Assembly: GCA_002269645.1 (NCBI GenBank)
Contig: NIVC01003946.1
Span: forward strand, 1-64,000
DNA length: 64,000 nucleotides
Direction of reading: 5' to 3'
DNA from: Macrostomum lignano
Taxonomy: Eukaryota
Part shown: positions 1 to 64,000 of the stretch, piece by piece
Position numbering within the stretch: the stretch's first letter is position 1
How the letters are laid out: the number at the start of each line of letters is the position of its first letter
Notes under the pieces: model-generated
The model's database searches: none
What the model was told of the DNA's origin: nothing
The model's input: only the letters and a program-made list of their open reading frames with translations
Made by a program: the position numbers and the translations under genes

Positions 1-1407
1 GAGAAGAAAAATGATAGTCAAAACTATTTAGCCACAAAACTATTTAGCAGAAAACGCGCCTAACACAAAAACAACATAGTAGTCGTAGTCTGTTCATCAG
101 AAGTTGCTCATTAAAAATGAAATGTGCAATCCTTGAAGTGGCAATTCTCGAAAAACCGAACTGGCAACGACTGGATTTCCACGGCGTCAAGGTTGACTCC
201 ATCTTCGGCGGGAGGCAGCTCCGGCAAGTCTTCGAGCACTTGATAAATGAACTCAATTCTACATCCTGTTGATGCTCCTTTGCACTTAGCTCGGATAGTA
301 GTTCTAACTCATATCTAGATACTCCGTTAAGGCTGTCCACGGGAAGATGCGACAATTGATAAGCGCCACAGCCGAAAAAAGAAAAGACAGCTCTGTTAAT
401 CCCCGATCTCGACTATCTCTACTTCTCGTCAGCTCAAGCCTATCATCAGCTTATTCATTTATAGTCTATGGCCCAACAGCTTTTTTATTTATAGTCTATG
501 GCCCAACCACCGCCCTCCTTACGCAGTCGCACGCACGCAGACTCTTACCCTGAAATAATGACCGCTTCCGGCACGCTGAAATAATGGCCAGGCTGTGTCT
601 TATAGACAATGACGTTGCGTAGTAGGTAAGGGGCTGAAATAATGGCCTTAGACACTCGTGCGCGGGCAATCTACCATTGCCACATATGTAGCTCGTAGCA
701 ATGCATGATTGTCACACGCTTCGCGAGTGGCTTGATCAATAGGACAATAATATTGTCTATATGATTTCTTCCATAGACAATGCTCGAAGCCACTCGAGGC
801 AATTCGTACATTGCCTATATCAGAAATCATTTAGACAACTAACCATTGCTAGGGTTTTCTATGCTCGTATAGATAACAGATTTTGCAAAGATTGCTGTTT
901 TACACAGTGCTAATGGGGTTATGCCATAGAAAAATGCACTAAAGTGATGGGAACATGGATGAAGGATTCCTTCCTTCATCCATGGATGGGAACAGCTGAA
1001 ATTTCTTCGATGTTCGACTTCGTTGACTTTTAACGCTTTGAACAAAGCCCTAATATTAACAAGACAAATAAAGAGGAAATAGCCAGAGCTGAGGCTACGG
1101 AGCAGACCCACGTTGGCTGCCAATTCATTTGTTTCTTTGTTGGAAAAAGACACAACAGTTTTGTATTCATTACTTTATTGCTGCCTAGTGCCTGATCACA
1201 ATGCATGGAAAAGGCCAGCTCATTGGAGTGCAACAAGTTTTCATTTGGTGCCTGCGTGATTTGTAAGGAAGGCTGCTTGCGTGCGGGAGATAATACTATT
1301 CATATATGAAAGTGTTTTGACGGTCATCAGCAACCTTAGTTAACAAAATTCACAAACAGCACACCTGTCGCCTGTGGATTCCCGGCCAGTATTCCTGTGG
1401 ATTCCCG

Positions 1408-2240
1408 AGACGTCCTGCTGAGCGACTTCCTCGTTGACCGAGTTTACGTGTGGATCCGATTATCAGGGGTGGCTGGAAAAGTTGCTGAGCCAGTTCACGC
1501 TGGTGAACTGCTCTGCTGGTCCGGCGGCTGCTGCTGGAAGTCCGAAAACTTTTACACACATCAGGCGTGTTGGACGTTTCGTCATGCTGCAGAAGAATGC
1601 CACTGGTCTCGCTTCTGAGCAGCTCGTCATGAGCCTGAACGAACTTGAAGTGTTCGGTTGAGACGTCTGTAAGTTCGAGTTTATTGTTACCTTGAGCCTG
1701 GAGATGATGCTTCCTGTGCAGCTGCACGAAGTGTTTCTCACCGCGACCGTTCTGGACGTCATCAAAACGGAGATCACCTTCGATTTACCCATCATTGGAG
1801 ACGAATGGACTGACGAAATCAAAATCACGAAATTCTACAGAACCGGAGATCATGACGAGTGCGCGCGGTACCTGAATGACTGGACGGGCGGGTCGTTGCA
1901 GCTGACCATTTCCGGCATGTTTTTACACCAAAAAGAGCAGCAACTTTATCAAGAAACGTTTGCTTCAACTTGATCATCTGCTTCACTCCCAGCTCCGATT
2001 CTGTGCGGCGGCGGCGGCGAGGCCTTCGAGCTCTGGAGGCCAAGCCGAACACATCCAGCGGCACCCGCCGACTTCTGCACTGCACCGATCCGCTGCCGCA
2101 GCCGGCAGCTCAGTCCCGGTTGCCATGGCTACGCCGAACGCGTTAGCAACCGACTGGCTGCCCCTGAGGCTGCTGCAGCGGCCGGCTCTGAGCCCGGCTG
2201 GCGCGGCCGCCTTCGGCAGGCGGTCGGCGGAGTGTACAGC
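1408..2240 (+). pseudogene. Inverted, damaged partial copy of the neighbouring lectin gene
   Basis: Translates to LLSDFLVDRVYV / GSDYQGW...VGRFVMLQKNATGLASEQLVMSLNELEVFG, PVQLHEV...LNDWTGGSLQLTISG and PVAMATPNALATDWLPLRLLQRPALSPAGAAAF, each matching the - strand gene at 4830-3400. It has a ~53-nt deletion at 1451/1452, a 1-nt deletion near 2035, and is cut off by a 14-mer array at ~2244. Confidence 0.8.
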
Positions 2241-2243
2241 GGC

Positions 2244-2400
2244 AGTCAATTTGTATCAGTCACTTTCTGATAATCAGTTTGTGATATTCAGTTTGTGACA
2301 GTCAATTTGTGACAGTCAATTTGTGACAGTCAATTTGTGACAGTCAATTTGTGGCAGTCAATTTGTGACAGTCAATTTGTGACAGTCAGTTTGTGACAGT
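2244..2400. repeat. 14-bp tandem repeat (GTCAATTTGTGACA)n
   Basis: Direct reading; it abuts the 3' truncation of the lectin pseudo-copy. Confidence 0.9.
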
Positions 2401-3039
2401 GACCCGTCAGACAAAGAACAGGGCCAGTCAACCCAGACAGATTGAAATTTCTATTCAGGGTAACGGGCTTCAATAACTCAGACTGGATAAACACACAGAG
2501 AGCGCAAAGGCAGTCTCTGGACACTGAACTCTATTGCTCAAATTTAAGATGACTGTATTCTTTAAATTTGTAATAATTTTTGTAATAGCAGAAGGTAAAA
2601 ACATCATCTTATAAAGGCTTGAAATGTCAATTTTCTCTGTCTCGCCAATGCGTACTTATATTTCATGTACATGTATTCTGAGTGGCAATTGAAGGCTTTA
2701 ACACGTCACTCCATTTCTTATTGACAGTCGCGTAATGGAAGCAATTAAAGTCTGAAATGTCAACGAGATCAATAAAAAGTTGACATTACTTTGTTTGAAC
2801 TGTCATGCTGTCAGACTTGCCATTTTAAATTTCTTTTTTTCAATGCTAAAGGCTTGGCCTTAGAAAGATAGCTGCTTTAGCTTAAATTCTTAAGCGTCGT
2901 ATATAAACAGTCGTCGATATTTTGAGTCAGTATATTTATAAAGAAAAATTTAACAGAAACATATTCACACAAAAGCGCATCAATGTACTTCAATATTTAA
3001 TAAAAATATATATTTTTAATAAGCATACCTACCTTTGCC

Positions 3040-6000
3040 TTACCTTTGTGAGACAGCGGGTTGAAATAATGATAAAGTCACCCAGAGGGAATGCTCACCG
3101 GAGTCGCAGGCGGCCTCGAAGCTGCTCACCAGCCCGACACCGTCAGCCTCCGCCAGTCGCAGCGTCGCCACGCCGACTGCCGACTCCGCTGCCAGAAGGC
3201 CTGCCGCGCCATGCCGCAGCTCGAGTCTCCCGCAGCAGGACGTCGCGTGCGGCTGCGCCAGGCTGAAGGTCGCTCGCTGACGCTCCGCCTCGGCGTCGGC
3301 ACCGCCGCCGCTCGTCGGGCGAAACAGCGCCGCGGTGTCGTTGGCTCCGGTCGGCAGGATGCTCAGGAACCAGCCGGGAGCTGCCGCAGCTTCGAAGGAC
3401 GCCGCCGACCGCCGGCGGAAGGCGGCCGCGCCAGCCGGGCTCAGAGCCGGTCGCTGCAGCAGCCTCAGGGGCAGCCAGTCGGTTGCTAACGCGTTCGGCG
3501 TAGCCATGGCAACCGGACTGAGCTGCCGGTCGCGGCTGTGGACCAGTGCAGAAGTCGGCGGGTACCGCTGGATGTGTTCGGCTTGGCCTCCCAGAGCTCG
3601 AAGGCCTCGCCGCCGCCGCACAGAGTGGGAGCTGGGAGTGGAACGGGATTTTGAATTGCGGTTACCAGCTGTGCTAGAATAAAGGTTTCACATTGAGAGA
3701 AGTCAAGTTAGCTGATATTCATACTCATAATTGTATTTTAAAGGCGTCAAGTAGCTGTCTGCGGTAAATCCGGCTGACTCTTGCGCTACGCGACCCCCAG
3801 ACTTATTTATTGCGCGCCCGCCTTCATTTGGGGCTTGTGTGCACGGATATTGGCCAGGTGGGGTGCGATTCACAGCCAAGAGGGCCAACAGCCGTTCTGT
3901 AGTTGTTATTATTATCGGACTTTAAGCGTCACTAAAAACTAATCCTCACCAACTGAAGCTGCGAACACCTGAATCTCGCAGATGGACAGCTGCGACGTCC
4001 CGTCAATGGTCATCCGAACCATCTGACCAGTCCGGTCCTTGAGATGCACTCGCTGTTGAACTTGGCCAACTTTGTTGCCTCTAAATGACACGTTTGCCAG
4101 AGCAGTGCCGTTGGACGATGCGTCTTGCACTCCGTAAAACTGCAAACTGGTTTCAGCATTGGACGCTGCCTGAACAGCCAGAATGACTGAGGCTTCGTGC
4201 AACTGCACCGGACGCAGAAAGTCCACGAGAAGCCACGCGGTGGAGTCATTGGATGTTGCGATCGGCGAGTTGAAGCAGTTGCTGAGTTTGGCATCGACTG
4301 ACAACTCAGTGCTGACTGCAGAACTGGCGGCGGTCGGCATGCCCTCCGACACGAGTGGAACTGCAAGTGGCGACAAGTGGCGATTGCTAAGCAAGCTCTA
4401 ATCTATGCGAAAAAATCCATACGCAAAGCACTCACAGACGTCCCAGCCGAAGACCTCGACCTCGCACAGGTTCATGATCAGCTGATTGGAAGCCAGACCC
4501 GTGACGTTCTTCTGCAGCACGATGAACCGTCCAACGAGCAGGATGTCCGAAAACGGTACTACCTGAGGACTCAGACTCGCCGGACCAGCGTAGTAATTCA
4601 CCTGTGCGAACTGGCTCGGCGACCAGGTGACCCACGACTGCGGATCCGATCCCACACCGAGAGTCACCTGTCGGAACCGAGTGTAGCAGCAGTCCTGACG
4701 GTTGTACACGTCCACTCGGTCGATGAGGAAGTCGCGCAGCAGGTCGATCATGAACCAGGGCGTCGGGTCGGAAGCGAAGGTCTCAGCGCACGAGCCGGAG
4801 CTCCATCTTCCATTGTGGTTTCCGTCCACCAGGGAGGACGCGTACAGCCCGGCGTAGTTGATGGTGGAGAAGCGGGCCGGCTGGCCGCGAGACCGCAGGG
4901 ACGAAGCGGCTGAAAAAGCAGAGCTTTCAGAAAGTTAAACAACAATGACAGCTCACAGCTCCACAGAGGAGGTCCTCAGCCGACTCACCAGTGCTGCAGT
5001 TCACGGTGAAGCTCAGCTCGGCCGCTGTCAGTCCCACAGCCGACCCGCCTGCCTCAGTGGAGTTCGGCGACAAAAGTCCGACGAAAATCCCCGGCCGCAG
5101 GACGCTCTCAAAGCTGACACCGCCGTCTGCTCCGGACAGTCGAGTCCGAAAGCTGGCCGCAGTCAGCTGTGCCGCCGATGTGAGCGGAGTCGCGTCGAGT
5201 CTCGAGCCGTTGCCGGCCGTCAGGAACAGAGTCGGAGCGCCGTCGGACAACAGGAGAGCCAGAGTGTCCGGCCGAGCTGGCAGGAGGTTCACCGCTTCGA
5301 ACATCGCCGATCGGACGCACGGAGCGGCACCGAGGGTCGCGGAAGCGACGAGGCTTTCGGTGGAGGCGTCGAGACAGAGTTGAGCAGCTGGAGTCAGCTG
5401 AGCAGCGAGACTGAGCTGCTCATTGGGACACAGCGGTAGACCTGCATTCCAAGTTGATGGGCTTTCAGTCAGAGTAAATTATTATGCTAATCTATTTGTG
5501 AAAATTTTACGATAGACTGGTGCTTGTAAAAGTGTGTGAATGGGCCTTTCGCTTGGCGTGCGATGCACCCCCATCTGCACAGAGTGAATTTATGATTTAT
5601 GGTGATAGGAAAGTCAGGGCTGTCGTATGCACTGCAGTTAGCTAGCTCAATTTCTACAAATGCAACCAAAATACAAAAATCTGGCGAACTTTTTTAGGCA
5701 CTGGCATACAAAAAAATTCGCCTGGAACCGAGCAAGGAAGATGGGGCCCGGTTCCTCCGCGGGGGGCTCGGCAGGGTCACAGGCACGTAGCAAAGCAGCA
5801 ACAACAATCGCAGCGATTTTCTTTGAATTAAAAACTAGAGGCCGATTGTCGTTTCGAGCAGAGCAGCCCCCCCCCCTATTCATTTGATGCAGCCAGCATG
5901 ACTAGCAATTTTTCTGATGGATTGCACGGTACACAGAGATGGCTGATCAATTCAATAGAAATATCTTCCCTTCTGGGAAACTACTCTAAATTCCAAGCGC

Positions 6001-7598
6001 ATGCAGTTCATTGTTAGCAGACTGGTTGCCTTCTGACGTAAGGTTGTTGAGTAATGAGCAGTGGAGAATAATATAACGAATTCAAGGCCATTATAGCCCT
6101 TGTTTCTTCTTTAGTAAAGAAGAGGCTGTGTGACTACCAATTAGTGTTAGACTGGGGTTCGTGTCAGAGTGGTAAAGCTGCTTGATAGCTTAGGTAGTCT
6201 TGACTGTGTCTAGATCTATATGTGATCTATAGATCTAGATCTATATCTATATCTGAGGTCTATGCTACAGAGTGGCAAGGTGCTGATTAGGTCTGAGTGA
6301 TTACCTATGCCTGAGGGAGTAGGTCTATGTCACAGAGTGGTAAGGTGCTGATTAGGTCTGAGTGATTACCTATGCCTGAGGGAGTAGGTCTATGTCACAG
6401 AGTGGTAAGGTGCTGATTAGGTCTGAGTGATTACCTATGCCTGAGGGAGTAGGTCTATGTCACAGAGTGGTAAGGTGCTGATTAGGTCTGGGTGATTACC
6501 TATGCCTGAGGGAGTGGGTCTATGCTACAGAGTGGTAAGGTGCTGATTAGGTCTGAGTGATTACCTATGCCTGAGGGAGTGGGTCTATGCTACAGAGTGG
6601 TAAGGTGCTGATTAGGTCTGAGTGATTATCTATGCCTGAGGGAGTAGGTCTATGTCACAGAGTGGCAAGGTGCTGATTTGGTCTGAGTGATTACCTATGC
6701 CTGAGGGAGTAGGTCTATGTCACAGAGTGGTAAGGTGCTGATTAGGTCTGAGTGATTATCTATGCCTGAGGGAGTAGGTCTATGTCACAGAGTGGCAAGG
6801 TGCTGATTTGGTCTGAGTGATTACCTATGCCTGAGGGAGTAGGTCTATGTCACAGAGTGGTAAGGTGCTGATTTTTTTTTTTTTTTTTTTTAGAGGCAGG
6901 GGGGTTGTGTGCACCCTGGCGCACTTTAATAAGCGACATGGGCACACAACCGGCGAGAGGCATTGCTGCCCATTCCGCCGACTCCCCTGAGCAGGCATAC
7001 AAGCGCGCGGATACGTACGCAGGCACACACTCACACAGGAGTGTACAGCGGCCCTAACTTTATATTATCGTTAGGCATGTACACTTCACTGCGCCTTGGG
7101 GGGTTGGCTCTCAAGGCCGTTAATTGCACGAGCAGAGCCAAGCCGAGATTCCAATTCAGCCCCAAATTAATGTGACTGCACTTGGAATCGAGCCTGGGTC
7201 GCTGGCACACCAGAGCAGCTGCGCTACCGCTGGGCTACGGCCCCCCTAAGGTGCTGATTAGGTCTGAGTGATTATCTATGCCTGAGGGAGTAGGTCTATG
7301 TCACAGAGTGGTAAGGTGCTGATTAGGTCTGAGTGATTACCTATGCCTGAGGGAGTGGGTCTATGCTACAGTGTGGTAAGGTGCTGATTAGGTCTGAGTG
7401 ATTACCTATGCCTGAGGGAGTTGGTCTATGCTACAGAGTGGTAAGGTGCTGATTAGGTCTGGGTGACTACTTGTAACTTCGATACGCAGTTCCGTTGATT
7501 GCAATAAACCCAAAAAGACAGGCAACAGTCTCACCTGAACAAAAGTCTGGAAGCTGAATTGCAGCCGAAAGAGCCATCAAGAGGGCGAGAGGCCTCAT
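3040..7598 (-). CDS. Secreted multidomain lectin-like protein (signal peptide + AbfB/CBM42-like + F-type lectin + FTP-like + AbfB-like); exons ~7598-7535, 5441-4957, 4910-4436, 4360-3950, 3631-3099/3040
   Basis: Signal peptide MRPLALLMALSAAIQLPDFCS is followed by a GTGAGA donor. The F-type lectin signature is VDGN...CAET...PWFMIDL...IDRVDVYNRQDCCYTR...NLCEVEVF, and a second FTP-like unit reads WLLVDF...LSICEIQVF. AbfB-like motifs are ASFRTRLSGADGGVSFESVLRPGIFV and ASFEAAAAPGWFL. Most junctions are GT-AG and phase-compatible. The 4957/4910 junction is unresolved and a 1-nt deletion at 3515-3516 is needed to keep the frame. Confidence 0.7.
6262..7466. repeat. 65-bp minisatellite in lectin intron 1, interrupted by a SINE
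   Basis: Unit CACAGAGTGGTAAGGTGCTGATTAGGTCTGAGTGATTACCTATGCCTGAGGGAGTAGGTCTATGT, period 65 (6331, 6396...). Confidence 0.95.
6872..7246 (-). mobile_element. tRNA-derived SINE, full length, with poly(A) tail and 13-bp TSD
   Basis: The - strand 5' end GGGGGGCCGTAGCCCAGCGG...GGCTCGATTCC carries A and B boxes. There is a T20 run at 6872-6891, TSD TAAGGTGCTGATT at 6861-6873 and 7247-7259, and a 10-bp stem (6903-6912/6942-6951) near the 3' end. Confidence 0.9.
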
Positions 7599-7839
7599 CG
7601 TTTTGTCCTCGGTGTTGCAAAGCAATGCAGTGACAATCTTGAGCAGCAGTTTGGAACCCAAGAAGATGGAGAAAGAAATGAGCAGACAAGTTGTCTGCGA
7701 AGTCACAGATCATCAGCATATACAGGTCTCTACCTGGAGCCTGATTGGCTTGAAGCAATTTGCCCAGCCACATGTGAATGAGCCTTCACTTGCCCCGTTA
7801 ATGTTCACCTAAATGATTCAGATCTTAACGGCTAGCTGT

Positions 7840-9200
7840 ATCTGATCTATAAGGCCTCTCTACCATTGTGTCTGATCTATAAGACCACTTTACCATTGTG
7901 TCTGATCTATAAGGCCTCTCCATCATTGTGTCTTATCTATAAGGCCTCTCTACCATTGTGTCTGATCTATAAGGCCATTCTAGCATTGTTCGACCACTCT
8001 AACACTGTTTCGGATCTATAAGGCCATTATAAACACTGTGTCTGATCTATAAGACCACTCTACCATTGTGTCTGATCTATAAGGCCTCTCTACCATTGTG
8101 TCTGATCTATAAGGCTACTTTACCATTGTGTCTGATCTATAAGACCACTCTAACACTGTTTCGGATCTATAAGGCCACTATAAACACTGTGTCTGATCTA
8201 TAAGACCACTCTACCATTGTGTCTGATCTATAAGGCCATTCTAGCATTGTTCGACCACTCTAACACTGTTTCGGATCTATAAGGCCATTATAAACACTGT
8301 GTCTGATCTATAAGACCACTCTACCATTGTGTCTGATCTATAAGGCCTCTCTACCATTGTGTCTGATCTATAAGGCTACTTTACCATTGTGTCTGATCTA
8401 TAAGACCACTCTAACACTGTGTCTGATCTATAAGGCCATTCTACCATTGTGTCTGATCTATAAGGCCTCTCTACCACTGTGTCTGATGTATAAGGCCATT
8501 CTACCATTGTGTCTGATCTGTAAGGCCTCTTTACCACTGTGTCTGATGTATAAGGCCATTCTATCACTGTGTCTGATCTATAAGGCCATTTTACCATTGT
8601 GTCTGATCAATAAGGCCTCTTCATCGTTGTGTCTGATCTATAAGGCCTCTCCATCATTGTGTCTGATCTATAAGGCCGCTCTACCATTGATCTGATGTAT
8701 AAGGCCATTCTATCATTGTGTTTGATCTATAAGGCCATTCTATCATTGTGTCTGATCTATAAGGCCTCTCTACCACTGTGTCTGATGTATAAGGCCATTC
8801 TATCATTGTGTCTGATCTATAAGGCTACTTTACCATTGTGTCTGATCTATAAGGCCTCTCTACCACTGTGTCTGATGTATAAGGCCATTCTATCCCTGTG
8901 TCTGATCTATAAGGCCATTCTATCATTGTGTCTGATCTATAAGTCAACTCTACCATTGTGTATGATCTATAAGGCAACTCTACCATTGTGTCTGATCTAT
9001 AAGGCCACTCTACCATTGTGTCTGATGTATAAGGCCATTCTATCACTGTGTCTGATCTATAAGGCCATTCTATCATTGTGTCTGATCTATAAGGCCTCTC
9101 TACCACTGTGTCTGATCTATAAGGCCAGTCTACCACTGTGTCTGATCTATAAGGCCATTCTATCACTGTGTCTGATCTATAAGGCCATTCTACCATTCTG
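7840..9200. repeat. 30-bp minisatellite (TGTGTCTGATCTATAAGGCCWYTCTACCAT)n
   Basis: Direct reading; source of the LCLIYKA.LP pseudo-ORFs. Confidence 0.95.
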
Positions 9201-10065
9201 TCTTATGTTAATAGCTGCAATTTTCATATAGACTAGTTCTGCTTGCATTGCACTTTTATTACTGTCGTGCCATATTTTCTAATCAGCCACTACCCGAGAC
9301 AGATATGCTCTCTATCCTTCCATCCATGGACTACTTAGCGGAGCATCTGGACTGGCCAAAAAACAAGAAAATTTGGCGAAAAAATGCTTCAAATATTTTC
9401 GTAACGAGTTTCTCCTCTCGTTATTAGAAAAATTCAAACTAAAAATCTCAGTCCAGATTTCCCATAGTAGTAGTCCATGATCCCAAGTGTCTTTGTAAGT
9501 AGCAACTGGACTAGAAGGCGATCGAAAACTCCCCTAAGTTCTCTAACTTTGTCTTACCCTAATCGGGCCTTCTGGTCCGTTGTACCCACAGTGCTGTGCT
9601 GCACTTGCTCGATCCAGCTCTAACCCCCCCCCGCTGCGAACCAGAGCCCTTCAACCTATCCGAGGCGGGGGGAGGGCATCTAGTCTTCACAGGCCAGTTT
9701 CCAACCAGCTTCATCTGCTCAGTTGCCGTCTGCCCTGCAAACTGGCTCAAGCAGTGCCTCGCCTGCAGCAAGCACACTATTGATTGATACCCTAAGCTTC
9801 TCGCTTCTTTGATTAACGTTAATTCTGCTCCTAAAAGAAGATCTTCAGACAAAGTGAGGCTTTTCTATACCTGTGTATTTTAAACATCCCAATCCTAAAT
9901 CCCAATTTAAAATCCCAATCTGAAATCCCAATCTGAAATCCCAATCTAAAATCCCAATCTGAAATCCCAATCTGAAATCTCCTTCATCCAGTCTCTCCTT
10001 CATCCTGAGCGCTCCAGAATCAGCCGCCGCATCATTCGGTGAAGGAGCCGCATGGGTTCGGCGCC

Positions 10066-10176
10066 ATGGGCAGGCGGATTCGGCGAATTGGCCGATACCT
10101 GCTGAGCGGCTGCACCCTGGGGCGCGGCGGCTTCGCTCGAGTGGAACTGGCGGTTCACGAGGTCACTCAGTGCGAG
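10066..10176 (+). CDS. HUNK: HUNK-like kinase exon A (subdomain I, Gly-rich loop)
   Basis: MGRRIRRIGRYLLSGCTLGRGGFARVELAVHEVTQCE, then a GTAACC donor (phase 0). Resembles HUNK RVGNYLIG..LGEGSFAKV. The exon may start at an acceptor at 10018. Not present in the ORF track. Confidence 0.85.
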
Positions 10177-10180
10177 GTAA

Positions 10181-11826
10181 CCTAGATCCAAGATCCTAGA
10201 TCCCAGATCCTAGATCCCAGATCCTAGATCCCAGATCCTAGATCCCAGATCCTAGATCCCAGATCCTAGATCCCAGATCCTAGATCCCAGATCCTAGATC
10301 CCAGATCCTAGATCCCAGATCCTAGATCCCAGATCCTAGATCCCAGATCCTAGATCCCAGATCCTAGATCCCAGATCCTAGATCCCAGATCCTAGATCCC
10401 AGATCCTAGATCCCAGATCCTAGATCCCAGATCCTAGATCCCAGATCCTAGATCCCAGATCCTAGATCCCAGATCCTAGATCCCAGATCCTAGATCCCAG
10501 ATCCTAGATCCCAGATCCTAGATCCCAGATCCTAGATCCCAGATCCTAGATCCCAGATCCTAGATCCCAGATCCTAGATCCCAGATCCTAGATCCCAGAT
10601 CCTAGATCCCAGATCCTAGATCCCAGATCCTAGATCCCAGATCCTAGATCCCAGATCCTAGATCCCAGATCCTAGATCCCAGATCCTAGATCCCAGATCC
10701 TAGATCCCAGATCCTAGATCCCAGATCCTAGATCCCAGATCCTAGATCCCAGATCCTAGATCCCAGATCCTAGATCCCAGATCCTAGATCCCAGATCCTA
10801 GATCCCAGATCCTAGATCCCAGATCCTAGATCCCAGATCCTAGATCCCAGATCCTAGATCCCAGATCCTAGATCCCAGATCCTAGATCCCAGATCCTAGA
10901 TCCCAGATCCTAGATCCCAGATCCTAGATCCCAGATCCTAGATCCCAGATCCTAGATCCCAGATCCTAGATCCCAGATCCTAGATCCCAGATCCTAGATC
11001 CCAGATCCTAGATCCCAGATCCTAGATCCCAGATCCTAGATCCCAGATCCTAGATCCCAGATCCTAGATCCCAGATCCTAGATCCCAGATCCTAGATCCC
11101 AGATCCTAGATCCCAGATCCTAGATCCCAGATCCTAGATCCCAGATCCTAGATCCCAGATCCTAGATCCCAGATCCTAGATCCCAGATCCTAGATCCCAG
11201 ATCCTAGATCCCAGATCCTAGATCCCAGATCCTAGATCCCAGATCCTAGATCCCAGATCCTAGATCCCAGATCCTAGATCCCAGATCCTAGATCCCAGAT
11301 CCTAGATCCCAGATCCTAGATCCCAGATCCTAGATCCCAGATCCTAGATCCCAGATCCTAGATCCCAGATCCTAGATCCCAGATCCTAGATCCCAGATCC
11401 TAGATCCCAGATCCTAGATCCCAGATCCTAGATCCCAGATCCTAGATCCCAGATCCTAGATCCCAGATCCTAGATCCCAGATCCTAGATCCCAGATCCTA
11501 GATCCCAGATCCTAGATCCCAGATCCTAGATCCCAGATCCTAGATCCCAGATCCTAGATCCCAGATCCTAGATCCCAGATCCTAGATCCCAGATCCTAGA
11601 TCCCAGATCCTAGATCCCAGATCCTAGATCCCAGATCCTAGATCCCAGATCCTAGATCCCAGATCCTAGATCCCAGATCCTAGATCCCAGATCCTAGATC
11701 CCAGATCCTAGATCCCAGATCCTAGATCCCAGATCCTAGATCCCAGATCCTAGATCCCAGATCCTAGATCCCAGATCCTAGATCCCAGATCCTAGATCCC
11801 AGATCCTAGATCCCAGATCCCAGATC
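10181..11826 (+). repeat. 14-bp satellite (AGATCCCAGATCCT)n, left arm of an inverted pair
   Basis: ~1.65 kb nearly perfect array; reverse complement of 14302-14778. Confidence 0.97.
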
Positions 11827-11836
11827 CCAATCCCAC

Positions 11837-11985
11837 CTGGAGTCAGATGCGCCATGTTCTCCTTGAACCGAGGCGGGTGAAGACCAGCGCTAATGATGCC
11901 CGCCAGACGTTTTCCTCGGTGCTGATCGAAGTAGGGCGAATCGAAAGGCAGCTGGCCGACAACCATGACGAACAGGACTACGCCT
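11837..11985 (-). CDS. HUNK: HUNK-like kinase exon E (subdomains IX-X), inverted
   Basis: (L)GVVLFVMVVGQLPFDSPYFDQHRGKRLAGIISAGLHPPRFKENMAHLTP; CTACAG acceptor phase 2, GTGGGA donor phase 1; 149 nt. Confidence 0.9.
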
Positions 11986-12057
11986 CTGTAGAAAATTAAG
12001 GAGGTTTGGCTTAAATAAAAAATAAGATGCTTCAACCAGAGAAGTCCCTCATCCACC

Positions 12058-12088
<31 letters not shown>

Positions 12089-12109
12089 GAACCGGTCTAG
12101 CCACCTCTC

Positions 12110-12640
12110 TGAGAGGGAGGAACCGGTGGGACACCATCAGCAACCGGTAGAGAGAGCGACAGAGAAACCGGTGGGACACCCTCAGCAACCGGTAGAGAGA
12201 GCGACAGAGAAACCGGTGGGACACCCTCAGCAACCGGTAGAGAGAGCGACAGAGAAACCGGTGGGACACCCTCAGCAACCGGTAGAGAGAGCGACAGAGA
12301 AACCGGTGGGACACCCTCAGCAACCGGTAGAGAGAGCGACAGAGAAACCGGTGGGACACCCTCAGCAACCGGTAGAGAGAGCGACAGAGAAACCGGTGGG
12401 ACACCCTCAGCAACCGGTAGAGAGAGCGACAGAGAAACCAGTGGGACACCCTCAGCAACCGGTAGAGAGAGCGACAGAGAAACCGGTGGGACACCCTCAG
12501 CAACCGGTAGAGAGAGCGACAGAGAAACCGGTGGGACACCCTCAGCAACCGGTAGAGAGAGCGACAGGGAAACCGGTGGGACACCCTTAGCAACCGGTAG
12601 AGAGAGCGACAGAGAAACCGGTGGGACAACCTCAGCAACA
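12110..12640. repeat. 45-bp intronic minisatellite
   Basis: Unit AAACCGGTGGGACACCCTCAGCAACCGGTAGAGAGAGCGACAGAG; lies between kinase exons D and E. Confidence 0.95.
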
Positions 12641-12667
12641 GGTAGAGCAACAGGCAACCCAGACTTA

Positions 12668-12811
<144 letters not shown>

Positions 12812-12893
12812 TTATTGGATTAAATTTCAAGGTGCTTTAAGTCTCAACCTCTTCTATTCTTAGAAATTCCTTCCCCAATGCAAGAGAACTCAC

Positions 12894-13122
12894 CGCAAAG
12901 TTTAACTGAAATCTTCTCTCTGTCCAGCAAAATGTTTTCAGTTTTCAAGTCCCTGTGCACCAGGCGGAGGCTGTGCAGATAGCCCAGTGCCGAGCTCAGC
13001 TGATAAAAGTACATCCTAGCTAACGACTCTGGGAAGCGCCGAGTTGGGAGGAAAGTCTTCAAGTGATCTTTGATTGTGCCGCCAGCTGCCAGCTCGGTGA
13101 CGAGTATGTACAGGCCATCGCC
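12894..13122 (-). CDS. HUNK: HUNK-like kinase exon C (subdomains V-VII, catalytic loop), inverted
   Basis: GDGLYILVTELAAGG...ALGYLHSLRLVHRDLKTENILLDREKISVKLC; CCTCAG acceptor phase 0, GTGAGT donor phase 1. Confidence 0.92.
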
Positions 13123-13361
13123 CTGAGGAAATTGACGGTTCATTGTTTGTCAGTCAGTCAGTATTGTTTGTCAGTCAGTCAGTCAGAATTGTTTGTCAGT
13201 CAGTCAGTATTGTTTGTCAGTCAGTCAGTCAGTGTTGTTTGTCAGTCAGTCAGTCAGTATTGTTTGTCAGTCAGTCAGTCAGAATTGTTTGTCAGTCAGT
13301 CAGTATTGTTTGTCAGTCAGTCAGTATTGTTTGTCAGTAGAGAAATGGACTGCAGGATTAC

Positions 13362-13490
13362 CTTCAGTGACTGATAGTACCGCACAATGTTGGGGTGCCG
13401 GATGTGGCTCAGCAGGCGGGCCTCTCTCAGCAGCGTCTGTCTGGCAAGCCGGTTTGGCAGCTTCCGGGTGTCCAAAACCTTCACTGCAAC
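13362..13490 (-). CDS. HUNK: HUNK-like kinase exon B (subdomains II-IV), inverted
   Basis: VAVKVLDTRKLPNRLARQTLLREARLLSHIRHPNIVRYYQSLK; CGCCAG acceptor and GTAATC donor, both phase 0; 129 nt. Confidence 0.9.
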
Positions 13491-13554
13491 CTGGCGACGA
13501 AAGAATCAGAGTTATAAAATTGTGTAAACAATTCGCTATGAAAATAGGGTGGGT

Positions 13555-13882
13555 TGCTAATCTAGCCAGCATCACTGATGAAGGAATAGAATGGATTGCT
13601 AATCTAGCCAACATCACTGATGAAGGAATAGAATGGATTGCCAATCTAGCCAGCATCACTGATGAAGGGATAGAATGGATTGCTAATCTAGCCAACATCA
13701 CTGATGCAGGAATAGAATGGATTGCTAATCTAGCCAACATCACTGATGAAGGAATAGAATGGATTGCTAATCTAGCCAGCATCACTGATGAAGGAATAGA
13801 ATGGATTGCTAATCTAGCCAGCATCACAGATGAAGGAATAGAATGGATTGCTAATCTAGCCAACATCACTGATGAAGGAATA
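13555..13882 (+). repeat. 42-bp minisatellite; same family at ~15045-15100 (remnant) and 23022-23306
   Basis: Unit GATGAAGGAATAGAATGGATTGCTAATCTAGCCAGCATCACT. Confidence 0.93.
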
Positions 13883-14301
13883 CGACTAGAACGTACTGTA
13901 AACTTTTCAGTTGAGTTTTCATAGGGAACAGCAAAAGTACATCAGCCCACTCGTCGCGAGCAGTCCAGAGACGGCTCTCTTTTTGTCGGCTCTCTCAGAA
14001 GAACAGAATATTTCCCAACAGAAATGTTACAGAGACAAGAAGATTAGTAACATCCGGTGTCGAACACGATCCCATCTGATTTCCCCAGGGTCACAGGGGG
14101 TTGCTCAGAATAGAGGAGTTGACTGCTGCTAATGGACTGCCCGATCGCGGGCAATTTTTAAAACTGCGTTTATTCCCTAAAACCAATCCGATGCCTCCAC
14201 AGGGTAAATGTTCGGCAAATAAATATCAAAAGCGGCCAGGAAAAGCAAATATTTGCTTAAATCCCAGGTCCAACTAGAGAGCCGGAGTCTCATATTATTT
14301 A

Positions 14302-14778
14302 ATCTAGGATCCGGGATCTGGGATCTAGGATCTGGGATCTAGGATCTGGGATCTAGGATCTGGGATCTAGGATCTGGGATCTAGGATCTGGGATCTAGGA
14401 TCTGGGATCTAGGATCTGGGATCTAGGATCTGGGATCTAGGATCTGGGATCTAGGATCTGGGATCTAGGATCTGGGATCTAGGATCTGGGATCTAGGATC
14501 TGGGATCTAGGATCTGGGATCTAGGATCTGGGATCTAGGATCTGGGATCTAGGATCTGGGATCTAGGATCTGGGATCTAGGATCTGGGATCTAGGATCTG
14601 GGATCTAGGATCTGGGATCTAGGATCTGGGATCTAGGATCTGGGATCTAGGATCTGGGATCTAGGATCTGGGATCTAGGATCTGGGATCTAGGATCTGGG
14701 ATCTAGGATCTGGGATCTAGGATCTGGGATCTAGGATCTGGGATCTAGGATCTGGGATCTAGGATCTGGGATCTAGGA
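14302..14778 (-). repeat. 14-bp satellite (AGGATCTGGGATCT)n, right arm of the inverted pair
   Basis: ~0.47 kb; exact reverse complement of the unit at 10181-11826. Confidence 0.97.
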
Positions 14779-14813
14779 TTAAAGACAAAATATAACCCCC
14801 TGGTATCGCCAAG

Positions 14814-17800
14814 GATGCCGTCAGTTACTGCACGGCCTCCTCGAGACAGATCCGGTCAAGCGGCTTCGAGTGTCCGCAGTCGGACAACTGTGCGGAAATT
14901 CAAATCGATGGCCGATGCTTCAAAGTCGGACGGCCAAAGATGAACAATCAGCTTCGAGGTTGGAAGCTACATCGTTCGTGGTAGGTTGGTGTTTGGTTTG
15001 CCCTGTGTACATAATTATTCTTGCTAATTGGTGCATTGGATTGCTAATCTATTCGCAACCAACATCACGGATAAAGGAATAGAATGGATTGCTATTCTAC
15101 CGATCACGAGTTAACAACAACCGATATATTTGTAGTTTCTAATAGGTAAACAGGTTCAGTTCTGATACGAAAAATGTCTTACCTTACAGGAATATTCAAG
15201 GCTAAACCGGAAAACTGACTTAACATCTCAGGTAATCAGCATTCTTAACAAATATTCATTTTCTCTTTCTTGAACATTTTTTGTAAGTAGAAGTAAAGTG
15301 TGACCTGTGAGTTACTGTAGAATGTGACCAGTGAGTGACTGTAGAATGTGACCTGTGAGTTACTGTAGAATGTGACCAGTGAGTGACTGTAGAATATGAC
15401 CTGTGAGTGACTGTAGAATGTGACCTGTGAGTGACTGTAGAATGTGACCTGTAAGTGACTGTAGAATGTGACCTGTGAGTTACTGTAGAATGTGACCAGT
15501 GAGTGACTGTAGAATGTGACCTGTGAGTGACTGTAGAATGTGACCTGTGAGTGACTGTAGAATGTGACCTGTGAGTGACTGTAGAATGTGACCTGTGAGT
15601 GACTGTAGAATGTGACCTGTGAGTGACTGTAGAATGTGACTTTGACCAGTGAGTGACTGTAGAATGTGACTTGTGAGTGACTGTAGAATGTGACCAGTGA
15701 GTGACTGTAGAATGTGACCTGTGAGTGACTGTAGAATGTGACCTGTGAGTGACTGTAGAATGTGACCTGTGAGTGACTGTAGAATGTGACCTGTGAGTGA
15801 CTGTAGAATGTGACCTGTGAGTGACTGTAGAATGTGACCTGTGAGTGACTGTAGAATGTGACCTGTGAGTGACTGTAGAATGTGACTTTGACCAGTGAGT
15901 GACTGTAGAATGTGACTTGTGAGTGACTGTAGAGTGTGACCTGTGAGTGACTGTAGAATGTGACCTGTTAGTGACTGTAGAATGTGACCTGTGAGTGACT
16001 GTAGAATGTGACCTGTGAGTGACTGTAGAATGTGACCTGTTAGTGACTGTAGAATGTGACCTGTGAGTGACTGTAGAATGTGACCTGTGAGTGACTGTAG
16101 AATGCGACCTGTGAGTGACTGTAGAATGTGACCTGTTAGTGACTGTAGAATGTGACATGTTAGTGACTGTAGAATGTGACCTGTGAGTTACTGTAGAATG
16201 TGACCTGTGAGTGACTGTAGAATGTGACCTTTGAGTGACTGTAGAATGTGACCTGTGAGTGACTGTAGAATGTGACCTGTTAGTGACTGTAGAATGTGAC
16301 CTGTGAGTGACTGTAGAATGTGACCTGTTAGTGACTGTAGAATGTGACCTGTTAGTGACTGTAGAATGTGACCAGTGAGTGACTGTAGAATGTGACCTGT
16401 GAGTGACTGTAGAATGTGACCTGTGAGTGACTGTAGAATGTGACCTGTGAGTGACTGTAGAATGTGACCTGTAATATATATAATATTAACGCATCGGAGT
16501 GGCGGGGCGTACGGGCGCGAAATGGGGTGGTGGGCACACAAGATGTACAGTCAATAATTCAATAGTCATTTAGTTAGTCATTCAGTCACAAGTGCAGCGG
16601 CAGACTCCAGCGCTGCCTCATCTCCCCCTTCGAAATGGGTCGGGGGCACGCCTGGGGTTGACCGAACCGGGTAGCGAGGTGCTGCTGTTTGAATTGGGCT
16701 TTGTTCGGATCCAACGAACGGGTCCTGACCGAGTTCTCCGGGCGGATCCTGACCGAGTTCGCCGGGCGGGTCCTGACTGAGTCCTCCGGGCGGGTCCTGA
16801 CTGAGTCCTCCGGGCGGGTCCTGACCGAGTCCTCCGGGCGGGTCCTGACCGAGTTCTCCGGGCGGGTCCTGACTGAGTCCTCCGGGCGGGTCCTGACCGA
16901 GTCCTCCGGGCGGGTCCTGACCGAGTCCGCCGGGCGGGTCCTGACCGAGTCCGCCGGGCGGGTCCTGACCGAGTCCGCCGGGCGGGTCCTGACCGAGTTC
17001 GATTGGTAGATTCTGACCGAATTGTTCTGGCTGGTCCTGGTCTGCTACAACGCGGCTCAGCTGATCCGCATGCGCCGCATCCGCATCCGCATGCGTCTTG
17101 ACGAGCGATAAGGGCAGTGTTGGTGCTCCTGACGCTGCTGATCTCCAGGCGTGTACCACAGGCTCGCTCTGATTGGTGTGCGCATGGTTATCGGGTTGCG
17201 TAGTTGTCGACCCATGAGCTGCGACGGGCTCTGCTGGCGCCCAGCATGCGGCACACACCTGTAGTTTAGCAGTACCCTGGATAGGAAGGACTCGTAGCTT
17301 TCGGACTGGTCCCACGCCGCAGATGATTTCTTGATAGACTGGACCATCCGCTCGGCCAAGCCGTTAGACTGAGGGTGCCGCAAGGGAGTCTTGATGGAGC
17401 GGCAGCCGATTCTTTCCAGCCAGGCGACCAGATTGGCGTCGTGGAACTCGGCGGCGTTGTCACTAACAAGCACTTGAGGCACGCCGTTTCTAGCAAAGAT
17501 CTCCTGCAACACCCGCTTGACTGTCGCCGCGTCCCTATTTTGCAGCCTCAGGCCAGCCGGACATAGCGTCCAGGAGTCCGACCCTCGGCACGCATGCATG
17601 ATCCATGTGGACTCTGTACCACGGCTTTTCCTCGTCGGGCCAACTGTGGACACTCTCCAGACCACTCGGACGCAGTCTTGAGCAGGTCGGACAACCTCGA
17701 ACGTAGGCCTCGACGTCGTTGCAATAGCCGGGCCACCGGGCTGAATTCTGTAGGCGAGCGCGCGTTGAGCCAGATCCTTGATGCGTGTCGTGCATGATTC

Positions 17801-20800
17801 CAAGAACGCTTTGTCGCAGGACAGCCGGGATGACTGGGCGATCACCGTAGCAGAGAACTCTGTTGTCCGTCGTGAGGGCGTGTCGGATGGCCTTGAAAGG
17901 TCATCCGACTGTAGAACGTGACCTGTTAGTGACTGTAGAATGTGACTTTGACCTGTGAGTGACTGTAGAATGTGACCAGTGAGTGACTGTAGAATGTGAC
18001 CAGTGAGTGACTGTAGAATGTGACCAGTGAGTGACTGTAGAATGTGACCTGTTAGTGACTGTAGAATGTGACCTGTGAGTGACTGTAGAATTTGACCTGT
18101 TAGTGACTGTAGAATGTGACCTGTTAGGGACTGTAGAATGTGACCTGTGAGTGACTGTAGAATGTGACCTGTGAGTGACTGTAGAATGTGACCTGTGAGT
18201 GACTGTAGAATGTGACCTGTGAGTGACTGTAGAATGTGACCTGTGAGTGACTGTAGAATGTGACTTTGACCAGTGAGTGACTGTAGAATGTGACTTGTGA
18301 GTGACTGTAGAGTGTGACCTGTGAGTGACTGTAGAATGTGACCTGTTAGTGACTGTAGAATGTGACCTGTTAGTGACTGTAGAATGTGACCTGTGAGTGA
18401 CTGTAGAATGTGACCTGTGAGTGACTGTAGAATGTGACCTGTTAGTGACTGTAGAATGTGACCTGTGAGTGACTGTAGAATTTGACCTGTTAGTGACTGT
18501 AGAATGTGACCTGTTAGGGACTGTAGAATGTGACCTTTGAGTGACTGTAGAATGTGACCTGTGAGTGACTGTAGAATGCGACCTGTGAGTGACTGTAGAA
18601 TGTGACCTGTGAGTGACTGTAGAATGTGACCTGTTAGTGACTGTAGAATGTGACCTGTGAGTGACTGTAGAATTTGACCTGTTAGTGACTGTAGAATGTG
18701 ACCTGTTAGGGACTGTAGAATGTGACCTGTGAGTGACTGTAGAATGTGACCTGTGAGTGACTGTAGAATGCGACCTGTGAGTGACTGTAGAATGTGACCT
18801 GTGAGTGACTGTAGAATGTGACCTGTGAGTGACTGTAGAATGTGACTTTGACCAGTGAGTGACTGTAGAATGTGACTTGTGAGTGACTGTAGAGTGTGAC
18901 CTGTGAGTGACTGTAGAATGTGACCTGTTAGTGACTGTAGAATGTGACCTGTTAGTGACTGTAGAATGTGACCTGTGAGTGACTGTAGAATGTGACCTGT
19001 TAGTGACTGTAGAATGTGACCTGTTAGTGACTGTAGAATGTGACCTGTGAGTGACTGTAGAATGCGACCTGTGAGTGACTGTAGAATGTGACCTGTTAGT
19101 GACTGTAGAATGTGACATGTTAGTGACTGTAGAATGTGACCTGTGAGTTACTGTAGAATGTGACCTGTGAGTGACTGTAGAATGTGACCTTTGAGTGACT
19201 GTAGAATGTGACCTGTGAGTGACTGTAGAATGTGACCTGTGAGTGACTGTAGAATGTGACCTGTGAGTGACTGTAGAATGTGACCTGTAATATATATAAT
19301 ATTAACGCATCGGAGTGGCGGGGCGTACGGGCGCGAAATGGGGTGGTGGGCACACAAGATGTACAGTCAATAATTCAATAGTCATTTAGTTAGTCATTCA
19401 GTCACAAGTGCAGCGGCAGACTCCAGCGCTGCCTCATCTCCCCCCTTCGAAATGGGTCGGGGGCACGCCTGGGGTTGACCGAACCGGGTAGCGAGGTGCT
19501 GCTGTTTGAATTGGGCTTTGTTCGGATCCAACGAACGGGTCCTGACCGAGTTCTCCGGGCGGATCCTGACCGAGTTCGCCGGGCGGGTCCTGACTGAGTC
19601 CCCCGGGCGGGTCCTGACTGAGTCCTCCGGGCGGGTCCTGACCAAGTCCTCCGGGCGGGTCCTGACCGAGTTCTCCGGGCGGGTCCTGACTGAGTCCTCC
19701 GGGCGGGTCCTGACCGAGTCCTCCGGGCGGGTCCTGACCGAGTCCGCCGGGCGGGTCCTGACCGAGTCCGCCGGGCGGGTCCTGACCGAGTCCGCCGGGC
19801 GGGTCCTGACCGAGTTCGATTGGTAGATTCTGACCGAATTGTTCTGGCTGGTCCTGGTCTGCTACAACGCGGCTCAGCTGATCCGCATGCGCCGCATCCG
19901 CATCCGCATGCGTCTTGACGAGCGATAAGGGCAGTGTTGGTGCTCCTGACGCTGCTGATCTCCAGGCGTGTACCACAGGCTCGCTCTGATTGGTGTGCGC
20001 ATGGTTATCGGGTTGCGTAGTTGTCGACCCATGAGCTGCGACGGGCTCTGCTGGCGCCCAGCATGCGGCACACACCTGTAGTTTAGCAGTACCCTGGATA
20101 GGAAGGACTCGTAGCTTTCGGACTGGTCCCACGCCGCAGATGATTTCTTGATAGACTGGACCATCCGCTCGGCCAAGCCGTTAGACTGAGGGTGCCGCAA
20201 GGGAGTCTTGATGGAGCGGCAGCCGATTCTTTCCAGCCAGGCGACCAGATTGGCGTCGTGGAACTCGGCGGCGTTGTCACTAACAAGCACTTGAGGCACG
20301 CCGTTTCTAGCAAAGATCTCCTGCAACACCCGCTTGACTGTCGCCGCGTCCCTATTTTGCAGCCTCAGGCCAGCCGGACATAGCGTCCAGGAGTCCGACC
20401 CTCGGCACGCATGCATGATCCATGTGGACTCTGTACCACGGCTTTTCCTCGTCGGGCCAACTGTGGACACTCTCCAGACCACTCGGACGCAGTCTTGAGC
20501 AGGTCGGACAACCTCGAACGTAGGCCTCGACGTCGTTGCAATAGCCGGGCCACCGGGCTGAATTCTGTAGGCGAGCGCGCGTTGAGCCAGATCCTTGATG
20601 CGTGTCGTGCATGATTCCAAGAACGCTTTGTCGCAGGACAGCCGGGATGACTGGGCGATCACCGTAGCAGAGAACTCCGTTGTCCGTCGTGAGGGCGTGT
20701 CGGATGGCCTTGAAAGGTCATCCGACTGTAGAACGTGACCTGTTAGTGACTGTAGAATGTGACTTTGACCTGTGAGTGACTGTAGAATGTGACCAGTGAG

Positions 20801-23800
20801 TGACTGTAGAATGTGACCAGTGAGTGACTGTAGAATGTGACTTTGACCTGTGAGTGACTGTAGAATGTGACCAGTGAGTGACTGTAGAATGTGACCAGTG
20901 AGTGACTGTAGAATGTGACCAGTGAGTGACTGTAGAATGTGACTTTGACCTGTGAGTGACTGTAGAATGTGACCAGTGAGTGACTGTAGAATGTGACCAG
21001 TGAGTGACTGTAGAATGTGACCAGTGAGTGACTGTAGAATGTGACTTTGACCTGTGAGTGACTGTAGAATGTGACCAGTGAGTGACTGTAGAATGTGACC
21101 AGTGAGTGACTGTAGAATGTGACTTTGATCTGTGAGTGACTGTAGAATGTGACCAGTGAGTGACTGTAGAATGTGACCTGTTTATGGCAGTCACCTGTCC
21201 CCCGTTGCTATGCAGGCCATCGCGCAATTGTCGAGTTTGCTCCAACTACCAGTCGAACTTATTTGCCAATATTTTTCGGCAAAGCATGAAGCCGAAGAGG
21301 CTGGGTTCTCTGAGATTCGAGCAATGGTCACCATGCTGGAGGATCGCATATGGCAGCAACCTTCCGGTGCTTCTCGGGCACAGCAAACTGGTAGGGATTT
21401 GTGAATGTGTCTGTGAATGTGTCTGTGAATGCGTCTGTGAATGTGTCTGTGAATGTGTCTGTGAATGTGTCTGTGAATGTGTCTGTGAATGTGTCTGTGA
21501 ATGTGTCTGTGAATGTGTCTGTGAATGTGTCTGTGAATGTGTCTGTGAATGTGTCTGTGAATGCGTCTGTGAATGTGTCTGTGAATGTGTCCGTGAATGT
21601 GTTTGTAAATGTGTCTGTGAATGTGTCTGTGACTGTGTCTGTGAATGTGTCTGTGAATGTGTCTGTGATGCATCTGTGAATGTGTCTGTGACTGTGTTTG
21701 TAAATATTTCTGTGAATGTGTCTGTGAATGTGTCTGTGAATGTGTCTGTGATGCATCTGTGAATATGTCTTTGAATGTGTCTGTGAATGTGTCTGTGAAT
21801 GTGTTTGTAAATATTTCTGTGAATATTTCTGTGAATGTGTCTGTGAATGTGTCTGTGAATGCGTCTGTGAATGTGTCTGTGAATGTGTCTGTGAATGCGT
21901 CTGTGAATGTGTCTGTGAATGTGTCTGTGAATGCGTCTGTAATGTGTCTGTGAATGTGTCTGTGAATGTGTCTGTGAATGCGTCTGTGAATGTGTCTGTG
22001 AATGTGTCTGTGAATGCGTCTGTGAATGTGTCTGTGAATGTGTCTGTGAATGTGTCTGTGAATGTGTCTGTGAATGCGTCTGTGAATGCGTCTGTGAATG
22101 TGTCTGTGAATGCGTCTGTGAATGTGTCTGTGAATGTGTCCGTGAATGTGTTTGTAAATGTGTCTGTGAATGTGTCTGTGAATGTGTCTGTGAATGTGTC
22201 TGTGAATGTGTCTGTGAATGTGTCTGTGAATGCGTCTGTGAATGCGTCTGTGAATGTGTCTGTGAATGCGTCTGTGAATGTGTCTGTGAATGTGTCCGTG
22301 AATGTGTTTGTAAATGTGTCTGTGAATGTGTCTGTGACTGTGTCTGTGAATGTGTCTGTGAATGTGTCTGTGATGCATCTGTGAATGTGTCTGTGACTGT
22401 GTTTGTAAATATTTCTGTGAATGTGTCTGTGAATGTGTCTGTGAATGTGTCTGTGATGCATCTGTGAATATGTCTTTGAATGTGTCTGTGAATGTGTCTG
22501 TGAATGTGTTTGTAAATATTTCTGTGAATATTTCTGTGAATGTGTCTGTGAATGTGTCTGTGAATGCGTCTGTGAATGTGTCTGTGAATGTGTCTGTGAA
22601 TGCGTCTGTGAATGTGTCTGTGAATGTGTCTGTGAATGCGTCTGTGAATGTGTCTGTGAATGTGTCTGTGAATGTGTCTGTGAATGTGTCTGTGAATGCG
22701 TCTGTGAATGCGTCTGTGAATGTGTCTGTGAATGCGTCTGTGAATGTGTCTGTGAATGTGTCCGTGAATGTGTTTGTAAATGTGTCTGTGAATGTGTCTG
22801 TGAATGTGTCCGTGATGCATCTGTGAATATGTCTTTGAATGTGTCTGTGAATGTGTCTGTGAATGCATTTGTAAATATTTCTGTGAATGTGTCTGTGAAT
22901 GTGTCTGTGAATTTTTCTGTTATTGACAATCAATCATTATTGTGATAAATGTTTGCACTCAAAAACATTTTCACAGTAAAAGTTTGAAACCCGAGTGATA
23001 AAGAGACCTCCAACACATCACGGATGAAGGAATAGAATGGATTGCTAATCTAGCCAACATCACTGATGAAGGAATAGAATGGATTGCTAATCCAGCCAGC
23101 ATCTCTGATGAAGGAATAGAATGGATTGCTAATCTAGCCAGCATCACTGATGAAGGAATAGAATGGATTGCTAATCTAGCCAGCATCACTGATGAAGGAA
23201 TAGAATGGATTGCTAATCTAGCCAGCATCACTGATGAAGGAATAGAATGGATTGCTAATCTAGCCAGCATCACTGATGAAGGAATAGAATGGATTGCTAA
23301 TCCAGCCAATTACCCGTATTTCAGGTGTTATGCACACACCTCTGCCTAACAAGCAGAAGACTCAGACAACTGAGCTCCAACATCATGAGCAGGAGCAGCA
23401 GAATCATCAGAGTCCAACCAAAGCTCCAAATAAAACTTCCGGCCGTCGTTTCTTGCACCGTCTGCTAGGCCTCCGAGATCGTCTGAGGCGTCGTAAAAAG
23501 TCGTCGAAGATATTCTCGCCCAGTGAACATCCGGGACCTGGCACTGACGGCGGCTGCAGACAACAAACAGCAGCGGTCGCTGAGCTTCGCAGTCAGCTGC
23601 TGGCTGCTGTGGACCAGGAGGCTGCCGGTGAGTAGCTTAATGGCTAGCGCGCCTGTTCTGCAATCGGTAGGGCGGTGGTTCGAATCTTGATCCTACCAAG
23701 TCTTTTTTTAACGATTTTTACCACTAACAAATCAGCTTACTTAAAGTAGCTTACTTTGTATTTACTTCAATGGTTATATACATGTATTAATTTAAATTTA

Positions 23801-24298
23801 AATTCTCTAATTTTTTTTCTTACTTACTGAGCATAATGAAGTAGTATAAAGGGGGTTTTGAATAAATATGAATTGAAAAATTGAATTTCAGCAAATCATC
23901 AACACAAGCCAATCGACAGACCAACAAACTTGCCACTAGACGAGATCGAATCTGTAAGCCGCAGTTTTATAATTTTCAATCTGTGTTTTCGATACATATC
24001 GGTAGTTGTCAACTTTGCTATATATTTTCTAACAGCCGTCCCTCGTCGCCGACCTCCGGCTTCGGGCAAGTCGGCAGCTGCTGCGCGATCAGCTGATGGA
24101 CTCGGCGGAGAGGCTCGTGGCGTCATGTCGGTGCAGCCAGGAGGCGCCGAGGGCGGAGGCGGAGCTGCTGGAAAGTCCGGCGGGACCGGCGCCAGGTGGT
24201 CTCCTAGCAACCACGGCTCAGGTGCACCAGGGCTCAGTGACTGCAGCCACTGCGTCTGGCAGGCCTGCGAGGCCCAACGGCCTTCTGATCCGCGTTGA
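14814..24298 (+). CDS. HUNK: HUNK-like kinase 3' exons F-I (14814-14980, 21216-21390, 23325-23627, 24036-24298)
   Basis: Exon F (G)CRQLLHGLLETDPVKRLRVSAV is subdomain XI. Exon G AIAQLSSLLQLPVELICQYF... is a possible UBA-like region. H and I form a low-complexity tail ending in TGA at 24298. Phases 1/0, 0/1, 1/1 and 1/stop are all compatible through GT-AG sites. Confidence 0.8.
16470..17905 (-). mobile_element. 5'-truncated Ty3/Gypsy LTR retrotransposon: integrase + PPT + 151-bp 3' LTR (copy 1)
   Basis: HHCC region LRQSVLGIMHDTHQG...WPG...CPTC; core RVHMDH, GVPQVLVSDNAAEF, HPQSNGLAERMVQSIK; frameshift near 17545. It has an internal 24-bp GQDPPGGL repeat, PPT AAGGGGGAGA at 16621-16630, and an LTR TGAGGC...TTACA at 16620-16470. 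Confidence 0.88.
19286..20722 (-). mobile_element. Ty3/Gypsy integrase + PPT + 3' LTR fragment (copy 2, near-identical)
   Basis: Same sequence offset by 2816-2817 nt. LTR at 19436-19286. It has one extra C in the PPT and a few substitutions (~19601, ~19644, ~20678). Confidence 0.88.
21400..22915. repeat. 12-bp minisatellite (TGTCTGTGAATG)n with internal higher-order duplication
   Basis: Direct reading; source of the HRHI / TFTD / SQTH pseudo-ORFs. Confidence 0.95.
23627..23709 (+). ncRNA. tRNA-like Pol III unit (pseudo-tRNA or SINE head)
   Basis: A box TAGCTTAATGG 23633-23643, B box GGTTCGAATC 23677-23686, T7 terminator 23703-23709. Stems pair poorly, so a functional tRNA is not supported. 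Confidence 0.45.
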
Positions 24299-24304
24299 TG
24301 CGTT

Positions 24305-25035
24305 CGCCCCCTCCAAATCCGCCCCTTCCCAATCCGCCCCTTCCCAATCCGCCCCTTCCCAATCCGCCCCCTCCCAATCCGTCCCCTCCCAATCCGCCCC
24401 TTCCCAATCCGCCACCTCCCAATCCGTCCCCTCTCAATCCGTCCCCTCCCAATCCGTCCCCTCCCAATCCGTCCCCTCTCAATCCGCCCCTTCCCAATCC
24501 ACCCCCTCCCAATCCCCCTCATTCAAATCGACCCCCTCCTGATCTGCCCCTTCCCGATTCACCCGCCCTTCCACGCTGATAACAAGCTCCATCCGCTCTC
24601 TACTATACTTAATCCGCTCCCTACTAAATCCGCTCCCTACTAAATCCGCTCCCTACTAAATCCGCTCCCTACTAAATCCGCTCCCTACTAAATCCGCTCC
24701 CTACTAAATCCGCTCCCTACTAAATCCGCTCCCTACTAAATCCGCTCCCTACTAAATCCGCTCCCTACTAAATCCGCTCCCTACTAAATCCGCTCCTTAC
24801 TAAATCCGCTCCCTACTAAATCTGCTCCCTACTAAATCCGCTCCCTACTAAATCCGCTCCCTACTAAATCCGCTCCCTACTAAATCCGCTCCCTACTAAA
24901 TCCGCTCCTTACTAAATCCGCTCCCTACTAAATCTGCTCCCTACCAAAACCGTTCCCTACTGAATCCACACCTTACCAAATCAGCTCCCTACCAAATCCG
25001 CTCCCTATCAAATCCGCTCCCTACCAAATCCGCCC
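24305..25035. repeat. 15-bp (CCCAATCCGCCCCTT) then 16-bp (CTACTAAATCCGCTCC) arrays just after the kinase stop
   Basis: Direct reading. Confidence 0.9.
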
Positions 25036-26102
25036 TTACCTACTGACTCCGCTCGTGCACAGCTCAAACTATATATATACTCAATGGCTCTTCAGCAAAA
25101 AAATCGTTTTTGAAAGTGTGGCCTTTCTAACAAAACTGTTTCTTGATTTTTTATTTATCGGCGAAAAAAGCCCCGCCACCGACAAGAAAATCGAAATTCG
25201 GAAAGAGGAAAGAAAATAATGCCGATTCTTAATGGAATTGGCGGGGTCGAATTTCTGCGACTAAGTGGCACACGGATGGAGATGGAGGTGGGTATTAACT
25301 TACAGATGCCATCGCCAAAAGGTAGAGAGAGAGTTGAGACCAGATTCAGCAGGAGTCAAGGAGAGAACAATCTAGATTTATATATGTAAGAGTGACCGGC
25401 AGATGGTCGCGTGATGCTCAAGAAAAAAAACGAAAAATCCTTTCAAAAAATTTCTATAACCCTGCGCAGAAAAAATTATATTTAAACCCGAAAAGGGATT
25501 AATTTCTCTTATAGTTTAGAAGAAGAAGAAATCTTTTCAAATGCTTCTGTCCAATTTCTCTTTTGCTCGGGTAGGCAGGCAGCCTGAACAAACTAAGTTG
25601 ATACTTAGCACTCTCCAGGAGCCAACCGGGCGTGACACTGGGGAGCAGGGCGTCCCCCCCCCTGAGGCGCCGTGGTCTGCAGCTTGTCACACTCCAGAAA
25701 GCACCATCAATACGGGCAAAGATTAAAATTGTGTCAAACGTAATCACCGTCATGGACTCCGGGGTTGGCCGAATCCGCGATGCAGCCAGATGCCATTCTG
25801 CGACTCTCAAGTGGACTTCTTCGGCAAGGTGAGGAAGATTATGGAGCTCGGCAGAGGCAAAGTGAGAGAAAGTGGATAATCAAGTTATTTAAGAGCTAAT
25901 TCCACTGCGCAGGCTTCTCACACTTTCGCTCGATTAATTATCTGGTTGGTTGAGTTGGCGTGATATTTTTCTAAATTAGACATTACAAGAAGAAAAACAA
26001 CTTTGCGGGGATCTTCACTTATAGGCTTAATTTGCCTGCCAGTTCCTTCTTCGAGCTTGAAATTTGAGTTCATTGTCCCTGAGTTCACCCATCTCTTTCC
26101 GT

Positions 26103-26485
26103 CTCCTCTACTTCTGCCCCTCTACTTCCACCCCCTCTACTTCCGCCCCCTCTACTTCCACCCCCTCTACTTCCGCCCCTCTACTTCCACCCCCTCTACT
26201 TCCGCCCCTCTACTTCCACCCCCTCTACTTCCGCCCCTCTACTTGCACCCCTCTACTTCCGCCCCGTATACTTCCACCCCCTCTACTTCCGCCCCTCTAC
26301 TTCCACCCCTCTACTTCCGCCCCTCTACTTCCACCCCCTCTACTTCCGCCCCTCTACTTGCACCCCCTCTACTTCCGCCCCTCTACTTCCACCCCCTCTA
26401 CTTCCACGCCCTCTACTACTTCCACCCCCTCTACTTCCACCCCCTCTACTTCCACCCCTCTACTTCCACCCTCTACTTCCATCCC
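26103..26485. repeat. Pyrimidine-rich (CCCCTCTACTTCCR)-type minisatellite
   Basis: Direct reading. Confidence 0.9.
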
Positions 26486-27014
26486 TCCGCTAACAAGCAG
26501 TCAATCTTTTCCCAACAGACAAGCCCATAAACTATATTTTATTGCAAAAACATTTGCCTTTAATCCTTCTGTGACAGTAAAGGAGACTTTTCTGTATATT
26601 AAATGAATGCCAAGTTGCAGCAGCAGCATCGGTGGGCAATTTAGACGTGAATAAATCTTCCAATTCAATGCCCCAGATCAATTCCGCATGGCAATGCGCT
26701 GATTAAAGCAGAAGACAAACAGGAGCGGAGAACAGAAAAAAACAGCTCCATCTCTACTCAACAAGGACTCAAAGCGGATCAAAAATCAAACAAATAGAAA
26801 GTTTCTCAATTCTGTGCGTGAGAGGACGGTCTTGAATTCTTTCTGTGCTCCGCTCGGGTCGATGCGGATGCCAGCGGATCAAGGACGCCTTTTGAACGCA
26901 GAGTCTGGGGTTGCCAGATCTGGTTCACAAATCTAATTTTCTATGCCCAAGCTGAGGCAGGCATGCACAAGAGTTTTCTGAGACAGAGTATATTTTACTA
27001 AAGCCGACAAGTTG

Positions 27015-27445
27015 GCGCCAGCACCAGAGGCGCCAGCACCAGAGGCGCCAGCACCAGAGGCGCCAGCACCAGAGGCGCCAGCACCAGAGGCGCCAGCACC
27101 AGAGGCGCCAGCACCAGAGGCGCCAGCACCAGAGGCGCCAGCACCAGAGGCGCCAGCACCAGAGGCGCCAGCACCAGAGGCGCCAGCACCAGAGGCGCCA
27201 GCACCAGAGGCGCCAGCACCAGAGGCGCCAGCACCAGAGGCGCCAGCACCAGAGGCGCCAGCACCAGAGGCGCCAGCACCAGAGGCGCCAGCACCAGAGG
27301 CGCCAGCACCAGAGGCGCCAGCACCAGAGGCGCCAGCACCAGAGGCGCCAGCACCAGAGGCGCCAGCACCAGAGGCGCCAGCACCAGAGGCGCCAGCACC
27401 AGAGGCGCCAGCACCAGAGGCGTTAGCATCAGAGGCGCCAGAAGC
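27015..27445. repeat. Near-perfect 15-bp array (GCGCCAGCACCAGAG)n
   Basis: Direct reading; open as (APAPE)n on + and (APLVL)n on -. Confidence 0.95.
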
Positions 27446-28097
27446 CTAAGCCAGAGGATTCCGGCAGCAATTCCAGATCCTAGTCCCAGATCTCCTTGAG
27501 CGAGGCTGCTGATGATGTGGGAGAGGGGGACCCTAGGCGCTGGCCATATTGCTTGTGAGCCATCAATTTTTGCCAATCCCAGAATTCAAACATGTTGCCC
27601 GTCTGTCCCCCCGCGCCGCTCTGCCTGTCTTCTGTCTTTGAATTTAAATTAAAACTGCACGGTTGAAGCGTCAAAGCGGATCAAAGCCCAGGATCCGTGA
27701 TTGATCTCTGGGCCGTCCATCCTTCCCCTCCATCCCTTCCCCTCCCCTGCCAACCAGCTGGGCTATCCAAATTTTCTGGAGAGATGCTGAATTCGATGAA
27801 TAAATAAAATCGAGTTATTTGCCAATTGATCTGGCCAGAATTTTTGGTGATCGATTCTTGGAAACTTGGCGAGTCTTTCCACTCCATCTTTTTGGGTCTG
27901 CTCGCGAATTCTTGCCTGATGAACTGGGTGGAAATCTCTTCCATTGGCTGGATTGAATGGTTATAGATAAGATGCAAATTAGATATCAGATTTAGAGCTT
28001 TTGTTTCTAGATATTGCGGCTGTGAAGAATCTATGAAAACGAACTTTGCATCCAATAGAACTATAAAAAGATTTTGATTTGTTAAAGAGTGCCTCGT

Positions 28098-28109
28098 AGC
28101 TAGTTAGTC

Positions 28110-28142
<33 letters not shown>

Positions 28143-28143
28143 A

Positions 28144-28200
<57 letters not shown>

Positions 28201-28201
28201 C

Positions 28202-28272
<71 letters not shown>

Positions 28273-28273
28273 C

Positions 28274-28304
<31 letters not shown>

Positions 28305-28305
28305 C

Positions 28306-28360
<55 letters not shown>

Positions 28361-28361
28361 C

Positions 28362-28398
<37 letters not shown>

Positions 28399-28425
28399 CT
28401 GAGTTAGCTAGTTAGCTAGCTAGTT
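28098..28425. repeat. (TTAG)n microsatellite
   Basis: Direct reading. Confidence 0.95.
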
Positions 28426-28994
28426 AGGTGGTTTAGAGTAGGTACATAAGTAGAGGGTAGGCGAGCCCACTCCAGACTAAACTGGTCAAACAGACGGTAT
28501 TATCCAATAACTACAGCAGCCAAACAAATGTCTTAAATCCAAAAGCATTACTCCTTGAGTATATAATTGAGTATATAATACTTTCATAACGAGATAGCAG
28601 TGAAGTGCTTCAATAGATGGTTTCGTTAAGCAGATTGCCATGAGGTTTTTATAGACTGTTTACGTGCTTCGCCAAATGCTTCTGATAAGCAGCTGTCTAC
28701 CTGCAGGTTGCTACACTGTTAGAGCTTTGGCACCGAGTGCTGCAGCAAGATACACCCCAACCCCCATCTGCTGCTGCTCCACACTTACTTGCCTGGCAAA
28801 TTAAAAGCAATCATAACTATATAGAAAATTCTTATTTGTGTATGGAAGTAGCTCGTATTTATGCAGATTTGTGCTGCGCTTAAGGAGGTCTAAAACAAGA
28901 ATTTGGAGCGTGAGGACTTCACCTGGCATTTTCAGCAACCGTCTACGCTGTCATGAAGGCTTCAAAAATAATGAGCTGATGAAGGACCCTCACC

Positions 28995-29630
28995 TTGGCT
29001 CTGAGACTCTCATATTGGCTCTGAGACTCTCATCTTGGCTCTGAGACTCTCATCTTGGCACTGAGACTCTCTCTCATCTTGGCTCTGAGACTCTCATCTT
29101 GGCTCTGAGACTCTCATATTGGCTCTGAGACTCTCATATTGGCTCTGAGACTCTCATCTTGGCTCTGAGACTCTCATATTGGCTCTGAGACTCTCACCTT
29201 GGCACTGAGACTCTCACCTTGGCACTGAGACTCTCTCTCATTTTGGCTCTGAGACTCTCATCTTGGCTCTGAGACTCTTATCTTGGCTCTGAGACTCTCA
29301 TCTTGGCACTGAGACTCTCATCTTGGCTCTGCAACTCTCATATTGGCTCTGAGACTCTCATATTGGCTCTGAGACTCTCATATTGGCTCTGAGACTCTCA
29401 TCTTGGCTCTGAGACTCTCATATTGGCTCTGAGACTCTCACCTTGGCACTGAGACTCTCACCTTGGCACTGAGACTCTCTCTCATTTTGGCTCTGAGACT
29501 CTCATCTTGGCTCTGAGACTCTCATATTGGCTCTGAGACTCTCATCTTGGCTCTGAGACTCTCACCTTGGCACTGAGACTCTCACCTTGGCACTGAGACT
29601 CTCATCTTGGCTGAGACTCTCATCTTGGCT
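28995..29630. repeat. 20-bp minisatellite (GGCTCTGAGACTCTCATCTT)n
   Basis: Direct reading. Confidence 0.93.
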
Positions 29631-30467
29631 GTATTTTCATCAAACACAAGAGCAAATTTAAGTCTAATCCAGATTTTAGTTAAAAAAAGAATGGGTCTCC
29701 ATGAACTACAGCTATTAAAAATTGGTCAAACAAGAGAAAGATGAGGGTAAAGTGAGGAGCGGGCAGCTGCCAGACATGAGATGAGGCAAAGCATCATAAA
29801 TGGTTATGAAGAGATTTTTGCAATTTTCTGTCTCATGCTGCAAGCCCAGAGCCTCACCGCAGACGGGTCCCCAGCAGCACAACCCCCACCTTATAAATGA
29901 GAGACTGACAGGCCACTCATTTTCGACACCTATCAATGCTTCATCGTCATTATTTCAATGTGGAATTACACAGATATAAAAAACTGTCTACCTGTGTGGG
30001 TCAGAGTGAATTGAAGAATGAAAAGACAGAAAGCAGATTGCAGTAGCAGGCAAAACTGAATTGAAACATAAATTATAAGAATTGCTGTGGCCAAGAAGAA
30101 CAGCATGATTTATTGTTGGACTCAGTAAACACTGGAAAAATACAAATATATATTTTTTCTGACCATTTTTTTCAGTTTGACTTTTATGAGAAAAAAAGCG
30201 TTGGGCAGCTCAACCATGTGAGTTTTTGCTCAGTTTTTTATCCGTGCAGCTGCTGAGCGGCTGTTGGCAATTCCGGGGTTATTTGGGACTTAATTTATGG
30301 ATATTGTCAGTTGGTGGTCAGCCTGCTCGATTGGCATATTTTGCTTCGAGAGCTGCCACGCGACCAGCCATGTAACCTGGGCTTGGGACTTCTCTCTTTG
30401 CATCAAGGAGGCCTTCAACTGGAGTCCACCTGGAGTAACCGGGGTTTCCTTGAAGCTCTAGTTAATA

Positions 30468-32352
<1,885 letters not shown>

Positions 32353-32739
32353 TACAAGACATGAGGGTTGGAGTTGGCACTCCAGAATCTACATCAAGTG
32401 GCTGACTTTCTCTCTCTAAGTTTATGATCTCAATTTAACATTTTTATAACGATCGCTGCATCCTTTTGAGGATATGACAGACACGGGTTTCATTTCATTG
32501 ATGAAATTCCTCGCTGCGCTGGTCACCTGTGCTGCGCCGTGCGCCACTCTTTTCCATACATTGATTCATCCCCTGAGGGGGCTGGCGTGCCGCGAGAGCT
32601 CTCTGACTTTCGCGTCGCTTGACTGGCGCAGAGTCCCACGGCAATGCAGTGTAGGAAAAAGATGGCGACCCCCAAATGAAGGCTAAGACAGGATTAAGTC
32701 TAAATACTTCGGGTGTGTCATAAGTAATGTCACTGCAGG

Positions 32740-33790
32740 CCTCTGTCTAAAATATGTAGGCACATGGACTTGTGGGTAGTGTAGCTGCAAAGTATACTTA
32801 GTGAAGCAATAGCAGTGCATTTTAGACGTGCATAGGTTGTTTATGGCCCAAGCTATCGCAAGAATACGCCAAGCAGATTTAGCAAGTGCAACGCGATGAA
32901 AAATCATCTATGCAGCGAAAAAAAAACACCATGAATCTCGACATGACGCCTGCACCAAGCAGATCCGCAAGGTGTTTAGCAGCCAGGGCTTGAATGACAT
33001 CCTAAACTGCCTGGTTGCTGAGGATGAAAGCTGGCTCTACCTGGATGGCAAGGGCAGCAAGGCAGATAATCGCTAAGATGGGAGCTGGGGACTCCAGGCC
33101 GATGGTGACCAGGAAGTCCATCTCGGACAAGAAGACCATGCTGCTGGTAGCCTTCACGCCAAAAAAACGAGTCTCCATCTGCACAACTCCACCGAACACC
33201 AAGGTCGATGGCCAGTACTTTATCGACTTTGTCCGGCACACTGGAGACCTCTGGCGCACTCTCCGGTCAAATCCATGTCACCTGGACGAGGTTCTGTGGC
33301 ATATGGACACCGCACGGATGCACACCTGAAGGCTGTTTCGAATTTTCTGCCTGCATGGCGAGTGAATCTGCTCTGACAGTCCCTACAGCCCGGACTTCAA
33401 CTTTTGCAAGAGATTCCTGCTCAAATGGCTGAAGGCTGACTTTTCCAAGAAGAGTTTCGCAAACCATGAAGAGGTCAAACAGGCTGCGTTGCACTGGTTT
33501 TGGCAGTTGGAGGAAAAACACCTGCAGGCTGAGGTGGACAAGCTGTATGAGCACTGCCAGAGGGTGATTGATATTGGGGGACTCTATGTTGTTGAGTGGT
33601 ACAGTTTTGTTCATCTGCGATTGCAAGTTCGTCTGTTTTCACATCAGTGACATTACTTATGACACACCCGAAGTAACAAAAGCCCTTAATCACTGACTGA
33701 CCAATCATCCCCTGAAGCAAGCAAGTGAGGATTTTTCACCCGACAGCGCAGTCCAGGTCGGCACACTTATTTAAACTCACCCACTAGTTG
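32740..33790 (+). mobile_element. Decayed mariner-family transposase remnant
   Basis: LVAEDESW (cf. IVTGDESW), KKTMLLVAF, LWHMDTARMHT (cf. DNARPH), YSPDF (cf. PYSPDL) and FANHEEVKQA...KLYEHCQRVIDIGGLYV. Interrupted by stops and frameshifts. Boundaries approximate; no matching TIR pair found. Confidence 0.72.
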
Positions 33791-34012
33791 CCATCACAAC
33801 TTCAAATCCCCAGATTATATTTTCTCCTATCTAAGAAATCTCCCAGCGCCGTGGGAGGTGTTGAAATTCGTTTTCTCACTTCTGTTGTGGCGGCCCCGGA
33901 CTAATTCTAATCGATATTTTTTGGTTGCCGAGTTGGTGGGTGTCCCTGTTCGCACGACTCAACCAGGGACCTTTCTAAAAATAGCACAAGTGGACTGGAA
34001 ACCACATACCAA

Positions 34013-34153
34013 CATACAAGCGCGTCAGGACTGTACTCAGGCACAGCACTCGTACACTCGCTCACACAGGCTGAACATCGGCACTGACTTTCTAATCGTC
34101 AGGCATGTGTACACTCTCTCTGAGCATTGGGGGGTTGGCTGTGAATTGCACGA
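34013..34153 (-). mobile_element. Diverged internal fragment of the SINE family at 6872-7246
   Basis: Colinear shared words CATACAAGCGCG, CTCACACAGG, ATCGT(C/T)AGGCATGT, GTACACT, TTGGGGGTTGGCT, AATTGCACGA. No head, tail or TSD. Confidence 0.65.
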
Positions 34154-34789
34154 CAAATCCCCATCAAAGAGACTGGAAGTGCTTCTAATCCAGCTTCCAG
34201 TCCACATATAGGCTAATTTTAGGGAGTCCTTGGCTCATCCAACCATCCATCAAGCCACTGCGCAATCACGCCCGTCCAGCCCTCCAGCAGTGAGAATTAA
34301 CCGTACAGCTTATAGCATTGACACTCCTCCTACCGAGTTTTATCGCCTCTCCCTTCCCACCCAGAGCGAGAAAACAATGGCTTGTGTAGCTTTTAAATCC
34401 GTTTATATTCTCTTCGCGGATTCGAATCCCGAGTTGATAATTGCTTGAGTTGCTGGGTGGGAGTTAGCGGCAGAGGGCGGCAGTTATGGTGTGAGGCAGC
34501 TCGCAGTGGGATGGCAGGCCCCCCCGCCCCGCCTGTGGCTGTGTTGCCACCCTCCTCCTCTGCGCCGCTACGGCTTAGCAAGGACTCGTTAGATAATTTT
34601 TTAGCATTAGATAAGAGATGGATAGAATGGAAGCTGTCCATTCAGAAGTTTTTAAATGGATTTCGGCCATTCTAAAAGTGGGGGTTGGTTGCACTCTCAG
34701 TCACTGGGGCTGCCGACTCCATCGCATCCGCGTGCCTTCTCTGCTCACATCCACACTTTTATCCATCAGCTCTCCTGTCTCATCTCTTG

Positions 34790-36595
34790 TCTCTCCTCTC
34801 CTTTCCTCTCCTCTCCTCTCCTCTCCTCTCCTCTCCTCTCCTCTCCTCTCCTCTCCTCTCCTCTGCTCTCCTCTCCTCTCCTCTCCTCTCCTCTCCTCTC
34901 CTCTCCTCTCCTCTCCTCTCCTCTCCTCTCCTCTCCTCTTCTCTCCTCTTCTCTCCTCTCCTCTCCTCTCCTCTCCTCTCCTCTCTTCTCCTCTCCTCTC
35001 CTCTCCTCTCCTCTCCTCTCCTCTTCTCTCCTCTCCTCTTCTCTCCTCTCCTCTCCTTTCCTCTCCTTTCCTCTCCTCTCCTCTCCTCTCCTCTCCTCTT
35101 CTCTCCTCTTCTCTCCTCTCCTCTCCTCTCCTCTCCTCTCCTCTCCTCTCCTCTCCTCTCCTCTCCTCTCCTCTCCTCTCCTCTCCTCTTCTCTCCTCTC
35201 CTCTCCTCTTCTCTCCTCTCCTCTCCTTTCCTCTCCTTTCCTCTCCTCTCCTCTCCTCTCCTCTCCTCTTCTCTCCTCTTCTCTCCTCTCCTCTCCTCTC
35301 CTCTCCTCTCCTCTCCTCTTCTCTCCTATCCTCTCCTCTCCTCACCTCTCCTCTCCTCTTCTCTCATCTTCCCTCTCCATCATTTCAAAATCTATCCATT
35401 AATTATTATTCAATAACTATATCTACACATTGAAATAGGCCTGTGTCTCACTTCTCCCATCCCAATTAAATCTGCTATACAACTCACGAGCAGTGGTGTG
35501 CAAAAGCATTTGGGAAGAAAATCCAACCAGATGTTTGCACGCGTTCCCCATATTAAATGATCTCCTATATAAAGTGAAATAAAAAACTTCTCTCAGTGAG
35601 ACTAGTTATGTATAACAATGTTTGTAAAGGCTATTATGATGCTTTGAAAATATTTACCAAAGACAGTGGGATCAAGGATTGCGTCACACTGCATGGGGCC
35701 TTTATCATAATTTGGACAAAATGAAATGGCCTATACGTAAGCACAGAACACACAGGTGGACACCGCCGTATGGTTTTAACACATCAAAACACAATAGAAT
35801 AGCGCATGCATATGCGAAACACACGCAGGGTTCAACTTGTCAAACACAGCTTTTAGCTGCAGCGATTCACTTGCGTGAAATCCCCTCAGGCTGCTGTCAC
35901 AGGCTTCATAGCATGTTTGCACAGAGGTGGAATGCACCACATTCAGAAGATTAATTGAGACTTTTGAAAATGCTTTGCTTTATTAGTAATAGACTGAAGT
36001 GGTTGTCTCTGCCCTCTCCTCTCTGCTGTCTTATCTCTCGTCTTATCTCTCTCATCTTATCTCTCGTCTCTCGTCTCTCGTCTCTCGTCTCTCGTCTCTC
36101 GTCTCTCGTCTTTCGTCTTTCGTCTCTCGTCTCTCGTCTCTCGTCTCTCGTCTCTCGTCTCTCGTCTCTCGTCTCTCGTCTCTCGTCTCTCGTCTCTCGT
36201 CTCTCGTCTCTCGTCTCTCGTCTTTCGTCTTTCGTCTCTCGTATCTCGTCTCTCGTCTCTCATCTCTCGTCTTTCGTCTTTCGTCTCTCGTCTCTCGTCT
36301 CTCGTCTCTCGTCTCTCGTCTCTCGTCTCTCGTCTCTCGTCTCTCGTGTTTCGTCTCTCGTCTCTCGTCTCTCGTCTCTCATCTCTCGTCTTTCGTCTTT
36401 CGTCTCTCGTCTCTCGTCTCTCGTCTCTCATCTCTCGTCTTTCGTCTTTCGTCTCTCGTCTCTCGTCTCTCGTCTCTCATCTCTCGTGTTTCGTCTCTCG
36501 TGTTTCGTCTCTCGTTTCTCATCTCTCATCATCTCTCTCCTCTCTGCTCTCCCCTCTCTCCTCTCTCCTCTCTCGTCTTTTGTCTCTCGTCTCTC
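34790..36595. repeat. (CTCTC)n at 34790-35365 and (TCTCGTC)n at 36055-36595
   Basis: Direct reading; source of the LLSSP / RLSSLVS pseudo-ORFs. Confidence 0.95.
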
Positions 36596-37214
36596 TAGAA
36601 AACCTGAAAGCAGAAGAGTGCAGTAATCCGGTTTTCTTGTTAGAAATTTGCATATCAAATTAACACAGGCATATTTTAAGTCGCAATATTACGCCAATAA
36701 ATAATCTTTTATATGTTATTATTTCAATCGAAGTGACCTTAGATAAAATTGAATTTTAATGATTGTTAATTTCAGGCTTCAGCCTGCAGTCATTTTGGCC
36801 TATGCCGCCCAATTTCAACGCTTTTCTTTTCAACACAAATAATCACTACAGTAAAACTATTATGCATAAATTTAAGCCTGCAGATTGTAGAGAGAGAAAT
36901 GAAATTGAAAATAAATAAGTTACTTATGAATTCAATCTTGTTGTGTCGAGTCAATGGACACGCGAGATGGCATAATTTGATTGCAGCCAATTGGGCCAGT
37001 CCGAGTGGCCCGCGCTCGACTCCCATTGGCTCCTGCCCGCTGTCCCAACTCCCCTCCCCTCTCGCAACGGGGTCGGGGCTGGGATGGCGTAGCCAGCGGG
37101 TGGATTAAAAAAGCAAAAGCTAAGGCTGGAGAGACGAATCTCGCTCAGTCCCCCATCCCAAGCAGTCTCCAAGCTGTTTAACAATTTTAATATTCGCAGC
37201 ATTGCAAGTCCGCG

Positions 37215-40200
37215 ATGAGCGACATCGCACCAGCTGACTCTGAGCCGCAGCTCGCTGACCAGCAGCTGTACTCGGCGGACCGGAAATCCTCGCCAACTTC
37301 TTCTGGAAGCGGCAAAGCTGAAGCAATGCGGACAGAAATCGCTGAAGAAGGAACCAACGACATGAAAGATCCCGCAGCTGAGGAAAATGACAATGGCAAC
37401 AGTGGTGAAGAAGGCAGTGAGATCGACGGAGCTGCAGCGCTCCAGGAGCAGCAACAGCAGCAGCAACAGTTGATGTTGCAGAATCTGGCCAGCGTCATCA
37501 CCAACAGCATCACGAGCGAGCAGCTGGGCGGAGTCCAGGACTCCATGGAGATCATAAGGCAGCACATCGACTATCTGCAGTCCATGGAGCGGGTGCTTCG
37601 AGGCGAGCGGATCCGCTTGAACTGCGTCATCGCCCAGCAGCACGAGATCCTCGGCCTGGCTCCGGAAGAGGACGAGCAAGGAGATAGAGACGTAGGAGAA
37701 GAAAACGGCGAGGATGATGACATGGAGGGCGAGCAGCAGCGGAAGTCCAGTGCCGGTCAGGTGCCAATGCGAACTCAGTGCAGCCTCCTCAGAGCCGCCG
37801 CTGCAGCCGCCGCAGCCGCCGCGGCCGCCGCCTCCACTGCCGCCAGCGGCGACTCGGGAATCCAGAATTCGTCCAGCGCTGTTGGCATCGCTGCTGAAGG
37901 CAGCAGCTCGGAGCTCGAGGACAGAACGGGCTCGAAGTTGGCTGACGACTGCTTGGAATCTGGCGGTGAGTGAGGAGGGAAACTTCAGGGATAGGGATAG
38001 CCTCAGGAGCGGGTTTTAGTAAAACTTCAGGGATGGAATAGCTTCAGGGGGGGGTTCAGTAAAGTTTCAGGGACGGGTTCAGTAAAACTTCAGGTTTGAG
38101 TTCAGTAAAGCTTCAGGGATAAGTTCAGTAAAGCTTCAGGGATAGGTTCAGTAAAGAATCAGGGATAGGTTCAGTAAAGCTTCAGGGATAAGTTCAGTAA
38201 AGCTTCAGGGATAGGTTCAGTAAAGCTTCAGGGATAAGTTCAGTAAAGCTTCAGGGATAATTTCAGTAAAGCTTCAGGGATAGGTTCAGTAAAGAATCAG
38301 GGACGGGTTCACTAAAGCTTCAGGGATGGGTGGGTTCCAGTAAAGCTTCAGGGATAAGTTCAGTAAAGCTTCAGGGATAAGTTCAGTAAAGCTTCAGGGA
38401 TAGGTTCAGTAAAGCTTCAGGGATAAGTTCAGTAAAGCTTCAGGGATAAGTTCAGTAAAGCTTCAGGGATAAGTTCAGTAAAGCTTCAGGGATAGGTTCA
38501 CTAAAGCTTCAGGGATGGGTGGGTTCCAGTAAAGCTTCAGGGATAAGTTCAGTAAAGCTTCAGGGATAAGTTCAGTAAAGCTTCAGGGATAGGTTCAGTA
38601 AAGCTTCAGGGATAAGTTCAGTAAAGCTTCAGGGATAGGTTCAGTAAAGCTTCAGGGATAAGTTCAGTAAAGCTTCAGGGATAAGTTCAGTAAAGCTTCA
38701 GGGATAGGTTCAGTAAAGAATCAGGGACGGGTTCACTAAAGCTTCAGGGATGGGTGGGTTCCAGTAAAGCTTCAGGGACGGGTTCAGTGAAGCTTCAGGG
38801 ACGGGTTCAGTGAAGCTTCAGGGACGGGTTCAGTGAAGCTTCAGGGACGGGTTCAGTGAAGCTTCAGTGACGGGTTCAGTGAAGCTTCAGGGACGGGTTC
38901 AGTAAAGCTTCAGGGACGGGTTCAGTGAAGCTTCAGGGACGGGTTCAGTAAAGCTTCAGGGACGGGTTCAGCAAAGCTTCAGGGACGGGTTCAGTAAAGC
39001 TTCAGGGGCTGGTTCAGTGAAGCTTCAGGGACGGGTTCCTCAGACAGAGGAAGAGCACGCACACATAGAAGGTACACTGAACAGATTAAACTAAACACAA
39101 CAGTCCCAATGAAATCAAATCTCTGCAAGCCTAATTAGCAGAGTCCATATCGGCCATGTTATAATTATTCATGGCGGAGATTTTACTACATATCCACGCT
39201 ATCACACAGCCAACACGCACGCGCATAAATATCAACAAGATCCGGTCCTGGGGTGGGGGGGGGGGCACACATGCAGGGATTCAATGCATTATAATTGAAT
39301 TGATATTTAATACGATTTTTTTGCGTTTGCATAAACAAACCTCCAACTGTGTGTGCTGTGTTTATAATGAGAGGCCAGTGCTGAGCTGTGGTTTAAATGA
39401 TATTAACTAATTGTGAGTCGGCTTGGCACGACTTCAACAATTTATATCATGTCGAAGGTGCAGTCAGCAGTGGAAAATGACACCTGCTTCGGTGCCTCCC
39501 CCCCCTTTCTTTTAGAAGAACTCTTCTAAAAGGAGGATAGGGAGAGCTGTGATATCGGATATCTGCTGCATGCACCCTCCAGGTTTTAAAGACCAGCTTA
39601 TGACAGGGAGGAAGTCTCAGATTATGTATCTGAGCCGTTTAATTCCTGACTTAAATATACAAGCTCTATACATTAAAATATGCACGTTACAATGCTCCAT
39701 GAATGTAAACAAGTCGTGAAAACCGATTTCTCGTAGTTTAAATGTAAAAAAGCAAAATCTGCATGCTTTAAACTAGAATCTCGAGTTATAGCCTATAGCA
39801 ATATAAAATTGGTAAGAAATTGCTTTTCGAAATGAAACAATTAAATTTTATAACATGACGCATGAAAATGAAAATGCTGCAGCAGGAGTACCTGAGTAAT
39901 TAAGCAAGTGTTAAGCCGAGTTAAGACTATAAAACTTCACTTTCAGCGCGAGGCCTTCACAGTGTTTACAGCCCAGTTAAATAATTGACTCTTTCAACAT
40001 GTTGCGGAGCCGCATGGCTTCCTTACAATTGGCGCAATTTTTGCTTGTCGCAAAACTGTTTTAATTTATTAAGGATTGAAAAGCATTAATTGCTAAGTTT
40101 AAGGCTCTGCATTCGATACAAAATTATGAGTCCCCGGCTGATGCAGACCCACCCCAGCTGCATAAAATGATGAAGATTAACTTCAGAGAACACAGTTTTG

Positions 40201-43200
40201 CTTGAGAGAACTATACCAGAATTTTTAACAGAATCTTCACAAACTATAAACAGCATCTTCACAAACTATAAACAGAATCTTCACAAACTATAAACAGAAT
40301 CTTCACAAACTATAAACAGAATCTTCACAAGCTATACCAGAATCTTCACAGACTGAAGCTGCACCGTCAGACTCATCAAGACTGCGCCATCGCCATTTCA
40401 GGCAAGCATCGCAGAACCGCCTCCGGCCATCAGCAGCAGCTGCTGCTGAGTTCGGGCAACTCAGCCTGCCAGCTCGAGGACTCGGGCATCGCCGGCTCGC
40501 CAATCGATCTCACTGGCAGTCGGAAACGCTCAGCAACCGCAGCCTCTCTGCTGCATCATCTACATCCGGCATTCCAGTCTCCCTATCAGAGGCCGCAGCA
40601 TCATCAGCTGCAGTGCGCCGAGGACCCGGAGCAGGTGGCCATCCTGACTGGAACCAGCGACGATCCTCTGGACCAGTTCATGTACATCAACGACCAGCAG
40701 AATGTGAAATGGCGCCGGCTGTACGAAAGGCACAGCAGGACGAATCCTCCGAACAGATGCGGCGAGTGTCTGAAGGACCTGAGCTGCAAGAGCGCCCTGA
40801 TCATGCACTACAGGACCCACACGGGTGAGGGCTCTTGATGATGAAGCATTAACTTGGAGTCTGGATTTTTACTAGCACACCCAAACGTTTACGAATACCC
40901 TGAACTCTGCTCGAGAAAACTTTGGAACCTTCTCTACTTCTCTACCTTCTTTACTTCTCTCTGATAGCTTTTCTACACCATCCTGAACCCTTCTCTACAG
41001 CACCCTGAACCCTTCTCTACAGCACCCTGAACCCTTCTCTACAACACCCTGAACCCTTCTCTACAACACCCTGAACCCTTCTCTACAACACCCTGAACCC
41101 TTCTCTACAGCACCCTGAACCCTTCTCTACAACACCCTGAACCCTTCTCTACAGCACCCTGAACCCTTCTCTACAGCACCCTGAACCCTTCTCTACAGCA
41201 CCCTGAACCCTTCTCTACAGCACCCTGAACCCTTCTCTACAGCATCCTAAACCCTTCTCTACTGCACCCTGAACCCTTCTCTACAACACCCTGAACCCTT
41301 CTCTACAACACCCTGAACCCTTCTCTACAGCACCCTGAACCCTTCTCTACAACACCCTGAACCTTTCTCTACAACACCCTGAACCCTTCTCTACAGCACC
41401 CTGAACCCTTCTCTACAGCACCCTGAACCTTTCTCTACAACACCCTGAACCCTTCTCTACAACACCCTGAACCCTTCTCTACAACACCCTGAACCCTTCT
41501 CTACAACACCCTGAACCCTTCTCTACAACACCCTGGAACTTTGCTCTACAAAATGCATCAAACTCCGACATCCCCCCCCCGCGCACAGAGAGCAGTCAGC
41601 CGCAGAGAGCAAAGTCAAATAGAATTTGGATTATTTTTGGCCAAGGAAAAACAGTTCTGAGAATGAGAAGTGGGACGGGGGTCGAGGGCCTCTCCTGCTC
41701 ATAACTGAGTCTGTTTGACGAGTTAAGCCACTACAGGACGCGCTGGCTTGGAGCTGTGATGGAAAATCATGTAATCACATTTGATTTCAAGGGCCCGACC
41801 AGTTTTAATAAATAAAAATGAGACACACAGAGCCAGCCGGAGACAGCGCCTCTAAGTCCCTTCTTAACCCCCTCTTCCCGCGGTCACCCCTGCAACTCGC
41901 ATCCACAGAAATCCCCCCTTGCCCAAAGATTTTGAGCCTCGGGGTCTGTAATGCAATTTGGCATGCTGGCTCGGCGGAAAGACCGCGGGGAGAGATGAGG
42001 GCGGCAGATAGATGAGGATAGATAGATGGATTTGAGATGCGCAAACTGCCGGGTCCAAAAACCCTTCAAAATCCGCTGAATTCTGATCGGGTTAACAGGG
42101 GGGGGGGGCGACGCTCGTCATCAGCTCGCGGCAGGCTGGGAGAGGCACAAACAAACACAGAATTTCTGCCTTCGGGGAAAAATGACAATATATCTGATTA
42201 GAAAGTTATCCCTTGGACTGGCCGATGAATTTGTTATAATAAAACTATTTTGATGTGACAAAAATATCATTCTTTAAGTTTGGTATAATCCCTAACCCTC
42301 GGTTTCTTGACTGTCAGCAGCCTCCCAGATCCTCAGTTGCTGGGCCTCCAGCCTCCCAGATCTTCAGTTGCTGGGCCTCCAGCCTCCCAGATCTTCAGTT
42401 GCTGGGCCTCCAGCCTCCCAGATCTTCAGTTGCTGGGCCTCCAGCCTCCCAGATCTTCAGTTGCTGGGCCTCCAGCCTCCCAGATCTTCAGTTGCTGGCC
42501 TCCAGCCTCCCAGATCTTCAGTTGCTGGGCCTCCAGCCTCCCAGATCCTCAGTTGCTGGGCCAGCCTCCCAGATCCTCAGTTGCTGGGCCAGCCTCCCAG
42601 ATCCTCAGTTGCTGGGCCCTCAGCCTCCCAGATCTTCAGTTGCTGGGCCTCCAGCCTCCCAGATCCTCAGTTGCTGGGCCAGCCTCCCAGATCCTCAGTT
42701 GCTGGGCCAGCCTCCCAGATCCTCAGTTGCTGGGCCTCCAGCCTCCCAGATCTTCAGTTGCTGGGCCTCCAGCCTCCCAGATCCTCAGTTGCTGGGCCAG
42801 CCTCCCAGATCCTCAGTTGCTGGGCCTCCAGCCTCCCAGATCCTCAGTTGCTGGGCCAGCCTCCCAGATCCTCAGTTGCTGGGCCAGCCTCCCAGATCCT
42901 CAGTTGCTGGGCCAGCCTCCCAGATCCTCAGTTGCTGGGTTAGCCTCCCAGATCCTCAGTTGCTGGGCCAGTCTCCCAGATCCTCAGTTGCTGGGCCAGC
43001 CTCCCAGATCATTAGTTGCTGGGCCAGCCTCCCGGATCCTCAACCTAAAGTGTGACCTGTCCCTATACACCTGATATCAGTTACTGAGTGATAAAATTGC
43101 CGGAATCAAGGCAGCATCAATCAATGACCATCAATTCCCCAGTTGAGCGGCGATGCAGAGCTCATAAAAAACATTGAAAAACCGCTCTGCAAGATTAATG

Positions 43201-46200
43201 AGCGGATGCTGACGGTGTGACAATTTTAATTAAAGCGAAGTCTGCAAGCTGTAACAGACACACAGAAATTCCCTGTCGAGTTCCCGCCGCATCCCCAATG
43301 GGAATTCCAATTAAAACAAGCCCGTCAAGCAGGTCCTGGCATCGCGATATGGCAGCGAAGAGGAGCTGTCAGACAATCAGCCCCCAGTGCTCTGGTCAGC
43401 TGGTTGCTCATCTTGTCAAAAAAATCTTTAACCCCGCCGCATTGCATACCAAAAATGCGCTATAGCCCAGCTTCCCATCCGCAGAATCTCTTTCTCCATC
43501 ACTACGTACTGTGGGCCTTTCTTGGCGGGGTCGCCCTCCAGCTTTGATCTGATTACCGCGCACCCCTCAGCTCCAGTGCTGTCTCTGCCAGGGGCTGGGG
43601 AGCCATGCCGCCAAGTCACGGCCAAGAGGGGGGATCTTTTTCTGGAGCCCAACTCCCCCCTGCTCGAAATTAATTCGCGGTGGGCCAACAAATTTAATAT
43701 GGGCATCGGGGTTGGGAGGCTGCCTGGGCCTCGGGGTCCCGGCCTTTACAATCTGCATAAATTTAATATTATTTCATATATGTATAAAATATATGGATAT
43801 AAGTGGAATTCCCAGAACAACTTTTGGGATCTTTGAAGCAAAGGTGCCGGGCCGTTTAGCCGGGGCAGATCTCAAGAATTGAGTTATCATCCATGACTGC
43901 GGGAGAAGTGAGGAGGGAGGCTGGCGGCGGCAAAATTCATTCATTTAATCCTTCTTCTCTTTCATCCCCTTTGGTTGACCCCTGAGTTGAATGTCTGCCT
44001 CGCTGGGAGCTGGCGGTCACCAGGGAGTCGCAGAGCCCGCAGCCAGCCCGCCCCATCGGGGAAGTGTCACATTTCTACCCGGCAAGGCGAGCGTCTTTTG
44101 GGGAGGGGAAGATAAAAGAGATGATGATGTCTGGAAGAATTCGCCCACAGGCTCGCCACGCGGAGTGCCCAAAAAAACTCGAAATCTACTCAATCTGGGA
44201 ATTTTCTTCGGCAAGATAAAAAAGCAGTTAAGAAATTTGTCTCCGCGGGCTTTCGTGACTGGCTTAGCGGGCGGTTCAGCCGTCTCGATTTGGTAGAAAA
44301 ACTCCCCGATTTTACCTGACAGACTCCCCGTGACGAATCCGCGATCCCCCAAGTGTCTCTAAAGACCTTCATGCCTACCGTTTCTGAATTATAAATGTTA
44401 TGAATTGCGGCTGTCCGCAATCACGTGCCTACCCCCCCCCCGGTTTTTAATACAGCGCCCAGCATCCTCCCATAAAAGATTTGTGCAAGAGAGACTTGGA
44501 GTTCAGCTAGGCCGCCTGGGAGAATTCTGTTGAGGATATTTAAGACAGGCAGGTGCAAGTTCTGAGGATTTTTGTCCGGGGATTTTTTTGAGATCGTATA
44601 ATTTCAATCATAAAATGTCTCCAGGCTAGCATGGTTGTGCTCATCAATTATTAGTCCTCAGGTAGGGCCCCGCGCTACCTGCCTTCATGTACCAAGGATA
44701 TAATGGCCTTAATTAAGCAGCCTCTTGTTTTCCCTTTTCTCAAATCCCCCAAATCATGAGAGATGCCCCTCTGACGCATCCAGCTTCCATGGCATTTTAG
44801 CGCTGGCATAAACGGGGAATCCCCTAACAGGATGAGAAAGTGTCCCGGGGGATTCAGTTAGTTAAAAATGCATGCATTGAGCAATGCGGCAGGCACTGAC
44901 CGCCACAGACAATGAATTCTGTTCCCTATTGCGGCCCGAACTGCATCCTTGTGATCGCAACTGGAGCATAACGCGTAACACGCCAAAATCATGCTCTGCT
45001 TCACTTACATCTCAGGACTGCAGCACATTTATTGTCTCAGAAGCCTCCCGCCATGAGCTCTCAGGCATGCTTATATTAATATTATTTATCATAAAGTCAT
45101 GGCTTGCAGATCCGCAACTTTGCGTGTCACCGCCCCCCCCCCCAGGTTCCGCAGCACTCTCGCTTCTTGAGCACCGCTTGTCACTGCCCCCTCCCATGAC
45201 TTGACCTCATCAATTATGACACATGAGCAGAGCGCATGCGGCAGTATGAAGTGATGAAGTTAGCTGGGCTAGGTCTGCCTTAGTAAAATCCCAACATTAT
45301 TGAAAATCCACACCGCCTTACGCGCAGAAGAGCGGCCCTACATCTGCCGGATCTGTCACAAGAGCTTCACCACCAAGGGCAATTTGAAGACGCACCTGGG
45401 CGTGCACCGGGAGCTGCTGCCGATTCTTCGAGGCATCGGAGCTTCGCCGCCAAGGAGCTGCAGTTCGCAGGCGTCTTCCGCAGCGCAGGCGCATCATCAG
45501 TTTATGGAAGCTGCTGGTCAGCAGGACAGCTTTGCTAACGGAGGCGGAGACAGTCAGGTGGGTGCTTGGGTTTTTACTTAGCTCAAAAACACCCTCTATG
45601 ACCGGCTACAAGCCACCCTCTATGACCAGTTACAAGCCACTCCTGTGACCATTAACACGCCACCCTCTATGACCGGCTACAAGCCACCCTCTATGACCAG
45701 TTACAAGCCACTCTATATGACCAGCTACAAGCCACCATGTATTACCAGCTACAAGCCACCCTATATGACCAGATACAAGCCACCCTCTATGACCAGCTAC
45801 AAGCCACCCTCTATGACCAGCTACAAGCCACCCTCTATGACCAGCTACAAGCCACCCTCTATGACCAGTTACAAGCCACCCTCTATGACCGGCTACAAGC
45901 CACCCTCTATGACCAGTTACAAGCCACCCTATATGACCAGCTACAAACCCCCCTCTATGGCCATTTACAAGCCACCCTCTATGACCAGTCACAAGCCTCC
46001 ATCCATGACCAGCCGGCAACCCAGAAGTATTTGCTGGAATATTTGAGCCCCAATCCACCATAACTCCAGCCAGTTTGTGCGCCCTAAAAATTATTTGCAC
46101 TGCCTCGGAACTAAACAATTTTCGAGTCCACCCATTCTCATCCCTCTCAACCCCCAATGTTTAATCCCCACAGTTTCTGGCGATGAAGCCTGTCTGTCAG

Positions 46201-48296
46201 GCAGTTATTAATAAATTGAGCAATGCCCAACTCGAATCTACAGAGCATTTATCAAACAGAGTGCTCTGGTATCTAGAACAACTGGTATCTGTGCCCCATT
46301 ACTAAATATCGAATTATTCGAACAACTCTCTGCCAACAAGTTCGAGTCCAAATCATTCAGTTCCGGCTGGGTTATTGCCGGCTGGGTCAACACAGCCAGC
46401 CAGTCATATTTGCTGATGGCTGCAGCGAAACACATGCAACTGACCGCTGCCCCCCTCTCAATCATTCCCTGTTGTTGGCAGATCTTGCTGGCGTCGCCCC
46501 GGAGTCGCCAGGGCGCCACGTCGCCTCCGCCGCCGCCGATGTCGGCCGCCGCCGCCGCTGCTGCCGCCGCCGCCGCCGCCGCGGCCACCGGCTTGCCGTT
46601 CCCAACCGGACTTCCGCTGTTCCCCTTCCGCTGCCTGCCGCCGCTTCCGCCGCCTCCGCCGCCACCACCACCGCCCGCCGCCGCCGCCGCCTCACCTGTC
46701 GACATTCCAGTTGGACCCTCTGCCGCCGCCGCAGTCTCTGCCTTTGGTTTCAACCGTCGCCCAGTCGGAGCCGCTCGAGCTCACCACACGAAGAAGTCGC
46801 CGTCGCTTGGATCGACAGCTGCGCCGGTCAAGCAGCCGGTGGAAGATCTGACAGCGGCGTCGGCGCAGTCAGCAGCTGCGATGGATGTCGGCCTGCTGCA
46901 GCAGTCGTTCCTCACAGCGGGGGGCGGTTTCGGCCGAGCCGAACGCGAGTCCAAGACCACCTGCCACCTGTGCAGCAAGGTGTGCAGCTGCAAAAGCGCC
47001 CTGGAGATCCACATGCGAACTCACACCAAGGAGAAGCCGTTCCGCTGCGGCTACTGCGACAAGAGCTTCAGCACCAAGGGCAACATGCGGCAGCACGAGA
47101 ACACCCACCGCCGGGCCGGCGGCAGCGGCAACCCGCTGACCGGCGCCTCGTCCTCGCACACGGCAGCGACGACTTCTCGCAGCCGCCGAATTCAATCGAC
47201 GAAGAGGAGGAAGAGGCCGAGACCGACTGCGAGCGCCGATCGCCTGAGGACGGCGGGGCCGCAGCCCCGGCCGTTGTCAAGGACAACTTCGACGAGGCAA
47301 CCAACGAGGAAGACAAGAATGAAGCGATAGCGGAGGCTGAAGATGAGGCAAACGATGAGGTGCAGGATGGAGGCGACGAGTCGGCAGTTTTGATCTACCG
47401 GCCTGGGCCGGTGGCCACCCCGCCGATGGTCCCGTCAACCACGTCGGCCACCACCTCGACACCGCTGGTGCCGCCGCTGCCGCTGCTGCCCCCACCGCCT
47501 CCGCCACCGCCTCCGCCGCCGCCTCCGCCGCCTCCGCCTCAGCAGCAGCAGCCGCAGCAGCAGCAGCAGCCGACGAAAAAAACGAATCTGCGAATACTGC
47601 GGCAAGGAGTGCCCGACCAAGTCGGCGCTGGACATTCACCTGCGCTCGCACACGGGGGAGAAGCCGTACCAGTGCCCCCGCTGCCACAAGAGGTTCAGCA
47701 CGCAGGGCAACATGCAGGCGCACGTGAAACGGCACTGTCCGGAGACGCGCAACGAGCGAGCCTCCATGGTCAGCGCGGCGGCGGCTGCTGCGGCTGCGGC
47801 TGCGGCTGCGGCCGCCGACCACCAGCGGCAGCATCAAAAAGTCGGATCTCAGCAGCAGCCTCAGCAGCCGCAGCAGCAGCAACTGCAGACTCCGCAGCCA
47901 CCGCTGCATTTCGGCTCGGTGTCTGCGGGTCTGGACCCGTCCGGTCGCTCGACGCAGCCTCCGCCGCCCGTGTCATCGGCAGCCGCCGCCGCCGCGGCCG
48001 CAGCCGCCGCAGCCGCCTTCCACCACCCGATGATGGACTTTCCGCCGCTGCCGCTGCACCCGCCGCCGCCGCACCCGCCGCCTCCTGCCTTCCTAGCCGG
48101 GTTCCTAGCCGGGCCGTCGAAGCAGCACCAGCAGCAGCCGGGCTCGTTCCTCAGTCCGCACTGGAGCCCCCTGATGGGCGGCTTCCCCGGCCCGCTGTTC
48201 CACGCGGCGGCGGCGGCGGCAGCGGCGGGCGGCCAGCTGGACTTCAAGCCGGCGCAGCCGTCTCACGCCACGGCCGACCTTCATGGCGACGACTGA
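37215..48296 (+). CDS. sal: Spalt / SALL C2H2 zinc-finger transcription factor; exons 37215-37965, ~40276/40352-40824, 45328-45557, 46482-48296
   Basis: Three double fingers: CGECLKDLSCKSALIMHYRTHT + ERPYICRICHKSFTTKGNLKTHLGVHR; CHLCSKVCSCKSALEIHMRTHTKEKPFRCGYCDKSFSTKGNMRQH; ICEYCGKECPTKSALDIHLRSHTGEKPYQCPRCHKRFSTQGNMQAHV. They carry SAL-box F(T/S)TKGNL motifs. There is a Gln-rich coil in exon 1 and a PIDLT motif in exon 2. Two compensating frameshifts lie in the last exon. Confidence 0.9.
38010..41535. repeat. spalt intronic arrays: 22-bp GTTCAGTAAAGCTTCAGGGATA-type (38010-39035), 22-bp CAGAATCTTCACAAACTATAAA (40228-40351), 22-bp CACCCTGAACCCTTCTCTACAR (40980-41535)
   Basis: Direct reading. 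Confidence 0.9.
42315..43045 (+). repeat. 28-34-bp minisatellite (CAGCCTCCCAGATCCTCAGTTGCTGGGC); reverse complement at 52978-53345
   Basis: Direct reading; the two arrays give identical pseudo-ORF peptides ([17 protein letters not shown]) on opposite strands. Confidence 0.93.
45590..46020. repeat. 24-bp minisatellite (CACCCTCTATGACCAGCTACAAGC)n
   Basis: Direct reading; starts ~30 nt after the spalt exon 3 donor. Confidence 0.92.
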
Positions 48297-49894
48297 CTCG
48301 GGGGAAGAATCCTCAACAGAATAAAGATTTCTCCCTCTCTCACTCTCTCACTGGACCGGCGCCCAGTCGTGCGTACAGATTTCGAAGTGGAACTTGGCGA
48401 AGCCATCCACAGCAGTGGGGACAAGCTTTGATAATATAATATTAACTGACTCTTTTAAAACGGGCGATGACTTCTCAGCCGCATCAAAAGAGGCTGAGGA
48501 GTGAGGAATTGATGAGGAGAAACCATGGGAACTGCATGCAGCCGAATCCTCTTCCCCATTTCCCCTTGCCGATTTCCCCCTTGGCTGTCCAGCCGAGCAT
48601 TCATGGCATCCGCAGCCCCGGAGCTCTTGAGCATGCCCGCCGCTTGAGAATGATGTCTTCTATAAAAAAGTGGCGGCAAGTGAGGGGCAAATCTGCTAAA
48701 ACGATTTCTATTGAGTCTCTTTCCTGGAATGCCTTCAATACGACACCGTTATTAGGGTACCAGTTATTGCAGGTGGGGGGGAGGCCCAGCTTCCCCGCCT
48801 CATCGCTGGGGAGCACTTGGTCATGCTCCATCCCTTGGCTCTCAATTCCTCTCTCTCTTCTGTCCATAGAAGCAGATTAATTTGAAAATTTATCCTGACA
48901 CCGAGAAAGCCGCCCCCCCCTGTTTCTGCTTGATGAAGACATTTCTACTCGTAGCTTTTTGCGTTCGTAGATTGGCGTGAGTTGGATAAAAAAAGCAAAG
49001 TTGTTTTCATTTATTAATATCATCATTGCTTATTATTTTAGTTGATTTGAAATAACTGTTTCTCACGCATCTAACTGCGCTCTGAATGTTGTCATAATAA
49101 TTATATGATATCGTGTACAACTGTACCTTGAGCACACCATGCGTACCTGTCACACTCCCGTAGCTTCTGTCTAGCAGCACAAAAAATGAAATAAAAGCAT
49201 ACGATTAACTTATAACTCAATCAGTGTAGCAATAAAAATTGAAACCGAAAATTTGACTCGCTCAATTTCAATAAGCATTCATAGGGGGGGGGGGCGATCA
49301 GCCAAAACTTCAGCCAACCGTTTGAAGTAGCCGACAACAATGGCCTGCATTTCATCATCATCATCAAAAGCGCGCACCCCAGACTCCGATGGCCGGATGA
49401 ATAAAGGGCAACATCTTCGCTACCTGAGCAGGCTGATGATTGGCATTTTTGCATTGCAATCAATTTGAGCAGCAGCTGAGACATGCTGGGACTGCCCTTA
49501 ATCCACTGCCCCCACCCCCTAATCAAAAGCTCAACGTGTTTCCTGCAACTCTTCAAGCGGAACAAAGATTAATTGTGTGTGTTAAAAAAAGAGAGTTGAA
49601 TTCCAACCATCAATTACAAGTCACAATAACAATAATAATATTAATATTAATGACTGCATTATTTTATTTTACCATATATTCTACACATTTAAACAAACTG
49701 CACTACTTACATTGAGTTTTAAGTAGTAGAATACGGGGGTTATTTATTGTAGTTTTTTGTCATAAACATTATAACAAAGCTAGTGAAGAAGCGGCTGAAG
49801 AAATTAAGAAAACGTTTAATGTAATAATAGTAGTTTTTCATAAAGCGAACACAGAAGCAGTACGTAAAAATGAGAATAGTATTAGACTTCCAAA

Positions 49895-52700
49895 ACCCCA
49901 AAAAAGCTCGAAATCCCAGATCCCAAAATCCCAAATATCTCGAATCCTAAATCCCAAATAGCTCGAATCCCAGATCCCAAAATCCCAAATATCTCGAATC
50001 CTAAATCCCAAATACGCTCGTAGCTAGAATCCCAGATCCCAAAATCCCAAATATCTCGAATCCTAATCCCAAATAGCTCGAATCCCAGATCCCAAAATCC
50101 CAAATATCCCGAATCCCAAATCCCAATAGCTCGAATCCCAGATCCCAAAATCCCAAATATCTCGAATCCCAAATCCCAAATATCTCGAATCCCAAATCCC
50201 AAATAGCTCGAATCCCAAATTCCAAATATCTCGAATCCCAAATCCCAAATATCTCGAATCCCAAATCCCAAACAGCTCGAATCCCAGATCCCAAAATCCC
50301 AAATATCCCGAATCCCAAATCCCAAATAGTTCGAATCCCAGATCCCAAAAGCCCAAATAGCTCGAATTCCAGATCCCAAAATCCCAAATAACTCGAATCC
50401 CAGATCCCAAAAGCACAGCTTCAATAGCAAAGCACAGTAATTATTAAATGCCCAAATTAAAAGCAATTTAATACTAATTATTGCAGTAAAACTCATACAG
50501 ATCAATAAAAAACGAACGCAAGATAACAGTATTATTAACAATAAACAGTAATAGCATAAAACTTGCATTATTCAAGCAATGAAATTTTGATAAAAAGCTG
50601 CATTTAAAAAAACCGATTACACAGGAACTCATGGCTCATACGTAGCGAAAACGTAGGGTTGAGACGCAACAATATTGAATTAACTATATGAATAATATTG
50701 CATAGCGCACAACAGGTCAGATTAAAGAGCTTGGATTAATAAAGACAGTCTCACAGCTGATTAAGCGATAATTCAATTTTCAGGGCATCTCTCAGCAGGT
50801 GGTCTCGCAGGCTGCACAGAGCGTTGGTGAGCTCGGCCTGTTGCTGCTGCTGCTGCTGCTGTTGCTGCTTCTGGTAGGCGGGGCGCCCAGAAACGAGTCG
50901 TGCAGCTGCTGCGTAACGCTAGCGTTGGGCTTGCAGTTGAGCTGGGCCGGAGTGGCCTGCCGGTCCCAGTCGCTCAGGTAGGCGCTGTTCGAGCGCAGCC
51001 GCTCGATGTACCTGGCGGTAGGGAGGGGCGGGTTCACCAATAATGGCACTCAGATTTGATAGTGGCACTCAGGATAGTTGGGAATGCCACTCGGATTTGA
51101 TACTGGCACCCAGAATAGTTGAGAATGGCACTCTGGATAGTTGAGAATGGCACTCTGGATAGTTGAGAATGGCACTCTGGATAGTTGAGAATGGCACTCT
51201 TGATAGTTGAGAATGGCACTCTGGATAGTTGAGAATGGCACTCTGGATAGTTGAGAATGGCACTCTGGATAGTTGAGAATGGCACTCTGGATAGTTGAGA
51301 ATGGCACTCTGGATAGTTGAGAATGGCACTGTTGATAGTTGAGAATGGCACTCTGGATAGTTGAGAATGGCACTCAGGATAGTTGAGAATGGCACTGTTG
51401 ACATTTGGAAATGGCACTTTGGATATTTGTGAAGTTCACTCATGAAGGCACTCTGAAATTCGATTCCAAGAATGGCAAACAAGGCAATGGACAATGGCGC
51501 CCAATCAAAGCCTCCTAAAGAACCCTACCGTTTATAGATCTCGCTGTGCAGAGCTCTGGTGGTCTTCGGCGGAGCGGCCACAAACACGGGCAGCTGAGGC
51601 GGCGGCTGCTGCTGTTGCTGCGGCTGCTGCATGGACAGCATTGGCTGCTGTTGATGAGGCGGAAAACCATTAACGCCAGCTGGGCGATGCTGTTGCTGGT
51701 ACTGCATCTGCTGCTGGGCCGGGCCAGAAACTGGGTAGAATGTGACACCCTGCTGCGGCTGCTGCGGCGGGTAGGCCATCTGCTGAGGGTACACCGGCTG
51801 CTGGCCCATAAACTGCTGCTGCTGCTGCTGAGGCACCATAGGCTGCTGCTGATAGGCCGGCTGATACTGATGATGAGGCATCATGGGAGGCTGGGCTATC
51901 GGGTACTGCTGCTGCTGAGTCGGAGGCGACTGGCGACTGGGAGCGCTGGCGGCGGCGGTGGCGGCGGCGGCGGCAGCGGCGGCGGCCTTCTCCGCCTCCA
52001 TCTTGGCGCGGGTGTCGGCAGCTCGGCGCTCGTAGACGTCCTTCTCCGACTGGGGCAGCTTGCGCCACTGGGGTGTCAGTGTTGATGGCAGGCGATTGAT
52101 GGATGTCTGTTGCTTTAATACATAAAGAGCCCACTACAACAAAATACCCAACAGATCCCACAATACCCCAACAGATCCCACAATACACCAACAGATCACA
52201 CAATACCCCAACAGATCCCAAAATACTCCAACAGATCCAAAATACCCTAACAGATCCCAAAATACCCAACAGATCCCAAAATACCCCAACAGATCCCAAA
52301 ATATCCCAACAGATCCCAAAATATCCCAACAGATCCAAAATACCCCAACAGATCCCAAAATACCCAACAGATCCCAAAATACCCCAACAGATCCCAAAAT
52401 ATCCCAACAGATCCCAAAATACCCCAATAGATCCCAAAATACTCCAACAGATCCCAAAATACCCCAACAGATTCCAAAATACCCCAAAAGATCCCAAAAT
52501 ACTCCAACAGATATCAAAATGCTCCAGCAGACCCCAAAATACCCCAACAGATCCCAAAGTACCTCAACAGATCCCAAAATACCCCAACAGATTCCAAAAT
52601 ACCCCAACAGATTCCAAAATACTCCAACAGATCCCAAAGTATCCCAATAGATCCCAGAGTACCTCAACAGGTCGAAAATACTCCAGGATCCCAAAATTCT
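49895..52700. repeat. AATCCCAGATCCCAAAATCCC-type array (49895-50410), 22-bp GGATAGTTGAGAATGGCACTCT (51055-51400), CCCAACAGATCCCAAAATAC-type array (52140-52700)
   Basis: Direct reading; downstream of or intronic to PBRM1. Confidence 0.9.
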
Positions 52701-55700
52701 TTAAAGATCTACTGAAAAAAATCGTACAGATACTAGAATCCCACAGAAAAACAAATTGGGATACGAAATTAAAATGAAAAAATTAAAACCAAAAAATCGT
52801 TCAAACAAGCTGGCAGAACGCTCACCATCTGTCCGACCTCGCGGCTGATGTCGCCAAACCCGGCGCCCTCGTTCTCCATCATGATGCGCTTGCGGACTTC
52901 GCTGGCGTACACGACATAGCCGCTGGGGCATTTCTTCTTCTTCTGCAATAGGGGGTGGTGAGGGAAACATGATGTAGTGGCCCAGCAACTGAGTATCTGG
53001 GAGGCTGGCCCAGCAACTGAGGATCTGGGAGGCTGGCACAGCAACTGAAGATCTGGGAGGCTGGCCCAGCAACTGAGGATCTGGGAGGCTGGATGGCCCA
53101 GCAACTGAGGATCTGGGAGGCTGGATGGCCCAGCAACTGAGGATCTGGGAGGCTGGCCCAGCAACTGAGGATCTGGGAGGCTGGCCCAGCAACTGAGGAT
53201 CTGGGAGGCTGGCTCAACGACTGAGGATCTGGAAGGCTGGCGGTGGCACAGAAATGAGGATCTGGGAGGCTGGATGGCCCAGCAACTGAGGATCTGGGAG
53301 GTTGGCTCAGTAACTGAGGATATGGGAGGCTGGTGGCCCAGCAACAGAGAATCAGAGGATCTGGGAGGCTGGCACAGAGAATCAGAGGATCTGGGAGGCT
53401 GGCACAGAGAATCAGAGGATCTGGGAGGCTGGCACAGAGAATCAGAGGATCTGGGAGGCTGGCACAGAGAATCAGAGGATCTGGGAGGCTGGCACAGAGA
53501 ATCAGAGGATCTGGGAGGCTGGCACAGAGAATCAGAGGATCTGGGAGGCTGGCACAGAGAATCAGAGGATCTGGGACTGGCACAGAGAATCAGAGGATCT
53601 GACGCTGGCACAGAGAATCAGAGGATCTGGCTGGCACAGAGAATCAGAAGGACACAGAGAATCAAAGGACACCTAAGCAAGTGTGCGTCACTCACAGACG
53701 AGGCGCCAGTCCTGTTATTCCTGCCGCCCTGCGGAGTGCCGGGAGTGGTGGGCACCTCGTCCATGGTGGTGCTGGTGGACATGCTGTCGCGGGTGTTGTC
53801 GTCGTCAAAGTTCAACGATCCGGCACCATTGCCGCCGCCGCTGCTCAAGGCTGAGGAAGCTGCGGCAGCAGATGAGGCGGTCAGCTGGTCCATATCCAGG
53901 GGAGTCTGAGACGCTTCGTACAGCAGCGGCGTGACCGATTTTCTCGGCACTATTGGCTGCTTGAAAAAGTACACCTCGTCCTCGATAGTGCCTGGCTGAT
54001 TGGTGAACTTTTTCAAACCCTTTCTCAACTTCCTGATGGCTTTGTCCTCCAGGAAGTACTTGCTCTCGCAGATGTACACGTCGTCTTCGGCATACTCGGT
54101 TGGCCGGCATGCGGAGTAGTCAGCGAGCGAGAGGATGCAGCAACGGCCGAGCACAGAGGAGAGCATGTGAGTAGAGTGCTCAACACTGCACAGAAAGTAC
54201 TCCTTGGCGTACAAGGTCATAGTGGGCAGGTGTTCAACATCTTTGGGCGGCAGGAACCAGGGACCGCTGAAGTAGACGCAGTTCTGTACCGTGTTGCGCC
54301 ACAGCTTGTCCACCTGTTGATTGATGAATGAGGGATGGAGAATGGTTTGTAAAAGGGTACTGCTGGCAGTAAAATGGGAAATATATTAATAGATAAGGAG
54401 AGAAGGTCATAAGAGACAGAGTAGATGAGGGTAAGACGGAGAGTAGATGAGGGTGAGACGGAGGTAAGAGACAGAGAGTAGATAAAGATGAAAAGGAGAT
54501 AATAGACAGATTAGATTAGGTGAGAAGGAGATATGAGACAGAGAAGATGGGGTGAGAGGGAGATGAGAGACGGAGAGTAGATAAGGGTTAGAGGGAGATA
54601 TAAGAGACGGAGAGTAGATAAGGGTTAGAGGGAGATAAGAGACGGAGAGTAGATGAGGGTGAGACGGAGATAAGAGACGGAGAGTAGATGAGGGTGAGAG
54701 AGAGATAAGAGACGGAGAGTAGATGAAGGTGAAAAGGGGATAAAGGACAGAGTAGATGAGGGTGAGAGCGAGATAAGAGACGGAGAGTAGATGAGGGTGA
54801 GAGGGAGAAAAGAGACGGAGAGTAGATGAGGGTGAGAGGGAGATAAGAGACGGAGAGTAGATGAGGGTGAGAGGGAGAAAAGAGACGGAGAATAGATGAG
54901 GGTGAGAGGGAGATAAAAGACGGAGAGACAGTGGATGAGGGTGAGAGGGAGATAAGAGACGGAGAGTAGATGAGGGTGAGAGGGAGATAAGAGACGGAGA
55001 GTAGATGAGGGTGAGAGGGAGATAAGAGACGGAGAGTAGATGAGGGTGAGAGGGAGAAAAGAGACGGAGAATAGATGAGGGTGAGAGGGAGATAAAAGAC
55101 GGAGAGACAGTGGATGAGGGTGAGAGGGAGAAAAGAGACGGAGAGTAGATGAGGGTGAGAGGGAGATAAGAGACGGAGAGTAGATGAGGGTGAGAGGGAG
55201 ATAAGAGACGGAGAGTAGATGAGGGTGAGAGGGAGAAAAGAGACGGAGAATAGATGAGGGTGAGAGGGAGATAAAAGACGGAGAGACAGTGGATGAGGGT
55301 GAGAGGGAGAAAAGAGACGGAGAGTAGATGAGGGTGAGAGGGAGTAAAAGACGGAGAGACAGTGGATGAGGGTGAGAGGGAGAAAAGAGACGGAGAGTAG
55401 ATGAGGGTGAGAGGGAGATAAGAGACGGAGAGTAGATGAGGGTGAGAGGGAGAAAAGAGACGGAGAGTAGATGAGGGTGAGAGGGAGATGAGACAAAAGC
55501 GAAGCGAGCACGAGTCTCACCCTAACGATGGTCCTGCCAGTGCCATCAACGCTGGGCACGTAGACAAAGTCACCCAGCCGAAGCCAGAGCCCGGAGTTGG
55601 GATCAGCCGCGTACTGATCGTAGGTGATCAGGCCCTCAGTCTGGGACCGATCCTCCAGCACTACATTCTCCCGTAGCGACTCAATGATTGAGGTGGCGGT

Positions 55701-56626
55701 CGGATCTTCATGCTTGGGCGCCTCGAAGACGTAGGGCACCACGGCCATGCGGTGCAGACCGATTGGGCTGGGCCGCTTGTCGTTGGTGACACCGTCGGGA
55801 CGGGGCGATGTCCAGCGCTGGATGCGAGAGAATGTGCGGGGGAATTGGGATTCCAATATACTCGTAGGTGAATTCGAAGTAAATTGATGCTTGTAATGAT
55901 TGGGACTCGGGGAGAGGGGATTGGGACTAGGGGGAGAGGGGATTGGGACTCGGGGGACAGGGGATTGGGACTCAGGGGACAGGGGATTGGGACTCGGGGG
56001 ACAGGGGATTGGTATTAGGGGGACAGGGGATTGGGACTCAGGGGACAGGGGATTGGGACTCGGGGACAGGGGATTGGGACTCGGGGGACAGGGGATTGGT
56101 ATTAGGGGGACAGGGGATTGGGACTAGGGGGACAGGGGATTAGTATTAGGGGGACAGGGGATTGGGACTCAGGGGACAGGGGATTGGGACTCGGGGACAG
56201 GGGATTGGGACTAGGGGGACAGGGGATTGGGACTCAGGGGACAGGGGATTGGGACTCAGGGGACAGGGGATTGGGACTCGGGGGACAGGGGATTGGGACT
56301 CAGGGGACAGGGACTCGGGGACAGGGGATTGGGACTCGGGGACAGGGGATTGGGACTCGGGGGCAGGTGGTTATGACTCACCGTTATCTTCTGGAAGAAG
56401 CTGTGCTGGCCGGCACAGTATTGGAACTCGCAGGCGTACACATCCTTGAAGTCGAAGCCGCGAGGCATAAAATTTTCAAAATCTTTGATGCTCATAACCA
56501 TGCACTTGCCAAGAATGCTATTGGCTGGCACTGTTGCACGCTGGTCCGTTTTGAACACCTCCTGTGGTGTAGAGATGAATATTATAATAGGGCTGGATGG
56601 TTAAAGATAAATTAGATTAGATTGGA

Positions 56627-56717
<91 letters not shown>

Positions 56718-59700
56718 TACAGACAGACAGACAGACAGACAGCACTCACATTAGGCAGGAATTTCCTATGCCTGCTGTGCACAGTCTGCTTGGGCTTCAG
56801 AAACCAGTTGACGCGAACCAGCAGGCGGCTTCCGCCACCGCCGCCCTCGCCGTTGGCGGATTCAGTCGGGCTGTTGGTCTCGCAGGCGAAGCCAACAACT
56901 TGACCAATTCGAACTTGGCCGGATTGGGACGGATCGGGGATCGGCTCCAAGGTCTGAAAAGAGATTTTAAAAGGGGAGAGGAATTTTGTGCAAGTTTGTT
57001 AAAAGCACTGGGGTGTCAGAAGGAGTATTTGGGTGTCAGAAGGAGTACTGGGATGTCAGAAGGAGTACTGGGATGTCAGAAGGAGTACTGGGGTGTCAGA
57101 AGGAACACTGGGGTGTCAGAAGGAGCACTGGGGTGTCAGGAGCACTGGGGTGTCAGAAGGAGCACTGGGGTGTCAGAAGGAGCACTGGGGTGTCAGAAGG
57201 AGTATTGGGGTGTCAGTAGGAGCACTGGGGTGTCAGAAGGAGCACTGGGGTGTCAGAAGGAACACTGGGGTGTCAGAAGGAGCACTGGGGTGACAAAGAA
57301 ATTGATTACCTGATCCTCATCCCTCACGTAGACAAAATCGCTGACAAGCACTTTAACCCCGGCAGTGGTTTCAGCCTCCTTGATGTCGGTATTCGATTGA
57401 AAGCCGTCGTCAGTATCGACGGGAGCTTCAGCCGTCGAGTCCGTGGCAGATTTAGCGGCCTCAGATTTGAGCAATTCTTCCAGCATTTTGCAGGTGAAGC
57501 CGCTAGCTGGAGACTGCAGCGAGCCCGAGCTGCCCGTGGAATATTTCGACACGCACAGCATCGAGTCGCGAGTTCGAACAAAGAATCGCTGCAATTCGCA
57601 GGCGTCTTTATAAATCTGCGACTGACGCGACGGGGCGGCGGCTCGGATCCGAGCGAATGCGTCGAACAGGTCCTCCTGGAAGCGCTGGAATCGGCGATAG
57701 CGGCCTGACTGGACTCGGTGGAAAATCTCTTCCAGAGGAATGACTGGCCGGTCGCTGCTGCCGTCAGCGCTGGCCGCGCGATGGGATTCGTCGTAGAGCT
57801 CGTCGAATGAGTCCACTAGGAGGCGGCCGTCCTCGTCCTGGAATGGGATAACTAATCTCAGGTGATTCATAGCAATATCCCATAGCGGGATAACTAATCT
57901 CAGGTGATTGATAAAAATATCCCATAGCGGGATAACTAATCCCAGGTGAGTCATATCAATATCCCATAGTGGAATAACTAATCCCATGTGATTCAAAACA
58001 AAATCCCATAATGGGATAACTAATCTCAGGTGAGTCATAACAATATCCCATAATGGGATAACTAATCCCAGGTGAGTCATAACAATATCTGATAGCGGGA
58101 TAACTAATCCCAGGTGAGTCATAACAATATCTGATAGCGGATAACTAATCCAGGTGAGTCATAACAATATCCCATAATGGGATAACTAATCCAGGTGAGT
58201 CATAACAATATCCGATAGCGATAACTAATCCCAGGTGAGTCATAACAATATCCCATAGCATGATGACTAATCCCAGGTGAGTCATAACAATATCCTATAA
58301 TGGGATAACTAATCCTCGGTGATTCATAACAATATCCCATAGCGGATAACTAATTCCAGGTAAGTCATAACAATATCCCATAATGGGATAACTAATCCCA
58401 TGTGAGTCATAACAATATCCCATAGCGGGATAACTAATTCCAGGTGAGTCATAACAATATCCCATAGCGGGATAACTAATCCCATGTGATTCAAAACAAT
58501 ATCCCATAATATGATAACTAATCCCATGTGATTCAAAACAATATCCCATAATATGATAACTAATCCCATGTGATTCAAAACAATATCCCATAATGGGATA
58601 ACTAATCCCAGGTGATTCCAGGATAAGTACTCCAAACACGAATCCCGTCAGCTCACCGCATGATTCATAGTCTGAGTCAGCAGTCCCTTCATCACATCGC
58701 GAACAGCCGCCATCACGTCGGGCACCTCGGCAGCCGCGGGGTCTTCGTCCAATCGCAGCAGCCGACGCTTCTCCATGACAACCCGCAGCAACACCAGCGC
58801 ATCCTGATAGATCTGCGATCCGGTCTCGTTGAACAGGCAGGCATTGTCGAACATGAGCTCAAAGTCTGCCAGCATATCGGCGGCCTGGGTGTACTTTCCC
58901 GAGCCCAGCTTGGACTGGATGCTGGTTAGATCTATCGGCTTCTTGATGAACTCGTAGTACTGCGGCAGCTCTTGCCGGGTGGGCAGGCGGGCGAACACCG
59001 ATGAGAGAACGCGCCCGGAGACTGGGTCACGGTAGTCTCTGACGGTGTGGAACAGGTCCTGCAGACGGCGGGGCAGCGAGCTCGAAGAGCTGACGGCCGC
59101 CTGCTGAGCTGCGCTGGTTGAAGACCTTCGATGAGAGAGATGATGGGAGATAAATTCGAATGAGCAGATGTTGAAGGTTAATGAGCACAGATGACCTTCA
59201 GTGAGAACAGATGAGCACAGATGACCTTCAATGAGCACAGATGACCTTCAGTGAGAACAGATGACCTTCAATGAGCACAGATGACCTTCAGTGAGAACAG
59301 ATGACCTTCAATGAGCACAGATGACCTTCAGTGAGAACAGATGAGCACAGATGACCTTCAGTGAGAACAGATGAGCACAGATGACCTTAAATGAGCACAG
59401 ATGACCTTCAGTGAGAACAGATGACCTTTAATGAGCACAGATGATCATCAATGAGCACAGATAAGCATAGATGAGGATAGATGACCTTCAATGAGCACAG
59501 ATGACCTTCAATGAGCAGGAATAAGGGTCAATGAGCACTGAGAGAGATGAGGGTCAGGTGAGTTAGGGCGCTTAGTCTTGTTATAATTAGCAGTAATTAG
59601 ATTGGCCGTTGAGAATCGCCAGCAATGCTTATACGGTTTATATTAAACATTTACTACTGCAAGTAAGCAATTCGAGAGTGAAAAAGAGGAGTGAATTAAA

Positions 59701-61685
59701 ACAAACACAATATTTACACGTATGATAAAAAGTATACACAATATGTAGTGAAAAAGGTTAGTAAAATTAAAGATTTTTGTTTAATTGAAGTTGTTTTCAT
59801 GCCGCAGAGAGTAATGATTTGCTAAAAAACAGTAATAAACTCACGTGATTGAGACATCCGTGGCGCTGGAATATTATTGAATTGTAAAAAATTGTTTCTC
59901 TGATAGCAATAAGGGTACCATAGTAAAATTATAATAATCAATATTTACAGGCAACAGCCACTGACTAAAAAGCTAAAATATAAGAAGACAGTTCAAGCAC
60001 TACATCAATGACATGCAACGGGGGTCGAAATTGCCAGGCGAAAGCAAAAAGAAAGTAGCGTTGGATGAGAAGCTAAGGTGCCATTTTAAGGCTGTTTAAG
60101 GGCGATTCTTCAGGCTGTTTAAGGGCGATTCTTCAGGCTGTTTAAGGGCAATTCTTCAGGCTGTTTAAGGGCGATTCTTATGGCTGTTTAAGGGCGATTC
60201 TTTGGCTGTTTAAGGGCGATTCATCAGGCTGTTTAAGGGCGATTCTTCAGGCTGTTTAAGGGCGATTCATCAGGCTGTTTAAGGGCGATTCTTCAGGCTG
60301 TTTAAGGGCGATTCTTATGGCTGTTTAAGGGCAATTCTTCGGCTGTTTAAGGGCGATTCTTATGGCTGTTTAAGGGCGATTCTTTGGGATGTTTAAGGGC
60401 GATTCTTATGGCTGTTTAAGGGCGATTCTTTGGGATGTTTAAGGGCGATTCTTATGGCTGTTTAAGGGCGATTCTTTGGGATGTTTAAGGGCGATTCTTA
60501 TGGCTGTTTAAGGGCGATTCTTTGGATGTTTAAGGGCGATTCTTATGGCTGTTTAAGGGCGATTCTTTGGGATGTTTAAGGGCGATTCTTATGGCTGTTT
60601 AAGGGCGATTCTTATGGCTGTTTAAGGGCGATTCTTATGGCTGCTTAAGGACGATTCTTCAGGCTGTTTAAGGGCGATTCTTATGGCTGCTTAAGGACGA
60701 TTCTTCAGGCTGTTTAAGGGCGATTCTTATGGCTGCTTAAGGACGATTCTTCAGGCTGTTTAAGGGCGATTCTTATGGCTGCTTAAGGACGATTCTTCAG
60801 GCTGTTTAAGGGCGATTCTTATGGCTGCTTAAGGACGATTCTTCAGGCTGTTTAAGGACGATTCTTCAGGCTGTTTAAGGGCGATTCTTTGGGCTGTTTA
60901 AGGTGGACATCATTATTGAGACAAAGAAATGACGCTGAAGCATACTGGGAGGCAAGCCTGGCCGGGGCGTCTGACTGTAAATGAAAAACAGTAGACGGCA
61001 CCAACCTTTTCTTCAGTCTGGGAGTCGAACCAGGGCCCGAACCTGCTCCGCCGGGCCCGCCGCCGCTGGCATTAACAACCGGGCCCAGATTTTTAATCTT
61101 CTTTTTCAGCAGCTTCTCCAAATAGATGGCGTCCTGATGCACCTGGGACTTCTCCTCGTTGAAGTGCTTGGCATTTGCAAACATCAGCTTCAGATCGCTG
61201 ACCAGCTGATGGTGTGTCTCATATTTTCTAGCATCAATTTTAGCTCGAATAATGGTCAGATCGATCGGTTCGGGAATCACTTCGTAGTACATTGGGTACT
61301 CATTTTTTGGCGGCAGTTTAACAAAGATTTCCCGCAACAGCCTGCCAGTGCCCTCTTCTGTTGCATTGTAGACGTGGCCATAGAGGTTGTTCAGCCGGCG
61401 CTGGAGCACCTCCTGAGGGTCCGGGGCCGCCCGTTTGCGCTTCTCACCAGTTGATGGCGGCTGCTGCTGCTGAGTTGGCGTGTGAGTCATTGAGAACTGC
61501 GGATGCTGAGGCTGCTGCTGATGGTGCAGCATCATGGAGGCCGATGCTGAGGATGAGCCCATGCTGTCTTCGTTCTGTTGAAGAAGGATTTGGTAATGAG
61601 ACACTGAGTGGGGGCATTGTAGAGAGTGCATTGCGCACAGTAGCTTCGCTTGTGGGGCCTTACTGGGCGATATGGACAGGCTGGA

Positions 61686-61768
<83 letters not shown>

Positions 61769-61794
61769 CAGACAGACAGACACAGATAAACAGA

Positions 61795-61854
<60 letters not shown>

Positions 61855-63730
61855 CAGACAGACCAGACAGACACAGATAAACAGACACAGACGGACAGAC
61901 AGACAGACAGGCAGGTATAAACAGACAGACAGACAGACACACAGACACACAGACAGACACACAGACAGACAGGTACAGAAAAATTGCAACCAAAAAGAGG
62001 ATGCCAGTGCTAAAATGCCACCCACAGTGACGTCATCATGCCATTATTAGTATTAAACAAAAACACAGACAAAAGCTCTACAAGGCATATGCAGCTGGTA
62101 CTGAGCCAAACAGAGTCCCAGGGACGCTTCTGGCAAACCGGAACACGTGCTTCAGTTAATGGATAGATAAAAAACTTATATCGACCTGTCAAGCCCCACC
62201 GCATTGCAAGACATGAATAGTTAAGCAAGAGTCTGACTCACAGCATAGCCACCAGATAGTTCACACCAATAATACACACAATAGCATGCATTGTGTAACT
62301 AATTGAAAATAATGGCGGCATTCTATATATTCAACAAGTACTTTTAACTTTAACGGCGAATCGCTATTCGACGACAAGATGGAATTTGGACAGGCAGAAA
62401 GGCCTCGAGGGCTCAAAGCCATCATGAGAAGGCTGGGTTGCTGCTGTTCCTGCTTTTGCAAAGAAGCAACGGCAACAGAGCAGGACAAAGGAGAAGTTTC
62501 TGAGTTGGTGTTGGCCTGACATTTCAAGAAAAAATGCGTAAATATAAATTATAATTAATAATGTTATAAAAGTATGCGGATCCAAAATATAGTTGACATC
62601 TGATATTACTTACAGTAAACACTAATTTTTGCGTCAAGTCATAGCGATTCTCAGGGACAGTTCAGGGTGATTCTCAGGAACAGTTCAGGGCGATTCTCAG
62701 GAACAGTTCAGGGCGATTCTCAGGAACAGTTCAGGGTGATTCTCAGGAACAGTCCAGGGCGATTCCTAGGGACAGTTCATGGTGATTCTCAGGGATAGTT
62801 CAGGGCGATTCTCAGGAACAGTTCAGGGTGATTCTCAGGGACAGTTCAGGGCGATTCCTAGGGACAGTTCATGGTGATTCTCAGGGATAGTTCAGGGCGA
62901 TTCTCAGGAACAGTTCAGGGCGATTCTCAGGGACAGTTCATGGTGATTCTCAGGGAAGGTTCAGGGTGATTCTCAGGGACAGTTCATGGTGATTTTCAGG
63001 GACAGTTCAGGGCGATTCTCAGGAACAGTTCCGGGTGATTCTCAGGGACAGTTCAGGGCGATTCCCAGGAACAGTTCATGGTGATTCTCAGGGATAGTTC
63101 AGGGCGATTCTCAGGGATAGTTCAGGGCGATTCTCAGGAACAGTTCAGGGCGATTCTCAGGATCAGTTCAGGGCAATTCTCAGAGACAGTTCAGGGTGAT
63201 TTTCAGGAATAGTTCAGGGCAATTCTCAGGGATAGTTCAGGGCGATTCTCAGGGATAGTTCAGGGCGATTCTCAGGGTTACTACAGGGCGATTCTCAGGG
63301 ACAGTTCAGGGCGATTATTTACGGCGAATTTTAGTTATTTAAAGGACAAAGACTGAACCCACCAACAACAGGTCAAGAAGCTCACATTAAACAGGCTCTG
63401 CTGCGGAAAAAGCGAATTAACCAGTTTCTGCGGCAGCAGCGGTTTCAAATCGTCGCTACCCGAACCACCCCAGCGGCGGCCTCCGCACCCGAGGAGCTGC
63501 TGGCCAATCCGCACAGCTCGTCCCGTTTGGCTCTCGCTAATTTTTGCAGCCTAGCGGCATCCTTGTGTATCTTGCTCTCCTCAATGTTGTACTGCCTGGC
63601 ATTGTTGAATACCAAGTTGAGAGCCTCAAACATGGCGTCCAAGTTCGGATAGAAGCGACGGCGAATTCGGGAGCGAACTTGCAGCAGCGACAGCGGGTTC
63701 TTGATGTCTTCGTAGTAGTCCGGGTAGAGG
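50751..63730 (-). CDS. PBRM1: Polybromo-1 (BAF180), 5'-partial; exons ~63730-63460, 61680-61006, 59125-58657, 57837-57310, 56953-56750, 56561-56382, 55817-55521, 54313-53696, 52942-52826, 52067-51529, 51011-50751
   Basis: Four bromodomains ([14 protein letters not shown]...[18 protein letters not shown]; [14 protein letters not shown]...[18 protein letters not shown]; [13 protein letters not shown]...[12 protein letters not shown]; degenerate [14 protein letters not shown]). Two BAH domains ([12 protein letters not shown]; [12 protein letters not shown]...DVYICESKY) and an HMG box ([12 protein letters not shown]...[15 protein letters not shown]). PBRM1-type tail [18 protein letters not shown]...[18 protein letters not shown] junctions from 61006 down to 51011 are phase-compatible; the 63460 donor is uncertain. 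Confidence 0.93.
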
Positions 63731-64000
63731 CTAAAGCAGGTTTAGGTGTTACTCTATAATTCTTTCTAAATATATACTCGTAGTTTAAGACTTCAAACTT
63801 TGCAGTGTTCACTAATGTACTAGACCATTGTAATGCCTATTGAGATTATACAAAAACCTAATTACATTAGACATACGCCTAATTACATTAAACATACGCC
63901 TAATTACATTAAAGATACGCCTAATTACATTAGATCTACGCCTGATTACATTAGACACACGCCTGATTACATTAGACACACGCCTGATTACATTAGACAC
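52978..64000. repeat. PBRM1 intronic tandem arrays: 52978-53665, 54400-55495, 55900-56365, (CAGA)n 56625-56740 and 61690-61975, 57005-57292, 57845-58620, 59180-59515, 60095-60900, 62650-63320, 63860-64000
   Basis: Direct reading; nearly every intron carries its own 4-42-bp unit array. Confidence 0.9.

Follow-up and report, generated by a model that had tools for sequence, protein, structure and literature searches.

The stretch of DNA analysed here, hereafter the window, comprises 64,000 nucleotides of a Macrostomum lignano contig (NIVC01003946.1) and carries a protein kinase gene whose catalytic core faces the wrong way: exons A and F to I lie on the + strand and exons B to E on the - strand. 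Exon A (10066-10176, +) contains the ATG and kinase subdomain I (GRGGFARV), is matched by tblastn at 10096-10179 and is followed by a donor GT at 10177. Exon B (13490-13362, -) encodes VAVK, alpha-C and HPNIV, exon C (13122-12894, -) subdomains IV-VIb (HRDLKTEN), exon D (12804-12669, -) the stretch running from DFG through APE to DAWSL, and exon E (11985-11837, -) subdomains IX-X (GVVLFVMVVGQLPFD...HLTPG); all four were recovered by tblastn. On the + strand again, exon F (14814-14980), also found by tblastn, encodes subdomain XI (DPVKRL) and GNSNRW and is matched by each of the four UniProt M. lignano protein models that formed our comparison set (P0127 to P0130, apparently from the earlier ML2 assembly). 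It is followed by a probable exon G (15190-15231, +, 42 nt; EYSRLNRKTDLTSQ) with a 10/10 match to P0128, by a probable exon H (21216-21390, +) encoding a UBA-like segment after the kinase and matched by P0128 and P0129, and by exon I (23325-23635, +), whose acceptor and 3' end are uncertain, as the ML2 models extend to 24035-24290 and beyond.

The inverted segment measures 2.5 kb and consists of exons B to E together with the 3' portion of the former intron 1 (13491-14301, -), which moved with the block and holds a 42-bp satellite at 13543-13882. When the block and its surroundings were searched for additional homology indicative of a duplication or a mobile element, this satellite alone was found in common. 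Three 42-bp satellites are present, all in the same direction as assembled, a pattern too weak to be used as evidence.

Exon structure and the reconstructed kinase

An earlier note on this DNA, made from the letters alone, had placed exons A to F at coordinates and strands that came out the same on re-examination. Its statement that every junction is GT-AG also stands, all acceptors being AG and all donors GT. Junction phases are 0, 0, 1, 2 and 1 from A to F, then 0 for F-G, 0 for G-H and 1 for H-I; the phase series it proposed (0,0,1,2,1,0,1,1) is correct for A-G and H-I and wrong for G-H, which is 0 and not 1. Once exons B to E are re-inverted, A+B+C+D+E+F form 921 nt, in frame and stop-free, and encode a kinase domain of 307 aa carrying GRGGFARV, VAVK, HRDLKTEN, DFG, APE and DPVKR, all the motifs that had been cited in favour of an intact HUNK-like domain. 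Pfam Pkinase recognizes this product in a single stretch (residues 17-273, E=3.7e-61). Only after re-inversion is the catalytic domain complete, with G-loop, VAxK, HRDLKxxN, DFG, APE and the subdomain XI Arg. Judged by its sequence, the enzyme is a HUNK-like kinase of the CAMKL group: the best named matches are HUNK and HUNK-homologue B-like (37-43% identity) and the closest solved relatives SIK3, MARK and AMPK. Orthologues in other animals start with MG..IGRY and pass directly into VA[IV]K, the equivalent of a contiguous A to B junction.

As written in the window, the gene encodes no such product. Splicing A to F is out of frame, and splicing A to G is in frame and devoid of the kinase domain, both as the earlier note had it; the A to F frame reaches a stop in exon G (sequence read by hand). 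Decay is absent from all exons, an observation that fits a recent event and equally a functional gene. A separate - strand kinase gene owning exons B to E was considered and ruled out, tblastn of the window returning one kinase exon set; nor was an other-strand duplicate of exon I or XI found by tblastn within the window. A close orthologue or transcript was sought as well, and the top match had 41% identity, or 49% over partial coverage, in a database apparently holding neither the Macrostomum transcriptome nor its genomic ORFs; for this reason, the missing collinear transcript weighs little.

Minisatellite arrays at the borders of the block

The inverted arrays that were said to bound the block are indeed present. 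Array 1 (10181-11833, C-rich strand on +) consists of 118 copies of a 14-bp unit (CCTAGATCCCAGAT) and occupies the entire interval separating the donors of exons A and E. Array 2 (14302-14779, G-rich strand on +) is its reverse complement, with 34 copies of the 14-bp unit. Intron 1 has array 1 at its 5' end, and array 2, in opposite orientation, fills intron 5. Both are internally perfect, and variant units, such as natural array ends show, are restricted to three of the four array ends, those of array 1 to its two extremities. The 478-nt arms are 99% complementary, and array 2 is so to any register of array 1. The 14-bp motif is absent from the rest of the window, where 0 chance matches are expected. 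Most other arrays in the window reach matches of 80-97% only, and the other inverted satellite pair ~83% identity only. The identity of the two arrays implies either very recent common ancestry or continuing exchange between the arms. It is both a substrate and a by-product of inversion by homologous recombination. Since the arrays are homogeneous, the crossover point is not visible within them. A mobile element origin was rejected, array 1 taking up all the space in which element termini could lie between exon A and exon E.

The inverted arrays might be the product of the inversion and not its cause, had a single array been split by an inversion with its second breakpoint in the tiny intron 5. 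This would be an economical account of identical arrays, but it is disfavoured: the exon E donor GTGGG leads straight into three degenerate array units, as at a natural array end.

Inverted repeats around a coding block also call to mind a programmed or somatic switch operated by a site-specific recombinase, and the earlier note had advanced an on/off or somatic switch. This proposal was not borne out, because the architecture is all that speaks for it: a serine or tyrosine invertase is absent from the window, and the repeats are long homogeneous arrays of 0.5-1.6 kb, not short specific recombination sites. The absence of an invertase makes a programmed switch very unlikely, and we assign it a next to negligible probability. 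The accompanying remark that the window contains no recombinase gene is right for invertases and has to be amended for intron G-H, where a degenerate retroelement integrase (rve) fragment is found twice, below the Pfam threshold; these copies do not encode an invertase.

Gene copies and the origin of the inverted arrangement

Macrostomum lignano is a neopolyploid with three subgenomes, ~1.1% CDS divergence and many structural differences, inversions included (PMC10733133). The UniProt models discriminate at least two types of copies of the kinase gene. A0A1I8F9V2 (P0129) belongs to the window-type copy, as it shares the diagnostic K and M codons (AAG and ATG) of exon F and is identical over 86/86 in the last exon. 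Its 39 N-terminal aa form a three-frame mosaic of the antisense of exon C (12952-13062, +), and exons F, H and I follow. The match was obtained by tblastn and also as an ordered k-mer chain with spacing right to within 1 nt, and its frameshift-aware score of 111 compares with 43.2 +/- 3.4 for shuffles (max 55). P0129 is an error-ridden model resembling an ab initio prediction; an antisense exon C preceding a sense exon F in a single-strand model means that its contig has the same inversion. A0A1I8JQI5 (P0127) represents a diverged copy, distinguished by DPVNRL, WPILQS and QQTVAVAEL, the last two being common to P0128. Its N-terminus is a sense exon E (27/27 identical) joined to exons F, H and I, so that collinearity is demonstrated for E to F only. 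Such a sense join is impossible in the window, and a collinear copy therefore exists. The ML2 models P0128 and P0130 begin at exon F, and no M. lignano model was found with a sense copy of exon A, B or C, or with a sense A-B junction. Elsewhere in the window, polybromo exons match UniProt M. lignano models at ~97-99% identity outside frameshifted stretches. A lower figure of 79% might have suggested another Macrostomum species, but this reading was discarded, the low value being due to frameshifts in the ML2 models.

The inversion allele put forward in the earlier note is supported by the same-copy arrangement of P0129 (antisense C upstream of sense F) and by the collinear E to F of P0127; the arrangement in the window and the intact exons are likewise observed. 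From these comparisons we consider it likely that the inversion at this locus is genuine and young and affects a single redundant copy of the gene; it probably occurred by recombination between the inverted arrays. Several diverged copies of this HUNK-like CAMKL kinase gene exist, probably as homeologues, and in the window copy the segment of exons B to E would be physically inverted in the germline, most likely through homologous recombination between the two inverted 14-bp arrays. Ordinary cis-splicing of the inverted copy cannot yield a kinase, and the copy is presumably non-functional. The frameshifted A to F and domain-less A to G products point to a copy that is young and structurally inactivated; we infer the inversion to be recent. 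Inactivation would be tolerated because another copy retains the forward arrangement.

The true locus could instead be collinear, with a C-strand array in intron 1 and a G-strand array in intron 5, the reads having been joined in the wrong orientation through the perfect arrays, which may exceed the reads in length and have been collapsed. Homogeneous arrays supply no anchors, and simple and tandem repeats (~15%) make M. lignano a notoriously difficult genome to assemble. That P0128 and P0130 start at exon F also fits a break in contigs or models at the array. The earlier note had deemed an assembler flip a serious candidate, a position weakened by P0129, a same-copy model from another contig or assembly that has antisense C and sense F on one strand. 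In addition, the ML2 annotation contains the collinear E to F model of the other copy, so that contigs can represent both arrangements. The region read contains no Ns, and the arrays as assembled extend over 0.48 kb and 1.65 kb, lengths that are short relative to PacBio reads. Mlig_3_7 and ML2 share their PacBio reads, and read-level ambiguity at perfect arrays could mislead both assemblies if the window is Mlig_3_7. On balance, an assembly artefact seems unlikely.

A recurrent polymorphism also deserves consideration, in which the block would re-invert repeatedly by homologous recombination and both orientations of this one copy would coexist in populations or cultures as an unprogrammed on/off allele pair. 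Inverted-repeat pairs drive recurrent inversions, as at human Xq28 FLNA-EMD or in plastid IR isomers, and here the perfect identity of arrays with arms of at least 0.48 kb suggests continuing exchange, next to fully intact exons. The window-type copy, however, has been seen in inverted form only (the window and P0129), and the sole collinear model belongs to the diverged copy. We regard recurrent flipping as rather improbable.

Finally, the gene could function as it stands, three pre-mRNAs (A; B to E from the - strand; F onward) being joined by trans-splicing. Two independent trans-splicing events would be needed, and we know of no precedent for a two-event rescue. Every exon and splice site is intact, the spliced leader of M. 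lignano is trans-spliced onto ~39% of genes, and rescue of an inverted gene part has a precedent in eri-6/7 (PMC11414722). Yet the arrays seem ill-suited to assist: the C-strand array would be present both in the A pre-mRNA and ahead of B, the G-strand array both after E and ahead of F, and neither combination offers productive pairing. Within a single + strand pre-mRNA the arrays would pair with each other and place A beside F. A collinear copy is moreover available to supply the function. A mixed-strand gene operating in this manner has, in our estimation, a very low probability. The wider proposition that the inverted copy is still used, either with B to E transcribed alone and attached to A and F by two genic trans-splicings or, in a milder form, with a cassette that toggles orientation within populations, would also be surprising, and we give it little credence. 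The locus is nonetheless a test case for the rescue of inverted exons by genic trans-splicing in a spliced-leader flatworm; if true, trans-spliced use of the inverted copy would amount to an eri-6/7-like rescue of an internal exon cassette.

Under the reading that we favour, a young inversion in a redundant copy, intronic minisatellite arrays would act as, or mark, a recombination substrate. Among the published M. lignano gene models for this locus is a chimera of an antisense kinase exon and several sense downstream exons, which constitutes a practical warning for annotation.

Comparison with known systems

The human Xq28 FLNA-EMD and F8 intron 22 inversions arise by non-allelic homologous recombination between kilobase-scale low-copy repeats. 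The M. lignano locus resembles them in that a segment between highly identical inverted repeats is flipped, breakpoints would be hidden in the repeats and a repeat-spanning gene is disrupted. It differs in that its repeats are minisatellite arrays of 14-bp units located in a pair of introns of a single gene, what is inverted is a block of internal exons, and the arrangement used for comparison is that of a probable homeologue and not of an allele. In Drosophila mod(mdg4), which the earlier note cited, common 5' exons are joined to alternative 3' exons with their own promoters in one trans-splicing step. Exons for one protein likewise lie on both strands in the two genes, but in M. lignano the flipped part is central to the gene and encodes the catalytic core.

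Caenorhabditis elegans eri-6/7 offers another likeness: recombination between repeats turned round part of a once-contiguous gene, as it probably did here, trans-splicing machinery is present, and collinear and inverted forms both exist (PMC11414722). There, however, a terminal part is inverted, one trans-splicing event is enough and rescue has been demonstrated (PMC11414722), whereas the M. lignano block is internal. The repeats that assist eri-6/7 are direct in the DNA and therefore give complementary pre-mRNAs (PMC11414722); those of M. lignano are inverted, and the pre-mRNAs would carry same-sense arrays.

A further setting is found in M. lignano itself, where loss of copies after whole-genome duplication involves redundant subgenome copies with many structural changes, including inversions (PMC10733133). 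The CDS divergence of ~1% agrees with the small number of substitutions that separate the window-type copy from the P0127-type copy. That study presents genome-wide statistics and cytogenetic inversions, and describes neither this kinase locus nor an exon-block inversion (PMC10733133). The present gene would be a clean small case of a neopolyploid genome losing a redundant gene copy via structural change and not point mutation. With its reversed segment, its identical inverted repeats and a non-inverted E to F elsewhere, the locus is most likely a further case of the known repeat-flanked (NAHR-type) inversion.

Exon order and the reconstructed kinase

Inspection of positions 9800-15400 and a scripted rebuilding of the exons recovered the order of the HUNK-like kinase gene, whose exons are named A to I in transcript order. 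Exon A (10066-10176, plus strand) codes for MGRR...GRGGFARVELAVHEVTQCE and is followed by a GT donor. Exons B (13490-13362), C (13122-12894), D (12804-12669) and E (11985-11837) lie on the minus strand, each flanked by AG on the acceptor side and GT on the donor side, and exon F (14814-14980), preceded by AG, is again on the plus strand. Exons B to E are the only ones flipped, since G (15190-15231), H (21216-21390) and I (23325-23635) remain on the plus strand downstream; exon H carries a UBA-like segment and resembles the region following the kinase domain in a leafhopper homologue. The earlier note had proposed a flipped B-E block between forward-facing A and F, and the rebuilt exons with their GT/AG sites bear this out. 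Its further claim that re-inversion restores an intact HUNK-like domain holds as well: joined in the order A-B-C-D-E-F, the exons form 921 nt without a stop (phases 0, 0, 1, 2 and 1), reading ...CAGTGCGAG into GTTGCAGTG... across the A-B junction and ...GACTCCAG into GATGCCGTC... across E-F. The 307-aa product matches Pfam Pkinase in a single stretch (residues 17-273, E=3.7e-61). Its nearest solved relatives are SIK3, MARK and AMPK, and among named proteins it matches HUNK and HUNK-homologue B-like, with 37-43% identity.

A tblastn search of the window with the A-F product and four homologues found no further kinase exons. Exons B to E therefore cannot be part of a second minus-strand gene, and this candidate owner was rejected. 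As predicted, splicing the gene as written from A to F is out of frame and reaches a stop in exon G when the sequence is read by hand, and splicing from A to G is in frame without the kinase domain.

Upstream of the start codon, a short overlapping uORF begins at an out-of-frame ATG 14 nt 5' of the kinase ATG (10052-10066), and an AG at ~10016-10017 could serve as a spliced-leader or upstream-exon acceptor; a spliced leader is found on ~39% of M. lignano genes (PMC5730564). The upstream neighbour gene (3939-4829, minus strand) consists of two adjacent ORFs in the same frame with one stop between them and encodes a discoidin/F5_F8 type C-like domain (Pfam 8e-12 in the 4398-4829 ORF). A C2H2 zinc-finger gene at 46900-47800 (plus strand) has its end fingers in one frame and an acidic, Pro- and Gln-rich middle open only in another; the two frame changes are either short introns or residual assembly indel errors.

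Satellite arrays at the borders of the block

The block is bounded, as had been claimed, by a satellite and its reverse complement. Tandem Repeats Finder delimits array 1 as (CCTAGATCCCAGAT)118 at 10181-11833, filling the entire gap from the exon A donor (+4) to the exon E donor, and array 2 as 34 copies of the reverse-complemented unit at 14302-14779. The motif is absent elsewhere in the window. The arrays are 99% complementary across 478 nt, whatever the register, and position-by-position comparison with the unit revealed no internal variants in either, deviating units being confined to both ends of array 1, next to exons A and E, and to the inner end of array 2. For most other arrays in the window, internal matching reaches only 80-97%. 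Such perfect identity suggests that the two arms have recombined with each other, the mechanism by which the block would be expected to flip. The identity of the inverted arrays could also be a product of the event itself if the inversion had split a single array; this reading ranks second, because the array units next to the exon E donor are degenerate, which speaks for a natural end of the array at that point. Perfect arms likewise make a recurrent flip-flop of the block plausible in principle, but this copy has been seen in the inverted form only. For a programmed switch a recombinase is missing: in agreement with the earlier note, no recombinase gene is present in the window, and the only candidates are in intron G-H, where a degenerate retroelement integrase fragment occurs twice. 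The two ORFs (17057-17845 and 19874-20662) encode an identical 262 aa matching Pfam rve at E=3.9e-5, under the gathering score.

The fragments belong to a stretch duplicated in tandem (15299-21178; period 2817 bp), each unit of which also holds two 24-bp arrays. A 42-bp satellite occupies three kinase introns (13543-13882, 15037-15099 and 23016-23308), one copy being within the inverted block; all three have the same orientation as assembled, and the two long copies are 95-97% identical to each other. A short inverted motif, TTAATC...GATTAA, flanks array 2 (14295-14310, 14775-14790), and ATTAAA follows both arrays once re-inverted (same positions, and 10177-10195); these motifs may be coincidental or may hint at the origin of the arrays.

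A second inverted satellite pair (42318-43042 and 52978-53648; 28-30-bp unit, ~83% identical) is separated by 10 kb. Its 52978-53648 array lies within an intron of polybromo, whose minus-strand exons are still collinear, so inverted satellite pairs are not rare here and not always tied to inversion. Used as a query, two exons encoding polybromo bromodomains at the far end of the window matched almost only M. lignano proteins and are 97-99% identical to the M. lignano models where these are not frameshifted, which assigns the window to M. lignano or conceivably to its sibling M. janickei.

Gene models of the kinase copies

A query composed of exons A, F, G, H and I, omitting B-E, retrieved four UniProt M. 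lignano models, which were mapped onto the window and sort into two sequence types. A0A1I8JQI5 and A0A1I8FLH7 (type 2) both read WPILQS for the window's WPMLQS and QQTVAVAEL for its QQTAAVAEL, and A0A1I8JQI5 further has DPVNRL in place of DPVKRL, in a stretch that is frameshifted and unreadable in A0A1I8FLH7. Since these differences are substitutions and not indel noise, type 2 is a separate copy. The neopolyploid genome of M. lignano comprises three subgenomes that are isolated from one another genetically; paralogues diverge by 2.2% genome-wide and 1.1% in CDS, and structural differences, inversions included, are very many (PMC10733133). The few substitutions between the types fit such subgenome-copy divergence. 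The N-terminus of A0A1I8JQI5, MVVGQLPFDSPYFDQHRGKRLAGIISA, is identical at 27/27 residues to exon E (minus strand of the window, 11966-11886) and runs on directly into exons F, H and I, which the window has on the plus strand. Because a gene model is confined to one strand, exon E must lie upstream of F in the same orientation in that contig; judged from this model, the collinear arrangement is present in another copy, for E to F at least.

A0A1I8F9V2 and A0A1I8F6Y8 are of the window type (type 1). The last exon of A0A1I8F9V2 is identical to the window at 86/86 residues, and its SGQAASS and MADASKS, read from exon F in frame 1, require the codons AAG and ATG found in the window, as opposed to AAY and ATH of the A0A1I8JQI5 type. 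The first 39 residues of A0A1I8F9V2, for which the sequence leading into exon F gives no match, correspond to plus-strand positions 12952-13062, the antisense of exon C, as a three-frame mosaic (PVH, RRRL, PSAELS, LIKVHPS, LTTL, EESLQ) with the pieces in order and the spacing right to within 1 nt; other exons of these error-ridden models also match the window as frame mosaics. Frameshift-tolerant alignment scored 111 there, against a best of 40 on the other strand and 43.2 +/- 3.4 (maximum 55) in 100 shuffles. Exons F, H and I follow. With antisense C ahead of sense F on a single strand, the model reproduces the window's arrangement. A second contig, in all likelihood from another assembly because its indel pattern is unlike the window's, thus carries the window's inversion in the gene copy that the window represents. 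Searches among the UniProt M. lignano models brought up none that contains exons A-C in the sense orientation.

An assembler flip, which the earlier note regarded as a serious candidate, is weakened by this antisense C joined to sense F, and also by the presence in the same annotation of both arrangements, for different copies. In its favour, the perfect arrays offer no anchors and the assemblies may share reads, both published ones (ML2 and Mlig_3_7) having the same PacBio source (PMC5730564). The alternative of an inversion allele, also put forward earlier, is supported, the window order recurring in A0A1I8F9V2 and the collinear E to F in A0A1I8JQI5.

At the kinase locus all four published models are chimeric or frameshifted: antisense exon C is fused to F, exon F is read in wrong frames, and satellite arrays are translated (APAPEAPAPE..., from 27.0-27.4 kb). 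In UniProt the models are named after a guanylate cyclase domain and an MKLP1_Arf_bdg domain, names that do not agree with the window features to which they map.

Probable origin of the inversion and comparison with eri-6/7

Orthologues in other animals begin with MG..IGRY and continue from exon A sequence straight into VA[IV]K; the collinear order is therefore ancestral. The data are most simply explained by a germline inversion of one redundant copy, which would postdate the divergence of the copies and be recent enough that exons and splice sites are all without decay. About 15% of the genome consists of simple and tandem repeats (PMC5730564), and the locus most likely represents an ordinary repeat-associated inversion knocking out one redundant kinase copy in a repeat-rich neopolyploid.

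Rescue of the inverted copy by trans-splicing has a small probability. Two events would be needed, and the arrays, being complementary inside a single plus-strand pre-mRNA, would favour A to F splicing instead. In C. elegans, the inverted gene eri-6/7 is rescued through trans-splicing, and its helper repeats are direct, which makes the two pre-mRNAs complementary (PMC11414722). The arrays of the kinase locus are, in contrast, inverted, and they would consequently place a C-rich array both on the A pre-mRNA and on the upstream part of the B-E pre-mRNA, the E and F sides likewise carrying same-sense arrays.
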